This document shows positions 1 to 64,000 of a stretch of DNA of 64,000 bases, one piece after another. The translations under genes and the position numbers were made by a program. The stretch's first letter is position 1, and each line of letters starts with the position of its first letter. Source of the DNA: Mobula hypostoma (lineage: Eukaryota); the NCBI RefSeq assembly GCF_963921235.1, contig NC_086097.1, forward strand, positions 145,826,001 to 145,890,000. The letters are read 5' to 3'. The notes under the pieces were generated by a model. It saw only the letters and a list, made by a program, of their open reading frames with translations. It was not told the DNA's origin and did no database searches.

Positions 1-109
1 GTTAATTATTTGTCATTTGCCATCTATGTTGCTTGAATTGCAGAGCATGTTCTTTTAATCAGAGCCAATAAAAAAATCAAAGTGTAGCCTTTGTTGTATT
101 GGAGAGAAT

Positions 110-395
110 GCAGCAATCAGTTTGTACCAAGTCGCTTCACAGCAATGACCCTTCTCTTCATACAGGTTTGGTGTCATGGAAATTGTTTGAGTAAATGATG
201 GATGAGTATTGGTTCAGATATTGGGAAATCTCTTGTTATTTTATATAGTGTCAAGAACTCTTTCATATCTACATGAATGGGCAAATTAGGTCTTGTCATT
301 TGACAATGACAGCACAACATTCGCTCAGTTCTGCAGAGTCATTTTAAGTGTCAGCCAAGGTTACATACTCCAGTCTCAGAATGGGGTTTGTATTA
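110..395 (-). mobile_element. Ancient Deu-domain SINE remnant (SacSINE1/AmnSINE-like)
   Basis: Degenerate resemblance to the recalled antisense Deu core (tattgg...atagtgtca...aagtgtcagccaaggttacatactccagtctc). Not aligned to a consensus. Confidence 0.5.
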
Positions 396-424
396 TGGTC
401 TGCACTTCAGCAACTTGCAAAAGC

Positions 425-585
425 AGGATACGCAGCCTTCAAGTACATTTGCAAGCACTGTAAACATGTTTGTTCTGTCTCTACCATGCTTTCAGGTAGA
501 GAGTTCCAGACCTCTACCAATCTTTGGGTGAGAACATTTCCCTTTTCAGTTCTTCTGCCAATTACTTTCCATCTTTGCCCATTGG
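425..585 (-). mobile_element. CR1 LINE ORF2 C-terminal fragment
   Basis: ORF 407..643(-) contains GQRWKV...TQRLVEVWNSLPESMVE, the CR1 ORF2 C-terminal motif. Confidence 0.75.
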
Positions 586-589
586 TTTT

Positions 590-797
590 TGGTGACATGT
601 TCTCAGTATTTTTTTTATTTGCACAATTTGTCTTCTTTTGCACATTGGTAGCTAGTCAGTTTCTGTTTTATGTATAGTTTTTCATAAATTCTATTGTATT
701 TCCTTATTTTCCTGTAAATACCCAAAAGAAAGTGAACTACAAGGAAGTATATGGAAACATATACATATGTATACATACAATAAATTAGACTTTGACT
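590..797 (+). mobile_element. Rex1/Babar-type LINE 3' UTR fragment
   Basis: Same T-rich UTR and aataaa..gactttgac tail as 27800-28020 and 44500-44702. Confidence 0.65.
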
Positions 798-1151
798 GTG
801 AAGGGATTAGTTTAATTTGGATTATATTCTGCACAAACATTATGGGTTTTACGGGCCAGTTCTGTGCCATTCTATGTTCTGTGTCATGTGTCCTGTGTCC
901 TAAACCCAAAAAAAAATAGTCACATCTGAGCTGGTATTTGATTTTAGGCTTATTCACTGCCTTTCAACTGGGCATCCAAATTTTGATTGTGAAACTCATA
1001 AGTTAGCTCATCATAATTCTGTATTAATTAAAATAACTATTTTTACATCAGATATCTCTGTGTATTATGATAGTAAGATAAAGTCCATTTGATGTTCCCA
1101 AGATTTATAAGCCCATTGACTGATGATAACTATTACTTTGTTTTCACACAG

Positions 1152-1182
1152 CAAATATGATGAGCCAGAGGATATCAAACTG
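1152..1182 (+). CDS. Candidate 31-nt micro-exon (xKYDEPEDIKL), host gene unidentified
   Basis: Acceptor tttgttttcacacag|, donor CTG|gtattt, in non-repeat sequence. Too short to prove. Confidence 0.35.
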
Positions 1183-2213
1183 GTATTTGCTCTTTCTGGC
1201 TTGGCTCCATGTAACTTACACATGTCTCACCTATCTTGCTCACACAGGGATCTTACCCTTTGCCCTCACCTATCCTGCTCCCTCTGGTTTTATCCCCAAT
1301 TCCTACCCACCCATTTCACTCTAGTCCTAACTCTTGCCCTCACCTATCCCACTTACTCAGGCTCCCTCTATTCATTGCCCACCCAACTCATTGCTCTGTT
1401 CTGCTCCTTCCAAACTCACATTGGCCAGGCTCCATCCTGGCTGCTCTAACCTGCTTCTCTCCTGCTCACACTGACGTGTCACATTAGTTCTCAGCCCAAC
1501 CTGCTCCATCCTGCTCACTCTTGCCTGCTATTTTCTTACTTGCCATAACTGTTCCAGTTCTGCTTGCATTGCTTTCATTTTGATATGCCCCTATCTATTC
1601 ACTCTGCCCCTATTGTTCTATTGGCCTGTCCCACTGAACCCTCTGGCTGTCTTTGGATTTGAAGCCAATTTTACAAGTTTTTTCTTTAATCTCTTCAGTG
1701 TTTGCAATGTACAGCACTCTGCAGTTTACCAGCCAGGCAGTATCACATTACCAGTCTGTCATATTGCTAATGCCTCAGGCACAGCAGGAGAGGCCAATGG
1801 AGAGGCAGGGAAAAACTATTTATGCAAACTTGGGTTCAATCCAATAACTTTAGGAGGACATTTTTTCAAAATGTTTAATCAATGTTTGGAAAAGAATGTT
1901 ATCATTTATGAAAAGATCTTTTTCACTAAACTCATCAGAACATTTGTCTCCTTGGCACTATTAACTCTAAAAGAAAACTTAGATGTGCCCAATGTTTATA
2001 ATCAAAGGAATGTTGGCTTAAGAAGAAAAGTTTGTATTTCAGTGCATTATTTGGCAAACACTATAATGCATTGGCAATATAAATTTAATTGGAATGTGAC
2101 ATTGTTTCTGTAACAAATAAAAAGTTGAGCCACATAGATCCAGGAGAAATTGGCGAGGAGATTTTCTGCTTTCCTTTTCCTCTAGGTCTATAGTGTACAT
2201 TTCTTATAACATG

Positions 2214-2921
2214 CCTCATCGCCAGATCTAACCAACAGGCACCAAGACCTCGCCTGGCTGGCGGTGAGAGGGGCCCTCCCAGTCAGAGCCCTCCTGTACG
2301 CCCGGAACGTCGTCTCCGCACCCCACTGCCCACGGGAGGACTGCAGTGAGGAGTCTGTGACCCACCTCTTTGCACACTGCCAGTTTGCAAAGAGGGTGTG
2401 GAGGAGGATGGACGGGCTAGTGTCACGGTTTATCCCTAGCAGCTGCGTAACAGAGGACTCTCTGATCTACGGGCTGTTCCCGGGGACGCACACGGAGACC
2501 AACATCCGGTGCTGCTGGCAGATCATCAACTCGGTGAAAGACGCTCTTTGGTCGGCCCGAAACTTGATGATCTACCAGCACATGGAGATGTCCGTAGCAG
2601 CATGCTGCCGACTAGCACATTCTCGGCTGCAGGAGTACGTGCTGAGGGACGCACTGAAACTTGGTGCAGCCACCGCAAGGGCCCGGTGGGGAAGGACCAC
2701 AGTATAGGTTTCTCCACCCGTGGGAGTGGGAGAGGTCGGAGGGCGAGGAGTATACCCCTCAACAATGATAGGGTAAGCTGAACTACTGGAGTGCCACGTG
2801 GGTGGCTATAAATACGGATATGTACTGTGTATAATGGAAACGTATGTAAAGGATGAAAAGTTATTGAATGGTTTATTATATGTATTTATTTTTGAATAAA
2901 GTATATTTTGAAATAAAAAAA
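2214..2921 (+). mobile_element. 5'-truncated Tx1-like (L1 clade) LINE, young
   Basis: Open ORF2 C-terminus with the CCHC/zf-RVT motif (CPREDCSEESVTHLFAHC), stop at 2707, aataaa plus A-tail, perfect 8-bp TSD ATAACATG (2206-2213 / 2922-2929), CpG-rich. Confidence 0.9.
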
Positions 2922-3224
2922 ATAACATGGTGATCCTGTGGCTTTAAATGGTGAATATCACTGCATGCAACATATGAAGCTATCACATTTGATCTAGGAC
3001 CTTTGTTGAATGTGTTAATCTCAACAAGGCTGCTGCATATATGTGTGTCTATGGTTCAGGGTCATAGCCCACTGATTACAGATTGCATGCCAGTGGTACC
3101 TTCAGAAACTATATATGTGATGATCAAGGGAGAACAGCCTTATCAAAGGCTGTGCAGTGTTGGGTACAAAGAGATCTAGGAATCATGTAAGTTTGCAATG
3201 CAGACATAGTTAGTAAGTAGGAAG

Positions 3225-3990
3225 GTTAAAGGAATAGACTCACTGGATGTAAAGAGTCCTCCAGATGGTTACCTGTGACTAGGAGAGTTCTGCAGGGGTC
3301 AGTGTGGGCACTGCAACATTTCACTTTGCACATTAATGAATTGGATGACAAAATTGATGGCATTGTGGCAAGATATGCAGATACCAGGATAGGTGGGGGA
3401 AAAGTTAGTGGAGTCTGCAGAAGGTCTTGGACAACAAAGTGACACCATAGGGAAACAGCGTTGGGAAGTGTGGCATGCTCTTCGTGAAGGAATAAAGGCA
3501 TAAGCTATTTCCTAAATGGGGGAAAAATTTAGAAATCAGATACGCAAAGTAACTTCAAATTCAGGATTCCTTCAAGGTTAACTTGCAGGTTGCATCAGTA
3601 AGAAGATGACAATGCAATGTTAGCATTCAGTTCAACAGGATGAGAATATGCAGGCAAAGATGTATACTACTAAAAGGTTTTATAAGGCCTTGGCCAGTCC
3701 TCATTTGGAATATTGTGAACAACTTTGGACTCAGTAACTAAGGAAGGATGTACTCTCACTGGAGAGGGTTCTGAGGAGGTTCACAAGAATGACCTCAGGA
3801 ACATATGAAGAGCCCCTGGGCCTGTACTTGATGGGGTTCAGAAGAATGACGGGTCTGGTATCTCACTGAAACCTATGGATACTGAAAGGCTTGGATAGAA
3901 TGGACATGGAGGGAGTGTTTCCATTAAGATGCAAGGTCATAGCCTCAGAACAAATGGTTTTCTTTTTAAAACCGAGATGAGGAGGAAGAT
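3225..3990 (+). mobile_element. Decayed CR1 LINE RT/C-terminal fragment
   Basis: Degenerate VTSGVPQGSVL / INELDD / FADDTK-type motifs and RPHLEYC-like region, with frameshifts. Confidence 0.8.
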
Positions 3991-4298
3991 CTCCCATTGC
4001 CGCTTCTCTGTCTCCTGCAACTACCTCTTTGCTGTCCTAGTCTCAGGAACTTTGCCTTTTAGTCTCTGCCTGTATGTGGGTAAAAGGACAGTCACGTGAT
4101 TTGATTTACTGAAATGCGGTCTGGGCATGGAATGGTCTTACATCTTACAGTCTTATGGAAAAGGGGAGTGGTGAGAAAGGACTGAGGCAATTAGTGGAGT
4201 GAGGAGGGATGTAACATGACAGGCAGGCAATGACAGGTAGGGAAATTGAGCAGGGATGCAGCTCAGAGACCAAAGCACGTGATAGGTGGAGGCAGACA

Positions 4299-4976
4299 AA
4301 GTTCAAAGTTGAATGTAAATTTATTATCAAAGTACATATATATCACCATATATAACCCTGAGATTTGTTTTCTTGTGGGCATCCTCAATAAATCCAATTA
4401 TCATAATAGAATTAATGCAAGACCTCACCAACAGGGTGAACAATGAACATGCAAAAAACAACAAACTATGCAATTACATAAAGAAAGAGAAAAAAAGAAA
4501 TAATGACAGAAATAAATAAATAAACAAACAAGCAAGCAATAAATATCAAAAGCATGAGTCCTTGAAAGTGAATCCATTGGTTTTGGGAACAGTTCAGCAA
4601 TGGGTCAGATGAACATGAGTGAAGTTATCCTCTTTGGTTTGAGAGCCTGACGGCAGCAGAGAGACGAGGGCATGTCCTAGTTGGTGGGAGTCCTTGATGA
4701 AGGATGCCACTTTCCTGCAGCAACATTTTGTGCAGTTGTTTGGGAGGGCTTCACCCATTATGGACCGGGCCATATCCAATATTTTGTGTCAGATTTTCCC
4801 TTAAGAGGCTTTAGTGTTTCCATACCAGGCTGTGATGCAGGCAGTCAATATGCTCTTCACCGTTTCTATAGAAGTTTGTCAAAGTTTTAGATGTCATGCC
4901 GAATCTTTGCAAACTTCTAAGGAAGTAGAGGTGTTGCTGTTCTTCGTAACTTCACTTATGTGCTGGGCCCAGGACA
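4299..4976 (-). mobile_element. Rex1/Babar LINE 3' fragment
   Basis: Antisense tail (aagttcaaag...tttattatcaaagtac) and ORF 4594..4779(-) with IKDSHQLGHALVSLLPSG. Confidence 0.8.
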
Positions 4977-4979
4977 GGA

Positions 4980-5385
4980 GGACAAAGGGAAAATATAGGT
5001 GGTGCAAGGTGGGGGTGGGGAGGGGTGTGTGAAGATAGGAGACAGCTACTGAAGGGAGATAAACAGGAATGCAAAGCACCACCTGTGCTAGATCCTGATA
5101 AGTAAAGGAGGTGAGAATTGGAGCAATATGAGTGGAAGGGAATGTTAGTTGAACCGTATGGGGATGGGTATGGAGCCCCGTCAAGTGGGTGGATAGAATC
5201 ATGAGGGCGAGGGGTGTCAAATGGGGGCAGGGAGGTGTGTTGGAAAGGGGGCAAAAATGGGAGGACTGGAGGAGGATCTGGAGAGGGAGAGGGAGGGAAA
5301 GGTGAATGGAAGGTGGGAAAGAAAGGAGATTATCTAAAATTGAAAAACATAATATTCATGCTATTGGATTGTAAACTTCCAAGTT
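4980..5385 (-). mobile_element. Penelope-like 3' fragment (GIY-YIG C-terminal end plus pyrimidine-rich spacer on minus strand)
   Basis: 5330-5383 resembles the reverse complement of the ORF end at 26465-26520. The purine-rich tract mirrors 26525-26810. Confidence 0.5.
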
Positions 5386-5699
5386 GGACCTTCTCTCCCG
5401 TAATGCCATGCTACAGTCTCCATCATGGTTGTGGCTCAGATTTAGTTTTTTTAGTTGTATTTTGGGAATGGAGTGGTGAGTTAGGGGTCAGTTTAGCGTT
5501 TAGGTTCAGGAATATGTGGGGCATTACAGGTCAGACTGGAGTCTAAGCTTCCACTCTGTTTTTAAGGGCCAGTGATGTGGATATTGTGTATCTGTGATTG
5601 GATGTCAGGCTGGCAACCCAGAAAGGATATGGGCTGGTGCCCCCCCACACCCCCCCCCACAGGTCAGTGAATCATTGGCAGCTTCAGGAGTTGAAGATC

Positions 5700-8330
5700 C
5701 ATGTGGGTAGGAGGAACAAGGTCCAATGACCCCCTGGGTTCACAAATTGGTGAGACCAAAGCTCGAGGCCTAGTGTACAGGGTCCTGTCATTGGCAAGTC
5801 CAGACTTTGAAGCCTATGGGTCAATGCCAAGGACTGAGGATTGAAGGTCAAATCAGAAGTTCAGAAGTTGAGGCCCATTGGCTAGAGCCTAAATCTGCAA
5901 ATCTCTTCAAGTCCACTGGTGAGGATGAAAGTCCAATTTCTGCTAGTCCCACTCTTGAGTCCACTGGAGGCTGGAGGCTGGAGGCTGAAGGCACCCTGTC
6001 TGGGGATTGGATAACTGTGTATCTATTTGGGTGGGAGGGACGTACAGGGCTTATTTTGCTGTTGTTGTTTTGTTGCTTGTTGCTGTGTTATATTCTGCTG
6101 AGCACTTTGGGTGTTGAGTCTGTGCACGGTTACATATCAAGTAAATAAAAGCACGCACACGGGAGATGGCTTTAACTGGTGTATTCACATTGCAGCAAGA
6201 AAGAGAGTGAAGAATGAGCGTGCATAGACAACAGCGCACGTGCAGACAACAGATCAATATGTAGTGCTAAGGGGGGGGGGTCATTTCTCTAAAAAAAAGA
6301 TCCTTACATTACACTTCCTCCCCCTTTAGATTAATATAACATAAAACTGTACATGTACAAAGCATTACATTTTCCTTTCATAAACCTTAATTCCAAATAA
6401 ACATGCTTTCACAAAAACAATCCATAACTAACTTCACAGTTCTAAAGGATCATTTTTTTTGGGTGGTGCTCTGTTTCTTTTGGGATAGCGCCTCTGGACC
6501 TGTGGAGTGGTATCAGGTTTGGAGGGTGTCTTGTCTAAGACAACATTCTTGGTTTCTGGTGTCACTTTGCTGTCTGTGACATCCTCACTGAGGGGTAAGT
6601 CCGGTGACTACAGTGTGTCTGCCTTGTTGGATACGGTTGATTTAGGCGTGTTCTTCGGCTGAGCATCCAGTATCTGATCCACATGACGTCTCCATGTCTC
6701 ATCTCCAACATCCACTGTGTACATCAGTGGTCCAGTTCTTGAAACTATCTGACCAGGTGTCCACTTGTCTTCACAATAATCACGCCCTAGAACTTCCTGT
6801 CCAATCTCGAAGCTCCCTGCTGCTTCACTTGGCAACTGGCTGAACTGTTTATTCTGCACTTCTGGTTTCAGGAGGTCTATGCGAGATCTCAGACTCCTGT
6901 TCATGATCAGCATTGCAGGTGTTTGTTTTGTTGTTGCATGAACAGAGATCTGATACACAAAAAGGAAAATATCCACCTTGTGCAGCAGAGAAATGTCCTC
7001 CTTGTAAATCCATTGTGATCCAGATGACTTCGTGATCTGCTTCAGTTACACTATGTGGTTCTAGGCATGATAATTCACCTTTGTCAGACCCCATGATGTC
7101 TGATTCTGTTTTACATTCAGTAATCTTATGCATTTTCTTAGTTTTGTGTTTGAGACATTTCACTTGGCTGTGTTTTTTGTTGCATTGCACACTTGCTCTA
7201 TGTGACCTTGTTTGTGACACTTTCTGCAGACATTTTCTTTGAACCAACAGTTATTTGCATCATGAGAGAATTTCACACATTGATGATATATTTGCACCAA
7301 TCAGGGACATTTTTTCCCATTTCACATTCTTACCTCCTTTTCTGCAGTTCTGCTGCATCCTTTGCTGCAGTCTCTAAGATATTGCAATGCTCAGTGTCTG
7401 TTCTAAGGTTAGGCCTCTTTTGGACAGTAGCCTCTTTTGAGTGGTTTGACCATGCATGCCACATACAAACCTGTTCCTTAATGGATCGCAATGTCCATCT
7501 CTAAAGTCACAGTACTGGGAAAGTTTGCGCAGTTCTGCAATGTATTCAGAAAGGCTTTGGTCTTTTGACTGGTTCCTTCTGTAAAATCTAAATCTCTCAG
7601 CTATTACCTGTGGTTTAGGACTCAAGTGATTTTGTAAAATAGTATCAATTTAATCGAAGGTCTTGCTTGCTGGCTTTTCAGGGGTTACTATGTTGCGTAA
7701 GATACTGTATATCCTTGCATCCATTAAACTTTCTTTCACTCCTCCACGTTGTTCATGTTACAGTACAGTTCAACCCTCTTGACATATGACTCCCAGCCCT
7801 CATTAGCGCTATCAAATTCATCAACTTTCCCGACTGAAGCCATCACCACGTTATTTTCACTTTAAATTTAGCACATCTTTCGCGGTTATTCAAGTGTTCG
7901 TGATGGCCTTCTCTGTACTGTTTAACTCTCGTTGTTTCGTCCCGTAACTGTCGGTGCTGTTCTCTGACGTTCAGGTTCATACTCGTCACCAATTTTTTGT
8001 GTCGGAGCACAACTACTATTAATTAAATAAAAGCACACACAGGGGAGATGGCTTTAACTGGTGTACTCACAATGCAGCAAGAGAGAGAACAATGCGCATG
8101 TGTAGACAACAGTGCATGCGCAGACAATGGATCAATACGTAGTGCTAAGGGGGGGTGGGGGGAGAGTCATTGCTCTAAAAGAAATTGATCCATACAATAC
8201 AGTGAGCATGCTATGTTGATGCTGAAATGCTGCGGGCTGTCCCCAGCACACTCTCGGGTGTGTTAGTGATAATGAAAAGGACACATTTCACTGTTTGTTT
8301 CGACGTAGGTGTGATAAATTCATTTGAATT
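5700..8330 (+). mobile_element. Non-autonomous retroposon split by a Gypsy insertion (pieces ~5700-6111 and 8202-8330)
   Basis: Sequence is continuous across the insertion (ctgagcact|gtgagcatgctatg). Its 3' tail resembles the tail of the SINE at 57860-58190. Confidence 0.5.
6112..8201 (-). mobile_element. Internally deleted Gypsy (Mag-like) LTR retrotransposon, copy A
   Basis: LTRs 6112-6313 and ~7995-8201; polypurine tract 6314-6328(-); PBS tggtgacgagtat (tRNA-Ser-like) 7979-7991(-); gag IAERFRFYRRNQ..YIAELRKL..RFVCG; integrase C-terminus KWTPGQIV..GPLMYTVDV..WRRHVDQI; degenerate 5-bp TSD ttggg/gtgag. Confidence 0.9.
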
Positions 8331-8384
8331 TTTTTTATTGGAATATGAAGTGATATTCCTCCAGTCTGTGCCAGGATGAAGCCC

Positions 8385-8690
8385 AACATAGAACATAGAA
8401 CATAGAAATCTACTACCTACCTATGGTCTTAAAAGACCATATTGTATCTGCCTCTACCACTCTCACTGGCAGTACGTTCCACACACCCACCACTCTCTGT
8501 GTGAAAAACCTACCCCTAACAACCCCTCTGTACCTAATTCCAAGCACCTTAAAACTGTGCCCTCTCGTGTTAGACATTTCAGCCCTGGTAAAAAGCCACT
8601 GGCTATCCACATGGTCAATGCCTCTCGTCATCTTATACACCTCTCTCAGCCACCTTTCATCCTCCGTTGCTCTGAGGAGAAAAGGCCAAC
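8385..8690 (-). mobile_element. CR1 LINE 3' end
   Basis: (aacatag)n tail; ORF 8413..8718(-) TRGHSFKV..RFFTQRVVGVWNVLP. Confidence 0.85.
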
Positions 8691-8849
8691 ATAATGAACT
8701 ATTGTTATGTTGGCACACAGCAAATAAGATGGGTCACATAAAATTTTGGACTTCTTAAAGAAGTATACATGTTTATCAGAGGCAGTGTTAAAAAAGTGAT
8801 TATTGGATTGACTACAGCGATAAAGGGTTCGATAATGAAAGAAGGCTGA

Positions 8850-9235
8850 GCCAATACCTGTTGAAATTCATGAGAATAAAGAGGTAATCTTGTATAAAAT
8901 TCTGAAGGGGATTTACAAGCTGGATGTTGAGAAGATGTTCCTCATTGAGCAATACAAGAGAGAATCAATTCAGAATAATAAACTGACAATTTAGAACAGG
9001 AATTTATTCTGTCAAAGGGTTTTGACTTTTTGGAATTCTCTGCTCCACAGAGGCAGAATCACTGATGCAATTCATGAAGATGATTGATTATAATTTCAAC
9101 AATGAGGTAGTCAGACTGCATGAGGAGAAAGTGGGAAAGCGGTATTGAAAACGAGATCGTGTCTGCTGTGATCCTGTTGACTGATGGAGCAGGCCTAAGG
9201 GGCTGCTTAGTCTTGTCCCACCTCTTTTTCTCATG
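8850..9235 (+). mobile_element. Old CR1 LINE 3' end
   Basis: Degenerate ORF2 end (tggaattctctgc..) and 3' UTR ctgttgactgatggagcaggcctaagggg. Confidence 0.65.
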
Positions 9236-10551
9236 CTCCTGAAACTGAGCCACCTGCTGATACTCACATCCTTGGGAATAAAAAGCAATTAGGTAGCAAT
9301 AATCTATAGAAGGCAAGGGGTTGGGGCTCTTAAGCACAATTAGAGGTGAAATAAACCATCTTGAGACTGATCTGGAAAATGCTCCATCCAGCATGATGAC
9401 AATGAATTCTAAGTGTAGGTTAGTTAAAGTTGTGAAGGAACAATAGGGGCAAAGCAATTGAATTTACAGTCCTTGCGGTAGGAATACTTCCACCTAGAAT
9501 AAATCAGCAGATTGGTATAATCTTGACCTTTTGCTGCTAACCTTCAAATAGATTGAATAATTTTAAGGATGGATTATTTTCACTCCACACAGGGATAGAG
9601 AGGAATTAAATTTTATTTATTTTAAAGGTGGGTGTTAAAGAACAAATAAGGAGACAAGCAGCCGGTGGGTTACAGCAAACAACGGAATTGTGCATTATTG
9701 TCCTTGAGTGATACTACGCAGAAGCAGAACCATCAAACACTACATTCTGCTAATAATGTATTCTCCCCACATTCTTAGATACTGCTCTCAGATTCTACCA
9801 CTACTGTTTCATACACCCACAGCAGGATCAACTAACCTGCAAGTGTTTGAGATGTGGGAGGAAACCAGAGCACCCAGAGGCACTCAAAGAGATAGTGTAC
9901 AAGATCCACATATACAGTACCAGAGGTCAGATCTCTCAATAAGAATCAGAATCAGGTTTATTATCACTAATAATGCATCGTGAAATTTGTTAACTTAGCG
10001 GCAGCAGTTCAATACAATACATGATAATAAAGAAAGAAAAGAAGTAAGTAAATAAATTACAGTAAATATATGTATTTTGAATAGATTAAAAATAGTGTAA
10101 AAACAGAAATGATATATATTAAAAAAAAGTGAGGTAGTGTTTATGGGTTCAATGTCCATTTAGGAATCGTATGGCAGAGGGGAAGAAGCTGTTCCTGAAT
10201 CGCTGAGTGTGTGCCTTCAGTCTCCTGTATCTCCTTCCTGACAGTAGCAATGAGAAGAGGGCATGTCTTGGGCAGTGGGGGTCCTTAGTGATGGACACCG
10301 GCTTTCTGAGGCATCACTCCTTGAAGATGTCTTTGATACTACAGAGGCGAGTACTCAAAGATGGGGCTGATTAATTTTACAACTTTCTGTAGCTTCTTCC
10401 GATCCTATGTAGTAGCTCCCCCCTCCCTCCCTCCAGTGACGCAGCCTGTCAGAATACTCTCCACAGTACATCTGTAGAAGTTTTTGAATATTTTAGGTGA
10501 CAAACCAAATCTCTTCAAACTACTAATGAAGTATAGTCACTGTCTTGCCTT

Positions 10552-12995
10552 GCTTTGAGATCACTGAGGAGCGCAGAACGCAACTACGCACAGATTGACT
10601 AAGAGGTCCTTAGTCTAGTACGGGGAATAAAGAAGTTCTACCACTGCCTCTATGGACAAAAGTTTACACTAGTGACAGATCACCAACCCCTTGTGTCCAT
10701 TTTCAATCCCAGGAAGGGAATTCCACTGATGACTGCTACCCGATTACAATGTCAAGCACTTTTTCTAGGAGCCCACTCTTAGGACGTAGAGTTCAAGGGT
10801 ACCAAGCAACACAGCAATGCTGAATGCTTGTCATGTCTTCCAATATTGATAACTGAAGAAAAGTCTTCATACTGTGATGCAGCAGAAGATTTTCACACCG
10901 CATTGGTGGTCCAGTTGCCAGTAACAAATTCCAAAATGCAAAGGAGACCAAGGAATGACCCAACATTGTCAAAAGTCTGTGAAATCACGATGCAATTATG
11001 GCTTGCTGATGGCAACCCTATGTTCCCAGAGTTCTCGTTGAAATGAGACCAACTGTTGCTTTGTTAAAGAATGCTGATGTGGAAATCTGATTCATATTTA
11101 AGTATGGATCATTGGAATAATGAAATGGCTAGTTCTATTCCACTTGAAAAAATTACTTATAATTTAAGAGATAATTATGTAACATTCTTGAATATTTGGC
11201 GCCCTTATTTACAAAAGATAGGATGTCATATTTAAGTGCTCCGACAAAGAATTTGGTTACTTGGGGAAAGTAACGAATAATTATACCAAATTTATTTTGA
11301 ATCCCATGGAGCATGTGGAAACCTTCCAATACCCAGGCGGCTCTTTTTTTTTTCTTTCTTTCTTTTAGGTAGGACTATATATGGGGGGGGGAGGGTTAAG
11401 GGGAGGGGGGGTAGATTTTATCTTTTCATGTATTCTTTTGAAAATGTAATAAAAATTATATAAAAAAAAGAATGCTGATGTGTGGATCTTGTGTTGTGGT
11501 TCCCCCTAAACTGTGCATTAGAGTGTTAGAAAATCGGCTTGAAGGATACCAGGGCAGTCAAGGTGAAGAGTCTCGCCTGGAGCTATGTGTGGTGACCGGG
11601 AATAGATTGACAGATTGAAGACTTGGCCAAAAGGTATTTGGGATGCAAAAAGTTCAAAATATACCCCCACAGGCACTGTTACACCAGTGGGAGTGGCCCT
11701 TGTTACCATGGCAAAGTGTGCGTATTGACTTTGCTGGGTCATTCATGGACTCCATATTTCTGATTGCTGTGGATGTTCATTCAAAATGACTAGAGGTTAC
11801 ACCAATGAAGTCAACTACCTCAACAAAGACTGTCTCTGCCCTGAGGACTATCCTCACCAAAAATGGCTTACCAGAACAAATTATGAGTGACAACGGACCA
11901 CAATACACACCAGAAGAATTCCGATTGTTCATGAAGAAAAATGGCATCATACATTTCAAGTCAGCTCCTTACCACCAAGCAATGAATGGGTTAGCTGAAA
12001 GGTTTATCCAAACCTTCAAGAAATCCATTAAAGCAATGGACAAGGAGGATATTTCTCTATAGCATAAGGTGTAAAACTTCCTTTTTGTGTATCAGAACTC
12101 TGTTTATGCAATGACAGATCAGACACTTGCAATGCTGTTCATGAACAGGAATCTGAGATCTCGGATAGACCTCCTGAAACCAGATCTACGGAGGGAAGTG
12201 CAGAATAAACAGTTCAGCCAGTTGCCAAGTGGAGCAGGAAGGAGCTTCGTGATTGGACAGGAAGTTCTAGTCTGTGATTGCCGAGAAGACAAGTGGACAC
12301 CCAGTAGGATAGCTACAAGAACTGGACCACTGATGTACACAGTGGATGTTGGAGATTAGACATGGAGACATTGTGTGGACCAGATACCGGATGCTCAAAC
12401 AAAGTCGACTGCATCAAACAAGACACACACATTACAGTCACCGGACTTACCTCTCAGTGATGATGTAATTGACAGCAACGTTTCACCAGAAACTGAGAAT
12501 GTTGTCTTGTACAAGATACTATGATGTCACTCTACAGGTCCAGAGGCATGACGAGAACGTTATCATAGACAAGCCGACTGCAACACCTGATGCCACTCTA
12601 CAGGTCCCGAGGTGCTATCTTGAAAGAAACCGAGCACCCCCCTCCAAAAGACTGAACCTTTAGAACTGTGAAGTTAGTTATGGACTGTTATTGTGAAAGG
12701 ATGTTTATTTGGATTATAGGTTCATGAAAGGGATATTGAATGTTTTGTACATATACAGTTTTATGTTGCATTAATCTAAAGGGGAAGGAAGTGTAATGTA
12801 TGGATCTATTACTTTTAGAGCAATGACCACCCCCCCCAACACTATGTATTGATCTGTTGTCTGTGCATATGCTGCTGTCTACACATGCATATTGTTCTCT
12901 CTCTCACTGATTACAATGTGAATGCATCAGTTAAGGCCATCTCCCAATGTGCATGGTTTTATTTAATTGATACATAGTTGTGCACAGACACAACA
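10552..12995 (+). mobile_element. 5'-truncated Gypsy (Mag-like) element, copy B: RNase H, integrase, PPT and 3' LTR
   Basis: RNase H AERNYAQI..GIKKF..FTLVTDHQPL; integrase GLPEQIMSDNGPQY..SAPYHQAMNGLAERFIQTFK; PPT 12778-12791; LTR 12792-12995 (TG..CA), homologous to the copy A LTRs. Confidence 0.92.
11082..11466 (+). mobile_element. 5'-truncated L1 LINE inserted in the Gypsy integrase region
   Basis: ORF2 end WKSDSYLSMDHWNNEMASSIPLEKITYNLRDNYVTFLNIWRPYLQKIGCHI*; T-tract and G-tract in the UTR; aataaa plus A-tail; perfect 16-bp TSD AAAGAATGCTGATGTG (11066-11081 / 11467-11482) at a TT|AAAG site. Confidence 0.9.
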
Positions 12996-14526
12996 CTCTC
13001 CACTTCTGATCCCTCTATGACGATTGGTTCATGTTCCCTCATCTTACCCTTCCTGAAGTCCACGATCAGTTCTTTTGTCTTATTGACATTGAGTGCAAGA
13101 TTGTTGCTGCAAACACCACTCAGCTAGCTGGTCTACCTCGCTCCTGTAGGCCCTCTCGTCTCCGTCTGAGATTCTACCAACAATGGCTGCACCATCAGCA
13201 AATTTATAGATGGTATTTGAGATGTATCTAGCCACACAGTCGTGGGTATAGAAGGAGTAATGCAGTGGGCTAAGCATATACCACTGGGGCTGTGAGGCAG
13301 CATTTCTGCTAGTTACACTACTGTGTCAACTCTTATTTATGTATCCTAATGTGAGTTTGGGCGTGGGTGATTGCCGTTTGACTGGTTGCTACAAGAGCCA
13401 TCTGCACCCCCCCCCCCACACACACACACCATGTGCACCTTTGACTCTGAAAGTAAAAGATAAATTAATGCACCCTGACATACAAAAAGCTTTTTTTTAA
13501 AGCATTTTCTCAGGGAGTGTCATTATGCTGCTTATCTCTCCTGAAATACATCCTCCCCTGACTGTGTAACATACATTTCAGAAATACCCATAAGTGGAGC
13601 CACCAGCAGAAAGAACAACCTCAGGAAATGATGACAAGAGTCTTTGCTGATAACAGGAGTTTAAACGCAACATCATTTACTGGCTGAATACATTTCACAC
13701 TGGCAAATATTTCCTGCTACATGTACAGAATTTCAACAGCCTGTTTAGTGCAGGGTGCTGCGCTGTTTGCACTTTTGCTTCTAGAAATTATGGGTTTATG
13801 TGTTCACCTCAGGACTTGAGTTCATAATGATTTCTGTGCTGTGAAGTAGACTGCCTGAAAAGGGGGTGGAAATTGGATAGACACTCAAAATAGAAACATT
13901 TGCAGGATACTGGAGAATATAGCACAGGATGAAAATGATTTCGTTATCTCTTTCACAGAAGCAGCATGGCTAGATAACCTCCTTCTGTTACTTGAGGCTG
14001 TACGATTCTTTTTCAGTCTGGTATTCATAAGTACAGCACCGTGGAGTCATTGACTCACTGGAGGGAGATGTTTTTGCTCAGGTCACCAGAATATGCTGTT
14101 TTAATAGCACCTTATGCCTGGAATGTTGGCTATTTTCTGTTATCAATAAGGGCCTGTCTATCATTTTTACCTCGTTGGTTAGTGTAATGAGGTAAGAAAG
14201 AGAATGCATCTCTGAATTGAGGGTGGGAATGGATCTAGAACATTTGAACTTGTAATGAAGCTGTAACTAAGCCATTCGGCAGTGATTTTAGGAATTATCT
14301 CAAAGTTGCATACTTAGCACCCTAATGTCTTTATTCCAGAGCCACAAAGTTTGCATTCCTAGGGAAAAGTGCCAGGACGATGTTCCCCAAATGAGGGTCA
14401 AGCACTTGGATTACATAGCCAGTGGAAAGATTGCTCATGTTGATGGAGCAAGTTAGTGAAATTACCATATTTGGAAGTTCTTAAAATCTGAATCCCTTGT
14501 GTATGATGTCTGCAGTGGTAGCATCT

Positions 14527-15622
14527 AATGTTCAATGTTCAAAGTAAATTTATTATCAAAGTACGAGGGGTGATTGATAAGTTCGTGGCCTAAGGTAGAA
14601 GGAGTCAATTTTAGAAAACTTAGTACATTTATTTTTCAACATAGTCCCCTCATACATTTACACAGTTAGTCCAGCAGTCATGGAGCATACGGATCTTGGA
14701 CCTCCAGAAAGTGCCTTCAGCAGGGATGATTGATAAGTTTGTGGCCTAAGATAGGAGGAGATGAGTTATACAACTCTCGTTACATGCACATGCAGGTCAA
14801 CTCTTTGAGTGATTATGCAGAAAGTTTGAAGTTAATAACTCATCTCCTTCTACCTTAGGCCACGAACTTATCAATCATCCCTGATGAGTTATTAACTTCA
14901 AACTTTCTGCATAATCAGAGTTGAACTGCATGTGCATGTAATGAAAGCTGCATAACTCATTTCCTTCTACCTTAGGCCACAAACTTATCAATCACCCCTC
15001 ATACATGTATCACCATATATAACCCCGAGATTCATTTTCTTATGGGCATACTCAGTAAATCCAAGAACTATATTAGAATCAATGAAAGACCGCGCACAAA
15101 GGACAGACAAGCAACCAATGTGCAAAAGACACCAGACTATGCAAATACAAAAGGAAAAAAGAAATAATAACAATAAATAAATAAACAATAAATACCGAGA
15201 ATATGAGATAAAGAGTCCTTGAAAGTGAGTCCATAGTTTGTGGGAACAGTCAATGATGGTGCAGGTAAAGTTGAGTGAAGTTGTCCCACCGGTTCAAGAA
15301 CTTGAGGGGTAATAACTGTTCCTGAACCTGGTGGTGCTGGTCTTGAGGCTCCTGTACTTTCTTCCTGAAGGCAGCAGTGAGAAGAGATGGGAGGTGGGAG
15401 TCCCTGATGATAGATGCTGCTTTCCTGCAACAGCACTTCATGTAGATATGCTTAATGGTGGCGAGGGCTTTAAGGATGATGGACTGGCTGTATCCACTGC
15501 TTTTTGTGGGATTTTCTATTCAAGAGCATTGGTGTTTTCAGACCAGGCCATGATGCAATCAGGCAATATACTCTCTGCCACACATCTGTAGAAGTTTGTC
15601 AAAGTTTTAGATGTCATGCTAG
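14527..15622 (-). mobile_element. Rex1/Babar LINE 3' fragment interrupted by a mariner MITE
   Basis: Same tail and UTR as 4299-4976; ORF 15250..15441(-) KAASIIRDSH. Confidence 0.8.
14564..15001. mobile_element. Mariner-type MITE with internally duplicated TIRs
   Basis: TA flanks (14562-14563 / 15002-15003); ~39-bp TIR CGAGGGGTGATTGATAAGTTCGTGGCCTAAGGTAGAAGG; second TIR pair 14721-14883. Confidence 0.88.
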
Positions 15623-16004
15623 GTCCTCTGAAATGGTAACACTGAGGATCATACGCTACTTTTGGACTTCATACTTTCTGTATGGATTTAATCACTTAAT
15701 GCAGTTTCTCGGAGCTGTGCTATGACTTGGCCAAATCACACGTGTTTTCTAGAAAAGTTTTGGTGGTGTGACAGAAGCAGTGTAGAGTAAATAAGCTCTA
15801 ATTCCCTACCTTCTAATCCTGAAAGCAATAACTCATCCTGAGGAAAAGTTTCATTAATACCAAATGACATACAGTTCTCCAGCCAGTGGTCTGGTAATTA
15901 CTTGGAACTAAACTGAGCTGTTCTCATGTTTGGAATCATACTTAATCCCCAAATCTCTGGAAGTCAGGGTCATATAAAATGTTGGGATACATGATGAACT
16001 TTTT

Positions 16005-17095
16005 TTCAAGTTTACATTAAAGTTTATTCTCATTCTCTGTACACATATATACAGTTAAACAAAACAACTTTCCTCAAGGGCCAAAGTGCAAACCACAGTA
16101 TCTATATCACATACAGCACAGAAAATATACACTCAGTAGTAACTTACTCAGGTATCTCCTAATAAAGTGGCCAGTGAGTGCATGTTTGTGGTTTTCTGCT
16201 GTGTGACCCATCCACTTCAAGTTTCAACAAGTTGTGTGTTCAGAGGTGCTGTTCTTCACAGCACTGTTGTAATATGTGGTTACTTGAGTTACTGTGGCCT
16301 TCCTGTCAACTGGAACCAGTCTGGACATTTTTCTCTGACCTCTGTCATTAACAAAGTGTTTTTGTCCACAGAACTGCTGCTCACTGGATGCTTTTTGTCT
16401 TTCGCACTATTCTCTGTAAACTCTAGAAACGGTTGAGCCTGAAAATCCCAGGAGATCAGCAGTTTCTGAGATACTAAGACCAATCCGCCTGGCAACAACA
16501 ATTATTCCACGGTCAATGCCACTTAGATGACATTTCTTTCCCATTCTGATGTTTGGTCTGTTCAACAACTGGACCTTTTGAGCTACTGCTACATGATTGC
16601 CTCATTAGATATTTGCATTAATGAGCAGGTGTGCAGGTGTACTTAATGTGGTAGCCACTGAGTGTAGTTAAATATACAACAGTATACTGCTACTGGTGCT
16701 GCCGTAAACAATGTGTACTGGATGGTAGCAGGGTGTTCAGTGTCTCACAGCCTGAGGGAAGATGCTATTACCCAGATTAACAGCCCTTGTCTTATACTAT
16801 GATGCCTTCTGCCTGACCTAAGAGGTCAAAGAGATTGTGGGACAGATGGGAGAGGTCCATGACAATGCGGAGGGCTCTGTGAACACTGCACTTCTGGTAT
16901 ATGTCCTGGACTGGGGAGGAAAGAGAGACCACAATGATTCTCTCAGCAGTCCTCACAATCTGTTGCAGGTAGTTGTGGTCAGATGCCTTGCAATTCCCAC
17001 ACCAGATAATGATACAGCTGGTCTGAACATGCTCAATGGTGCTCCGGTAGAATGGGACTAGAATGCAGGTGGGGAGCCTTGCTTGTCTCAATCTC
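16005..17095 (-). mobile_element. Rex1/Babar LINE 3' fragment interrupted by a Tc1 element
   Basis: ORF 16792..17226(-) FYRSTIE..SCIIIWCGNC..LQQIVRTAERII. Confidence 0.75.
16130..16664 (-). mobile_element. Non-autonomous Tc1-like DNA transposon
   Basis: TA|CACTCAGT...ACTGAGTG|TA termini; minus-strand remnant of a Tc1 transposase N-terminus (ISETADLLGFS..SRVYRE-like). Confidence 0.8.
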
Positions 17096-17096
17096 C

Positions 17097-19457
17097 ATAA
17101 GACCATATGACAAAAGAGCAAAATTAGTCCATTCAGCCAATGGAGTCTATCCCGCCATTCTGTCGTGGCTGATTTATTATCCCTCTCAATTCCATTCACC
17201 TGCCTTCTCCCTGTAACCTTTAACACCCTGATTAATCAAAACCTTATCAACCTCTGCTTTAAGTATATCCAAAGACATAGCCTCCACTGCCATCTGTGGC
17301 AATGAATTCCATAGATTACCTCCTTCTGGCTAAAGAAATTCCTCCTCATCTCTTTCTAAATAGATTTTCCTCTATTCTGAGGCTGTGCTCTCTGGTTTTA
17401 GAATCCCCCACTACAGGAAACAATCTCTCCACTTCCATTATATCTAGGCCTGTCAATATTTGATAGCTTTCAATGAGATCCCCCTCATTCTTCTAAACTC
17501 CAGTGAGTACAGGCCCAGAGCCATGAAACACCCCTCATATATTCACCCTGTCGTTCACCTCTGGACCCTCTCAATGCCAGAACATTTTTTCTTAGATGAG
17601 GAGTCTAGAACTGTTCACGGTAAAAAGTGCAGTCTGACCAGTGCCTTATAAAACCTCAGCATTATATCCTCACTTTTATATTCCAGTCCTCTTGAAATGA
17701 ATGCTTTTGCCTTCCTTACCACTGACTCAACCTGTAAGTTAACCTTTGGAAAGTCCTGCACGAGCACTCCAAGTCCCTTTGCACCTCTGATTTTTGAACT
17801 TACTCCCCATTTAGAAGATGGTCCACACCTTTATACCTTCCATCCAAATGTATAATCATACACCCCTAAACTATATTGTATTTTTCACCTTTTTGCCCAT
17901 TCTCCCAATCTGTACTGCCTGCTTCCTCAACACCAGTTGCTCCTCCATCTGTCTTCGTATTGTCTGCAAACCTGGCCACAAAACCATCAATTCTGTCATC
18001 CAAGTCATTGACATATAACGTGAGTAGAAGCAGTCTCAACACTGATTCCTGTGGAACACCACTAGTCACCAGGAACCAAACAGAAAAAGTCCCCTTTATT
18101 TCTTTGTCTCCTGTCAGGCAGTCAATTGTCTATCCATGCTAGAATCTTTCCTGTAATACCACACTCTTTTCTTGTTAGGCAGCCTCATGTGTGGCGCCTT
18201 GTCAACGGTCTTCTGAAAATTCAAGTAAAAAACATCCACTGATTCTCCTGTGTTGATCCCGCTTGTTATTTCCTCAAAATATTCTAACAGATCTGTCAGG
18301 CAAGATTTCCCCCTAAAGAAACTATGCTGACTTTGGTCTATTTTATCATATGCCTCCAACACCTTCCCAGCCACTGAGGTCAGGCTAACTGTTCTATAAT
18401 TTCCTTTCTTCTGCATCCCTCCCTTTTTAAAGAGTGGAGTGACATTTGCAATTTTCCAGTCTGCCAGAACCATTCCAGAATCTAGTGAATCATAAATGAT
18501 TATTACTGATGCCTCTATAACACCCACAGCTACCTCCTTCTGAACCCTGGGCTGCAGTCCATCTGGTCCAGGTGACTTATCTACCTTCAGACCTTTCGAC
18601 TTCCCAATCACCTTCTCCTTAGTAATAGCAACTATACTCACTTCTGTCCTGATATTCTCAAATTTTTGGGATACTGCTAGTTTCTTCTACAGAGGAGACT
18701 GACACAAAATACTTATTAAGTTCGTCTGCCATTTCTTTGTCCCCTATTACTACCTCTCCAGCATCATTTCCAGTGGTCTGATATTGACACTCTCCTTTTT
18801 TACCCTTTATATATCTGAAAAAACTTTTTCTATCCTCTTTTATATTATTGGTTAGCTTATCTTCATATTTCATCTTTTCTTTCCTCATGGCTTTTTAGTT
18901 GCCTTCTGTTGCTTTTTAAAAGCTTCCCAATTCTCTAACTTCCCACAATGTTTTGCAATATTATATGCCCTCTCTTTTGCTTTTATGTTGTTTTTGACTT
19001 CCCTTCGTACCCATGGTTATGACATCCTCCCTTTGGAATACTTCTTCATCTTTGGGATGTATCTATCCTGCACCTTCTGAATTGCTTGCTGATACCCAGA
19101 CATTGCTGTCCTGCCATCATCTCTGCTAGCGTCTCTGTTATTGTGTGAATGAAGTCACTGGAGAAAAGTGCTGGCAGATATGCCCATCATATCAGACCTG
19201 CCAATCCCTAACTGTGCTATAAGATTATCTATCTTATTCAGTGTCCTGCGTGCATTCAAATATAGCACCTTCAGTCCTGTGTTCATCACCCTTTTCGGGT
19301 TGTCCCCATGTTACATTTCACCTCCTCCCACTGACTGCAATTTTGTCCCATTATCAACTTGTCCTTCCTCACAGTGTCACAGCTCACTGCCTCTACTTGT
19401 ACACCAACTGCCCCATCCTCAGGCCTAGTACTCTGGTTCTCATCCCCTGCCAAATCT
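17097..19457 (-). mobile_element. Decayed CR1 LINE (RT plus an upstream remnant)
   Basis: (cataagac) tail; SGVPQESVL..NDLDD..RFADNTK; KSPGPDG..WKIANVTPLFKKG..SCLTDLLEYFEE. Confidence 0.9.
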
Positions 19458-21931
19458 CCTCAGAGTGGAGGTGTTTCCATATTTGATCTCATTACTTTCC
19501 ACTAATTTTTACTTATGTTGAAAATCCAGTGTTGTGGGTGCTTTTTTTGGGAACTTCTTTCATAAGTTTCCCAATTTCTACTTGGCTCAGTGGTGAAAAC
19601 CTCCTCAAAATCCATATTTTTGTCTGTTATTCTTCCACTATACTTTCACATGCAGCATCAAACTATGACTGGGAAAAATATGCCAAGGCTCTGCTGTGAG
19701 GAAAAGGCTTTCTTCATAGCACCCTGCCAATATTTATCTTTTGGTCACTAAAATGAATTAACTGTTCATCATTTCATTGCTCTTTGCGGGATAGTGTACG
19801 AATATTTTTTTAAACGTAATTCATTAGTAGAATTTCATTCAGGAAGGAAAGTGGCTAGTCTTAAAAATTCCCATTTGGGTACTTTTAAAAAAATTACACC
19901 CACTATTTCTCTAGAAAAGGTCGGCACTGGAAATCTTTTGTGTTTTCCCTTCATGTTTCTGAGACCATTAACACTTAGCAATCAGAGAAATCACCCCAGT
20001 CACATCCTTCATCCTAATGATTTGCATAATAGCCCTTCAGTATTCTTTATCACTGTGTGTTCCACTACTGAAAAAAAGGAAGTAATTCTCATTATGGGTT
20101 GGACTCCTATTTCATGAAGTCATCAGAATGGAACCTCACAACATCACAACAGGGGAAAATTCCCAGGCGTAACTCCTGTTTCCTGACAAGCTATGTCTGG
20201 CTACTTTATTCTCCGTTTCTCTGCCATGACAGAGTGGTAGCTGTTCTACCTCTGTACTGTTGGAATCTGTGTTTGAGTCCTGTTCCTGTGACTTGAGCAC
20301 ATATAACACCATTACTTTCACAGTAAATACGGAAAAAAATCCATGAGTTGAAATTCTAATTTGGAAAAATGCCAGTGTTGATGGTATCAGAAAAGATCTG
20401 GCAAGGGTGGACTGGGACAGGCTGTTTTCTGGCGAAGGTGTACTTGGTAAGTGCGAGGCCTTCAAAAGTGAAATTTTGAGAGGACAAATCTTGTACGTAT
20501 GTGCCTGTCAGAATAAAAGGTAAACATAACAGGTTTAGGGAACCTTGGTTTGCAAGAGATATTGCGGCCTTGGTTAAGAAAAAAAAAGGAGATGCATAGC
20601 AGGTAGGAACAAATGAGGTGCCTGAAGTGTACAAGAAATGCAAGAGAACACCTAAAAAATAAATCAGGAGGACTAAAGGAAGGCATGAGGCTGCTCTAGC
20701 AGACAAGGTGAAGCAGATTCTGAAGGGATTCTGCAGATATGTTAAGAGCAGAAGGATTGAACCTCTGGAACGTCAGAATGGCAATCTATGCGTGGAGCCA
20801 AAAGAGAAGGGGGAGATCTTAAATGGATTATTTGCATCAGTGTTTACTCACAAGAAGGACACAGAGTCTACAGAAGTGAGGTAAAGCAGCAGTGAGGTCA
20901 TGGACCCTCTACAGATTACTGAGGAGGAGGTGTTTGCTGTCATAAAGGCAAATTAAGGTGGATAAAAGCCCAGGGCCTGCCAAGGTGTTCCCTCAGATCT
21001 GTGGGAGGCAAGTGGAAAAATTGCAGGGGCCGTAGCAGAGATATTTAAATCATCCTTAGTGACATTGAGATACTGGAGTATTGGAGGATAGCTAAAGTTG
21101 TTCAGCTGCTTTAAGAAGGGCACTTAAAAAAAAGCAGGAAACTATAGGCCGGTGAGCCTGACATCAGTTGGGAAAGTTATTGGAAGGTATTCTAAGAGAC
21201 CGGATATATGAGTATTTGGATAGACATGTACTGATTACCAATAGTTAGCATGGCTTTGTGTGTGGTTAGTCTTGTCTAACCAATCTTATTGAGCTTTCAA
21301 GTTAACAGGAAAGTTGATGAAGGCAAGGCAATGAATGTTGTTTACATGGACTTCAGCAAGGCTTTTGACAAGATCCTGCATGGGAGGTTGGTCAAGAAGG
21401 TTCAGTCGCTCGGCATTCAAGTTGAGGTGTTAATTTGAATTAGACATTTTCTTGATGGGAGAAGCCGAAGTATGGTAGTAGATGGTTGCCTCTCTGACTA
21501 AATGTCTATGACTAGTCATGAGCTTCAGGGATTGGTACTAGGTCCATTGTTGTTTGTTATCTATATCAATGATCTGAGTGATAATGTGGTTAACTGGATC
21601 AGCAAATTTGTGGATGACACAAAGAGTGGGGGTGTAGTGGACTGTGAGGAAGACTATCAGAGCTTGCAACCAGATCAGGACCAGCTGGAAAAATGGGCTA
21701 AAAAATGGCAGATGAAATTTAATGCAGACAATTGCAAGATGTTGCACTTCAGTAGGACCAAGCAGGGTAGGTTTAAACACAGTGAACGGTAGGGCACTGA
21801 GGAGTGTGGTAGAACAAAGGGATCTGGGAATACTGGTCCATAAGTCATTGAAAGTGACGTAAAGGTGGATAGGGTCATAAAGAAAGCTTTTGGTATGTCT
21901 CCCTTCATAAATCAAAGTATAAGAGATGGGA

Positions 21932-22714
21932 TCAAGTTAAGTCAAGTTTATTGTCATTTTGACCATAAGCTGCTGGTACAGTACACAGTAAAAATGAAAC
22001 AACGTTCCTCCAGGACCCTGGTACTACATGAAACAACACAAAACCACACTAGACTATGTGAGACAGCACAAGGTTACATTAGATTACGTAAAACAACATA
22101 AAAACTGCACTAGACTACAGACCTGCACAAAACAGTGCAGGGCAGTACAATAATTAATAAACAAGACAATAGGCACAGTAGAGGACAAATTACAATATAA
22201 TAATAAATGATGTAGATGTCAGTCTAGACTCTGAGTATTGAGGAATCTGATAGCTTGGGGGAAGAAACTGTTGCACAGTCTGGTTGTGAGAGCCTGAATA
22301 CTTCAGTACCTTTTGCCAGATGGCAGGAGGGAGAAGAGTTTGTGTGAGGGGTGTGTGGGGTCCTTCACAATACTGTTAGCTTTGCGGGTGCAGCGTGTGG
22401 TGTAAATGTCTATAATAGCAGGAAGAGAGACCCCGATAATCTTAGCTGACCTCACTATCTGCTGCAGGGTCTTGAGATTCGAGATGGTGCAATTCCTGAA
22501 CCAGGCAGTGATGCAGCTGCTCAGGATGCTCTCAATACATCCTCTGTAGAATGTGGTGAGGATGGGGGAGTGGGGTGGAAGATGGTCTTTTCTCAGCCAT
22601 TGCAGAGAGTAGAGATACTGCTGGGCTTCCTTGGCTATGGAGCTGGTGTTGAGGGACCAGGTGAGATTGTCCGCCAGGTGAACACCAAGATATTTGGTGC
22701 TCTTAACGATCTCA
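21932..22714 (-). mobile_element. Rex1/Babar LINE 3' fragment inserted in CR1
   Basis: caagttaagtcaagtttattg tail; antisense LLPSGKRY-type region; the CR1 resumes at ~22715. Confidence 0.8.
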
Positions 22715-22742
22715 ATATTATGTTGAAGATGTATAAGACATT

Positions 22743-22945
22743 TTGTTGTTCCTTTTCATGCCTTGTGTCACATTGGGCAGGATTTTTGCTGTTTCCGTAG
22801 CATTTGATTGTTCCTTAAGAGGCTGAATTGCTAGCTCCCTGCTAAACTCAGCACGGATGGAAAGCGTCAAGGAGCCAGCTGGATTTGAGCTTGGGACCAG
22901 TCACCTCAAAGTCTGGTGTTGATGCCTCAGCATCACCAGCTGGCC
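22743..22945 (-). mobile_element. tRNA-derived SINE inserted in CR1
   Basis: Minus-strand head ggccagctggtg...agctcaaatcc (degenerate A/B boxes); 13-bp TSD tgtataagacatt / tgtttaagatatt (22730-22742 / 22946-22958). Confidence 0.65.
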
Positions 22946-23794
22946 TGTTTAAGATATTGGTGTAGCTTAATTTGAAGTATTATGTGCAGTTTTGGTCACC
23001 TACATACAGGAAAGATATAAATAAGATCGAAAGAGTACCGAGAAAAATTACAAGAATGTTGCCAGTATGGAGGACCTAAGTTACATGGAAAGACTGAATG
23101 AATTAGGACTTTATTCCTTGGAACATAGAAGACTGAGAGGAGATTTGATAGAGGTATACAAAATAATGAGGGACACAGACAGGATAAATGCAAGCAGGCT
23201 TTTTCCACTGAGGTTGGGTGTGACTGTGACTGGAAGTCATGGGTTAAGGATGAAATGTGAAAAGTTTAAGGAGATCATGGAGGGAAACTTCTTCGCTCAG
23301 AAGGTTGCAGAGTGTGGAATGAGCTGCCTGTGCAAGTGGTGCATGTGAGCTTGATTTCAACGTTTAAGAGAAGCTTGGATAGGTACATGGACGGTAGTAG
23401 TATGGAGCACTATGGTCTGGGTGCAGGTTGATGGGAGTAGGCATTTTAAATAGGTCGGCATGGACTAGATGGGCCAAAGAGCCCACTTCTGTGCTGTACT
23501 TTTCTATGACTCTAATACTTTATGATTTCTGGTTAACATCTCTTAACCTGAGGTACTGTTGGGTGGAAAGTCTTTCAAAAAGGATGTTAAAAGTGAGGAG
23601 TTTCATCTGTACAGGGGAGTTACTCCTGTTATCACAGCCATTTGTGAAATTCTGTACATAGTTTAGGCTGTCTATATGTAAGGGAGAGGCTGTTCTTTTC
23701 CTCCTTGCTCCTACTGATGACACCAGATCCTGCCAAAGTCAGAGTCAAACAGAGATATAGCGTGGATTTGATGCATATTGTCCAGTGAGTACAC

Positions 23795-24066
23795 ACTGAC
23801 CACCAAGCACGCATTTACACTAATTCCAACCTAACTTCTTTTATTCTCTCCACATTCCCGTGAGTGTCCCCCTCCCTCAGATTCCACCATTTATCTTCAA
23901 GTAAGGAGCAATTTACAATCAACCTGCTATCTTTTGGCATGTGGAAAAAAAATTGGAGCAACCAGAGGAAACCCAAGTGGTAACAAAGAGATTGTGCAAA
24001 TTCCACAGAGACAACACTGGAGATTGGTATGAGGCAGCAGCTCTATTTAGTGTCTCCTTGTGTCAC
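23795..24066 (-). mobile_element. HE1-type V-SINE
   Basis: V-domain ggagcaaccagaggaaaccca..gtgcaaattccacagagaca. Confidence 0.7.
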
Positions 24067-25569
24067 TCGTTTTCTTAGGTGCCAACCACACTTTGGTTGA
24101 ATGTGCCAAAATGCATGGTTATTCTGTGAGCTCAATGATGAATTTTATTAAGCAGGTTAATGCTGTTATTGAGTGGGCTGTGGCAAGCTTCAAGGTTCAT
24201 ATTCAAGTTTAATTGTCATTCAACCATACATGAGTACCCGTGAATACAGCCAAATAAGACTCCAATATTGCATACTCCAATTAAACTAGAAAGGAAAAAT
24301 AAGGGAAAAAGCTATTCAGGTTTGATTTCATTTCTACGTACTTCAGGCTGAATCATTGTGATGATATAAGGAACAAGAAACAGGATTTTTTTTTCTCTTT
24401 CTTTCACATTCCAATTTTACTAGAAAAACGTTTTACCACATTTATACTATTCAAGTATATATATATATTTCACATTTGTATATTCATTTAACATCTAAAA
24501 CCCTTCAATAACTAAGGAAATAAAGCACTCACAATTTGAAAAGCATTCTTACACTTGCTTCTTGTTAAAGTTTACATGTGTCACCTGTGCAAAAAATAGG
24601 TATTTAGATCACATAGCTACTGACTACATCAAAATCAAAAATGCAATTAGCTTCACCTGGAATTCCAATTAGCTACAAGTGGCTGGTGATCTGTATATCG
24701 AGCAACACTACCTTAAACTATTCAGGGCATTGACATAATGTGGCTTGTTCCTGTTTGATCGCCTTCTGTAAACTGGCTCAGTTTTTGATAAAGCCTCCTT
24801 TCTTCTTGCAGCTTTTGCTTGCAAAGCGTGAACAAATAATTTAATCTAATCGGGTCAGCACATGTCAGCATAATTCCAGGAAGGCTCTTAGTGAACAGAC
24901 TTTCAAGCAACCAAATTATTTTTTAATGACTCTGGGCAAACACCACCAGTCAAATCTATGGATGCAGACCTGAATTGTGCTTTATTAAAGGATAGCTTTG
25001 TACAGAGCAACAGGTGCCGGGTTCAACCCCTGAGCTGTGTTTAGTTATGCTGCTTTTATGTTGGTACTGTTTTAATTTGGATTCCAGATGTTTATGTTAT
25101 AAACTTCAGCTGCCTTATCCTGATTGTGAGACCACAATAAAGTTGGGTGCATTGTCAGGTGCTCACAGTAAGCAGCCTGGATTTATGAGCATAAATGCCT
25201 AATGACAAGATGGTAAGCCATTCAGAATCCAGAGTAAAGCAAGACTGTTTTAGTGTGATATATTTCAACTGCATTAATACAGATATAACATTGAACTTTA
25301 GAAGGACGCCTGGCTAGGAAGTAATGCTCACAGATCAGGAAAGTTTCAGCTGGGATTCACTAGTGAGTTTTATGTTTCTGAATCTGTATGTCATTCCAGA
25401 GACTTGAGATGGAATCCATGCTGTAAATGGACCATGGTATCTAAGGTGCCATCTTTTCGGTGACTGTTGATCTTGACAAATGAGTATAAAAACCCAAATG
25501 CACCATTTAAAACAAAAGAGCAAAATCAATCTCTCAACACACATCAAAGTGTTTGCATTTTAAAAATCA

Positions 25570-26910
25570 TTTTCTCTTCCACTCTGCCCTTAAATTTAAT
25601 AGGTCCATTTCGGACAACTCTCTCCCCTTTCTTTATCTTTCTGTCTCTAAGTCTGGAGACAGTCTATATCCTGGTATCATTTATAAACCCATTGACTCTC
25701 ACAGGTATCTGGGCTACACCTCTTCCCACCCTGTTACTTGTTAAAATGCTATTCCTTCTCCCAGATCCTCTGTCTCTGGCGCATATGCTCTCAGGATGAA
25801 ACTTTGTATTCCAAAACAACTGAGATGTTCTCTTTGTTCAAAGAAAAGGGTTTCCATTCCTCCACTATCAATGCTGCCCTCACCCTCATTTTTTCCATTT
25901 TGCTCACATCTGCTCTCACCCCATCCTCCTGTAATCCCACCAGGGATAGGATTCCTCTTGTCTTCACCTACCACCCCACATGCCTCTACATAATACTCCA
26001 TAACTTCCGCATCTCCAATGGGATCCCACCACCAAGCACATCTTCCTCTCCCCCCCCCAACTTTCCGCTTTCCTCAGGGATTGCTCCCTATGCGACTCCC
26101 TTGTCCACTCATCCCTCCCCACTGATCTCCATCCTGTACTTAACAAATTCCACAGCTGCACCTATACTTCCTCCCTCACTACCATTCAGGGTCCTTCCAG
26201 GTGAGACGACACTTCACCTCTGAGTCTATTGGGGTCATCTACACTGTGGTCCCAGTATGGCCTCCTGTATATCGGTGAGACCCAATGTAGATTGGGGCAC
26301 TGCTTTGTCAAACATCTTCATCCATCCGCCGGAAAAAGTGGGATTTCCCAGTGCCCACCCATTTCAATTCCACTTCCCATTTCCATTCCAACATGTCAGT
26401 CCGTGGCCTCCTCTACAGTCACGATGAGGCCACACTCAGGCTGGAGGAGCAGCACCTTATATCCTGTCTAGGTAGCCTCCAACCCGATGGCATAAACATC
26501 AATTTCTCAAACTTCCGGTAATGCACCGCCCCCCCCCCCTTTGCCAATCCCCATTCTTGTTTCCCTCTCATACCTTCTCTTCTTGCAGCCATCACCTGGT
26601 GCTCCCTCCCCTTCCTTTTCTTTTATGGTCTTCTGTCCTCTCCTGTCAGATTCCTGCTTCTCTGGCTCTTTATCTCTTTCCCCAATCAACTTCCCAGCTC
26701 TTTACTTCAACCCCCCTCTCCCTCCCCCACTTTCACCTATCCCCTGTCACCTTGTACTTCTTCTTCCCGTCCTCTCACCTTCTTAGTCTGACTCCTCCAC
26801 CCCCCCTCCAGTCCTGATGAAGGGTCGTGGCCCGAAACATCGATTGTTCACTCTTTTCCATAGATGCTGCCTGGCCTGCGGAGTTGGTCCAGCATTTTGC
26901 GTGTGTTGCC
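25570..26910 (+). mobile_element. Penelope-like element: RT C-terminus, GIY-YIG and terminal repeat with hammerhead motif
   Basis: ISDNSLPFLYLSV..YKPIDSHRYLGYTSSHP; LLYIGETQCRLG (GIY-YIG); terminal repeat 26809-26910. Confidence 0.88.
26809..26846 (+). ncRNA. Minimal type-I hammerhead ribozyme motif
   Basis: cagtc CTGATGA a gggtcgtggccc GAAAC ATC gattg: stem I, catalytic core, stem II, GAAA and a UH cleavage site. Confidence 0.7.
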
Positions 26911-26949
26911 AAAGAATTCTCTCTGGTCTTCTAGCTTCAAAGAACCTAA

Positions 26950-28172
26950 ACTGAAAACCCACATTCCCATTTCCACAGTGATGTGTCCTCAACCTTCTCC
27001 ACCATTGTATTGCAACTAGAAGAGTAACACATCATATTCTGTTTGGGCCGGCAACAGCTCAATGATATGAGCATCGAATTTTCCAGTTTGCCGTAACCCA
27101 CACCTCCTGTGGTCCTTTATTACTCTCACCAATCACCCAGGTTCTCTATCATTCTGGTGGCATTTTCCATCTCCCAGGACTCCCAGACCAACCCCCACTC
27201 CCCACTGCCCCAATACAATGGCAATATCACACTTCCACCTGTGTATTCTCCATCCACATGTGTATCTATGTAGGTTTCACCTTCCTTGGTTCACCTTTCT
27301 TATCCCGTCCCACACCTGATTTAATATGTCTATCATCTCTCCTTACCTGGTTCCACATCATCTAGCAGTCTCTGCATCTACCGTTCCCCCTCCGAGCTCC
27401 ACCTGCCTAATGTCTTTCCCACATCTGTTTCCAGTTTTGACAAAGTTTTGTAGATGTACATGAAGAGTATCCTAACTGGTTACATCATGGCCTGGTATGG
27501 AAATGCCAATGCCCAAGAATGGAAAAGGCTACAGGAAAGCGATGGCTATGCCCAGTCCATCACAGGCAAAGATCTCCCTGCCTTTGAGTACATTTACCTG
27601 GCGTGCAGCATCCATCATCAAGGACCCTATCATCACTATGTTCTCTTCTCAGTTGGGAAAGAGGTACAAAAGCTTTACGGCCCACACCACCGGTTCAGCA
27701 GCAGTTGTTGCCCGAAACCATCAGGTTCCTGAACAGGCATTGATAACTTCAATGACCATTGTTCTGAACTAATTCTATGACCTACAGGCTCGCCTTCAAA
27801 GACTCTTTAGGATTCATGTTCTCAGTGTATTTTTATTTGCATAGTTTGTCTTCTTTTGTACATTGGTTGTTTGTCAGCCTTTGTGTGTTTATGTATATTT
27901 TAACTCTATTGTAGCTCTCATTTTTCCCAGTAAATACCTGTGAGAAAATGAAGCTCGAAGTGGTATGTAGAACATAAATGTATTTCAATAATAAATTTTC
28001 TCTGAATCTTGAACTTTTGAGCCTATTACTAACTCCCCTTCACTTCCATATCATGGATATCTAACCCCCACACACTCACTCCTGACGAAGGGTCTTGATT
28101 TGAGACATTGACCGTCATTTCACCTGCACAGATGCTGCCTGACCTGTTGTATTCTTCCAGCAGTTTGTTTTT
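26950..28172 (+). mobile_element. Older Penelope-like 3' fragment split by a Rex1 insertion
   Basis: Degenerate GIY-YIG end at 26960-27096; degenerate terminal repeat cctgacgaagggtct..gatgctgcctgacctg at 28081-28165. Confidence 0.6.
27435..28020 (+). mobile_element. Rex1/Babar LINE 3' fragment
   Basis: SILTGYIMAWYGNANAQEWKRLQ; AASIIKDP; aataaa..gaacttttga tail. Confidence 0.8.
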
Positions 28173-28730
28173 AAGTAATTATATCAATTGTTGTTTGTGA
28201 GGTCCAGGTATGTATTAACTGCATCTTCCTGTACAGGAGCAAGTGCATTTCAGGAATATTGAATAAACTATGAAGGCTTTAGGATAATAGTATATTGGTG
28301 CAATATTCTGCTCTTTTAATCCTAATTGATCTTGACGTGGTCACTTCCAGCTATATTACTAATTGATCCACTATTGTTGGCCTTAGGTCAAGGAGAAGAA
28401 GAATAGGTTATTCACAAAATTATTAGGCTGATAATTAGTAGTTTGATATTTTCTATGTACTGACAATGAATTCTGTCTACATTGTATGCATTCCTGACAC
28501 CTGGTTAGGAAGATTTACTGAAACATGCAATGATGGAATTAACTTAATATCACCACAGTTGAAGTCATTAGCCAAGCTGATCTCATCATTCCATCTGTAT
28601 GTAATCATTCAGTTCTTGCACTCACACTGTCAGGCTCAGGATTTCTCCCCGTGCCAATTTGATGAGATCAACAGAACTTGCTGTTTAACGAGGATATTTT
28701 TGGAAACTGAGCAGCCCCAGAAAGGGTGCA

Positions 28731-28925
28731 AGAGGGAGGGAGGGAGGGAGGGAGTGAGGGGAGGGAGAGAGGGAGAGAAAGAGAGTGAGGGAGGGAGAGG
28801 GATAGAGAGATTGGGAAACAATTAGAATGACAGAAAAGAGAGAAATGGAATAGGGTGGGAGTGACAGCAGAAACATCGAAATGATAAAGAAGAGAAGGGT
28901 AGAGAGAGGGCAGAGTTATGAGAGC
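28731..28925 (+). repeat. GA-rich low-complexity tract ((GGGA)n / (GA)n)
   Basis: Direct reading. Confidence 0.9.
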
Positions 28926-29499
28926 AAATGATCAAGGCAATAGAAATTTCTCCACTCTCAACCCAAAATCTGAGGACTAAAACCAGAAACTGCATGAAAT
29001 ACTCAGCATGTCAGGCTACATCTGTGGAGGCAGACACAGAGTTAAAATTCCAGGTAAATGACCTGTGCTCTAAATTTAGGAAAACTAGAAATCAAGCATA
29101 TATTAAGGTGGAAAGAAGTGGGAGGGCGTGGAAAGAAAACAGGAATGTTTGTAACAGAATGAAAATCAAGGAAGTGTGACTGACGTAAGCAATGTTGATT
29201 GTAGCAGACAGTGGATCATGGAAGCACCTCTGTCTCTCACATACAATTTCCCTAGGTAAGTTGTAAGTTGAAGAACACAAGCAGTACTTTCTAAGCAACA
29301 TTCACAAAAAGCTGGAGGAACTCAGCAGGCCAGACAGTATCTATGGAAAAGAGTATAGTCGACATTTTGAGCTCAGTGTTTTTCTAATTATTTTCCATCA
29401 GAACTTTTGAGATAAATAAGCCTTCAGCACTCGCTCTCGGGCATTCTGCCATGACTTGTGTCATGAAATTTATTTTGGTGTTCACTTTATTAGAAACAT

Positions 29500-30845
29500 T
29501 CCCATTACTTTCACCACTCACAGAATCATCGGCTCATCGAGCCATGCAGTGGAGAAACAGATCTTTCAGCTCACCATGTCCATGCTGATCTTTGAGAACT
29601 TATTGATGCTAATTCCATTTTCCATTACTCAACCTGTAGACTTCCATGCTTTGCAATTCAAAATTTTACCTGCATACTTTTTAAATGTGTGTAGCTCCTT
29701 CCATCATCTACTTAGGCATTGTGTTGCAGATTTCAATTATCCTTTGGTGAGAATGTTCTTTCTAAGGTTCCCTCTAAATATTTTAGTCCTATATTATTAA
29801 ACCCATATCCAATCGGTTTATATAGCTCTGCCAGGGGGAAAATTTCTTCCTATTGATCCAAAATGCAAATGGCGGGAGGAGAGAGAGCAGCGTGCCACGC
29901 GTGCGCAGCCCTCTGGTGAAAAATGATATCGTATCCGTTAAATAGGGGCCACGGACAACTCTGATTTGATGGAGACGGACGTGAAAGCACAGAGAAACAT
30001 CTGGAGAAATTTCTGAAACGCTCATTCACTGCTGTCGTTACTGCGTGGTCAGGAATCTTTCGGAGGGTAAGCCTCAAAATCCCCGGCTTTGCCTGCTGTT
30101 GGCGACCGAGATTGAGGTCGAATCGTTTGGACAGAGATGGCGCTCAGTACTCGGTGTCGGAGAGCTGATCGGAGGCTCAAAGTTTTCGGATGACTCAGAG
30201 TCGGATTGTGGTCGGTATGGCAGGGAGAGTTTTTCTTCCTTCTCATGTCTGCATGAGATGTGGGACATTTGAGAGACTTTGAACCTTTTATTGTGCTCAT
30301 GGACTTCTTCATCAAGTTATGGTATTGTTGCACTGTTGTAACTATATGTTACAATTATGTCGTTTAGTTTTTCAGTCTTGGTCTGTCCTGTGTTTTGTGA
30401 TATCACACCGGAGGAAATATTATATCATTTCTTAATGTATGCATTACTAAATGACAATAAAAGAGGACTACGTGTCTTCATAATCTAATTTATTCCTTTT
30501 ATGATTTTACGTATTCAGTCAGGTGCTCACTCAGCCTCCATTGCTCAAAGGAAAACAAATCCAACCTGTCCAGTCTCTTCTCCCTATTGAAATGCTTTAT
30601 TCCAGGGAATATCCTGATGGAATCTCCTCTGCACTCTCTTGAGTGCAGTTATGTTTTTTTCCTAAGCTGTAGTGAACAAAACTGCACACAGATTTCCAGC
30701 TGTGGTTTATACAGCATTTTCTAAAATTCGAGCATGATCTCCCTAGTCTTTTATTCTGTGCTTTGATTAATCAAGGCAGGTGTCCTATGTATATTCTGAA
30801 CCACATTATCCAATTGTGTTGTCACCTTGAGGCATCCTTTGACAG
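29500..30845 (-). mobile_element. Old CR1 3' fragment (pieces ~29500-29853 and 30490-30845)
   Basis: Antisense CR1 C-terminal motifs (caaaactgcacacagatttccagctgtgg); ORF 30751..30936(-) LKVTTQLDNVV. Confidence 0.65.
29854..30489 (+). mobile_element. Young CpG-rich non-coding retroposon of unclear family
   Basis: Interrupts CR1; ends aataaaagaggactacgtgtcttcataatctaat; the 3' ~160 bp recur inverted at 44785-44943. Confidence 0.7.
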
Positions 30846-30879
30846 TGGTCCATCTGCTCCTCAATCTATTATATCCACA

Positions 30880-31358
30880 ATATACTTTATACTTTATTGT
30901 CGCCAAACAATTGATACTAGAACCTACAATCATCACAGCGATATTTGACTCTATGCTTCCTGCTCCCTGTATTACAAATCAATAGTAAATATTAAAAATT
31001 TAAATTATAAATCATAAATAGAAAATAGAAAAATGGAAAATAAGGTAGTGCAAAAAAACCCCGAAAGGCAGGTCCGGATATTTGGAGGGTACGGCCCAGA
31101 TCCGGGTCAGGATCCGTTCAGCAGTCTTATCACAGTTGGAAAGAAGCTGTTCCCAAATCTGGCCGTATGAGTCTTCAAGCTCCTGTGCCTTCTCCAGGAG
31201 GGAAGAGGGACGAAAAGTGTGTTGGCTGGGTGGGTCGTGTCCTTGATTATCCTGGCAGCACTGCTCTGACAATGTGCAGTGTAAAGTGAGTCCAAGGACG
31301 AAAGATTGGTTTGTGTGATGTGCTGCGCCGTGTTCACGATCTTCTGCAGCTTCTTCCG
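30880..31358 (-). mobile_element. Young Rex1/Babar LINE 3' fragment
   Basis: ORF 31107..31337(-) AARIIKDTTHPANTLFVPLPSWRRHRSL..FGNSFFPTVIRLLN*. Confidence 0.85.
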
Positions 31359-31512
31359 TCTATGCTATTCATCATAGAAGGGTCCTAGAGGAAACAGCAA
31401 TAGTAAGATCCTACCTGGCCTTACTTATTAGTCCTCTCTCACAGTTATCAGGTTTAAATTTTGCCTGCCATTAATCTGCCTATTCTAGCAAATCATTGAT
31501 ATCATCTCAGAG

Positions 31513-31591
31513 CAGGGGTTCCCAAACAGGGGTCCATAGACCTCTCGGTTAATGATCGGGGTTCATGACATAAAAAGGGTTGGAACCCCTG
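31513..31591. mobile_element. 79-bp hAT (Charlie/Buster-type) MITE
   Basis: TIR CAGGGGTTCC(C)AA / TTGGAACCCCTG; 8-bp TSD tctcagag / tcatagag (6 of 8 match). Confidence 0.75.
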
Positions 31592-31720
31592 TCATAGAGT
31601 AATAAAGCTGTGCAGTACAGACGTTTTGGCCCACTGTGTCATCTATTAATTAATTATTGATCAATCAATACCTCTCTACATAACATCCTATTTAACAGCA
31701 CCTGGTACATTGACTTCTAT

Positions 31721-32612
31721 AGACATAGACACAGTACAGGCCCTTCGGCCCACAATGTTGTGCCGACCCTCAAACCCTGCCTCCCATATAAGCCCCCACC
31801 TTAAATTCCTCCGTATACCTGTCTAGTAGTCTCTTAAACTTCACTAGTGTATCTGCCTCCACCACTGACTCAGGCAGTGCATTCCACGCATGAACCACTC
31901 TCTGAGTAAAAAACCTTCCTCTAATATCCCCCTTGAACTTCCCACCCCTTACCTTAAAGCCATGTCCTCTTGAATTGAGCAGTGGTGCCCTGGGGAAGAG
32001 GCGCTGGCTATCCACTCTATCTGTTCCTCTTATTATCTTGTACACCTCTATCATGTCTCCTCTCATCCTCCTTCTCTCCAAAGAGTAAAGCCCTAGCTCC
32101 CTTAATCTCTGATCATAATGCATACTCTCTAAACCAGGCAGCATCCTGGTAAATCTCCTCTGTACCCTTTCCAATGCTTCCATATCCTTCCTATAGTGAG
32201 GCGACCAGAACTGGACACAGTGCTCCAAGTGTGGCCTAACCAGAGTTTTATAGAGATGCATCATTACATTGCGACTCTTACTCTATCCCTCAACTTATGA
32301 AAGCTAACACCCCATAAGCTTTCTTAACTACCCTATCCACCTGTGAGGCAACTTTCAGGGATCTGTGGACATGTACCCCAAGATCCCTCTGCTCCTCCAC
32401 ACTACCAAGTATCCTGCCATTTACTTTGTACTCTGCCTTGGAGTTTGTCCTTCCAAAGTGTACCACCTCACACTTCTCCGGGTTGAAATCCATCTGCCAC
32501 TTCTCAGCCCACTTCTGCATCCTATCAATGTCTCTCTGCAATCTTTGACAATCCTCTGCACTATCTACAACACCACCAACCCTTGTGTTGTCTGCAAACT
32601 TGCCAACCCACC
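31721..32612 (-). mobile_element. Young CR1 LINE 3' fragment inserted in an older CR1 (31600-31720 and 32620-32890)
   Basis: Near-intact ORFs 31770..32264 and 32290..32634; (agacat)n tail; cttctat duplicated at 31714-31720 / 32613-32619. Confidence 0.92.
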
Positions 32613-33292
32613 CTTCTATGGTTTGGAGATTCAATGTATCCTTGGAAATTTAAGTACTGCAGCTTAAGAATACTCTCCTCATGTTCAACCACGCGACCAA
32701 TCTTTATATCATTTAAGAATTTACCAACCTTGCCTTCTATAGTGACATGCAAATCATTAAAGTAAATAAACAACACCGCTGGCCACTGAAAACCCTCCAC
32801 CATCATCGCCTGCCTCTTATTGCCATGCCGACAGTGGATATGATTTGCCAACTTGCCATGCAACCCAGGGGCTCTAACCTTTTGGACAAGTTCTTCCCCC
32901 CCCCCCCCACCCCTTCCACTACAACTTAAAACATGTTCAATTTTCATTTTTCTCAGTTACAATATCAAATATTTGACCAGAAAAATTTGTTCTATTCTTG
33001 TCTCCAATGATTCTGCTCAATGTGCTAGTTCTCACTTTCTTAATTTATGATTCACATCTCCAGCTTCTGCAATGTTTTTTTAGCTGTTTCACTTTGAGGC
33101 AGACATTGTTGGATAAGAGACCAACATGCCAATAGTTTAAATTGGCAATCCTGTTTGTTGTTGATTTTCAGTTCATAGAGTGTTGATCAATCATGCTAAT
33201 CTCTTTCTAGCAATTCATCGAGGAACTGGACAAGCAAATTCTTCACTTGTAAACATCATTGGTGTTGATAGTTCTAAAGCTGCCTGTTCCAT

Positions 33293-33553
33293 GTATCACA
33301 CACAAAATGCTTGAGGGACTCAGCAGGCCAGGCAGCAACTATGGAAAAGAGTAAACAGTTGGCGTTTCGGGCCGAGACCCTTCATCAGGACTGTCGATAT
33401 TTTGGGCTGAGACCCTTCGTGAGTCCTGATGAAGGGTCTCAGCCTGAAACATCGAGTGCTTACTCTTTTCCATAGATGCCTCCTGGCCTGCTGAGTTCTC
33501 CAGCATTTTGTGTGTGTTGCTTGGATTCCAGCATTGGCAGATTTTCCCTCGTT
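33293..33553. mobile_element. Fold-back insertion of the Penelope terminal repeat with three hammerhead-type motifs
   Basis: Inverted arms ~33297-33393 and 33421-33516; 8-bp TSD TGTTCCAT (33285-33292 / 33554-33561). Confidence 0.85.
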
Positions 33554-33740
33554 TGTTCCATCCAAATATACTGCGGTGCTCTGGGGAGGGGTAGTAGGGG
33601 CGTGGTCGACAGCCCATCCAGCATTCCTAGTAGCCAGCGCTATTTATTGTTCTTATTTTAAAATGCATTCGTGGGATTATGGTAGGTTGTTCAAGTTCAT
33701 TTATTGATACATTTTAGCTTGGGTTATACAGTCACCTGCT

Positions 33741-35609
33741 TGTGTGTTTGTAGGTCACTCTCACTGCAACTGGGGTGTGTAATAATCACTTACCCCGTCT
33801 GTATGTGACTGAGTGGGTTCTCTCCCCGGACCATTGCACACGGTCTGTTTTTGTGCTTGTCTTAATAAAGACGTCAGTTGAGATAAACGTGCTTTTCTTG
33901 TCTGTCATCATGGACCGAATGCTCCTCACATTGGTGTCAGGAGCAGGATTAGGAATTGACGGTGAGATTGAAGAGCTACGACGTCAGATGGAGCGCCTGA
34001 AAACCCGCAGAATAAGTCAAGGGACTGAGCAGTGTGCCTCCCCTGCATCCCAGGGCTGGGATCCCAACTATGGGAAGCTGACCCAAAGGGAGAACCTGGG
34101 AACCGAGCCGAGCATCATGCCTTCCCAGGGAACCTCGATGGGATGGGCATACCCAGGCTCCCCAACCCGGGGGACATGGTGGAGCGCATCACCCACCTCC
34201 CTCATGGACTGTTCTGGGGAACCCAAGATACAGCAGCCATGGGAGTACAGTTAACATGGCAGGCACCACCGACACCACCAGAGCGAGAGGAATAACAACA
34301 GGCCTCAGCAGTTAACGGCACAGGGTTCACCCTGAAGCTCCCCAGATACACTGGTACCTGCTGCTTGCAGCCTTACGTTGCTCAAGTTAAACTTGCTGTA
34401 CAGCACAGTGAGATGGCGGTGCACCATGCTCTGGCACTGGCTATGGTCACTGGCGACCATGTGTGAATGAGAGCAAAGACGTGGCCGTGCATGGCATTGG
34501 GGATAAACACGGCTGTGGCTAGCCGACATCTGGGACGGCTGCATCCTTGGCCTGGACCTGCTATCCCGCTTGGGGGCCTGTGGGATGTGCTGGGGGCAAC
34601 TGAGGCTGTGGCTCTCCGGCAGGACAGCTCCAGAAAGTGGATCCGGTGGGGGCAGTGACAATGACTACTGGGGTCACAGCAGGCTGCTGCAGTGTGGCAC
34701 ACCCCGCAGTGGCCCAATGCAACACAGCAGAACCAGGGGCGAGGGGTATCGGAGGCGATCGGCGGCAGGGCAGACTCCCCCACCAATGAGCAGCAGCTAT
34801 CGAGTGAGCAGGTGAGCGATCCAGTGCTGGCCCAGGTGAGGTAGCGTGAGATAGCGACTGGAGTGGGCAGAGGTCTCCGCCCTGGATCCATACACCAAAG
34901 GCCTATACTCTCAGTGGGGCACACTGGAGATACGAGGCAGGTTGCTGTTCTTGTGCTGGCTGTTTTCTGGCAATGACAGACATCTGCTGCAGCTGGTGGT
35001 CCCCCCGGGGGCTCCACTCCACGGTGCTGCGGTCGGTGCAAGGGCTGGTGGGGGCCAGCCATTTTGGGTTCACAAAGACGTTGAAGGCTTCTATTAGCCT
35101 GGGTACTGGCAGGACGTGGAGCTGTTCGTGCACTGCTATGACGCTTGTCCCAGAAGGAACTGGGCCACCAGTTGAGGGCACCAATGCAGCAGTACCTGGC
35201 GGGGGCACCAGTAAGGATCTACTGCCCCTCCCGGAAGATGGGACTACCCCCCAAGATTGGAAGCTGCTGGAAAGGGCTGGGAAAGGTGCCTGACCCTATC
35301 TCTGATATGGTATACCAGGTATAGTTGTCTGCGTAGTGGAAGGCAGTCGTGCTGCACTGGGACTGGCTGGCACCGTATTGGCCCTTGGCCACCACTGACC
35401 CAGCGAGACTGAAGGAAGGAAGTGTGTTTGTGGATCACTCTGACTGTAACCGGGCAGTGTAATAATTCCCTCCCCCAGCTGTATGTGACTGAGTGGGTTC
35501 TCTCCCTGGGCCATAGCGCCCAGACTGTTTTACGCTTGTTGCAATAAGGAAGTCAGTTGAGATACATGAGCTTTTCTCATTGGTCATCGTGGACTGAATG
35601 CTCGCCACA
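33741..35609 (+). mobile_element. 1.9-kb non-autonomous Gypsy LTR element
   Basis: LTRs 33741-33930 and 35423-35609 (TG..CA); PBS tggtgtcaggagcaggat (tRNA-Leu-like) 33932-33949; PPT gaaggaaggaag; TSD ctgct/atgct; remnants of gag, protease and integrase. Confidence 0.9.
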
Positions 35610-36004
35610 ATGCTATAATTGCTAACTATCAGGCACAATTTTCTGTGTTTCATAACTTTGCTTAACTTTGTTCAATTTTGTTTAGATACAACTTTCGAAG
35701 GAACTCCATAGTATTATGAATGTTATCTCAACATTCAAGGACCACTTTGTCAAGGGTGTTCTGACATATAAGCTTGGTCTGCTTAAAATTTGGCAACTTT
35801 GCTTGGATTCATGCTGTATAACTTCATTAATCCTAACAAAGTCAAATTAATTACTGATATCTGAAGGCAAATTGTAGAAATCGGGAAACCTAAGGTATAT
35901 GGTAAATAAAGCTTCAATTTGTGGAAAAAGGGGCAGAAGTTTGAAAGAATTGCTTGTGTGCCTCAAATCTTTTAATGAATGATATCATTCTGTAATAAAA
36001 ACCA

Positions 36005-36175
36005 GTTTCAGTAACAGTAATCATGAAACTACAGGATTGTTGTGAACAGCATGTCTGGTTCACTATGTCTTAAAGGAAAGGAAATCTGCTATTCTTACTC
36101 TGTCTGGTCTATGTATGAATAGCAATGTGGTTGTTTCAATTCTTGACTAAAATAGCATAGCGCGCTGCTCAGTTC
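36005..36175 (+). mobile_element. Ancient SINE fragment (second copy at 51540-51800)
   Basis: Shared core catgaaactac...aaggaaatctg..ttcttac; the 51.6-kb copy has a B-box-like gagttcaaatcc. Confidence 0.55.
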
Positions 36176-36929
36176 TATCAAATTGCAATGAAAAATTATA
36201 TATCCCTGGGATATGGAAACATCTCTTGGGAATTCTTGGGATAAATAGTGCAATGATGGATTTAATTTTTGGCATAATGTAAGGCGATAGGTATGTACCT
36301 TAGTTAAGACTGAAATAAGAAAATGCTATGATTTCAGAATAGTAACATTTTGTCTCAGCCCCTAAACTATTCAGAGCCCAGTTCCTTGATGCTCCATCTA
36401 GATCAGGATAAAGCCTAGCAGGCTGCTTGCCATGTTATGGCAATTTCTGCTCTGTGAATAGTTTTCACTGGGATGCAGGATGATGGATCTGTCTCCCTAC
36501 ACCGAAGTACTGTACTTTAGATTCTTTCAGCTAATGTATAAAGGTATAATGCAAAGTTGTTCCTCCGGACCTGGGCTGAGATATTACTCTGTGCCATTTC
36601 TCTGGCATTGTTAACAATTACCATAATGTGGTTCCAGAAAGCTCTAAACATTGTGAAATTCACTGGAGTATGTTCCAAAAAGGTGTGCCTGAAGTCCACT
36701 TTGTAATATTGTTTTATTTCTGAACAACTATGTTAGGGACAAACAGCTCACATTATTAATCCTCTCCACTTTGCCAGTAACGTTTCTCCAACGTGGCAGC
36801 GAGAAACTAAGTATCACATGTGGTGTATCTCATCAGAGAGAATCTGCAAGGAAGATGGCCTTCTTCAATTTGGCAACAACCTGTCCATGAATTGAAAAAT
36901 CCATGTTTGGAGATTTGCTAGTCATTTAT

Positions 36930-39102
36930 GGACCTGAATGAATACACCATAGTTGTCAGAGACTTCATTAAAACAATTGTAGATGAGTTCGTCCCCTCAA
37001 AATCATTCAGAGTTCCCCTACCAGAAGCCCTGGATGAACCATGAGATCTGGAGGCTGCTGAGGGCCAGATAAGAGGTATTCAAATCTGATGACCAAGAAA
37101 GATACAAGAGCTTCAGGTACAATCTCTTGAAAGCTAGCTCACAGGTGAAGTGGAAATACCAGACTAAACTTGAATCAACAAAGGATGCTCGACAGATGTG
37201 GCAGGGATTGAATACTATTACCTCTCATAAAGTAAAATCAATATACACATTGCTAAGGGTCTCACCTAGACTGTACGTACCAGCTGTGTGGTGAGAAAAG
37301 CACAAAAGCACCTCTTTCGCCTCAGATGACTAAAGAAGAAGTTTGGCATAAGTACCCAAATCCTCAGGACCTTCTACGGAGGCACCATCGAGATTATCCT
37401 GACTGACTGTGTCACCACATGATAAGGGAACTCTCCTACCCTCAATCACAGAGCACTACAGAGAGTGGTATGGACATCTGTGGATGTGAACTGTCCTCTG
37501 TTTAGGGCATTTACTTCAGCAGGTACATAAAAAGGGCCTGGAGGATCACCAGGGACTCCAGCCACCCCAACCACCAACTGCTTTGGCTGCTTCAGTTTGG
37601 CAAACGGTAGCGCGGCATTAAGGCCAGGACCAACAGGCCCTGGAACAGCTTCTTTGACCAGGCCATCAGATTGATCAAAACACATTGATCTGATTGCATA
37701 TCTGACTGTACATTGTATCTGACTGTACATACATGTATACAATCCTAGTGTTTGGGCAATATCCCCCCACATTTCCCTTCCTTATTGCTTGCAATAGTGA
37801 TGGAGATGCAACATAAAGATTTTTACTCCCTCATGTTGTGAGATGGGTGTAAGAAATAAAATTTTAATTCTAATTCTAAAAACAATCAATTGACATAGGC
37901 AACACCAAGGCTTTGCTTCCGGATGAGCTCAATGCCTTCTATGCTCGCTTTGACCATCAAAATATGGAGGAACCATCATGAACTCCCGCAGCCCCTGATG
38001 ATCCTGTATTTTCAGCCTCTGAGGCTGATGTGCAAGCAGTATTCAGGAGGGTGAACCCACAAAAAGCATTTGGCCCAGACCCAGATGGAGTACATGGTGA
38101 AGTATGTAAGGTCTGTGCTGATCAACTGGCTGGAGAGTTCACCGAAATCTTTACTCTTTTGCTTCAGCAGTCTGAGGTACCCACCTACTTCAAACAGACT
38201 TCACTTGTGCCAGTGCCCAAGAAGAAAATGGTAACCTACATCAATGACTTTCGTCTAGAAGCAATTACATCCACAGCAATGACACGTTTCGAGAGGTTGG
38301 TGATGAAACATATCAACTCCTGTGCGAGAGGTGAGCAATAGGCCCACAGCGGATGCCATCTCATTGGGTCTTCACTCAACCCTGGAACTTCTGAACGACA
38401 AAGATGCTTACATCAGGAAATTCTTTATCAACTACAGCTCACCATTCAATGCCAGCATCCCCTTAAAACTAATCAATAAGCTTCAAGCTCCTTGTGCAAT
38501 CGGATGCTCGATTTCCTCATTTGGAGACCCCAGTCAATTCGGATTGACAACAACATCTCCTCCACAATCTCCATCAGGTGCACCTCAAGGCTGTGTGCTT
38601 AGTCACCTGCTCTACTCGCTTGACATTTAGGACTGTGTACCCAAGCACAGCTCTGATGTCATAATCACTTTTCTAGATGATACCACTGTCATAAACCAAA
38701 TCAGCAGTGGTGATGAATCTGCATATAGGAGGAAGGTTGAAAATCTGGCTGAGTGCTGCCACAACAATGAACTCTTACTCAATGTCAGCAAGACCAAGGG
38801 GCTGATTATTCACTTCAGGTGGAGGAAACCAGAGGTCCACGAGCCAGTCCTCATTGAAGGATCAGAAGTGGAGAAGGGTCAGCAACTTCAGACTCCCCAG
38901 TGCCTGTTCTGGGCAATTATAAAGAAAGCACGGCAGCAGCTTCCCTTCCTTAGGAGTTTGCAAAGATTCAGTATGACATCTAAAACGGAGACAGATTGTG
39001 GTGGAGAGTATATTGTCTGGTTGTATCACAGCCTGGTATGGAAACACCAATGCCCTTGAATGGAAACGCCTGCAAAAAGTAGTGGTTACGGCCCAGTCCA
39101 TC
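36930..39102 (+). mobile_element. Rex1/Babar LINE RT region, with a second Rex1 3' fragment (~37245-37877) inserted
   Basis: VNPQKAFGPD..CADQLAG..PTYFKQ..VPVPKK; DAISLGLH..GAPQGCVLSHLLYSL. The inner element ends aataaa..(aattct)n. Confidence 0.88.
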
Positions 39103-41790
39103 AGAATCAGGATCAGGTTTATTATCACCAGCATTTGACGTGAAATTTGTTAACTTAGCAGCAGCAGTTCAATGCAATACATAATATAGAGACAGAAAAA
39201 AAATTTTAAAAAATAAGTAAGTAAATCAATTACAGTATGCATATATTGAATAGATTTTAAAAAGTGCAAAAAACAGGAATACTGTATATTTCAGAAAGTG
39301 AGGTAGTGTCCAAAGGTTCAATGTCCATTTAGGAATCAGATGGCAGAGGGGAAGAAGCTGTTCCTGAATCACTGAGTGTGTGCCTTCAGGCTTCTGTACC
39401 TCCTACCTGATGGTAACAGTGAGAAAAGGACATGCCCTGGGTGCTGGAGGTCCTTAATAATGGACGCTTCCTGAAGATGTCCTGGGTACTTTGTAGGCTA
39501 GTACCCAAGATGGAGCTGACTAGATTTACAACCCTCTGCAACTTCTTTTGCTCTGCAGCAAAAGTTTTTATAAATATATAAAGCGGAAGAGGGTGGCTAA
39601 AGTCAACGTAGGTCCCTTGGAAGACGAGAAGGGGAAATTGATATTGGGTGATAAGGAAATGGCTGAGGCATTGAACAACTATTTTGTGTCGGTCTTCACG
39701 GTGGAGGACATGTCTAATATGCCAAAGAAAGATGTTATTCCCTGAATGGGAGGTGAGGACCTCGATAAAATCACTGTCACTAAAGAGATAGTGATGAGCA
39801 AGCTAGAAGGCCTGAAGGTAGATAAGTCCCCTGGTCCTGATTGGATGCATCACAGGGTGTTGAAGGAATTGGTGGAGGTTATAGTAGTTGCATTGGTAAT
39901 CATCTAACAAAACTCTCTAGACTCTGGTCAGGTCCTGGCGGGCTGGAAGACAGCAAATGTCACGCCACTTTTTATAAAAGGATGTAGGCAAAAGACTGGC
40001 AACTATAGGCCAGTTAATTTAATATCTGTAGTCGGGAAAATGCTTGAAGCTGTCATTAAGGAAGAAATAGCAAAACATTTAGAAAGGAGTGGTTCCATTA
40101 GATAGATGCAGCGTAGATTCAGAAAGGGCAGGTCTTATTTGACAAACTTACTGGAGTTCTTTGAGGACATAACGAGTGCAGTGGATGGAGGGGAACAGGT
40201 GGATGTCGTATACTTGGATTTCCAGAAGGCATTCGATAAGGTGCCGCACAAGAGACTTATAAATAAGATATGGATGCATGGAGTCAGAGGAAGTGTATTG
40301 GCATGGATAGTGGATTGGTTAACCAATAGAAGGCAGAAAGTTGGTATAACTGGGTATTTCTCTAGTTGGCAGTCAGTGGTGAGTGGGGTGCTGCAGGGGT
40401 CGGTGCTGAGCCCGCAGCTGTTTACCATTTACATTGATGACTTGGAAGAGGGGACTGAGTATAGTGTAGCAAAATTTGCTGATGATGCTAAACTGAGTGG
40501 AAAAGCAAATTGTACAGAGGATGTGGAAAGTCTGCAGAGGGATATAGATAGGTTAAGTGAGTGGGCCAAGGTCTGGCAGATGGAATACAACATTGGTAGA
40601 TGCGAGATCATCCACTTTGGAAGGAATAATAGAAGAGCAGATTATTATTTAAATGGTGAAGGATTACAGCATGCTGTTGTGCATAGGGATTTGGGAGTGC
40701 TTGTGCATGAATCTCAAAATGTTGGCTTGCAGGTACAACAGGTTATTAAGAAGGCCAATGGAATGTTGGCTTTCATTGCTAGAGGGATTGAATTCAAGAG
40801 CAGGGAAGTCATGCTGAAACTATACAGGGTACTGGTGAGGTTGCACCTGGAGTACTGTGTGCAGTTCTGGTCTCCATACTTGAGGAAGGATATACTAGCT
40901 TTGCAGGCAGTACAGATGAGGTTCACCAGGTTAATTCCAGGGACGAAGGGGTTAACCTGTGAGGAGAATTGAGTCACCTGGGACTATACTCTCTGGAGTT
41001 CAGAAGAATGAGAGGGGTTCTTATAGAAACTTACAACATTTTGAAAGGGATAGATAAGATAGAAGTAGGAAAGTTGTTTCCATTGGTAGGTGAGACTAGA
41101 ACTAGGGGACATTGCCTCAAGATTCAGGGGGGAAGATTTAGGATGGAGATGAGGAGAAACTGTTTTTCCCAGGGAGTACTGAATCTGTGGAATTCTCTGC
41201 CCAGGGAAGCAGTTGAGGCTTCTTCACTAAATATATTTAAGAAACAGTTAGACAGGTTTTTATTTAGTAAGGGAATTAAGGGTTATGGGAAAAAGGCAGG
41301 TAGATGGAGCTGAGTTTACAGACAGATCAGCCATGATCTTATTGAATGGCGGGGCAGTCTCGATGGGCTGGATGGCCTACTCCTGCAACTATTTCTTATG
41401 TTCTTATGTTCTTTCGGTCCTGTGCAATAGCTCCCCCATTCCAGACTGTGATGTCAGGATGCTCTCCACACTACATCTACAGAAATTTTTGAGTGTATTT
41501 GTTGACATGCCAAAACTCTTCAAACTCATAATGAAGTATAGCCGCTGTCTTGCTTTCTTTATAACTACCTCTGTATGTTGGGACCAGGTTAGATACTGAG
41601 AGATCTTGACACCCAGGAACTTGAAGCTGCTCACTCTCTCCATTTTTGATCCTTCTATGAGGATTGGTATGTGTTCCTTCGTCTTACCCTTCCTGAAGTC
41701 CACGATCAGCTCTTTCGTCTTACTGACGTTGAGTGCCAGCTTGTTGCTGCAGCACCATTCCACTAGTTGGCATATCTCACTCCTGTACGG
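39103..41790 (-). mobile_element. Rex1/Babar LINE split by CR1 (39103-39549 and 41409-41790)
   Basis: agaatcaggatcaggtttattatc tail; ORF 41404..41763(-) LALNVSKTKELIVDFRK..FKFLGV; ttcttt at both junctions. Confidence 0.88.
39557..41408 (+). mobile_element. Young 5'-truncated CR1 LINE with an open RT domain
   Basis: ORF 40106..40972 (288 aa) YLDFQKAFDKVPH..SGVLQGSVL..AKFADDAKL; (ttcttatg)n tail. Confidence 0.95.
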
Positions 41791-41937
41791 TCACCCATCT
41801 TGTAAATACACTGCCCAGAAGAAAGCAATGATGGGCTATTTCTGTAGAAAAAAATTTCCAGAACAATCATGGTCATGGATAGATGGAAGGCCATGATTGT
41901 CCATGTCATACAACATGGCACGTAATGATGGCAATGA
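41791..41937 (+). mobile_element. SINE 3' end with an RTE-type tail
   Basis: gaagaaagcaatg..ttctgtagaaaaaa..catggtcatgga resembles the recalled RTE-partner tail gaggaaggcaatggcaaaccac. Confidence 0.45.
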
Positions 41938-42366
41938 CTGTGACATCAATAAGACCAATTGCAAGTAAGTATAGCATTCCAATATATCCAATGAGCCATT
42001 GCCCTCTGGTGATATACTGAATCTGTAGTTTTGATGCACTGTTCAAAGAAAGAATATCTGCAAATGATTTAACAGGGTGTGGCCAATTTTGCATTTGGTA
42101 TGTCTTAACCCTTTATTCGGTAAACTGCTGGTATGCAACTGGTAGCAGTGCCCTCAAGGTAGGGAACGGCCAATGAATGAGGTGTGCATAAGTGGTTCTT
42201 AGGGAGCATCAGGTACAGTCCTGACATCAAAATACCATGCTTCTTGGTCTTCTGTGTTGGTAGATTCAGAAATTCTTTGCTGCCATGAGCTCTATCATTT
42301 GTGACCATTGCACTTCACAAACTTTTATAAGTGAGCTGTTAAACTGAAGTATTCGTTTTCTGGTAG

Positions 42367-42500
42367 GGTACATACGAAGGAACAGAACAGCTCAAACACC
42401 CTAACTATCACATCAACTATTGTATCACTTCTGCAAGGTATCCGAGGTTTTACCTGCTGGCATTTTATGACCAGGAGGAGAAATGGATATATACACCAAA
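42367..42500 (+). CDS. Candidate 134-nt internal exon, host gene unidentified
   Basis: Acceptor attcgttttctggtag|, consensus donor AAA|gtaagt, unique sequence; open frame GTYEGTEQLKHPNYHINYCITSARYPRFYLLAFYDQEEKWIYTP. A second frame is also open. Confidence 0.5.
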
Positions 42501-42724
42501 GTAAGTTTCCTAATTTCCTCGCTACATAATAGAAGCTCAAAATTCATTAAATTCAATCCCATTTTCAACATCCACTTTGGTAGCAAGGTCTGAAGTCACT
42601 AAGTTTTCCATTCCCCGTAACAAACGATCCTTTTCCTATCAAGAGGAAAAGGTAAGGTGCTACATTGCACATTTTTATAATTTACTATAATTATGCCAAT
42701 TGATGTGTATTGAGAATCAAATAA

Positions 42725-43455
42725 AGGTCACGGAGGACAATAGCACTGAAACTGGCTCTTGGGCCAATGTAGTCCTGACTGAATTATTATTCTGCCTAGT
42801 CCTATCAACCTGCACCTGGACCATAGATCCCCCATTTACCAAAACTTATGCACTTCTCTAAACTTCCCTTCAATATTGAAATCGAACCCCTATCCATCAC
42901 TTATGCTGGCAACTCACTGATGGTGAAGTTCCCCTTAAATATTTCAGCTTTCACCCTTAACCTGTAACTTCTATTTCTAGTCTCATCGAACCTCAGGGGG
43001 AAAAAGCCTGTTTGCATTTGCCTTATCTCTACCCATCATAATTTTGTATACCTCTATCAAATCTCCCCTTATTATCCTACTCTCTAGGAAGTAAACTCCT
43101 AACCTATTCAACCTTTCCCTATAACTTAGCTCCTCAAGTCCTGGCAAAATCCTTGTAAATTTTCTCTGCACTCTTTCAAACTTATCGATATCAATCATAT
43201 TGGTAGATGATCAGAACTGCACACAATACTCCACATTACTCTAATCATACTCTTATACAACTTCAGCATAACATCCCAACTCCTGTACGCAGTACTTTGA
43301 TTCATGAATGGCAATGTGCCAAAATCTCTCTGCACGAACCTATCTATCTGTGACGCCACTTTCAAAGAATTATTGATCTGTAATTTTAGATCACTCTGTT
43401 CTACTGCACTCTTCAATGCCCTGCCATTTACTGTATAAGTTATACCCTGGTTTGT
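42725..43455 (-). mobile_element. CR1 LINE 3' fragment
   Basis: ERVQRKFTRILPGLEELSYRERLNRLG..RGDLIEVYKIM. Confidence 0.85.
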
Positions 43456-43688
43456 CCTCCCAAATTGCAACATCTGATGCAAAATAAGTGGTAGAGCCTA
43501 AGGAAATAATGAGGAACAAAGTGTCCTCGGTATACAAGTCCAAGGATTCCTGATGGTGGCTTTACAGGCAGATGGGGGGGGGGGTGAAAAAGACAAGGAA
43601 TACAGAATTAGGGCATCAGACATCATTAGGCACAGAACAAATGTGCATTGATTAGGCTAAAGTTAGAGTTCTATATGAAGTTCTCGTC

Positions 43689-44702
43689 ACAATCTCCATC
43701 AGCACAGGTGCTCTACAGGGACGTATGCTTAGTCCTCTACTCTACTCGCTTTACACCTATGACTGTGTACAGCTCCAATACCACAACACCACTGTTGTGG
43801 ACTGAATCAAAGATGGTGACGAATCAGCTTAGAGGACGGAGATTGAAAATTTGGCTGAGTGGTGTAGTAACAACAACATGTCACTCAAAGTCAGCAAGAC
43901 CAAGGAACTGATTGTAGACTTCAGGAGAGGGAACCTAGGGGCTCATGGGCCAGTACTCAGGATCAGAGACGGAGAGGATCATTATCTTTAAATTCTTCTG
44001 TCACTATCACAGAAGACTTGTCCTGGACCCATCATATAAATATAATTGCAAAGAAAACACAGCAGCCCCTCTACTTTGTTAGGAATCTGCAGAGATTCAA
44101 CATGTCACCAAAAATCTTGACAAACTTTTATAGATGTGTGGTGGAAAGTGTATTGACTGGCTGCATTACAGCCTGGTATGGGAATACTAATGACTTTGAG
44201 CAGAAAATCCTACAAAAGGTGGTGGAGTTGGCCCAGACATTACAGGTAAAGCCCTCCCAACCATTGAGCACATCTACATGAAACGTTGCTATAGAAAAGC
44301 AGCATCTATTAAAAAAGATCCCCTCCACCCAGGCCATGCTCTTTTCTCACTGCTGCCATCAGGTAGAAGGTACAAACACCTCAGGACTCGTACCACCAAG
44401 TTCAAGAACAGTTACTACCGCTCAACCATCAGGCTCTTGAACAAAAGAGGATAACTACACATTCTATTTCTGGTGTTCCCACAAATGATGGTCTCACTTT
44501 AAAGACTCTTTACCTTATCATTTCATGATTTCATTATTTATTGCTATTTATTTATATTTGCATTTGCAGTTTTGTTGTTCATTGTTTCTGTTTACAGTTA
44601 CTGTTCTATAGATTTGCTAAGTATTCCTGCAGGAAAAAGAATCTCAGCGTGGTATATGGTGACATGTATGTACTCTGATAATAAATTTTACTTAGACTTT
44701 GA
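43689..44702 (+). mobile_element. Rex1/Babar LINE 3' fragment
   Basis: LTNFYRCVVESVLTGCITAWYGN; aataaa..gactttgac tail. Confidence 0.88.
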
Positions 44703-44784
44703 CTAAAGTTGGAACTCTGTATGTAGCCTGGTCATTACACTATAGAATGACATGATTGCACTGGAGGAGGCTGAGGGGGAACCT

Positions 44785-44943
44785 TTTAGATTATGAGGAC
44801 ACGCAGTCCTCTTTTATTGTCATTTAGTAATGCATGCATTAAGAAATAATACAATGTTCCTCCGGAATGATATCACAGAAACACAAGACAAACCAAGACT
44901 AAAAAAAACTGACAAAAACCACATAATTATAACATATAGTTAC
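44785..44943 (-). mobile_element. 3' fragment of the retroposon at 29854-30489
   Basis: Reverse complement of ~30335-30489; aacct at both junctions (44780-44784 / 44944-44948). Confidence 0.8.
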
Positions 44944-45054
44944 AACCTGATAGATGTGTTCAAAATTACGAAGGGCTCATGTGGAATAGATAGTAGGAAG
45001 CATTCTCCATAGCAGTGGAATCTAAATACAGAGGGCATACAGGTAGGCTTAGCA

Positions 45055-47093
45055 CAGTGATTCTCCAAAGAGATGGTTACATGCACTTAGGTGGGGTTAG
45101 GGAAAATAGAGGTTGTCAGGGGGGCATTCAGGATTCTTGGGAGGGGGTGGTAAGTGGCACCCTAACTTGAGGCACTAAACCTGACCAATTGTTAGTAGAG
45201 CAGGCACTTACAAAAAAATAAGGATGAGGCCCTGGAACACAGGGAGAACCATATCTCTGCAAGTGGTGAGCACTCATCACAATGCTCCTGAAACTCAGCA
45301 ATCTCATCTGACCTTACCAACCAAACTGACATTATTGGAGATGCATGAATTTAGCACCCAGGGTGCCCAACATCTCCCCTTGACTTGCGGCACAGAACGA
45401 GTTCATGCAATTTAACAGTTGGTAAGTCAAGTACACCTTCTCAACTTTCTCTACAGATCTATGGAAAACAGGTCACTCAATGATATGGCGCTGATCAGAA
45501 CCAAACGATGAAGCCTTGAATTCTAACGCTGCTAAGAAACAGAAAGTGCATCAATACAATGGTACGTACTTGGAATATGGTTTTATTCAATTCCCATCAT
45601 AGTGCCCCATGTGCCTTATTTGTAATACTGTACTGTCTAATGAAGCCTTGAAGCCATCAAGATTGCAGGAACACTTTCGTAGAAGACACCCTGAAAATGT
45701 TACTTATGGTATTATTCAGTTCCAGAAGCATATAAAGTGTTGTACACTCGAGTCATTTGCCAAGAAAACTAAAAATAACCTTGATCGTGGTCTCATTGCT
45801 TCTTATAACATTTTCAAAATGATAGGAAAGTGTGGAAAATCTCATACAATTGGTGAAAGATTAATATTGCCTGCTGTATCAGATGTGCTCACCACTGTTC
45901 TCAAAATGGATACCTGTATTTTAAAATCAATTCCTCTGAGTAATAATTCTGTGGCTTGTCATATTGATGAAATGAGTGAAGATGCTGAGTATCAACTGAA
46001 CACAGAACTACAAAAAACAAAATTTAGGATACAACTGGATGAATCAATGAGACTTTGCTAATGACATATGTACGGTTTATCAAAAATGGAAAGTTTATGA
46101 AGAGATTCTCTTTAGTAAAAAGTTAAAAACAAATATCAAAGGAGTATCAATCTACGATGAGCTCAAAATGTATATTGAGGATAAAAGTATTCTGATTAGG
46201 AACATGATTTATTGTGCAACAGATAGAGCATCATGGGTTTAGAGGCATTTATGAAAAAAGAAATTCCAAGTTTGTTTGCAATCCATTGTGTAATTCATCA
46301 TCAACATCTCGCAGCCAAAAACCTCAGCCAGCCAGCGACTTTTTTCAAGCATGGCTCTTGTGATATCTGCTATCAACAAAAATAAAGCTCATCCATTAAA
46401 TAGCAGAATATTTCACCAGTTACACCAAAATAATGATGAAGAGTTTGAACGCTTGCTTCTTCACACTGAAGTGGATTGGCTGTCAAAAGGCTGCTATTTA
46501 AAACGTTTCTTTGATCTTTTTGACACTCTGGTTGAAATTTTGCTCAAAGTCAACAAGAGCTGGGGAACCAAGACTGAACTTCTACATGGAGATGTGGCAT
46601 ACCTAGCCGATCTGTAAAATAAACATTCTGTCATTTCCTGGTCTTTAGAGAAGAGCCAAACTGCTCTTCATTGCATTTCCATCCTCCTACCTTATTGAAA
46701 GAGGCTTCAGTGTAGTAAACCATATACTCACAAAAAAACAGAAACCAGTTGGACATTGTTACGCATGGGGACTTAAAGCTTTTGTTCTCACAACTTGAAC
46801 CAGATATTTCAACTCTTCCTAAAACCATCAAGCTCAGGAATCACATTGATATCGAAACTGTTGTACAGCGCACAGGTACTGTGTAAGCTTGGTTTAAAGA
46901 CAAATAAGAATTTAAAGCAGAATCGTTTTTCTCATGTTAGCATTTGGTAGACATGTTTTTACACTATGGCGATGCCAGAAAGTATATTGTGCCTCAGAGG
47001 GGCATTGGCAAGTATGAATGTGCTTTAAGAGTCATTGGCAAGTATGAAAGAGATTAAGGGGAGCGTTGGGCTAAAAAAGGTTGGAAAACACTG
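45055..47093 (+). mobile_element. Decayed hAT transposon, Buster/Charlie (ZBED5/SCAND3-like) group
   Basis: TIR cagtgattctccaa / ttggaaaacactg; 8-bp TSD gcttagca / gtttagca (central TA); BED finger CLICNTVLSNEALKPSRLQEH; IQLDES, IHCVIH, LLLHTEVDWLSKG; stops and frameshifts. Confidence 0.92.
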
Positions 47094-49412
47094 GTTTAGC
47101 ATAACAGATATGTTGTTTTGAAGGAACTACAGGAAGAACCAAGACTATGGTTGGAATCCGAATGCACAGCCTGAGTGGATGATGGAAGCAGGTATTCTCA
47201 TTGTAGAAGTATCGAGACAAGCACTTGTACTACCAGTTCATAGAAGGCAATGGATCAAGTGTTGGTTAATGGGATTACTATAGATTTTATACTAGACATG
47301 GACATGGAGGCTGAAGAACCAGTCTCTGAGCTGTATGACTCCATGGCCCTATGGCTTTTCTATGTTATACACCCAACAAAAGATACCTGCGCCAATGATT
47401 ATGGTGAAACATTTCCCCATTGATAGATAATGTTTGTGCAGAGTAAACATTTTATCAAGGGAATTTGGAAAGAATGGTAGAGTCTAATGTGTTATTTTTG
47501 CAACTAGGCATCCAAGTGGATTCTAGTCTCAGTGTAAAGCTTGAACCATCTTATGGTTCTTTACACAAAATTGGGAGCAAATTTGTACCATGACCAATCT
47601 GGAACAATCAGATGCATCAAAATCACTCTTGCAAGGCAAGGGTGAAAGGTAGAGTGCTGGCTGAAACTCTGGGATGTAGGCAGCCAACCTGACACTACTA
47701 TAGGCCTTCTTTCCAGATAACACTTACATTTTATTTATCCTTTTTGTTGATTTTAGCAATTGTCTAATTGCCAAAGTCACGTAATCAGAATCAATTTGTA
47801 ACCTCTTCTGCTATCAGTTTTAAATCTGGCATCAAATCTATAAGTGTGCAATTGCAGAAACTGAATCAACAATTCCTGTGAGCATTTAAAGCTTCAATAA
47901 AATTCAGGTGGATAGCTTTCCAAATCAAAAAATAATTACGAGTGAGTTTCTGTCCATTTGTAATGCCTAATCCATGATACGTGTGAAAAGATTTCAATTT
48001 TTGGGCCTGGACCTTGAGTTACAAGCATTACCAACACGTCAAACAGGAAGATTGATTATATCTAATGATATGTTAATATGTGAATAACATGCTGTAAAAT
48101 TAATCCTTTCTATCTTTGATATTTATCAAGGCTGAAAGGTGATATAACAACCTGTTGTGTTGAAATTGAAACCTAGAATTTATAGGCAATGATATCAGTA
48201 GAAAATCCTCCAACATATTAATAAAACATGCATATTTGAAAACTTTAAAATAACAGGAAAGAAAATGCTACATGAATGAGTTCAGCATTCATTTACATGC
48301 ATTAACAGGAATTATATTTGTGGTCAAATTTCTTAATGTAACCGCATATGGCATTTGACTTGCAGACATATATCAGCACATCTGACAATGTACTGTGGAT
48401 CCAGTAATGTTTCTAGTTTGCATATTTGCCATTCACCAAGGTTATGCAAGAAATGCCTAGCAGGCTTCCATCTCATTATAGATCCTTCCTGTAACCCTGC
48501 CTCCTAAATGCATTGAAGGGAGTGTTCACAAATCCCTTCTGCCTTGGCTAAATTCTCCAACCAGTCACTGGGAGTACCAAAGCTATTCCTCATCACAAAC
48601 TTCATTTCCTTTCTATCAGCCTCAGTCATCACCCTACAACTATTTAAACATTTTCCCATTCTTGATCTCATTGGCCCCATGTAAGCTTTTTACCATATAT
48701 TCTCACAATCATTAAGACTGTTCACTTACACCTCAGTAATATTACTTGACTTTGTCCTAGTTTATTTCAACAGCTGCTGAAATTTCATCCACATTTCCTG
48801 GACTTGACAATTCCAAAACCTCATGCTTCTTCCCTGCTGCTATTAGGTTCCTGAATTAATCCGAAAATTCTTATACTACCTCAGATTATATTTCCTACAA
48901 CTTGTATTGATGTTGTTGTGTTTATTTTTGTTTATTTTTTTGTGTAGATTTGTATATGTTATTTGATTTATGCTTTCATGTTTGTTATGTACTGGACTGC
49001 TGTTACCGAAGGCTAAGCTTCATGGCATGTATTCCCTGGGTTTGCATGTCCACGACAATACAATTGAACATTCTTAGTCTCAGTCCGTTTATTCTCATAA
49101 TTCTGAGGTGATCCAAACGCACACTGTGCCCCAGTCAGGCATTAGTCTTGAAGTCACTTATTAACATTTACAACTGGATAAACAATTGATGATCTTTAAA
49201 TAAATTGCTTTCTCATCTTATGTATCCCCTTCTTAAACTGTTTTGTCTCACTTTCCTCTAAGATTAAAAGCCATTTTCTGGACCAAGCTTTGGACATCTT
49301 GTCTCAGAATTTCATATGAGGTCTCAAGTTGTGTATGACAATCTTCACATCGAACAGTTAGAGATGACCTGTTATTTTCAAGGTGCTAGATAAATGAAGG
49401 TTATTGTTTTTT

Positions 49413-49872
49413 GATTAGGTTAGATTAGATTAGTTTCAACTTTATTGTCATTATGCTGAGTACAGATACAAAGCCAATGAAATGCATTTAGCATCTGACC
49501 AGAAATGCAAAGAATAGTGTTATTTACAAAATAACTGCGAATAAAAAAAGTGCTACAGCACCCAAATATAAAAGTACTGAGACAGTACAATATGGGTGCA
49601 ATACTGCGATGAGAGGTTTAGCAGGGTCACAGCCTCAGGGAAGAAGCTCTTCCTGTGCCTGCTGGTGCAGGAGCGGAGGCTCCTGTAGCGCTTACCGGAT
49701 GGGAGGAGAGTAAAAAGTCCATGGTTAGGGTGAGATGCATCCTCGATAATGCTTTTTGCCCTGCCCAGGCAGCGTTTATGGTAGATGTTCTAAATGGTGG
49801 GCAATTGGGTGCCGACAATCTGCTGGGCAGTTTTCACCACACGCTGGAGTGCTTTGCGGTCCGATACGATAC
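49413..49872 (-). mobile_element. Young Rex1/Babar LINE 3' fragment
   Basis: (gatta)n tail; antisense AKSIIEDASHPNHGLFTLLPSGKRY region. Confidence 0.8.
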
Positions 49873-49969
49873 CAGTGTGATCTGGTTTTTAAAGATGGTG
49901 GGTGTAGGGGTAGAAAAGAATTTGGGGTATAGTTGGGGAGAATGATACGTACTTTTGTTTTCAAAAGAA

Positions 49970-50600
49970 GCACCTTCATTCAGAGCCCTAAACAGCCTTT
50001 CCAGATGAGGCAACACTTCTCTTGCAAATCTGATGGGTGGTCTATTGCATCTGGTGCTCCCAATGTGGCCTCATTTACATTGGTGAGATCCGATGTAAAT
50101 TGGGGAATCGCTTTGTCGAGCACCTCCGCTCCATCTGCTAGAAGTGGAATTTACGGTGGCCAACCATTTTAACTCTCAGGGCAGATGAGCAACACCTCAT
50201 ATTCAGTCTAAGTAGCCCCCAACCTGTTGGCATGAACATTGATTTCTCCTTCCAGTAATTTTTTCCCTCCCTCTTCCCTCCTTTTCTATTCCCACTCTGG
50301 CCTCTTACTTCTTCTCCTCACCTGTCTATCACCTCCCCCAGTGCCCCTCCTTCTTCCCTTTCTCCTGTGGTCCACACTCCTATTAGATTCCTTCTTCTCT
50401 AAACTTGCTCATCTTTCCCACTCACCTGGCTTCACCTATCAGCTTCTAGCTCATCCTCCTTCCCCTCGCCCCACTTTTTTATTCTAGCATCTTTTTCCTT
50501 CCTTTCCATTCCCGAAGAATTCTGGGTCTCGGCCCAGAACATTGACTATCTATTCATTTCTATAGATGCTGCCTGATCAGCTGCGGTTCTCCAGTAATTG
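49970..50600 (+). mobile_element. Penelope-like 3' fragment (GIY-YIG plus degenerate terminal repeat)
   Basis: Homologous to 26185-26900; ggtctcggccc stem at 50525-50535. Confidence 0.8.
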
Positions 50601-52059
50601 ATGCGTTTCCCTACTATTGGACTTCCTTGACTTGGATACCATTAGAAAGGACTTACACAGAAAGGTATCATGGAACCTTCTTTGTAACTTCTCCGTATGG
50701 AACTCACTTCTGCCAACATGAAGTCTCATCCAGTGGTTCATTCTTGCATTCAAATAGTGAAGTGTATGAAATTGTCTCAATTTCACTTGCACCTATTGCT
50801 CATTATAAAACTGGTCTTATGGGATAGTTAAAAGTTCCTTAGCTGCAAGGTCAAGTCATAATTCTATAGATCTTATGACAATAGACCCAAGACTTGTTAT
50901 GTCCTATATGACTCTTGGGCTAGTTGTGCTGGGAGCACAACTGGTGAAATTCAAGCCTGCATCCTTACTGCTCCGCAACAAGTTTCATTCTGGACTTGGG
51001 CCAAGGCTACAAATCATCTCTCCACCCTGAGAATAAAAATAAATCTTTGCTCTTCCATTTTCTTTCCTCTCGAGTGTTCCAGCTTTGTGAACAACCTTAT
51101 TAGGAAGATGGACCTTGAACCTGATCTGTGCTTTCAATCCCTAATCCTCTCTGTCATCAAGTCTGCCTAAATCCAGATATTTTAATATTGTCCATCTCAG
51201 ACCATGTCTCAGCCAAATAGCTGCTGAAATCCTTTTCCGTGTTTTTCTTGATTCCACTGTAATTTTCTTGATTAACTGTAAATGAAACTTAGCAACTCAG
51301 GCAGCATCTATGGAGAGGAATAAGCAGCTGATGTTTCAGGTTGAAACCCTTCATTACGACGACAACATATCAATGTGTCAGGACAATGGTTTATTATTAG
51401 ATTTAATCTTCTTAACTATTTTTTGACGAGCAAACCATAACATTGCTGCTTGTATGAGAATTTCAGAATCAGAATCAGGTTTAATATCACCGGCCATTCC
51501 TGAATCGTTGCACTAAGATATACAGCAACTTAGAGGGTAAATTACTGGAACAACAGTCAGAGAACTTGACCATTAGTTTAGAGGTATGAGTTCAAATCCA
51601 GCTGGGAAATTATAATATTTATTAGTAAGTAGATGATGTTTTGTTTAAAAATTGATCTCAGTAATAGTAACCATGAAACTACTGAAAGTCATTCAAAACC
51701 CATCTACTGTATTTCACTTATATCCTTTGCAGAAGGAAATCTGTATTGTTCTTACCCAGTCAGGTTCATATATGAATGCATTCTCACCACTGTGACTATC
51801 TATTAAGCAGTTAAGTGATTTAATTTGAGTTAGTCAATAAATTCTGGCAATGTCACTTCTGTATATTTATGCACTAGACTAGAAAATGCTGGCTTAACTA
51901 TGAAGTAGGAGATGTTCATTCGATTCTGAATGCAAGGAAAACAAGAACTTTCTTTTTTACTAAGCCATTAAGATCCTAAAATAGTTAATTCAAGTAGACC
52001 CAAACAACAACTTATTCCAACCATGTAAGAAGATTGTGAAGCAAGAGATTGAAATTTTG

Positions 52060-54370
52060 AACAAAGAGATGAGTTTAAGTAATTTGCTGAAGGATGATTA
52101 TAGTTGGGGACTTTTAATACTGTGTAATGTACGTATTGGTAAATACATGCTGGTATTTATGTATTTATGCATATCTTATTCCTATCCATACTTTAACCAC
52201 TAACTTTAATTTTTATATAATTCTGTATTCTTTATAATTGTTGAATGTTGTTGTTTTTTGTTGCATGTTACCCCATGGCGAATTCCTAATACATATAAAT
52301 GTATATGGTGAATAAAGTTGATCCTTGATCGTTTTAGAAAGGGAATTCCCCAACATGCTTTATAAAGCTGAATGCACAAAGTCAATGGTGGTACTATTCA
52401 AATCAGAAACAATCAAGAATCCATAATTAGAGAAGCTGAGACACCAAGACAGATGTAGAGATGAAGGACATTAAGGAAATAAGAGGAGAGGAGGGGTTCG
52501 GATGGGGTGGAAGGTCCTTGGAGTAATTTAAAAACAGGCATCAGAATTTTTCAATTGTAGCGTTGCTTAACTTGGAGTTAACGTGGAGTGAGCACCTTCA
52601 CAAATACTTGGGCATTCGATATGATCGCAAGTATATGGATCTAAATGAGGAAGGCCAATCTACTGTGCATTGGAGTATTCAAGTATAGTTGAATCAAAAG
52701 CACTTACAGCAGTTGAGCTAACACAGGGACTGAGAAGATGGTAAAAGATGGTTTTGATGATATTATTAATGTGAGATCTGGAATAGTGCCAAATACACAA
52801 TCAAGTTTGTTCACTGTTGAAACAAAAACAGGAAGTGCTGGGAAAACTTAGCAAGTCAAACAGCATCTGTGGAAAAATGAAACAATCGATATTTCAGATA
52901 TGTGAATTTAGCTCCATTTCAAACAGCCTCCAGGCATATGGGTGGAGTCAGTGGCTGCGAAACTGAGATCATGACAAGGTCAGAGAATGATAGCTCGGAA
53001 GAAATTTCTACTCATCCAGTGTTGGATGTCAGATGAATTAGAGTGCAAGCTCAAGTGAATTCGCTAAATCTGTTAATCATCCGTTTACACATGGAAACTA
53101 CTGCCATAATTCTGAGCAACTTTGCCAAGGCATTGTCCTTGGATAAGAAATAAGAGTAAGTCCAGCATACATGTTGAAGCACACCAGAGGTGTTGACTGG
53201 CAGTGGGAAGAGAAGCCATTGCTGACTCTAGCTACAAATGAGTAGAAGAGAATCAGAATCTGAATCAGGTTTATTATCAATGGCTTATGTTTATATGACA
53301 TATAGTGAAATATGATGTTTTGTGGCAACTGTACGTTACAATAAGAAATAAAATAAATAGTGCAAAGGAATAATGAGGTATTATTCATGGACCATTCAGA
53401 AACCTGATGGTGGAGGGGAAGAAGTTGTTCTTAAACATTGGGTATGCACCTTCAGGCTCCTGTACCTCCACCCTAATGGTAATAATAAGAAGAGGGCATG
53501 CCCTGGATTGTGATTGTCCTTAATGATGGATGCTGCCTTCTTGAGTTATCGTCTTTTGAAGATGTCTTCGATGGTCGGTAGGCTTGTGCTCATGGTGGAA
53601 CTGTCTGAGTCTACAGCCCTCCGCGGCCTCTTTCAATCCTGTGCATTGGAGCCTCTATATCAGATGGTAATTGAACCAATTAAAGTGCTCTCCAGGGTGC
53701 ATTTATAGAAATATACTAGAGTCTTTGGTGACATACCAAATCTTCTCAAATTCCAAATGAAGTATAACTGCTGGATGCCTTCTTCATAATCGTATCAATA
53801 TGTTGTGTCCAGGATAGATACCCTGAGATGTTGACACTCACCCTTTCTACTGCTGACCCCTTGATAAGGACTGGTGTGTGCTCCCTCAACTTTCCTTCTA
53901 GAAATCCACAATTAATTCCTTGGTCTTACTAATGCTGAGTGCAAGGTTGTTGCAGCACCACTCAACCAGCTGATCTTTCTCACTACCATATGCCTCCTTT
54001 TCAGCAAGCGAATGCCGTTCCATTTGGTAGGGTAGTTGTGCAGAGCTGTGGCAGAGGATGACATCAACAATCATGTCAAAGATTTCAGAATGGTTGAAAT
54101 GATGCCTTTACCACAATTATGTAATTAAAGGTGTTGATTAAGGTGGTTTAAATGTCAGGGCAGTGTAGGGAAAAAAAACATGCTCGAGGGATTCAAGCAA
54201 GATAATACATAATATATGCACTTAAAACCTTTGGAGAAGAAAGAGAGAATGAAGATGGGCCAGTAGTTTCCAAGGAAGGTCAAGGGTCATTTTCTGAGGG
54301 CGTGAATGATTTTGCAGGTTTGAGCGAAGGAAAATCATCTCTTGACATTAGGAGTTTGGTGTCAGTTAAA
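52060..54370 (-). mobile_element. Very old L2-like LINE remnants, interrupted by other repeats
   Basis: Purine-rich degenerate antisense motifs (gagaagaaagagagaatgaagatgggccagtagttt). Recognised from memory only. Confidence 0.35.
53248..54003 (-). mobile_element. Rex1/Babar LINE 3' fragment
   Basis: (agaatc)n..aggtttattatc tail; homologous to 9941-10551. Confidence 0.8.
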
Positions 54371-56894
54371 TGACTTATACCAGACCACCAAAATGGATGC
54401 TCTGTTAGGGGATCAGTTATGTTAGCAGATTACCAGGCCAAAAGAGAAAAACATATAAAGGATGTTCCCAAAACTACTTATGAAAGGTATATAACATCCC
54501 CACTGATATTTGGGGACACCTGGCCCATGCTTGCTCAGTGGAGATAGAGCATTCAGTACCCTACAGAGAACCTTGAGTTCATGCATTGGAAGTACAGAGA
54601 GGCCCAGCATAAACCATGGAAAGAGTACACAACTACCAAATCTAACCACCCATCCACAGTGCCAACCACCTGCTCGCTTGTGCAAAATAATACAAATTCT
54701 GCACAGGCAGTAACCTTACAACTTGTAATTCTGGAAAAATGTCACCTTGGATATGAAGGGACACTCAAAGCCAGATAGAAGCTTGGTGATGAATAAATGG
54801 CCAATAGATCTGAGGTAGGAAACAATGTGTCCTATTGATAAAGTGAGATTGCAAAGGGTGTCTGAGATTCAACGGTTATGGAATTATGTGAATATACCAG
54901 ATATTAATCTCAATGAGAACCAGTCTTCAGGAAATAAATCTTGTTCCCAATTTAACTTCAATTAATACTTCATTGGGTGTGGGGCATTCTGATTTTATCC
55001 CACTGAAACTCTGCAGGGAGGACAATAGATGAATGCTCATATTAATTTGTCTTTATTGAACACTTCAGGACAAGATCAGGGAAGCATTCCCTGGCTACCA
55101 TCTTGTTAAAGATGTGTCACTGCACTTCTGGACAGTTCAGGACAGGTCTGCTTGTCACTTAATATGCTGGCCAGTTGTATTTTCAGGGAGCCATACCTCA
55201 ACACTGTAACAAAAGCGGTATGTTTTGGGAGTCTTGAGTTTCTATTGAGAAGCTTTTGGATCATCTACCAAAATTGAATATTTAAAAGTGCTCTGCTAGT
55301 TGGCTACCATTGTAAATATGTAATTCTGCAAAGTAACCTGACTATACTGAAAATGTTATGGTTAAATGGGTGATTATAATGGTTGAAAATGCAGCTGGTT
55401 GTTTGTTGTTATCTTTGTGTTCTAAAAAAATACAAAACATTTTGTCAAGATGGTGAGATTCTCTTAGACTCGCTCTCTTCAGAAGATCTGCTTTGTGAAT
55501 AAAGTCTTTTCTGTGAGGGTCAGTTGTGTCAGTCACAATTGAGAACCAAGACTAGAAGTGAGGAGAAAATACAGAATTTGGGAATAAGTGTTTCTGGAAT
55601 GATAGGGCTGTGAAACTCTCCATCAAATGCAATGAATGATGTAAGCATTGATATATTTAAGACAAGATTATATAAACCAGAGTGAGAGGATAAAGGTAGA
55701 TGAGAGAACAGAGGTACTACATTATTAGAGTTCAATGATTTGGGTCTGGAGCCTAAGCATAGTGCGTCTACTACAGAATAGACTAAAGTAACTCCTGTGC
55801 CGTAGATTCAACTTAACATGACATTATGAGTAACTGCATTCTGATCAAGTGCATATGAAAATAATAATTTTCTTCCCTCTGTGACAAAAGTAAAATACGG
55901 AAAATCTGTAATAAATTTTAAAAATTCTGGAAATGCACTAGGTATCAGGTAAACCATTTTATTTATTTTCAGTTCAGTACATTGCTGACAGATCTAAAGT
56001 GCCCATTTATTTTGCAGAATGGTTGAAATTTACATTAAAACCAGATCTTCATCAACTTGCTTATAGGAGGAATCCTGGTCTGGCGAGCTTTGATGATTAA
56101 TTGTAAAGCGAGTGGAATGCCATAAGAATGTGTCTCATTTCCATGGTCATTTGTCTCTATTGTGAGAAGGAATTGGACCCATCTGCTGCCTGGAAGCATG
56201 GTGTTTGGAACATGCTGCTGTTTTATGAAAGGCAGCCTAAGTGAAAGCTGTGACCTAATCTTTCACACTTCGGCAGCATGTAGTTAAGGTTTACCGTGAG
56301 CAGAAATTAAACACAGCCCAGGCTGGAGATCCAAGCTTGTTAACTCTGCCTTGGAAGACCACTAACATGTAGGTGTGAAAACTAAATCTTCAAAGCACTA
56401 AGCAGAAATTAGCTCAAAGGTCCAAGCATACTTTTAAATGCAGTTTCAGGTCACTTTGTAGTTTCCCTCTGTTGACTCCTGGTTGGATTGATACACCTCA
56501 GGCATTATCCTGGAGTTTATGCAGGAATCTGTTCTTCACTCCTTGAATGTTGGGATTTGGATGCTGTTAGGAATGCCAGGATTTATTATCTATCCCCAAG
56601 AGGACATGGTGGTGTGTCACCTGCATGAACCGTTGCGGTCTCTACAACTTCTAGGATTTGCATGCAGTGTCAACGAAGAAACAATAAAGTGCTTCTGAGT
56701 TAGGATGGTGTACAACTCAGAAAGAAACGCTAAAATAAAGGGAAGGGGCAGATAGTAGGAAAGTAGTGATGGTGGGAGGGAAGAGAATAAAATAGGTGTA
56801 GTGAAAATGGGTGTTTAATTGTCAACATAAAATCAGTGGCCAATATCCTGTTTCTGTGCGTGTGCCATGAATCGATGAATCTATGAATCAATCA

Positions 56895-58357
56895 TAATTA
56901 GATTTATAATCACTGGCATAGGTTGGGATTTTTTTGTTCTGCAGCAACAGTACAAAGTAAAACATTTAAGTTACAATAAGAACTTATTGAAAATAAATAA
57001 CTCTTGCAAAAAGAGAGTAAAATATAAAGGTAGTGTTGCTGGGTTCATGGACTATTCAGAATCTGATGGCGGAGGGGAAGAAGCTATTCCTAAAACATTG
57101 TGTATGTTTTCAGGTTCCTGTACCTCCTTTTTGGCAGTAGTAATTAGGAGTGGGCATAACCTGGATGGTGATGATCCTTCATGACGTCTACAGAGCAACA
57201 CACGCAAAATGCTGGAGGAACTCAGCAGGTTCCTCACGATGGACACCGCCTTCTTGACTTAACACCTTTTGAAGAACTACTCAACGGAGGTGAGGCTAGT
57301 GCCCATAATAGTGCTGGCTGAGTCTGCAGCGTTTTCTGATCCTGTGCATTAGTGCCTCCATACCAGACAGACAATATGCTCTTCCCGGTACATCTGTAGA
57401 AATTTGCAAGCGTTTTTGCTGACATAGCAAATACCCGCAAATTCCTAGCCACTGGGGCTCCTTCTTCATAATTGCATCAATACATTGGGCCCAGAACTTG
57501 AAACTACTCACTTTTTCCACTGCTGACCCCTCAACGGGGCTGGTAGATGCTCTCTCAACTTCCCCTTCCTGAAGTCCATAATCAATTCCTTGGTCTTCCT
57601 GATGTTGAGTGCAAGTTTGGTGTTGTGACACCACTAAACCAGCTGATCTATTTCACTCCTGTACACCTCCTAATCACTGTCTGAGATTTTGCCAGCAACC
57701 GTGTCATCGGTGAATTTATAGATGGTGTTTGAGCCATGCCTAGCCACTCAGCCATGAGCGTAGAAATAATAGACCAGTGAGCTAAGCGTATATACGTGAG
57801 GTGAACTTGATTGTCGTCAAGGGGGAGATGTTATTTTCAATCAGCAAAGACTGAAAAAGAGATTAACTTTATTTGTCATTTATACATCGAAATATTGAAA
57901 CATACAGTGATACCCATCTTCTGCATCAACTATCAATGATGTCTGACAATTGTACTAGGGGCAGCCTGCAACTGTTGACATGCTACTGATGCCAACACAT
58001 AGCATGCTCACAACTCACTGCCTTTAACCACATACTTTTTGGAATGTGGGCGGAAACCAGAGCACCTAGAGGAAACGTAAAGGTTTCTGGGGTGAATGTA
58101 CAAACTTCTTGCAAACAGCGGCGGGAATTGAACTCCAATCTTTCGATCGCTGGCAGCGTAAAACGTTATGGTAAATGCTATACTACGTTGATAGAAGTTC
58201 CCTGATGGCAAAGTCAAGGATTCCAGTTTCAGAGGGAGGTACAGAAGCCCAGGTTTTGAATGTTATTGATTAGTGCTGGGGGGATGATGGTGTTGAATGC
58301 TGTGATGTAATCGACAAACAGCAACCTGCCATAGGTATGGCTGTTGTCCAGGTGGTC
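56895..58357 (-). mobile_element. Rex1/Babar LINE fragment interrupted by a SINE
   Basis: MSAKTLANFYRCTGKSILSVWYG; RT resumes at 58195-58357. Confidence 0.78.
57860..58190 (-). mobile_element. V-SINE with a non-CR1 3' tail
   Basis: V-domain tgtgggcggaaaccagagcacctagaggaaac; antisense B box gggaattgaactc; tail actttatttgtcatttatacatcgaaa. Confidence 0.7.
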
Positions 58358-58599
58358 AACTCAGACTGTTGATGACATTCTCATGTACCTTGGCCCTTCT
58401 TGGTTGGAGAGTTTGTGGATTTGGAGGTGCTGTTGGAGTAACTGTAGCTACTGTGCTCTGGTAGGGGTGAATAAATGCTTAGGTTAGGTTGGGACAGTGC
58501 ACCAAGCCATTAAGTTGCTTTGTCCTGATTGGTGTTGAGCTTCTTGGCAGTTGTTCAAGCTCTACTCACGCAGACATCAGGCAATATCCTCAAGAGCTT

Positions 58600-58717
58600 C
58601 TGCAGATGCTTGAAATCCAGAGGAACACACTCACAATATTGGAGGAACTCAGCAGGTCAGGCAGCATCTATGGAGAAGTATGAACAGGTGATGTTTCAGC
58701 TGAGACTCTTCATCAAA
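58600..58717 (-). mobile_element. Solo Penelope terminal-repeat copy (other partial copies at ~28980-29060, 29295-29375, 51295-51360, 52825-52900 and 57195-57230)
   Basis: tggaggaactcagcaggtcaggcagcatctatggag..gtttcagctgagactcttcatca is the reverse complement of the 26814-26910 repeat. Confidence 0.75.
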
Positions 58718-59074
58718 GAGTATTCATCACATTACTTGGAGAGAGTGGAAATGCAGTGACAGGTAAGGAGATGAATAAGCAGAGGATCCAATCTCCTGGC
58801 CCACTCTTGTGATCACAGTATATAAACATTGATTTCCTCATCAAATTTGAGAGCAACCAAAGACAAAAATTTTTGGGAGTATTTGCTTCTCCTTCACTCT
58901 GGTGAGATAGTCAGATTGTCAGATTCGCTTTCACTAACGCTGATCTTCGCCTGACTCTTGTAAATGAGTTACCAATCCAGGCCTCACTTTTTTTCAGCCC
59001 TTGCAGTATAAAGGATTACAAATGGGGTTGAACACTGTGCAATTATTAGTAAATCACCCCATTCTGACTTAAAA

Positions 59075-59428
59075 TAGAAGAGCTTGATAGAGTAAAGGTG
59101 GAGAGGATGTTTCCTGTGGTGGGAGAGTCTAAGACCAGAGGACACAGTCTCAGAATAGAGAGGCATCCTTTTAGACCAGAGATGAGGAGGAATTTCATAG
59201 GCCGGAGAGTGGTGAATATGCGGAATTCTTTGCTGCAGGCAGCTTTGGAGGCCAAGTCTTTATGTAAATTTAAGGGAGAGGTTGATAGATTGGTCACAGC
59301 ATGAAGGGATATGGGGGGAAGGCAGGAGATTGGGACTGAGAGGAAAAATGGATCTGCCATGATGAAATGATAGAGCAAACTTGATAGGCCAAATGGCCTA
59401 ATTCTGCTCCTATATCTTATGGTCTTAC
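59075..59428 (+). mobile_element. CR1 LINE 3' end
   Basis: ERMFPVVGESKTRGHSLRI..MRRNF; tatatcttatggtctta tail. Confidence 0.85.
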
Positions 59429-59509
59429 ATTCATTTATTAAGCCGCTGAAAGCACTGGTCTGAGGAATCTGGCAGCAAAATCCCTGGCGCTGACCACTTC
59501 ATCTTCACT

Positions 59510-61180
59510 ATGGAAGTTCAGCCACTATACGCTTTTATCCTTCACCAGGAAGGCCTCAATGCCCTCCATTTCTTTCATGACAGAAGCACCAACCTATCGT
59601 CTCCACCACCACTCTCCTCTTTCTGGCAGAACTGGTCCTCACCCTTAACAATTTTCCTTTGGCTCCTTGCACTTTCTACAAGCCTGAGGGTTATCCATGG
59701 GCACTCGCATGGGGGCCCAAGCTATGCCTGCTTCTTCGTTGGCCATGTAGAACAGTCTTCTCTGGACATATTCCCCAACTCTTCCTTAGCTACATTGACA
59801 ACTGTATTGCCACTGCTTCACTCACCCTTCCTGAGCCCATTAATTTAATCAATTTTGCCTCTAACCTCCACCCTGCCCTTAAATTCACTTGTGCCATCTC
59901 TGACAACTACCTCCCCTTTCTTGATCTATCTGACTCCATCTCTAGAGACAAACTGTCAACTCACATCTTTTATAAATCTACTGATTTCCACGGTTATCTT
60001 GACTATACCTCTTCCCACCCAATCTCCCATAAAAATGCTATTCCCTTCTCTCAGTTTTTTCAGCTCCACCTGTTCTCAGGATGCAGCTTTCCATTCCAGG
60101 ACATCTGATATATTCTCCTTCTTTAAAGAACAGGGTTTCCCTCACTCTACTATTGATACTGCCCTCACCTGCATCTCCTCCATTTTCCATATATCTGTGC
60201 TCACCCATCTTCATGTTGTCATAATAGTGATGGAATCCCTCTTGTCCTTACCTACCAGCCCATCAGTCTCTGCATCCAACATATTATCCTCTGCAACTTC
60301 CACCATCTCCAAAGGGATCCTACCACTAAACATATCTTTACTTCCAACCCCCTACCAATTTCTGCAGGGATCATTCCATCCACGATTCCCTTGTCCATTT
60401 GTCCCTCCCCACTAATCTCCCTCCAGGCACTTAACCATGCAAGCGGCTTAAGTGCTACACCTGTCCATTCACCTCCTCCCCGTTCTCCATTCAGGGCCCC
60501 AAACAGTCCTTCCAAGTGAGGCAACATTTCACCTGCGAATCTGCTGGTTCGTCGATTGTGGCTAACACGGTTTGCTCTACATTGCTGAGATCTGTCGTAA
60601 ACTGGTGGACACTTCGTTGAGCAGCAGCTTCGCTCCATCCTCCCAAGTGGAACTCCCCAGTGGCCAAACATCTTACTTCTGATTTCCATTCCTGTTTCGA
60701 CATGTCAATCCATGCCCTCCTCTTGTGCCAAGATGAGGCCACCATCAGGGTGGAAGAGCAACACCTTATATTCCATCTGGGTACCCTCCACCCTGATGGC
60801 ATGAGTATTGATTTCTCCTTCTGGTGAACAAAAACTACCCCCCCTCCTTCCTCTATTGCTGACTCTGACCTTTTTTTTCTTCTCACTGGCCTATTACTTC
60901 CCCCGGTTACTCTCCTCCTTCCCTTTCTTCTATTGTCCACTCTCCTCAATTAGATTCTTTCTTCTTCAGCCCTTGACCTTTCCCACCCTACTGGCTTTAC
61001 CTATCACCTTCCAGCTAGCCTCTTTCCCCTTCCCCCTGCCCCCTCCTTTTTATTCTGACATCTGCCCCCTTCCTTCTCAGTTCTGAAGAAGGACCTCGGC
61101 CTGAAGCGTCAACCGTTCACTCTCCTCCATAGATGCTGCCTGACCTGCTGAGTTCTTCCAGTATTTTGTGTGTTTTGCAA
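59510..61180 (+). mobile_element. Penelope-like element: RT, GIY-YIG and terminal repeat
   Basis: GPSYACFFVGHVEQ, FLSYIDNC (YIDD box), LPFLDLS..YLDYTSSHP; hammerhead-type motif 61078-61115. Confidence 0.88.
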
Positions 61181-61431
61181 CAATCCCCATTCCCTTTGTC
61201 TAATCCACTAATCCACTCAGTTCGTGTAATTGTACACTTCTCTGTTCTAGTGTGTATCTAATTTTCTTCTGTCTCAACTTGTTCACCTGGCAAAGCATTC
61301 TATTCTACAAAAATGCTCTGCATAAAGAAATCACTAAATTTTAGATTACTCTTGCATCCAGTTGCTTCCTATCTATGTAGCAAAAAGAAGAAAATGGCTT
61401 TTCTGATAATTTTCATTGGAATTTCAAAACA

Positions 61432-61807
61432 CACGATTTCAAAGATTCAGAGTAGATTTATTATCAAAGTCTGTATGCAGTATACAACCCTGAGATTTGT
61501 CTTCCCACAGACAGCCATGAAACAAACAAAGGAAACCATGGAACCGCTTCAAAGAAAAACCTTAAATCCCCAACATGCAAAAAAAAACAAATCATGAAAG
61601 AGCTGAAAAAAAGACTGAAAAACACAGAATATAAAATACTAAACCCCAAGTCATCAAACCAGTCTAGGCATATTTAGTTCAGCTCAGTTCACTCTGATCT
61701 AATTCTAAGGGAGAGAGAGAGTGAGTGAGAGAGAGAGTGACAGAGAGAGATAGGGAGGGAGGAAGAGAGAGGGAAAGAGAGAGAGAAGGAAAGAGGGAGA
61801 GAGAGGG

Positions 61808-61867
<60 letters not shown>

Positions 61868-62180
61868 AGACTGGTAGATGGTGCTGAACACCTGCTCACC
61901 TTCTGCTCTCAACTCGATAGTTTCAATCTTCCACAATGCTTTAATCGGCAGCAATAATGGGCCTGTGCTCCAGGCTCCTTGGTCTCCAGGCTGTACACTT
62001 CGCTTGAAACCTCCTCACAGAACCCCCTTGGAAACAGCAAACTGCTCAACTGGCCCGAAAACACATCACCAAAATGTAGGTCATTGGCCCCAACAGTAGC
62101 AGAACCACATTTGAAAGAAAAAGAAATGAAAGAAATAGTTCCATAAACCATCTGATCGATGCTGCCCTTGACCAGAAACA
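61432..62180 (-). mobile_element. Non-coding retroposon with a Rex1-type tail and an internal microsatellite
   Basis: Tail tttattatcaaagt..tatacaaccctgagatttgtcttc matches 4320-4375; the body has no RT homology. Confidence 0.55.
61708..61863 (+). repeat. (GA)n microsatellite with degenerate flank
   Basis: Pure GA run ~61811-61864. Confidence 0.95.
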
Positions 62181-63164
62181 CAAAATTATAAACATTTTTT
62201 TAGAGTTAAGGAAGATTATATGCAAAATTTTCAAATAGTTTAGTAGGATAATGTAGCAGTTAAGTGTTGAGCATTCTTCCTCTATGAAGATCTTCTAAGT
62301 GTGTTATAATCTATATTTATGGCTTACAATATCAATACAGTGTTCTCTCAGTTTTCAAACTTTGATATCATAATATCTTTGAACCCAAGGACCTGCTATC
62401 TATAAATTATGATTTCCTCATTTTAGGAATTACTTTCTGTTTACTTGCTCTTGTCACCCAATATTGTAGCGTACCGGGCTTATTTAATAATTAATTGTAT
62501 TCGGGGTACTTATCTAGAAACCAAAAAAAAACTCATCAAAATAAATGAGGAGCTGTCAAGCAGACGTACTTCCACAGCTGACCAAAATAGCAGGCAAAAT
62601 CAGATTATTCAGAAATTGACCATGGGGGTCTCATTAGTAACTTGGACAATTCTGCTTTCTTTGATTAAGGAAAACATTTCAGTTTTTGGGATACCATGTT
62701 TCTAGAGTAGAATAAATGTCTTGTTTGGGCAAATAAGTGAATTATAATGTTTCAATATATCACTATTAAATGAAAGAGTAACATATATTTTATGGGAGTA
62801 GGACTTAAGACTTCAAGACTTAAATACTGCTTATATGTTACTGAAGAGGAAATTTAATTGAGCTCTTTAAAATGATAAAGGTATTGAGACATAGAGAAAT
62901 TATATTCTTTGGTGGCAAGTTGAGCAGCTTCTAAAGCTCTGTGCTGACCATCAAACACCCATTAACACTAAATGAATTTTATCTCCCTTGGCGTTCCAGA
63001 CTGAGCTGTTATGTTCATTTGCACGTTTTCTTAATGGTAAATAGTTGACCTCAAGGTGATCTGGTTTCCTCCCACATTCAAACAACATGATCATCAAAAG
63101 TAAAATGCCCTTAATGTGAAGTTGAATATAGTACTCGTATTTAAGGGGATTTGCTCCTTCTCCT

Positions 63165-63860
63165 GTCAGTAAAAAAGGCTCTGCTGGGTCTAGTAGCTAT
63201 GCCACATGTGCAGGCCAAAAGCTGGACTTCATTGTCAGAGTCTATTTCAGATGCACACCATTGAAGCAGCTAATAGGTAGTGGGAGATTACCCCTACTGT
63301 CAACCCCACTCCCCTGCCTGTAACAACCTTAAGGTGGGTTACTGGCACTTTAAAACTAGTCACTTTGTGCAGATGGGACCTGTCAGCTGTGGATGGCAGC
63401 TCATCTAGGAGAAGGAAACTCTGATCTCAAACCTCCACTACCCTGCAGCTACACCAAATCATTGCAACACTCACAACATGCTGGAGGAACTCAGCAGGTT
63501 GGGCAGCATCTGTGGAAACGATCAATCAACGTTTCCACAGATGCTGCCCGACCTGCTGAGTTCCTCCAGCGTGTTGTGAGTGTTGCTTTGACCCCACTTT
63601 CTGCAGAGTATTTTGTGTATACCAAATCATTGAGAAGGCATCGTGAGTAAACCCTGAGGAAAAATCCAAAGCTGGAGTCCCTAAGGCAGTCCTATGCTGA
63701 GCTCAATACCGACTGGCAACTCCTGTAACACCGCCGGTGCTGTACTGTATCAGTCTCTGCCATTCCTTTGGATTCATCAGCTGCGTGGAGTGGGGGGAGC
63801 CTGCTGCATGGGCAACAGTTTGCTCTCCGAATCGTACTGCCCTGGCTTGCATATGACAGC
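63165..63860 (+). mobile_element. RTE-like 5' region / derived non-autonomous element
   Basis: ctaggagaaggaaactctgatctcaaacc resembles recalled RTE-clade 5' UTR motifs; interrupted at 63465-63617. Confidence 0.45.
63465..63617. mobile_element. Fold-back insertion of a Penelope terminal repeat (57-bp hairpin)
   Basis: Arms 63464-63520 / 63530-63586; 15-bp TSD tacaccaaatcattg / tataccaaatcattg (63450-63464 / 63618-63632). Confidence 0.88.
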
Positions 63861-64000
63861 AAAAATGCAATACCCATGTTCAACCCTGAGCAACAGACGG
63901 CCTATTAACCGGAGGTAGTGGAAATGTGCGGAGAATAAAATAAGATTAGTGTTAACGGATGCGCAACGGTCAGCAAGAGGTTAATTTCCATGTTGTATGA

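Follow-up and report, generated by a model that had tools for sequence, protein, structure and literature searches.

The 64,000-nt stretch of Mobula hypostoma DNA analysed here (the window) contains a repeat of about 100 nt, several copies of which begin with a motif resembling a hammerhead ribozyme. Is this repeat a short ribozyme-headed element of its own or the end of a Penelope-like element (PLE), and is its head a genuine hammerhead? Minimal hammerheads in the pseudo-LTRs (pLTRs) of PLEs were described by Cervera and De la Pena in 2014 (PMC4209133), who also reported solitary motifs, scattered by the thousand, from coelacanth and Xenopus, and no cartilaginous fish appears among the entries of Table S1 and Fig. 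S3 of that work. Our literature search found no paper on hammerhead Penelope elements of elasmobranchs or on this ray family. We conclude that the repeat is very probably the 3' end of a PLE headed by a minimal hammerhead, and that its solitary copies are likely heavily 5'-truncated PLE insertions and not a separate SINE.

Copies of the repeat in the window

A total of 14 copies and one extra core fragment were detected by nhmmer with a profile built from five window copies (Table 1), and the same profile gave no match in the reversed window. The original prediction, made from the sequence alone, had counted about twelve occurrences and named nine orphan coordinates, all of which are real. A recognisable hammerhead head is kept by eight of the 14 copies. 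Six are without all or most of the core, as had been noticed for several of them, and their starts range from inside stem II to the last 36 nt. A diverged variant of the repeat end, with CAC for CAT before AGATG and a T-rich end, is seen at 28976-29035, 52822-52897 and 28078-28178; its letters suggest at least two PLE families differing in age.

Other repeats are also present. A 190-nt direct repeat (33742-33933 and 35422-35612, 79% alike) is placed around a GC-rich stretch, and the pair has the look of a decayed LTR element. An inverted pair of about 900 nt spans 6111-7045 and 12040-12996, and the minus-strand frame at 6608-7045 is similar to the end part of an LTR-retrotransposon integrase. 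The pieces at 45603-46617 are similar to a hAT/SCAND3-type transposase, and those at 40106-41313, 31770-32649, 22303-22755 and 37982-39059 are fragments of decayed LINE reverse transcriptases from at least two families. One LINE piece is interrupted by the repeat stub at 57195 and another splits the PLE remnant R2.

Table 1. Positions of the repeat copies, hammerhead motif and PLE remnants in the window.
Feature	Position	Strand	Evidence or remark
R1: end of reverse transcriptase (RT), linker and GIY-YIG; 5'-truncated, with frameshifts and stops	25535-26545	+	tblastn E 1e-46 to P0007; profile
Minimal type-I hammerhead motif	26809-26846	+	sequence; per-copy scoring
Terminal repeat unit (3' pseudo-LTR end) of R1	26809-26909	+	nhmmer; contig depth
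R2 ORF end, more diverged than R1	26958-27101	+	local alignment to R1, R3 and R4 ORF ends
R2 terminal repeat, hammerhead decayed	28078-28178	+	
Orphan end of the divergent variant, ribozyme head missing	28976-29035	-	
Orphan, 5'-truncated, starting inside stem II	29295-29380	-	7-bp direct repeat at both ends
Head-to-head inverted pair	33293-33553		arms 33293-33393 (-) and 33421-33520 (+)
Extra core fragment	33390-33423	-	nhmmer
R3: GIY-YIG piece (49972-50249), 3' UTR, decayed repeat (50508-50611)	49972-50611	+	tblastn E 1e-13; profile
Orphan with decayed head	51285-51362	-	
Orphan starting near GAAA, divergent variant	52822-52897	-	
36-nt orphan end within another repeat	57195-57230	-	
Orphan with decayed head and tail	58588-58721	-	
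R4: RT core, linker and GIY-YIG (59477-60854), 3' UTR, repeat (61078-61178)	59477-61178	+	tblastn E 1e-70; profile
154-nt fold-back insertion, two core-less ends head to head	63464-63617		
nhmmer copies	26810, 28079, 33422, 50509, 61079, 63526	+	nhmmer
nhmmer copies	28987, 29295, 33294, 51285, 52833, 57195, 58623, 63464	-	nhmmer

Penelope-like element remnants

Four of the 14 copies end remnants of PLE ORFs encoding RT and GIY-YIG endonuclease, according to tblastn, a protein profile and local alignment. These are the copies at 26809, 28081, 50505 and 61078, for which exactly this position had been claimed. The ORF end of R2 was not detected by the protein profile at 26958-27101; its local alignments to each of R1, R3 and R4 have scores reached by none of 1000 shuffles. 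It is separated from the repeat at 28078 by an unrelated repeat insert of about 580 nt (about 27436-28015). In R1, R3 and R4 the distance from the ORF stop to the hammerhead downstream is 253-293 nt.

The linker between RT and endonuclease in R4 translates as C-x4-C-x2-C, and the same is found in nearly all long relatives. Because this linker marks the Neptune and Nematis clades (PMC8557442), the element would belong to one of the two; Neptune is the likely assignment, judged from a linker that Nematis shares. Among the proteins matched by the RT fragment at 59581-60105, those of ray and shark come first (Mobula, Hypanus, 55% identity); matches to full-length proteins of about 900 aa were obtained as well. 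The best protein matches include a 931-aa protein with RT and GIY-YIG. Both RVT_1 and GIY-YIG are carried by P0011, and the window remnants align along P0011 and P0007. Pfam found no domain on the three window fragments searched, which are short and frameshifted. No full-length PLE is present in the window or among 80 related loci, and no full-length ray ORF was retrieved.

About 20 nt beyond the cleavage site (26863-26909 and the tail), a pyrimidine run ends in AG and precedes an ATG; by its letters it could be a candidate splice acceptor or ORF start. In other PLEs the part beyond the cleavage site encodes the start of the ORF; such a peptide was absent from the 29 proteins screened.

Structure and decay of the hammerhead motif

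The features of the head were read from the copy at 26809. Stem I is formed by 26809-13 and 26842-46, CUGAUGA occupies 26814-20 and is followed by one unpaired A, stem II consists of 4 bp (26822-25/26830-33), GAAA lies at 26834-37, and the predicted cleavage site is after C 26841. On per-copy scoring this copy has 12/12 core letters, 5/5 stem I pairs and 4/4 stem II pairs, with ACAT in place of the palindrome ACGT (A at 26839). The 33421 copy also keeps 12/12 core letters, including the NUH site. The core, the stems and the position behind a PLE ORF all agree with the predicted minimal type-I hammerhead of a PLE.

No window copy is undamaged, as had been stated. The palindrome at 15.2-16.2 is kept in two of the eight head-bearing copies, core, stems and palindrome occur together in none of the eight, and the window contains no exact core match. 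The majority among the eight heads has A at position 16.2 (6/8) and T at 11.1 (5/8). The motif put forward as a consensus across copies is therefore not the window majority but the CpG-restored form, which is backed by public contigs (see below).

Rfam covariance models run against the window gave 10 matches up to E 5, none of them to a hammerhead, and the folding z-scores of single copies were not significant. As a monomer, the CpG-restored head pairs its core with CGUC in the computed fold (-12.7 kcal/mol). Such a fold, with the core paired to the region of the cleavage triplet, would suit a motif whose default state is inactive. The best computed dimer (-33.7, versus -19.9 for the double-hammerhead form) is not the active form. 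Nearest-neighbour energies leave out the tertiary contacts of the core.

Family form, abundance and CpG decay

Public contigs were aligned on 26560-27010 at 80% likeness, with 40,576 from run X1 and 35,407 from run X9, which carries another organism label. In X1 most of the depth supports T at 26827 (92%) and, at 26844, C (91%), the latter turning the G-U of stem I into G-C; these family letters repair the 26809 copy. The consensus of the loose contig ends before 26850 in X1 (428 contigs, agreement 0.53) has intact GAAACGUC and stem I, and continues intact from stem II over GAAAC and GUC into the second strand of stem I. The read consensus also supports the CUGANGA and GAAA core with its NUH site. 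The loose-end consensus of X9 and X20 shows G12>A at the corresponding place, and the ACGT palindrome is present in those of X1 and X9. The presence of the restored motif in public contigs indicates that the motif first proposed is likely the family form.

The repeat is very abundant, as had been claimed: the X1 depth reaches 860,188 at 26816-26831 versus 13.6 in the flank, a sign of abundance and not a copy number. Depth is at single-copy level beyond 26911 and drops sharply upstream of 26800, where the window copy is divergent.

The motif contains four CpGs, located at 11.1/G12, in the palindrome and at the cleavage site; ordinary methylation decay would therefore be expected to inactivate most copies. 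Among the eight heads, 23/64 CpG cells are changed, all of them C>T or G>A, versus 32/231 other cells (Fisher p 2e-4), as counted against a CpG-restored reference that was selected once the read consensus had been seen. The CpG o/e of the window is 0.26. These patterns make it likely that CpG decay silences most genomic copies, all window copies included. At 15.2/16.2 of the palindrome CA exceeds TG by 6:0, an excess that could instead point to a subfamily in which the palindrome was absent from the outset.

Related PLE loci and covariation

Relatives were drawn from metagenomes, where 80 PLE loci were collected; viral contigs contained no PLE relatives. A descriptor that requires the stems recovered eight motifs from the 80 loci and none from the reversed sequence. 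With a looser core pattern, a core was found 113-160 nt behind the ORF end in 7/18 relatives with enough sequence there, a pattern that also matched control strands at 5/18 loci at scattered positions. In relative L004, two hammerheads in inverted orientation, at 1087 (-) and 3582 (+), flank a 5'-truncated ORF, so that an inverted copy precedes the ORF, the same kind of arrangement as in the inverted pairs of the window.

The covariation that the original prediction had proposed to check was assessed on eight aligned motifs, two from the window and six from relatives. Each of the five stem I pairs varies in both of its partners, 92% of cells pair (0/500 shuffles), and over both stems 6/8 pairs change on both sides among relatives, counts that are biased towards structure since 6/8 motifs were picked by a descriptor demanding three stem I pairs. 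The related PLEs have entirely different stem I sequences and identical catalytic letters. Despite the stem-filter bias, the covariation in this alignment agrees with the published pattern of minimal hammerheads.

Orphan copies and insertion signatures

Ten of the 14 copies have no adjoining ORF. What these orphans have in common is confined to the PLE 3' end, and their start points vary inside that end; three (33393, 33421/51360 and 58717) begin within a few bases of stem I. We found no common upstream sequence among them, no tRNA gene, no A/B box in six orphan flanks and no Rfam head. With such variable starts, the idea of a separate ribozyme-headed SINE-like repeat is not supported. The window copies display neither an RNA-gene-derived head nor A/B boxes nor a fixed 5' end, by which a SINE is recognised.

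PLE insertions are described as having 5' truncation, head-to-head inverted ends, a one-sided tail of 30-40 bp and duplications of 8-12 bp (PMC8557442, PMC3846280). The inverted pairs, one-sided tails and direct repeats at 33293-33553 and 63464-63617 correspond to this published signature of endonuclease-bearing (EN+) PLEs. The first pair has a 33-nt tail on its right arm only, and the second a 31-nt extension on the right only. In search zones picked after viewing the sequence, the first is bounded by an 8-bp direct repeat (33285/33554; 11/600 random zone pairs), the second by a perfect 12-bp direct repeat (63453/63621; 0/600), and 29295-29380 by a weak 7-bp one (35/600 reach 7 bp); a convincing direct repeat is absent at five of the eight insertions tested (R1, R3, R4, 57195 and 58717). 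The tail at 33521 matches that at 58588-58622 (0/500 shuffles, 45 pairs tested), and the extension at 63586 matches neither of these two tails above shuffles. The tail pattern gave no match in viral and metagenome contigs. Both ends of the pair at 63464-63617 are core-less, which shows that an insertion can lack the ribozyme.

A second damaged core is located at 33390-33428 (-), 35 nt before the core at 33393 and thus with a 35-nt period, and has variants in common with the 33421 arm. A similar back-joint, from 26840 to 26808, occurs in one public contig. The window contains no whole-unit tandem array and no tandem complete hammerheads. Rfam matches to miRNA precursors at 63484-63566 are below the gathering score; a miRNA precursor was rejected there, the matches being spurious and reflecting the fold-back insertion.

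Comparison with known systems

Like the metazoan PLE hammerheads of PMC4209133, the motif is of type I with CUGANGA and an unpaired base, G10.1-C11.1, GAAA, a palindromic 15.2-16.2, no stem III, a 5-bp stem I and T-rich flanks, and it occurs both at truncated PLEs, within their 3' repeat, and alone at dispersed sites. Its short 4-bp stem II is shared with the Acropora Neptune motif (Fig. S3 of the same paper), in contrast to the 7 bp of the bony-fish Xena and Poseidon motifs reported there. The local density of 14 ends in 64 kb is high compared with the elements in that account. Neptune-type EN+ PLEs as described in PMC8557442 and PMC3846280 share RT, a CX2-5CxxC linker and C-terminal GIY-YIG, as well as 5' truncation, inverted head-to-head ends, an optional tail of 30-40 bp and direct repeats of 8-12 bp, whereas the window holds only decayed remnants.

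PAc, a Poseidon element of Anolis, likewise has a pLTR hammerhead, two alternative 3' ends that define a tail, and an uncut genomic hammerhead; it belongs to another clade, and its ORF starts inside the hammerhead (PMC11167929). The non-LTR retrozymes of bioRxiv 10.64898/2026.07.22.740005, which reports pLTR-related ones in one chondrichthyan, resemble our repeat in the type I hammerhead, the short non-coding unit related to PLE pLTRs and the dispersed monomers. They are defined there by tandem units, at least two of them with a complete hammerhead, whereas the window has only one damaged 35-nt core duplication. By every feature tested at the sequence level, the head of the repeat is a PLE minimal hammerhead.

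Origin of the repeat and rival explanations

The excess of copies of about 100 nt would be accounted for by a non-autonomous short element, SINE-like or retrozyme-like, which arose from the PLE end, is transcribed alone and is copied in trans by PLE protein. We regard this as unlikely. Ten orphans, three of them starting next to stem I, are what it would produce, yet their starts are spread between stem I and the last 36 nt, and neither a common upstream head nor a tRNA or A/B box accompanies them. The sharp fall of depth upstream of 26800 could mark the border of such a unit, though the window copy is divergent there. The core duplication at 33390-33428, the similar joint in one public contig and the pLTR-related tandem retrozymes in one chondrichthyan (bioRxiv 10.64898/2026.07.22.740005) point towards tandem copies, but whole-unit arrays are absent in the window, and inverted pairs with a tail are expected from truncated PLE insertions (PMC8557442, PMC3846280). 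In an extended form of the idea, the ray PLE end has become a self-standing mini-element: ribozyme-headed or fold-back units of 100-260 nt would give rise to transcripts that are copied again in trans, and 35-nt head-to-tail core duplications, for example 33390-33428, would act as ready-made dimeric hammerheads from which retrozyme arrays are born. This is equally doubtful; if it were true, the family would rank among the most abundant ribozyme families in a vertebrate.

That the motif is a non-catalytic leftover, or a protein-binding or terminal signal merely resembling a hammerhead, is very improbable. Against it, the catalytic letters stay invariant among PLEs with wholly different stem I sequences; in its favour, the window holds no intact copy. 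The pairing of the restored monomer core to CGUC and a best dimer other than the double-hammerhead form would suit an inert motif, as would the Anolis ribozyme mutants without effect on insertion in vitro (PMC11167929) and the reported failure of 8/9 Xenopus dimers to cleave; against this, motifs of the same type are described to cleave weakly as dimers or with protein (PMC4209133, PMC11167929).

If the repeat is the PLE 3' end, its copies could have arisen as follows. The GIY-YIG domain of the element would nick DNA, and its RT would copy RNA by target-primed reverse transcription. For PAc, two RT start sites, uncut RNA as template and protein-assisted cleavage are described (PMC11167929); two nearby start points in the ray element, as that account leads us to infer, may yield ends with or without the tail of 31-35 nt. 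Copying would mostly stop or fold back early, leaving stubs of 36-130 nt and head-to-head pairs between target-site duplications. Since the copies retain both flanks of the cleavage site, the template RNA appears to have been uncut there when copied. Two motifs are reported to pair through the palindrome and to cleave weakly (PMC4209133, PMC6765202). The ray motif is predicted to need a dimer partner or the help of protein for cutting. In a live ray element, two hammerheads may similarly build a stem III by pairing their ACGU palindromes, with cleavage after GUC, and this dimer cleavage probably trims multi-unit transcripts. After insertion, the four CpGs of the motif would decay, so that most genomic copies are likely silenced.

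Implications

Dispersed minimal hammerheads of PLEs were already described in 2014 (PMC4209133), and the window copies, decayed as they are, are likely inactive; such dead copies do not make the role of the hammerhead for PLEs more testable. The known link between ribozymes and retrotransposons is extended here to a very abundant family of cartilaginous fish. For genome annotation, these repeats of about 100 nt are best read as PLE ends. CpG decay provides a simple explanation for the broken appearance of most vertebrate copies. Moreover, truncation, inversion and tail use in PLEs could be studied statistically on the many natural copies of this family.
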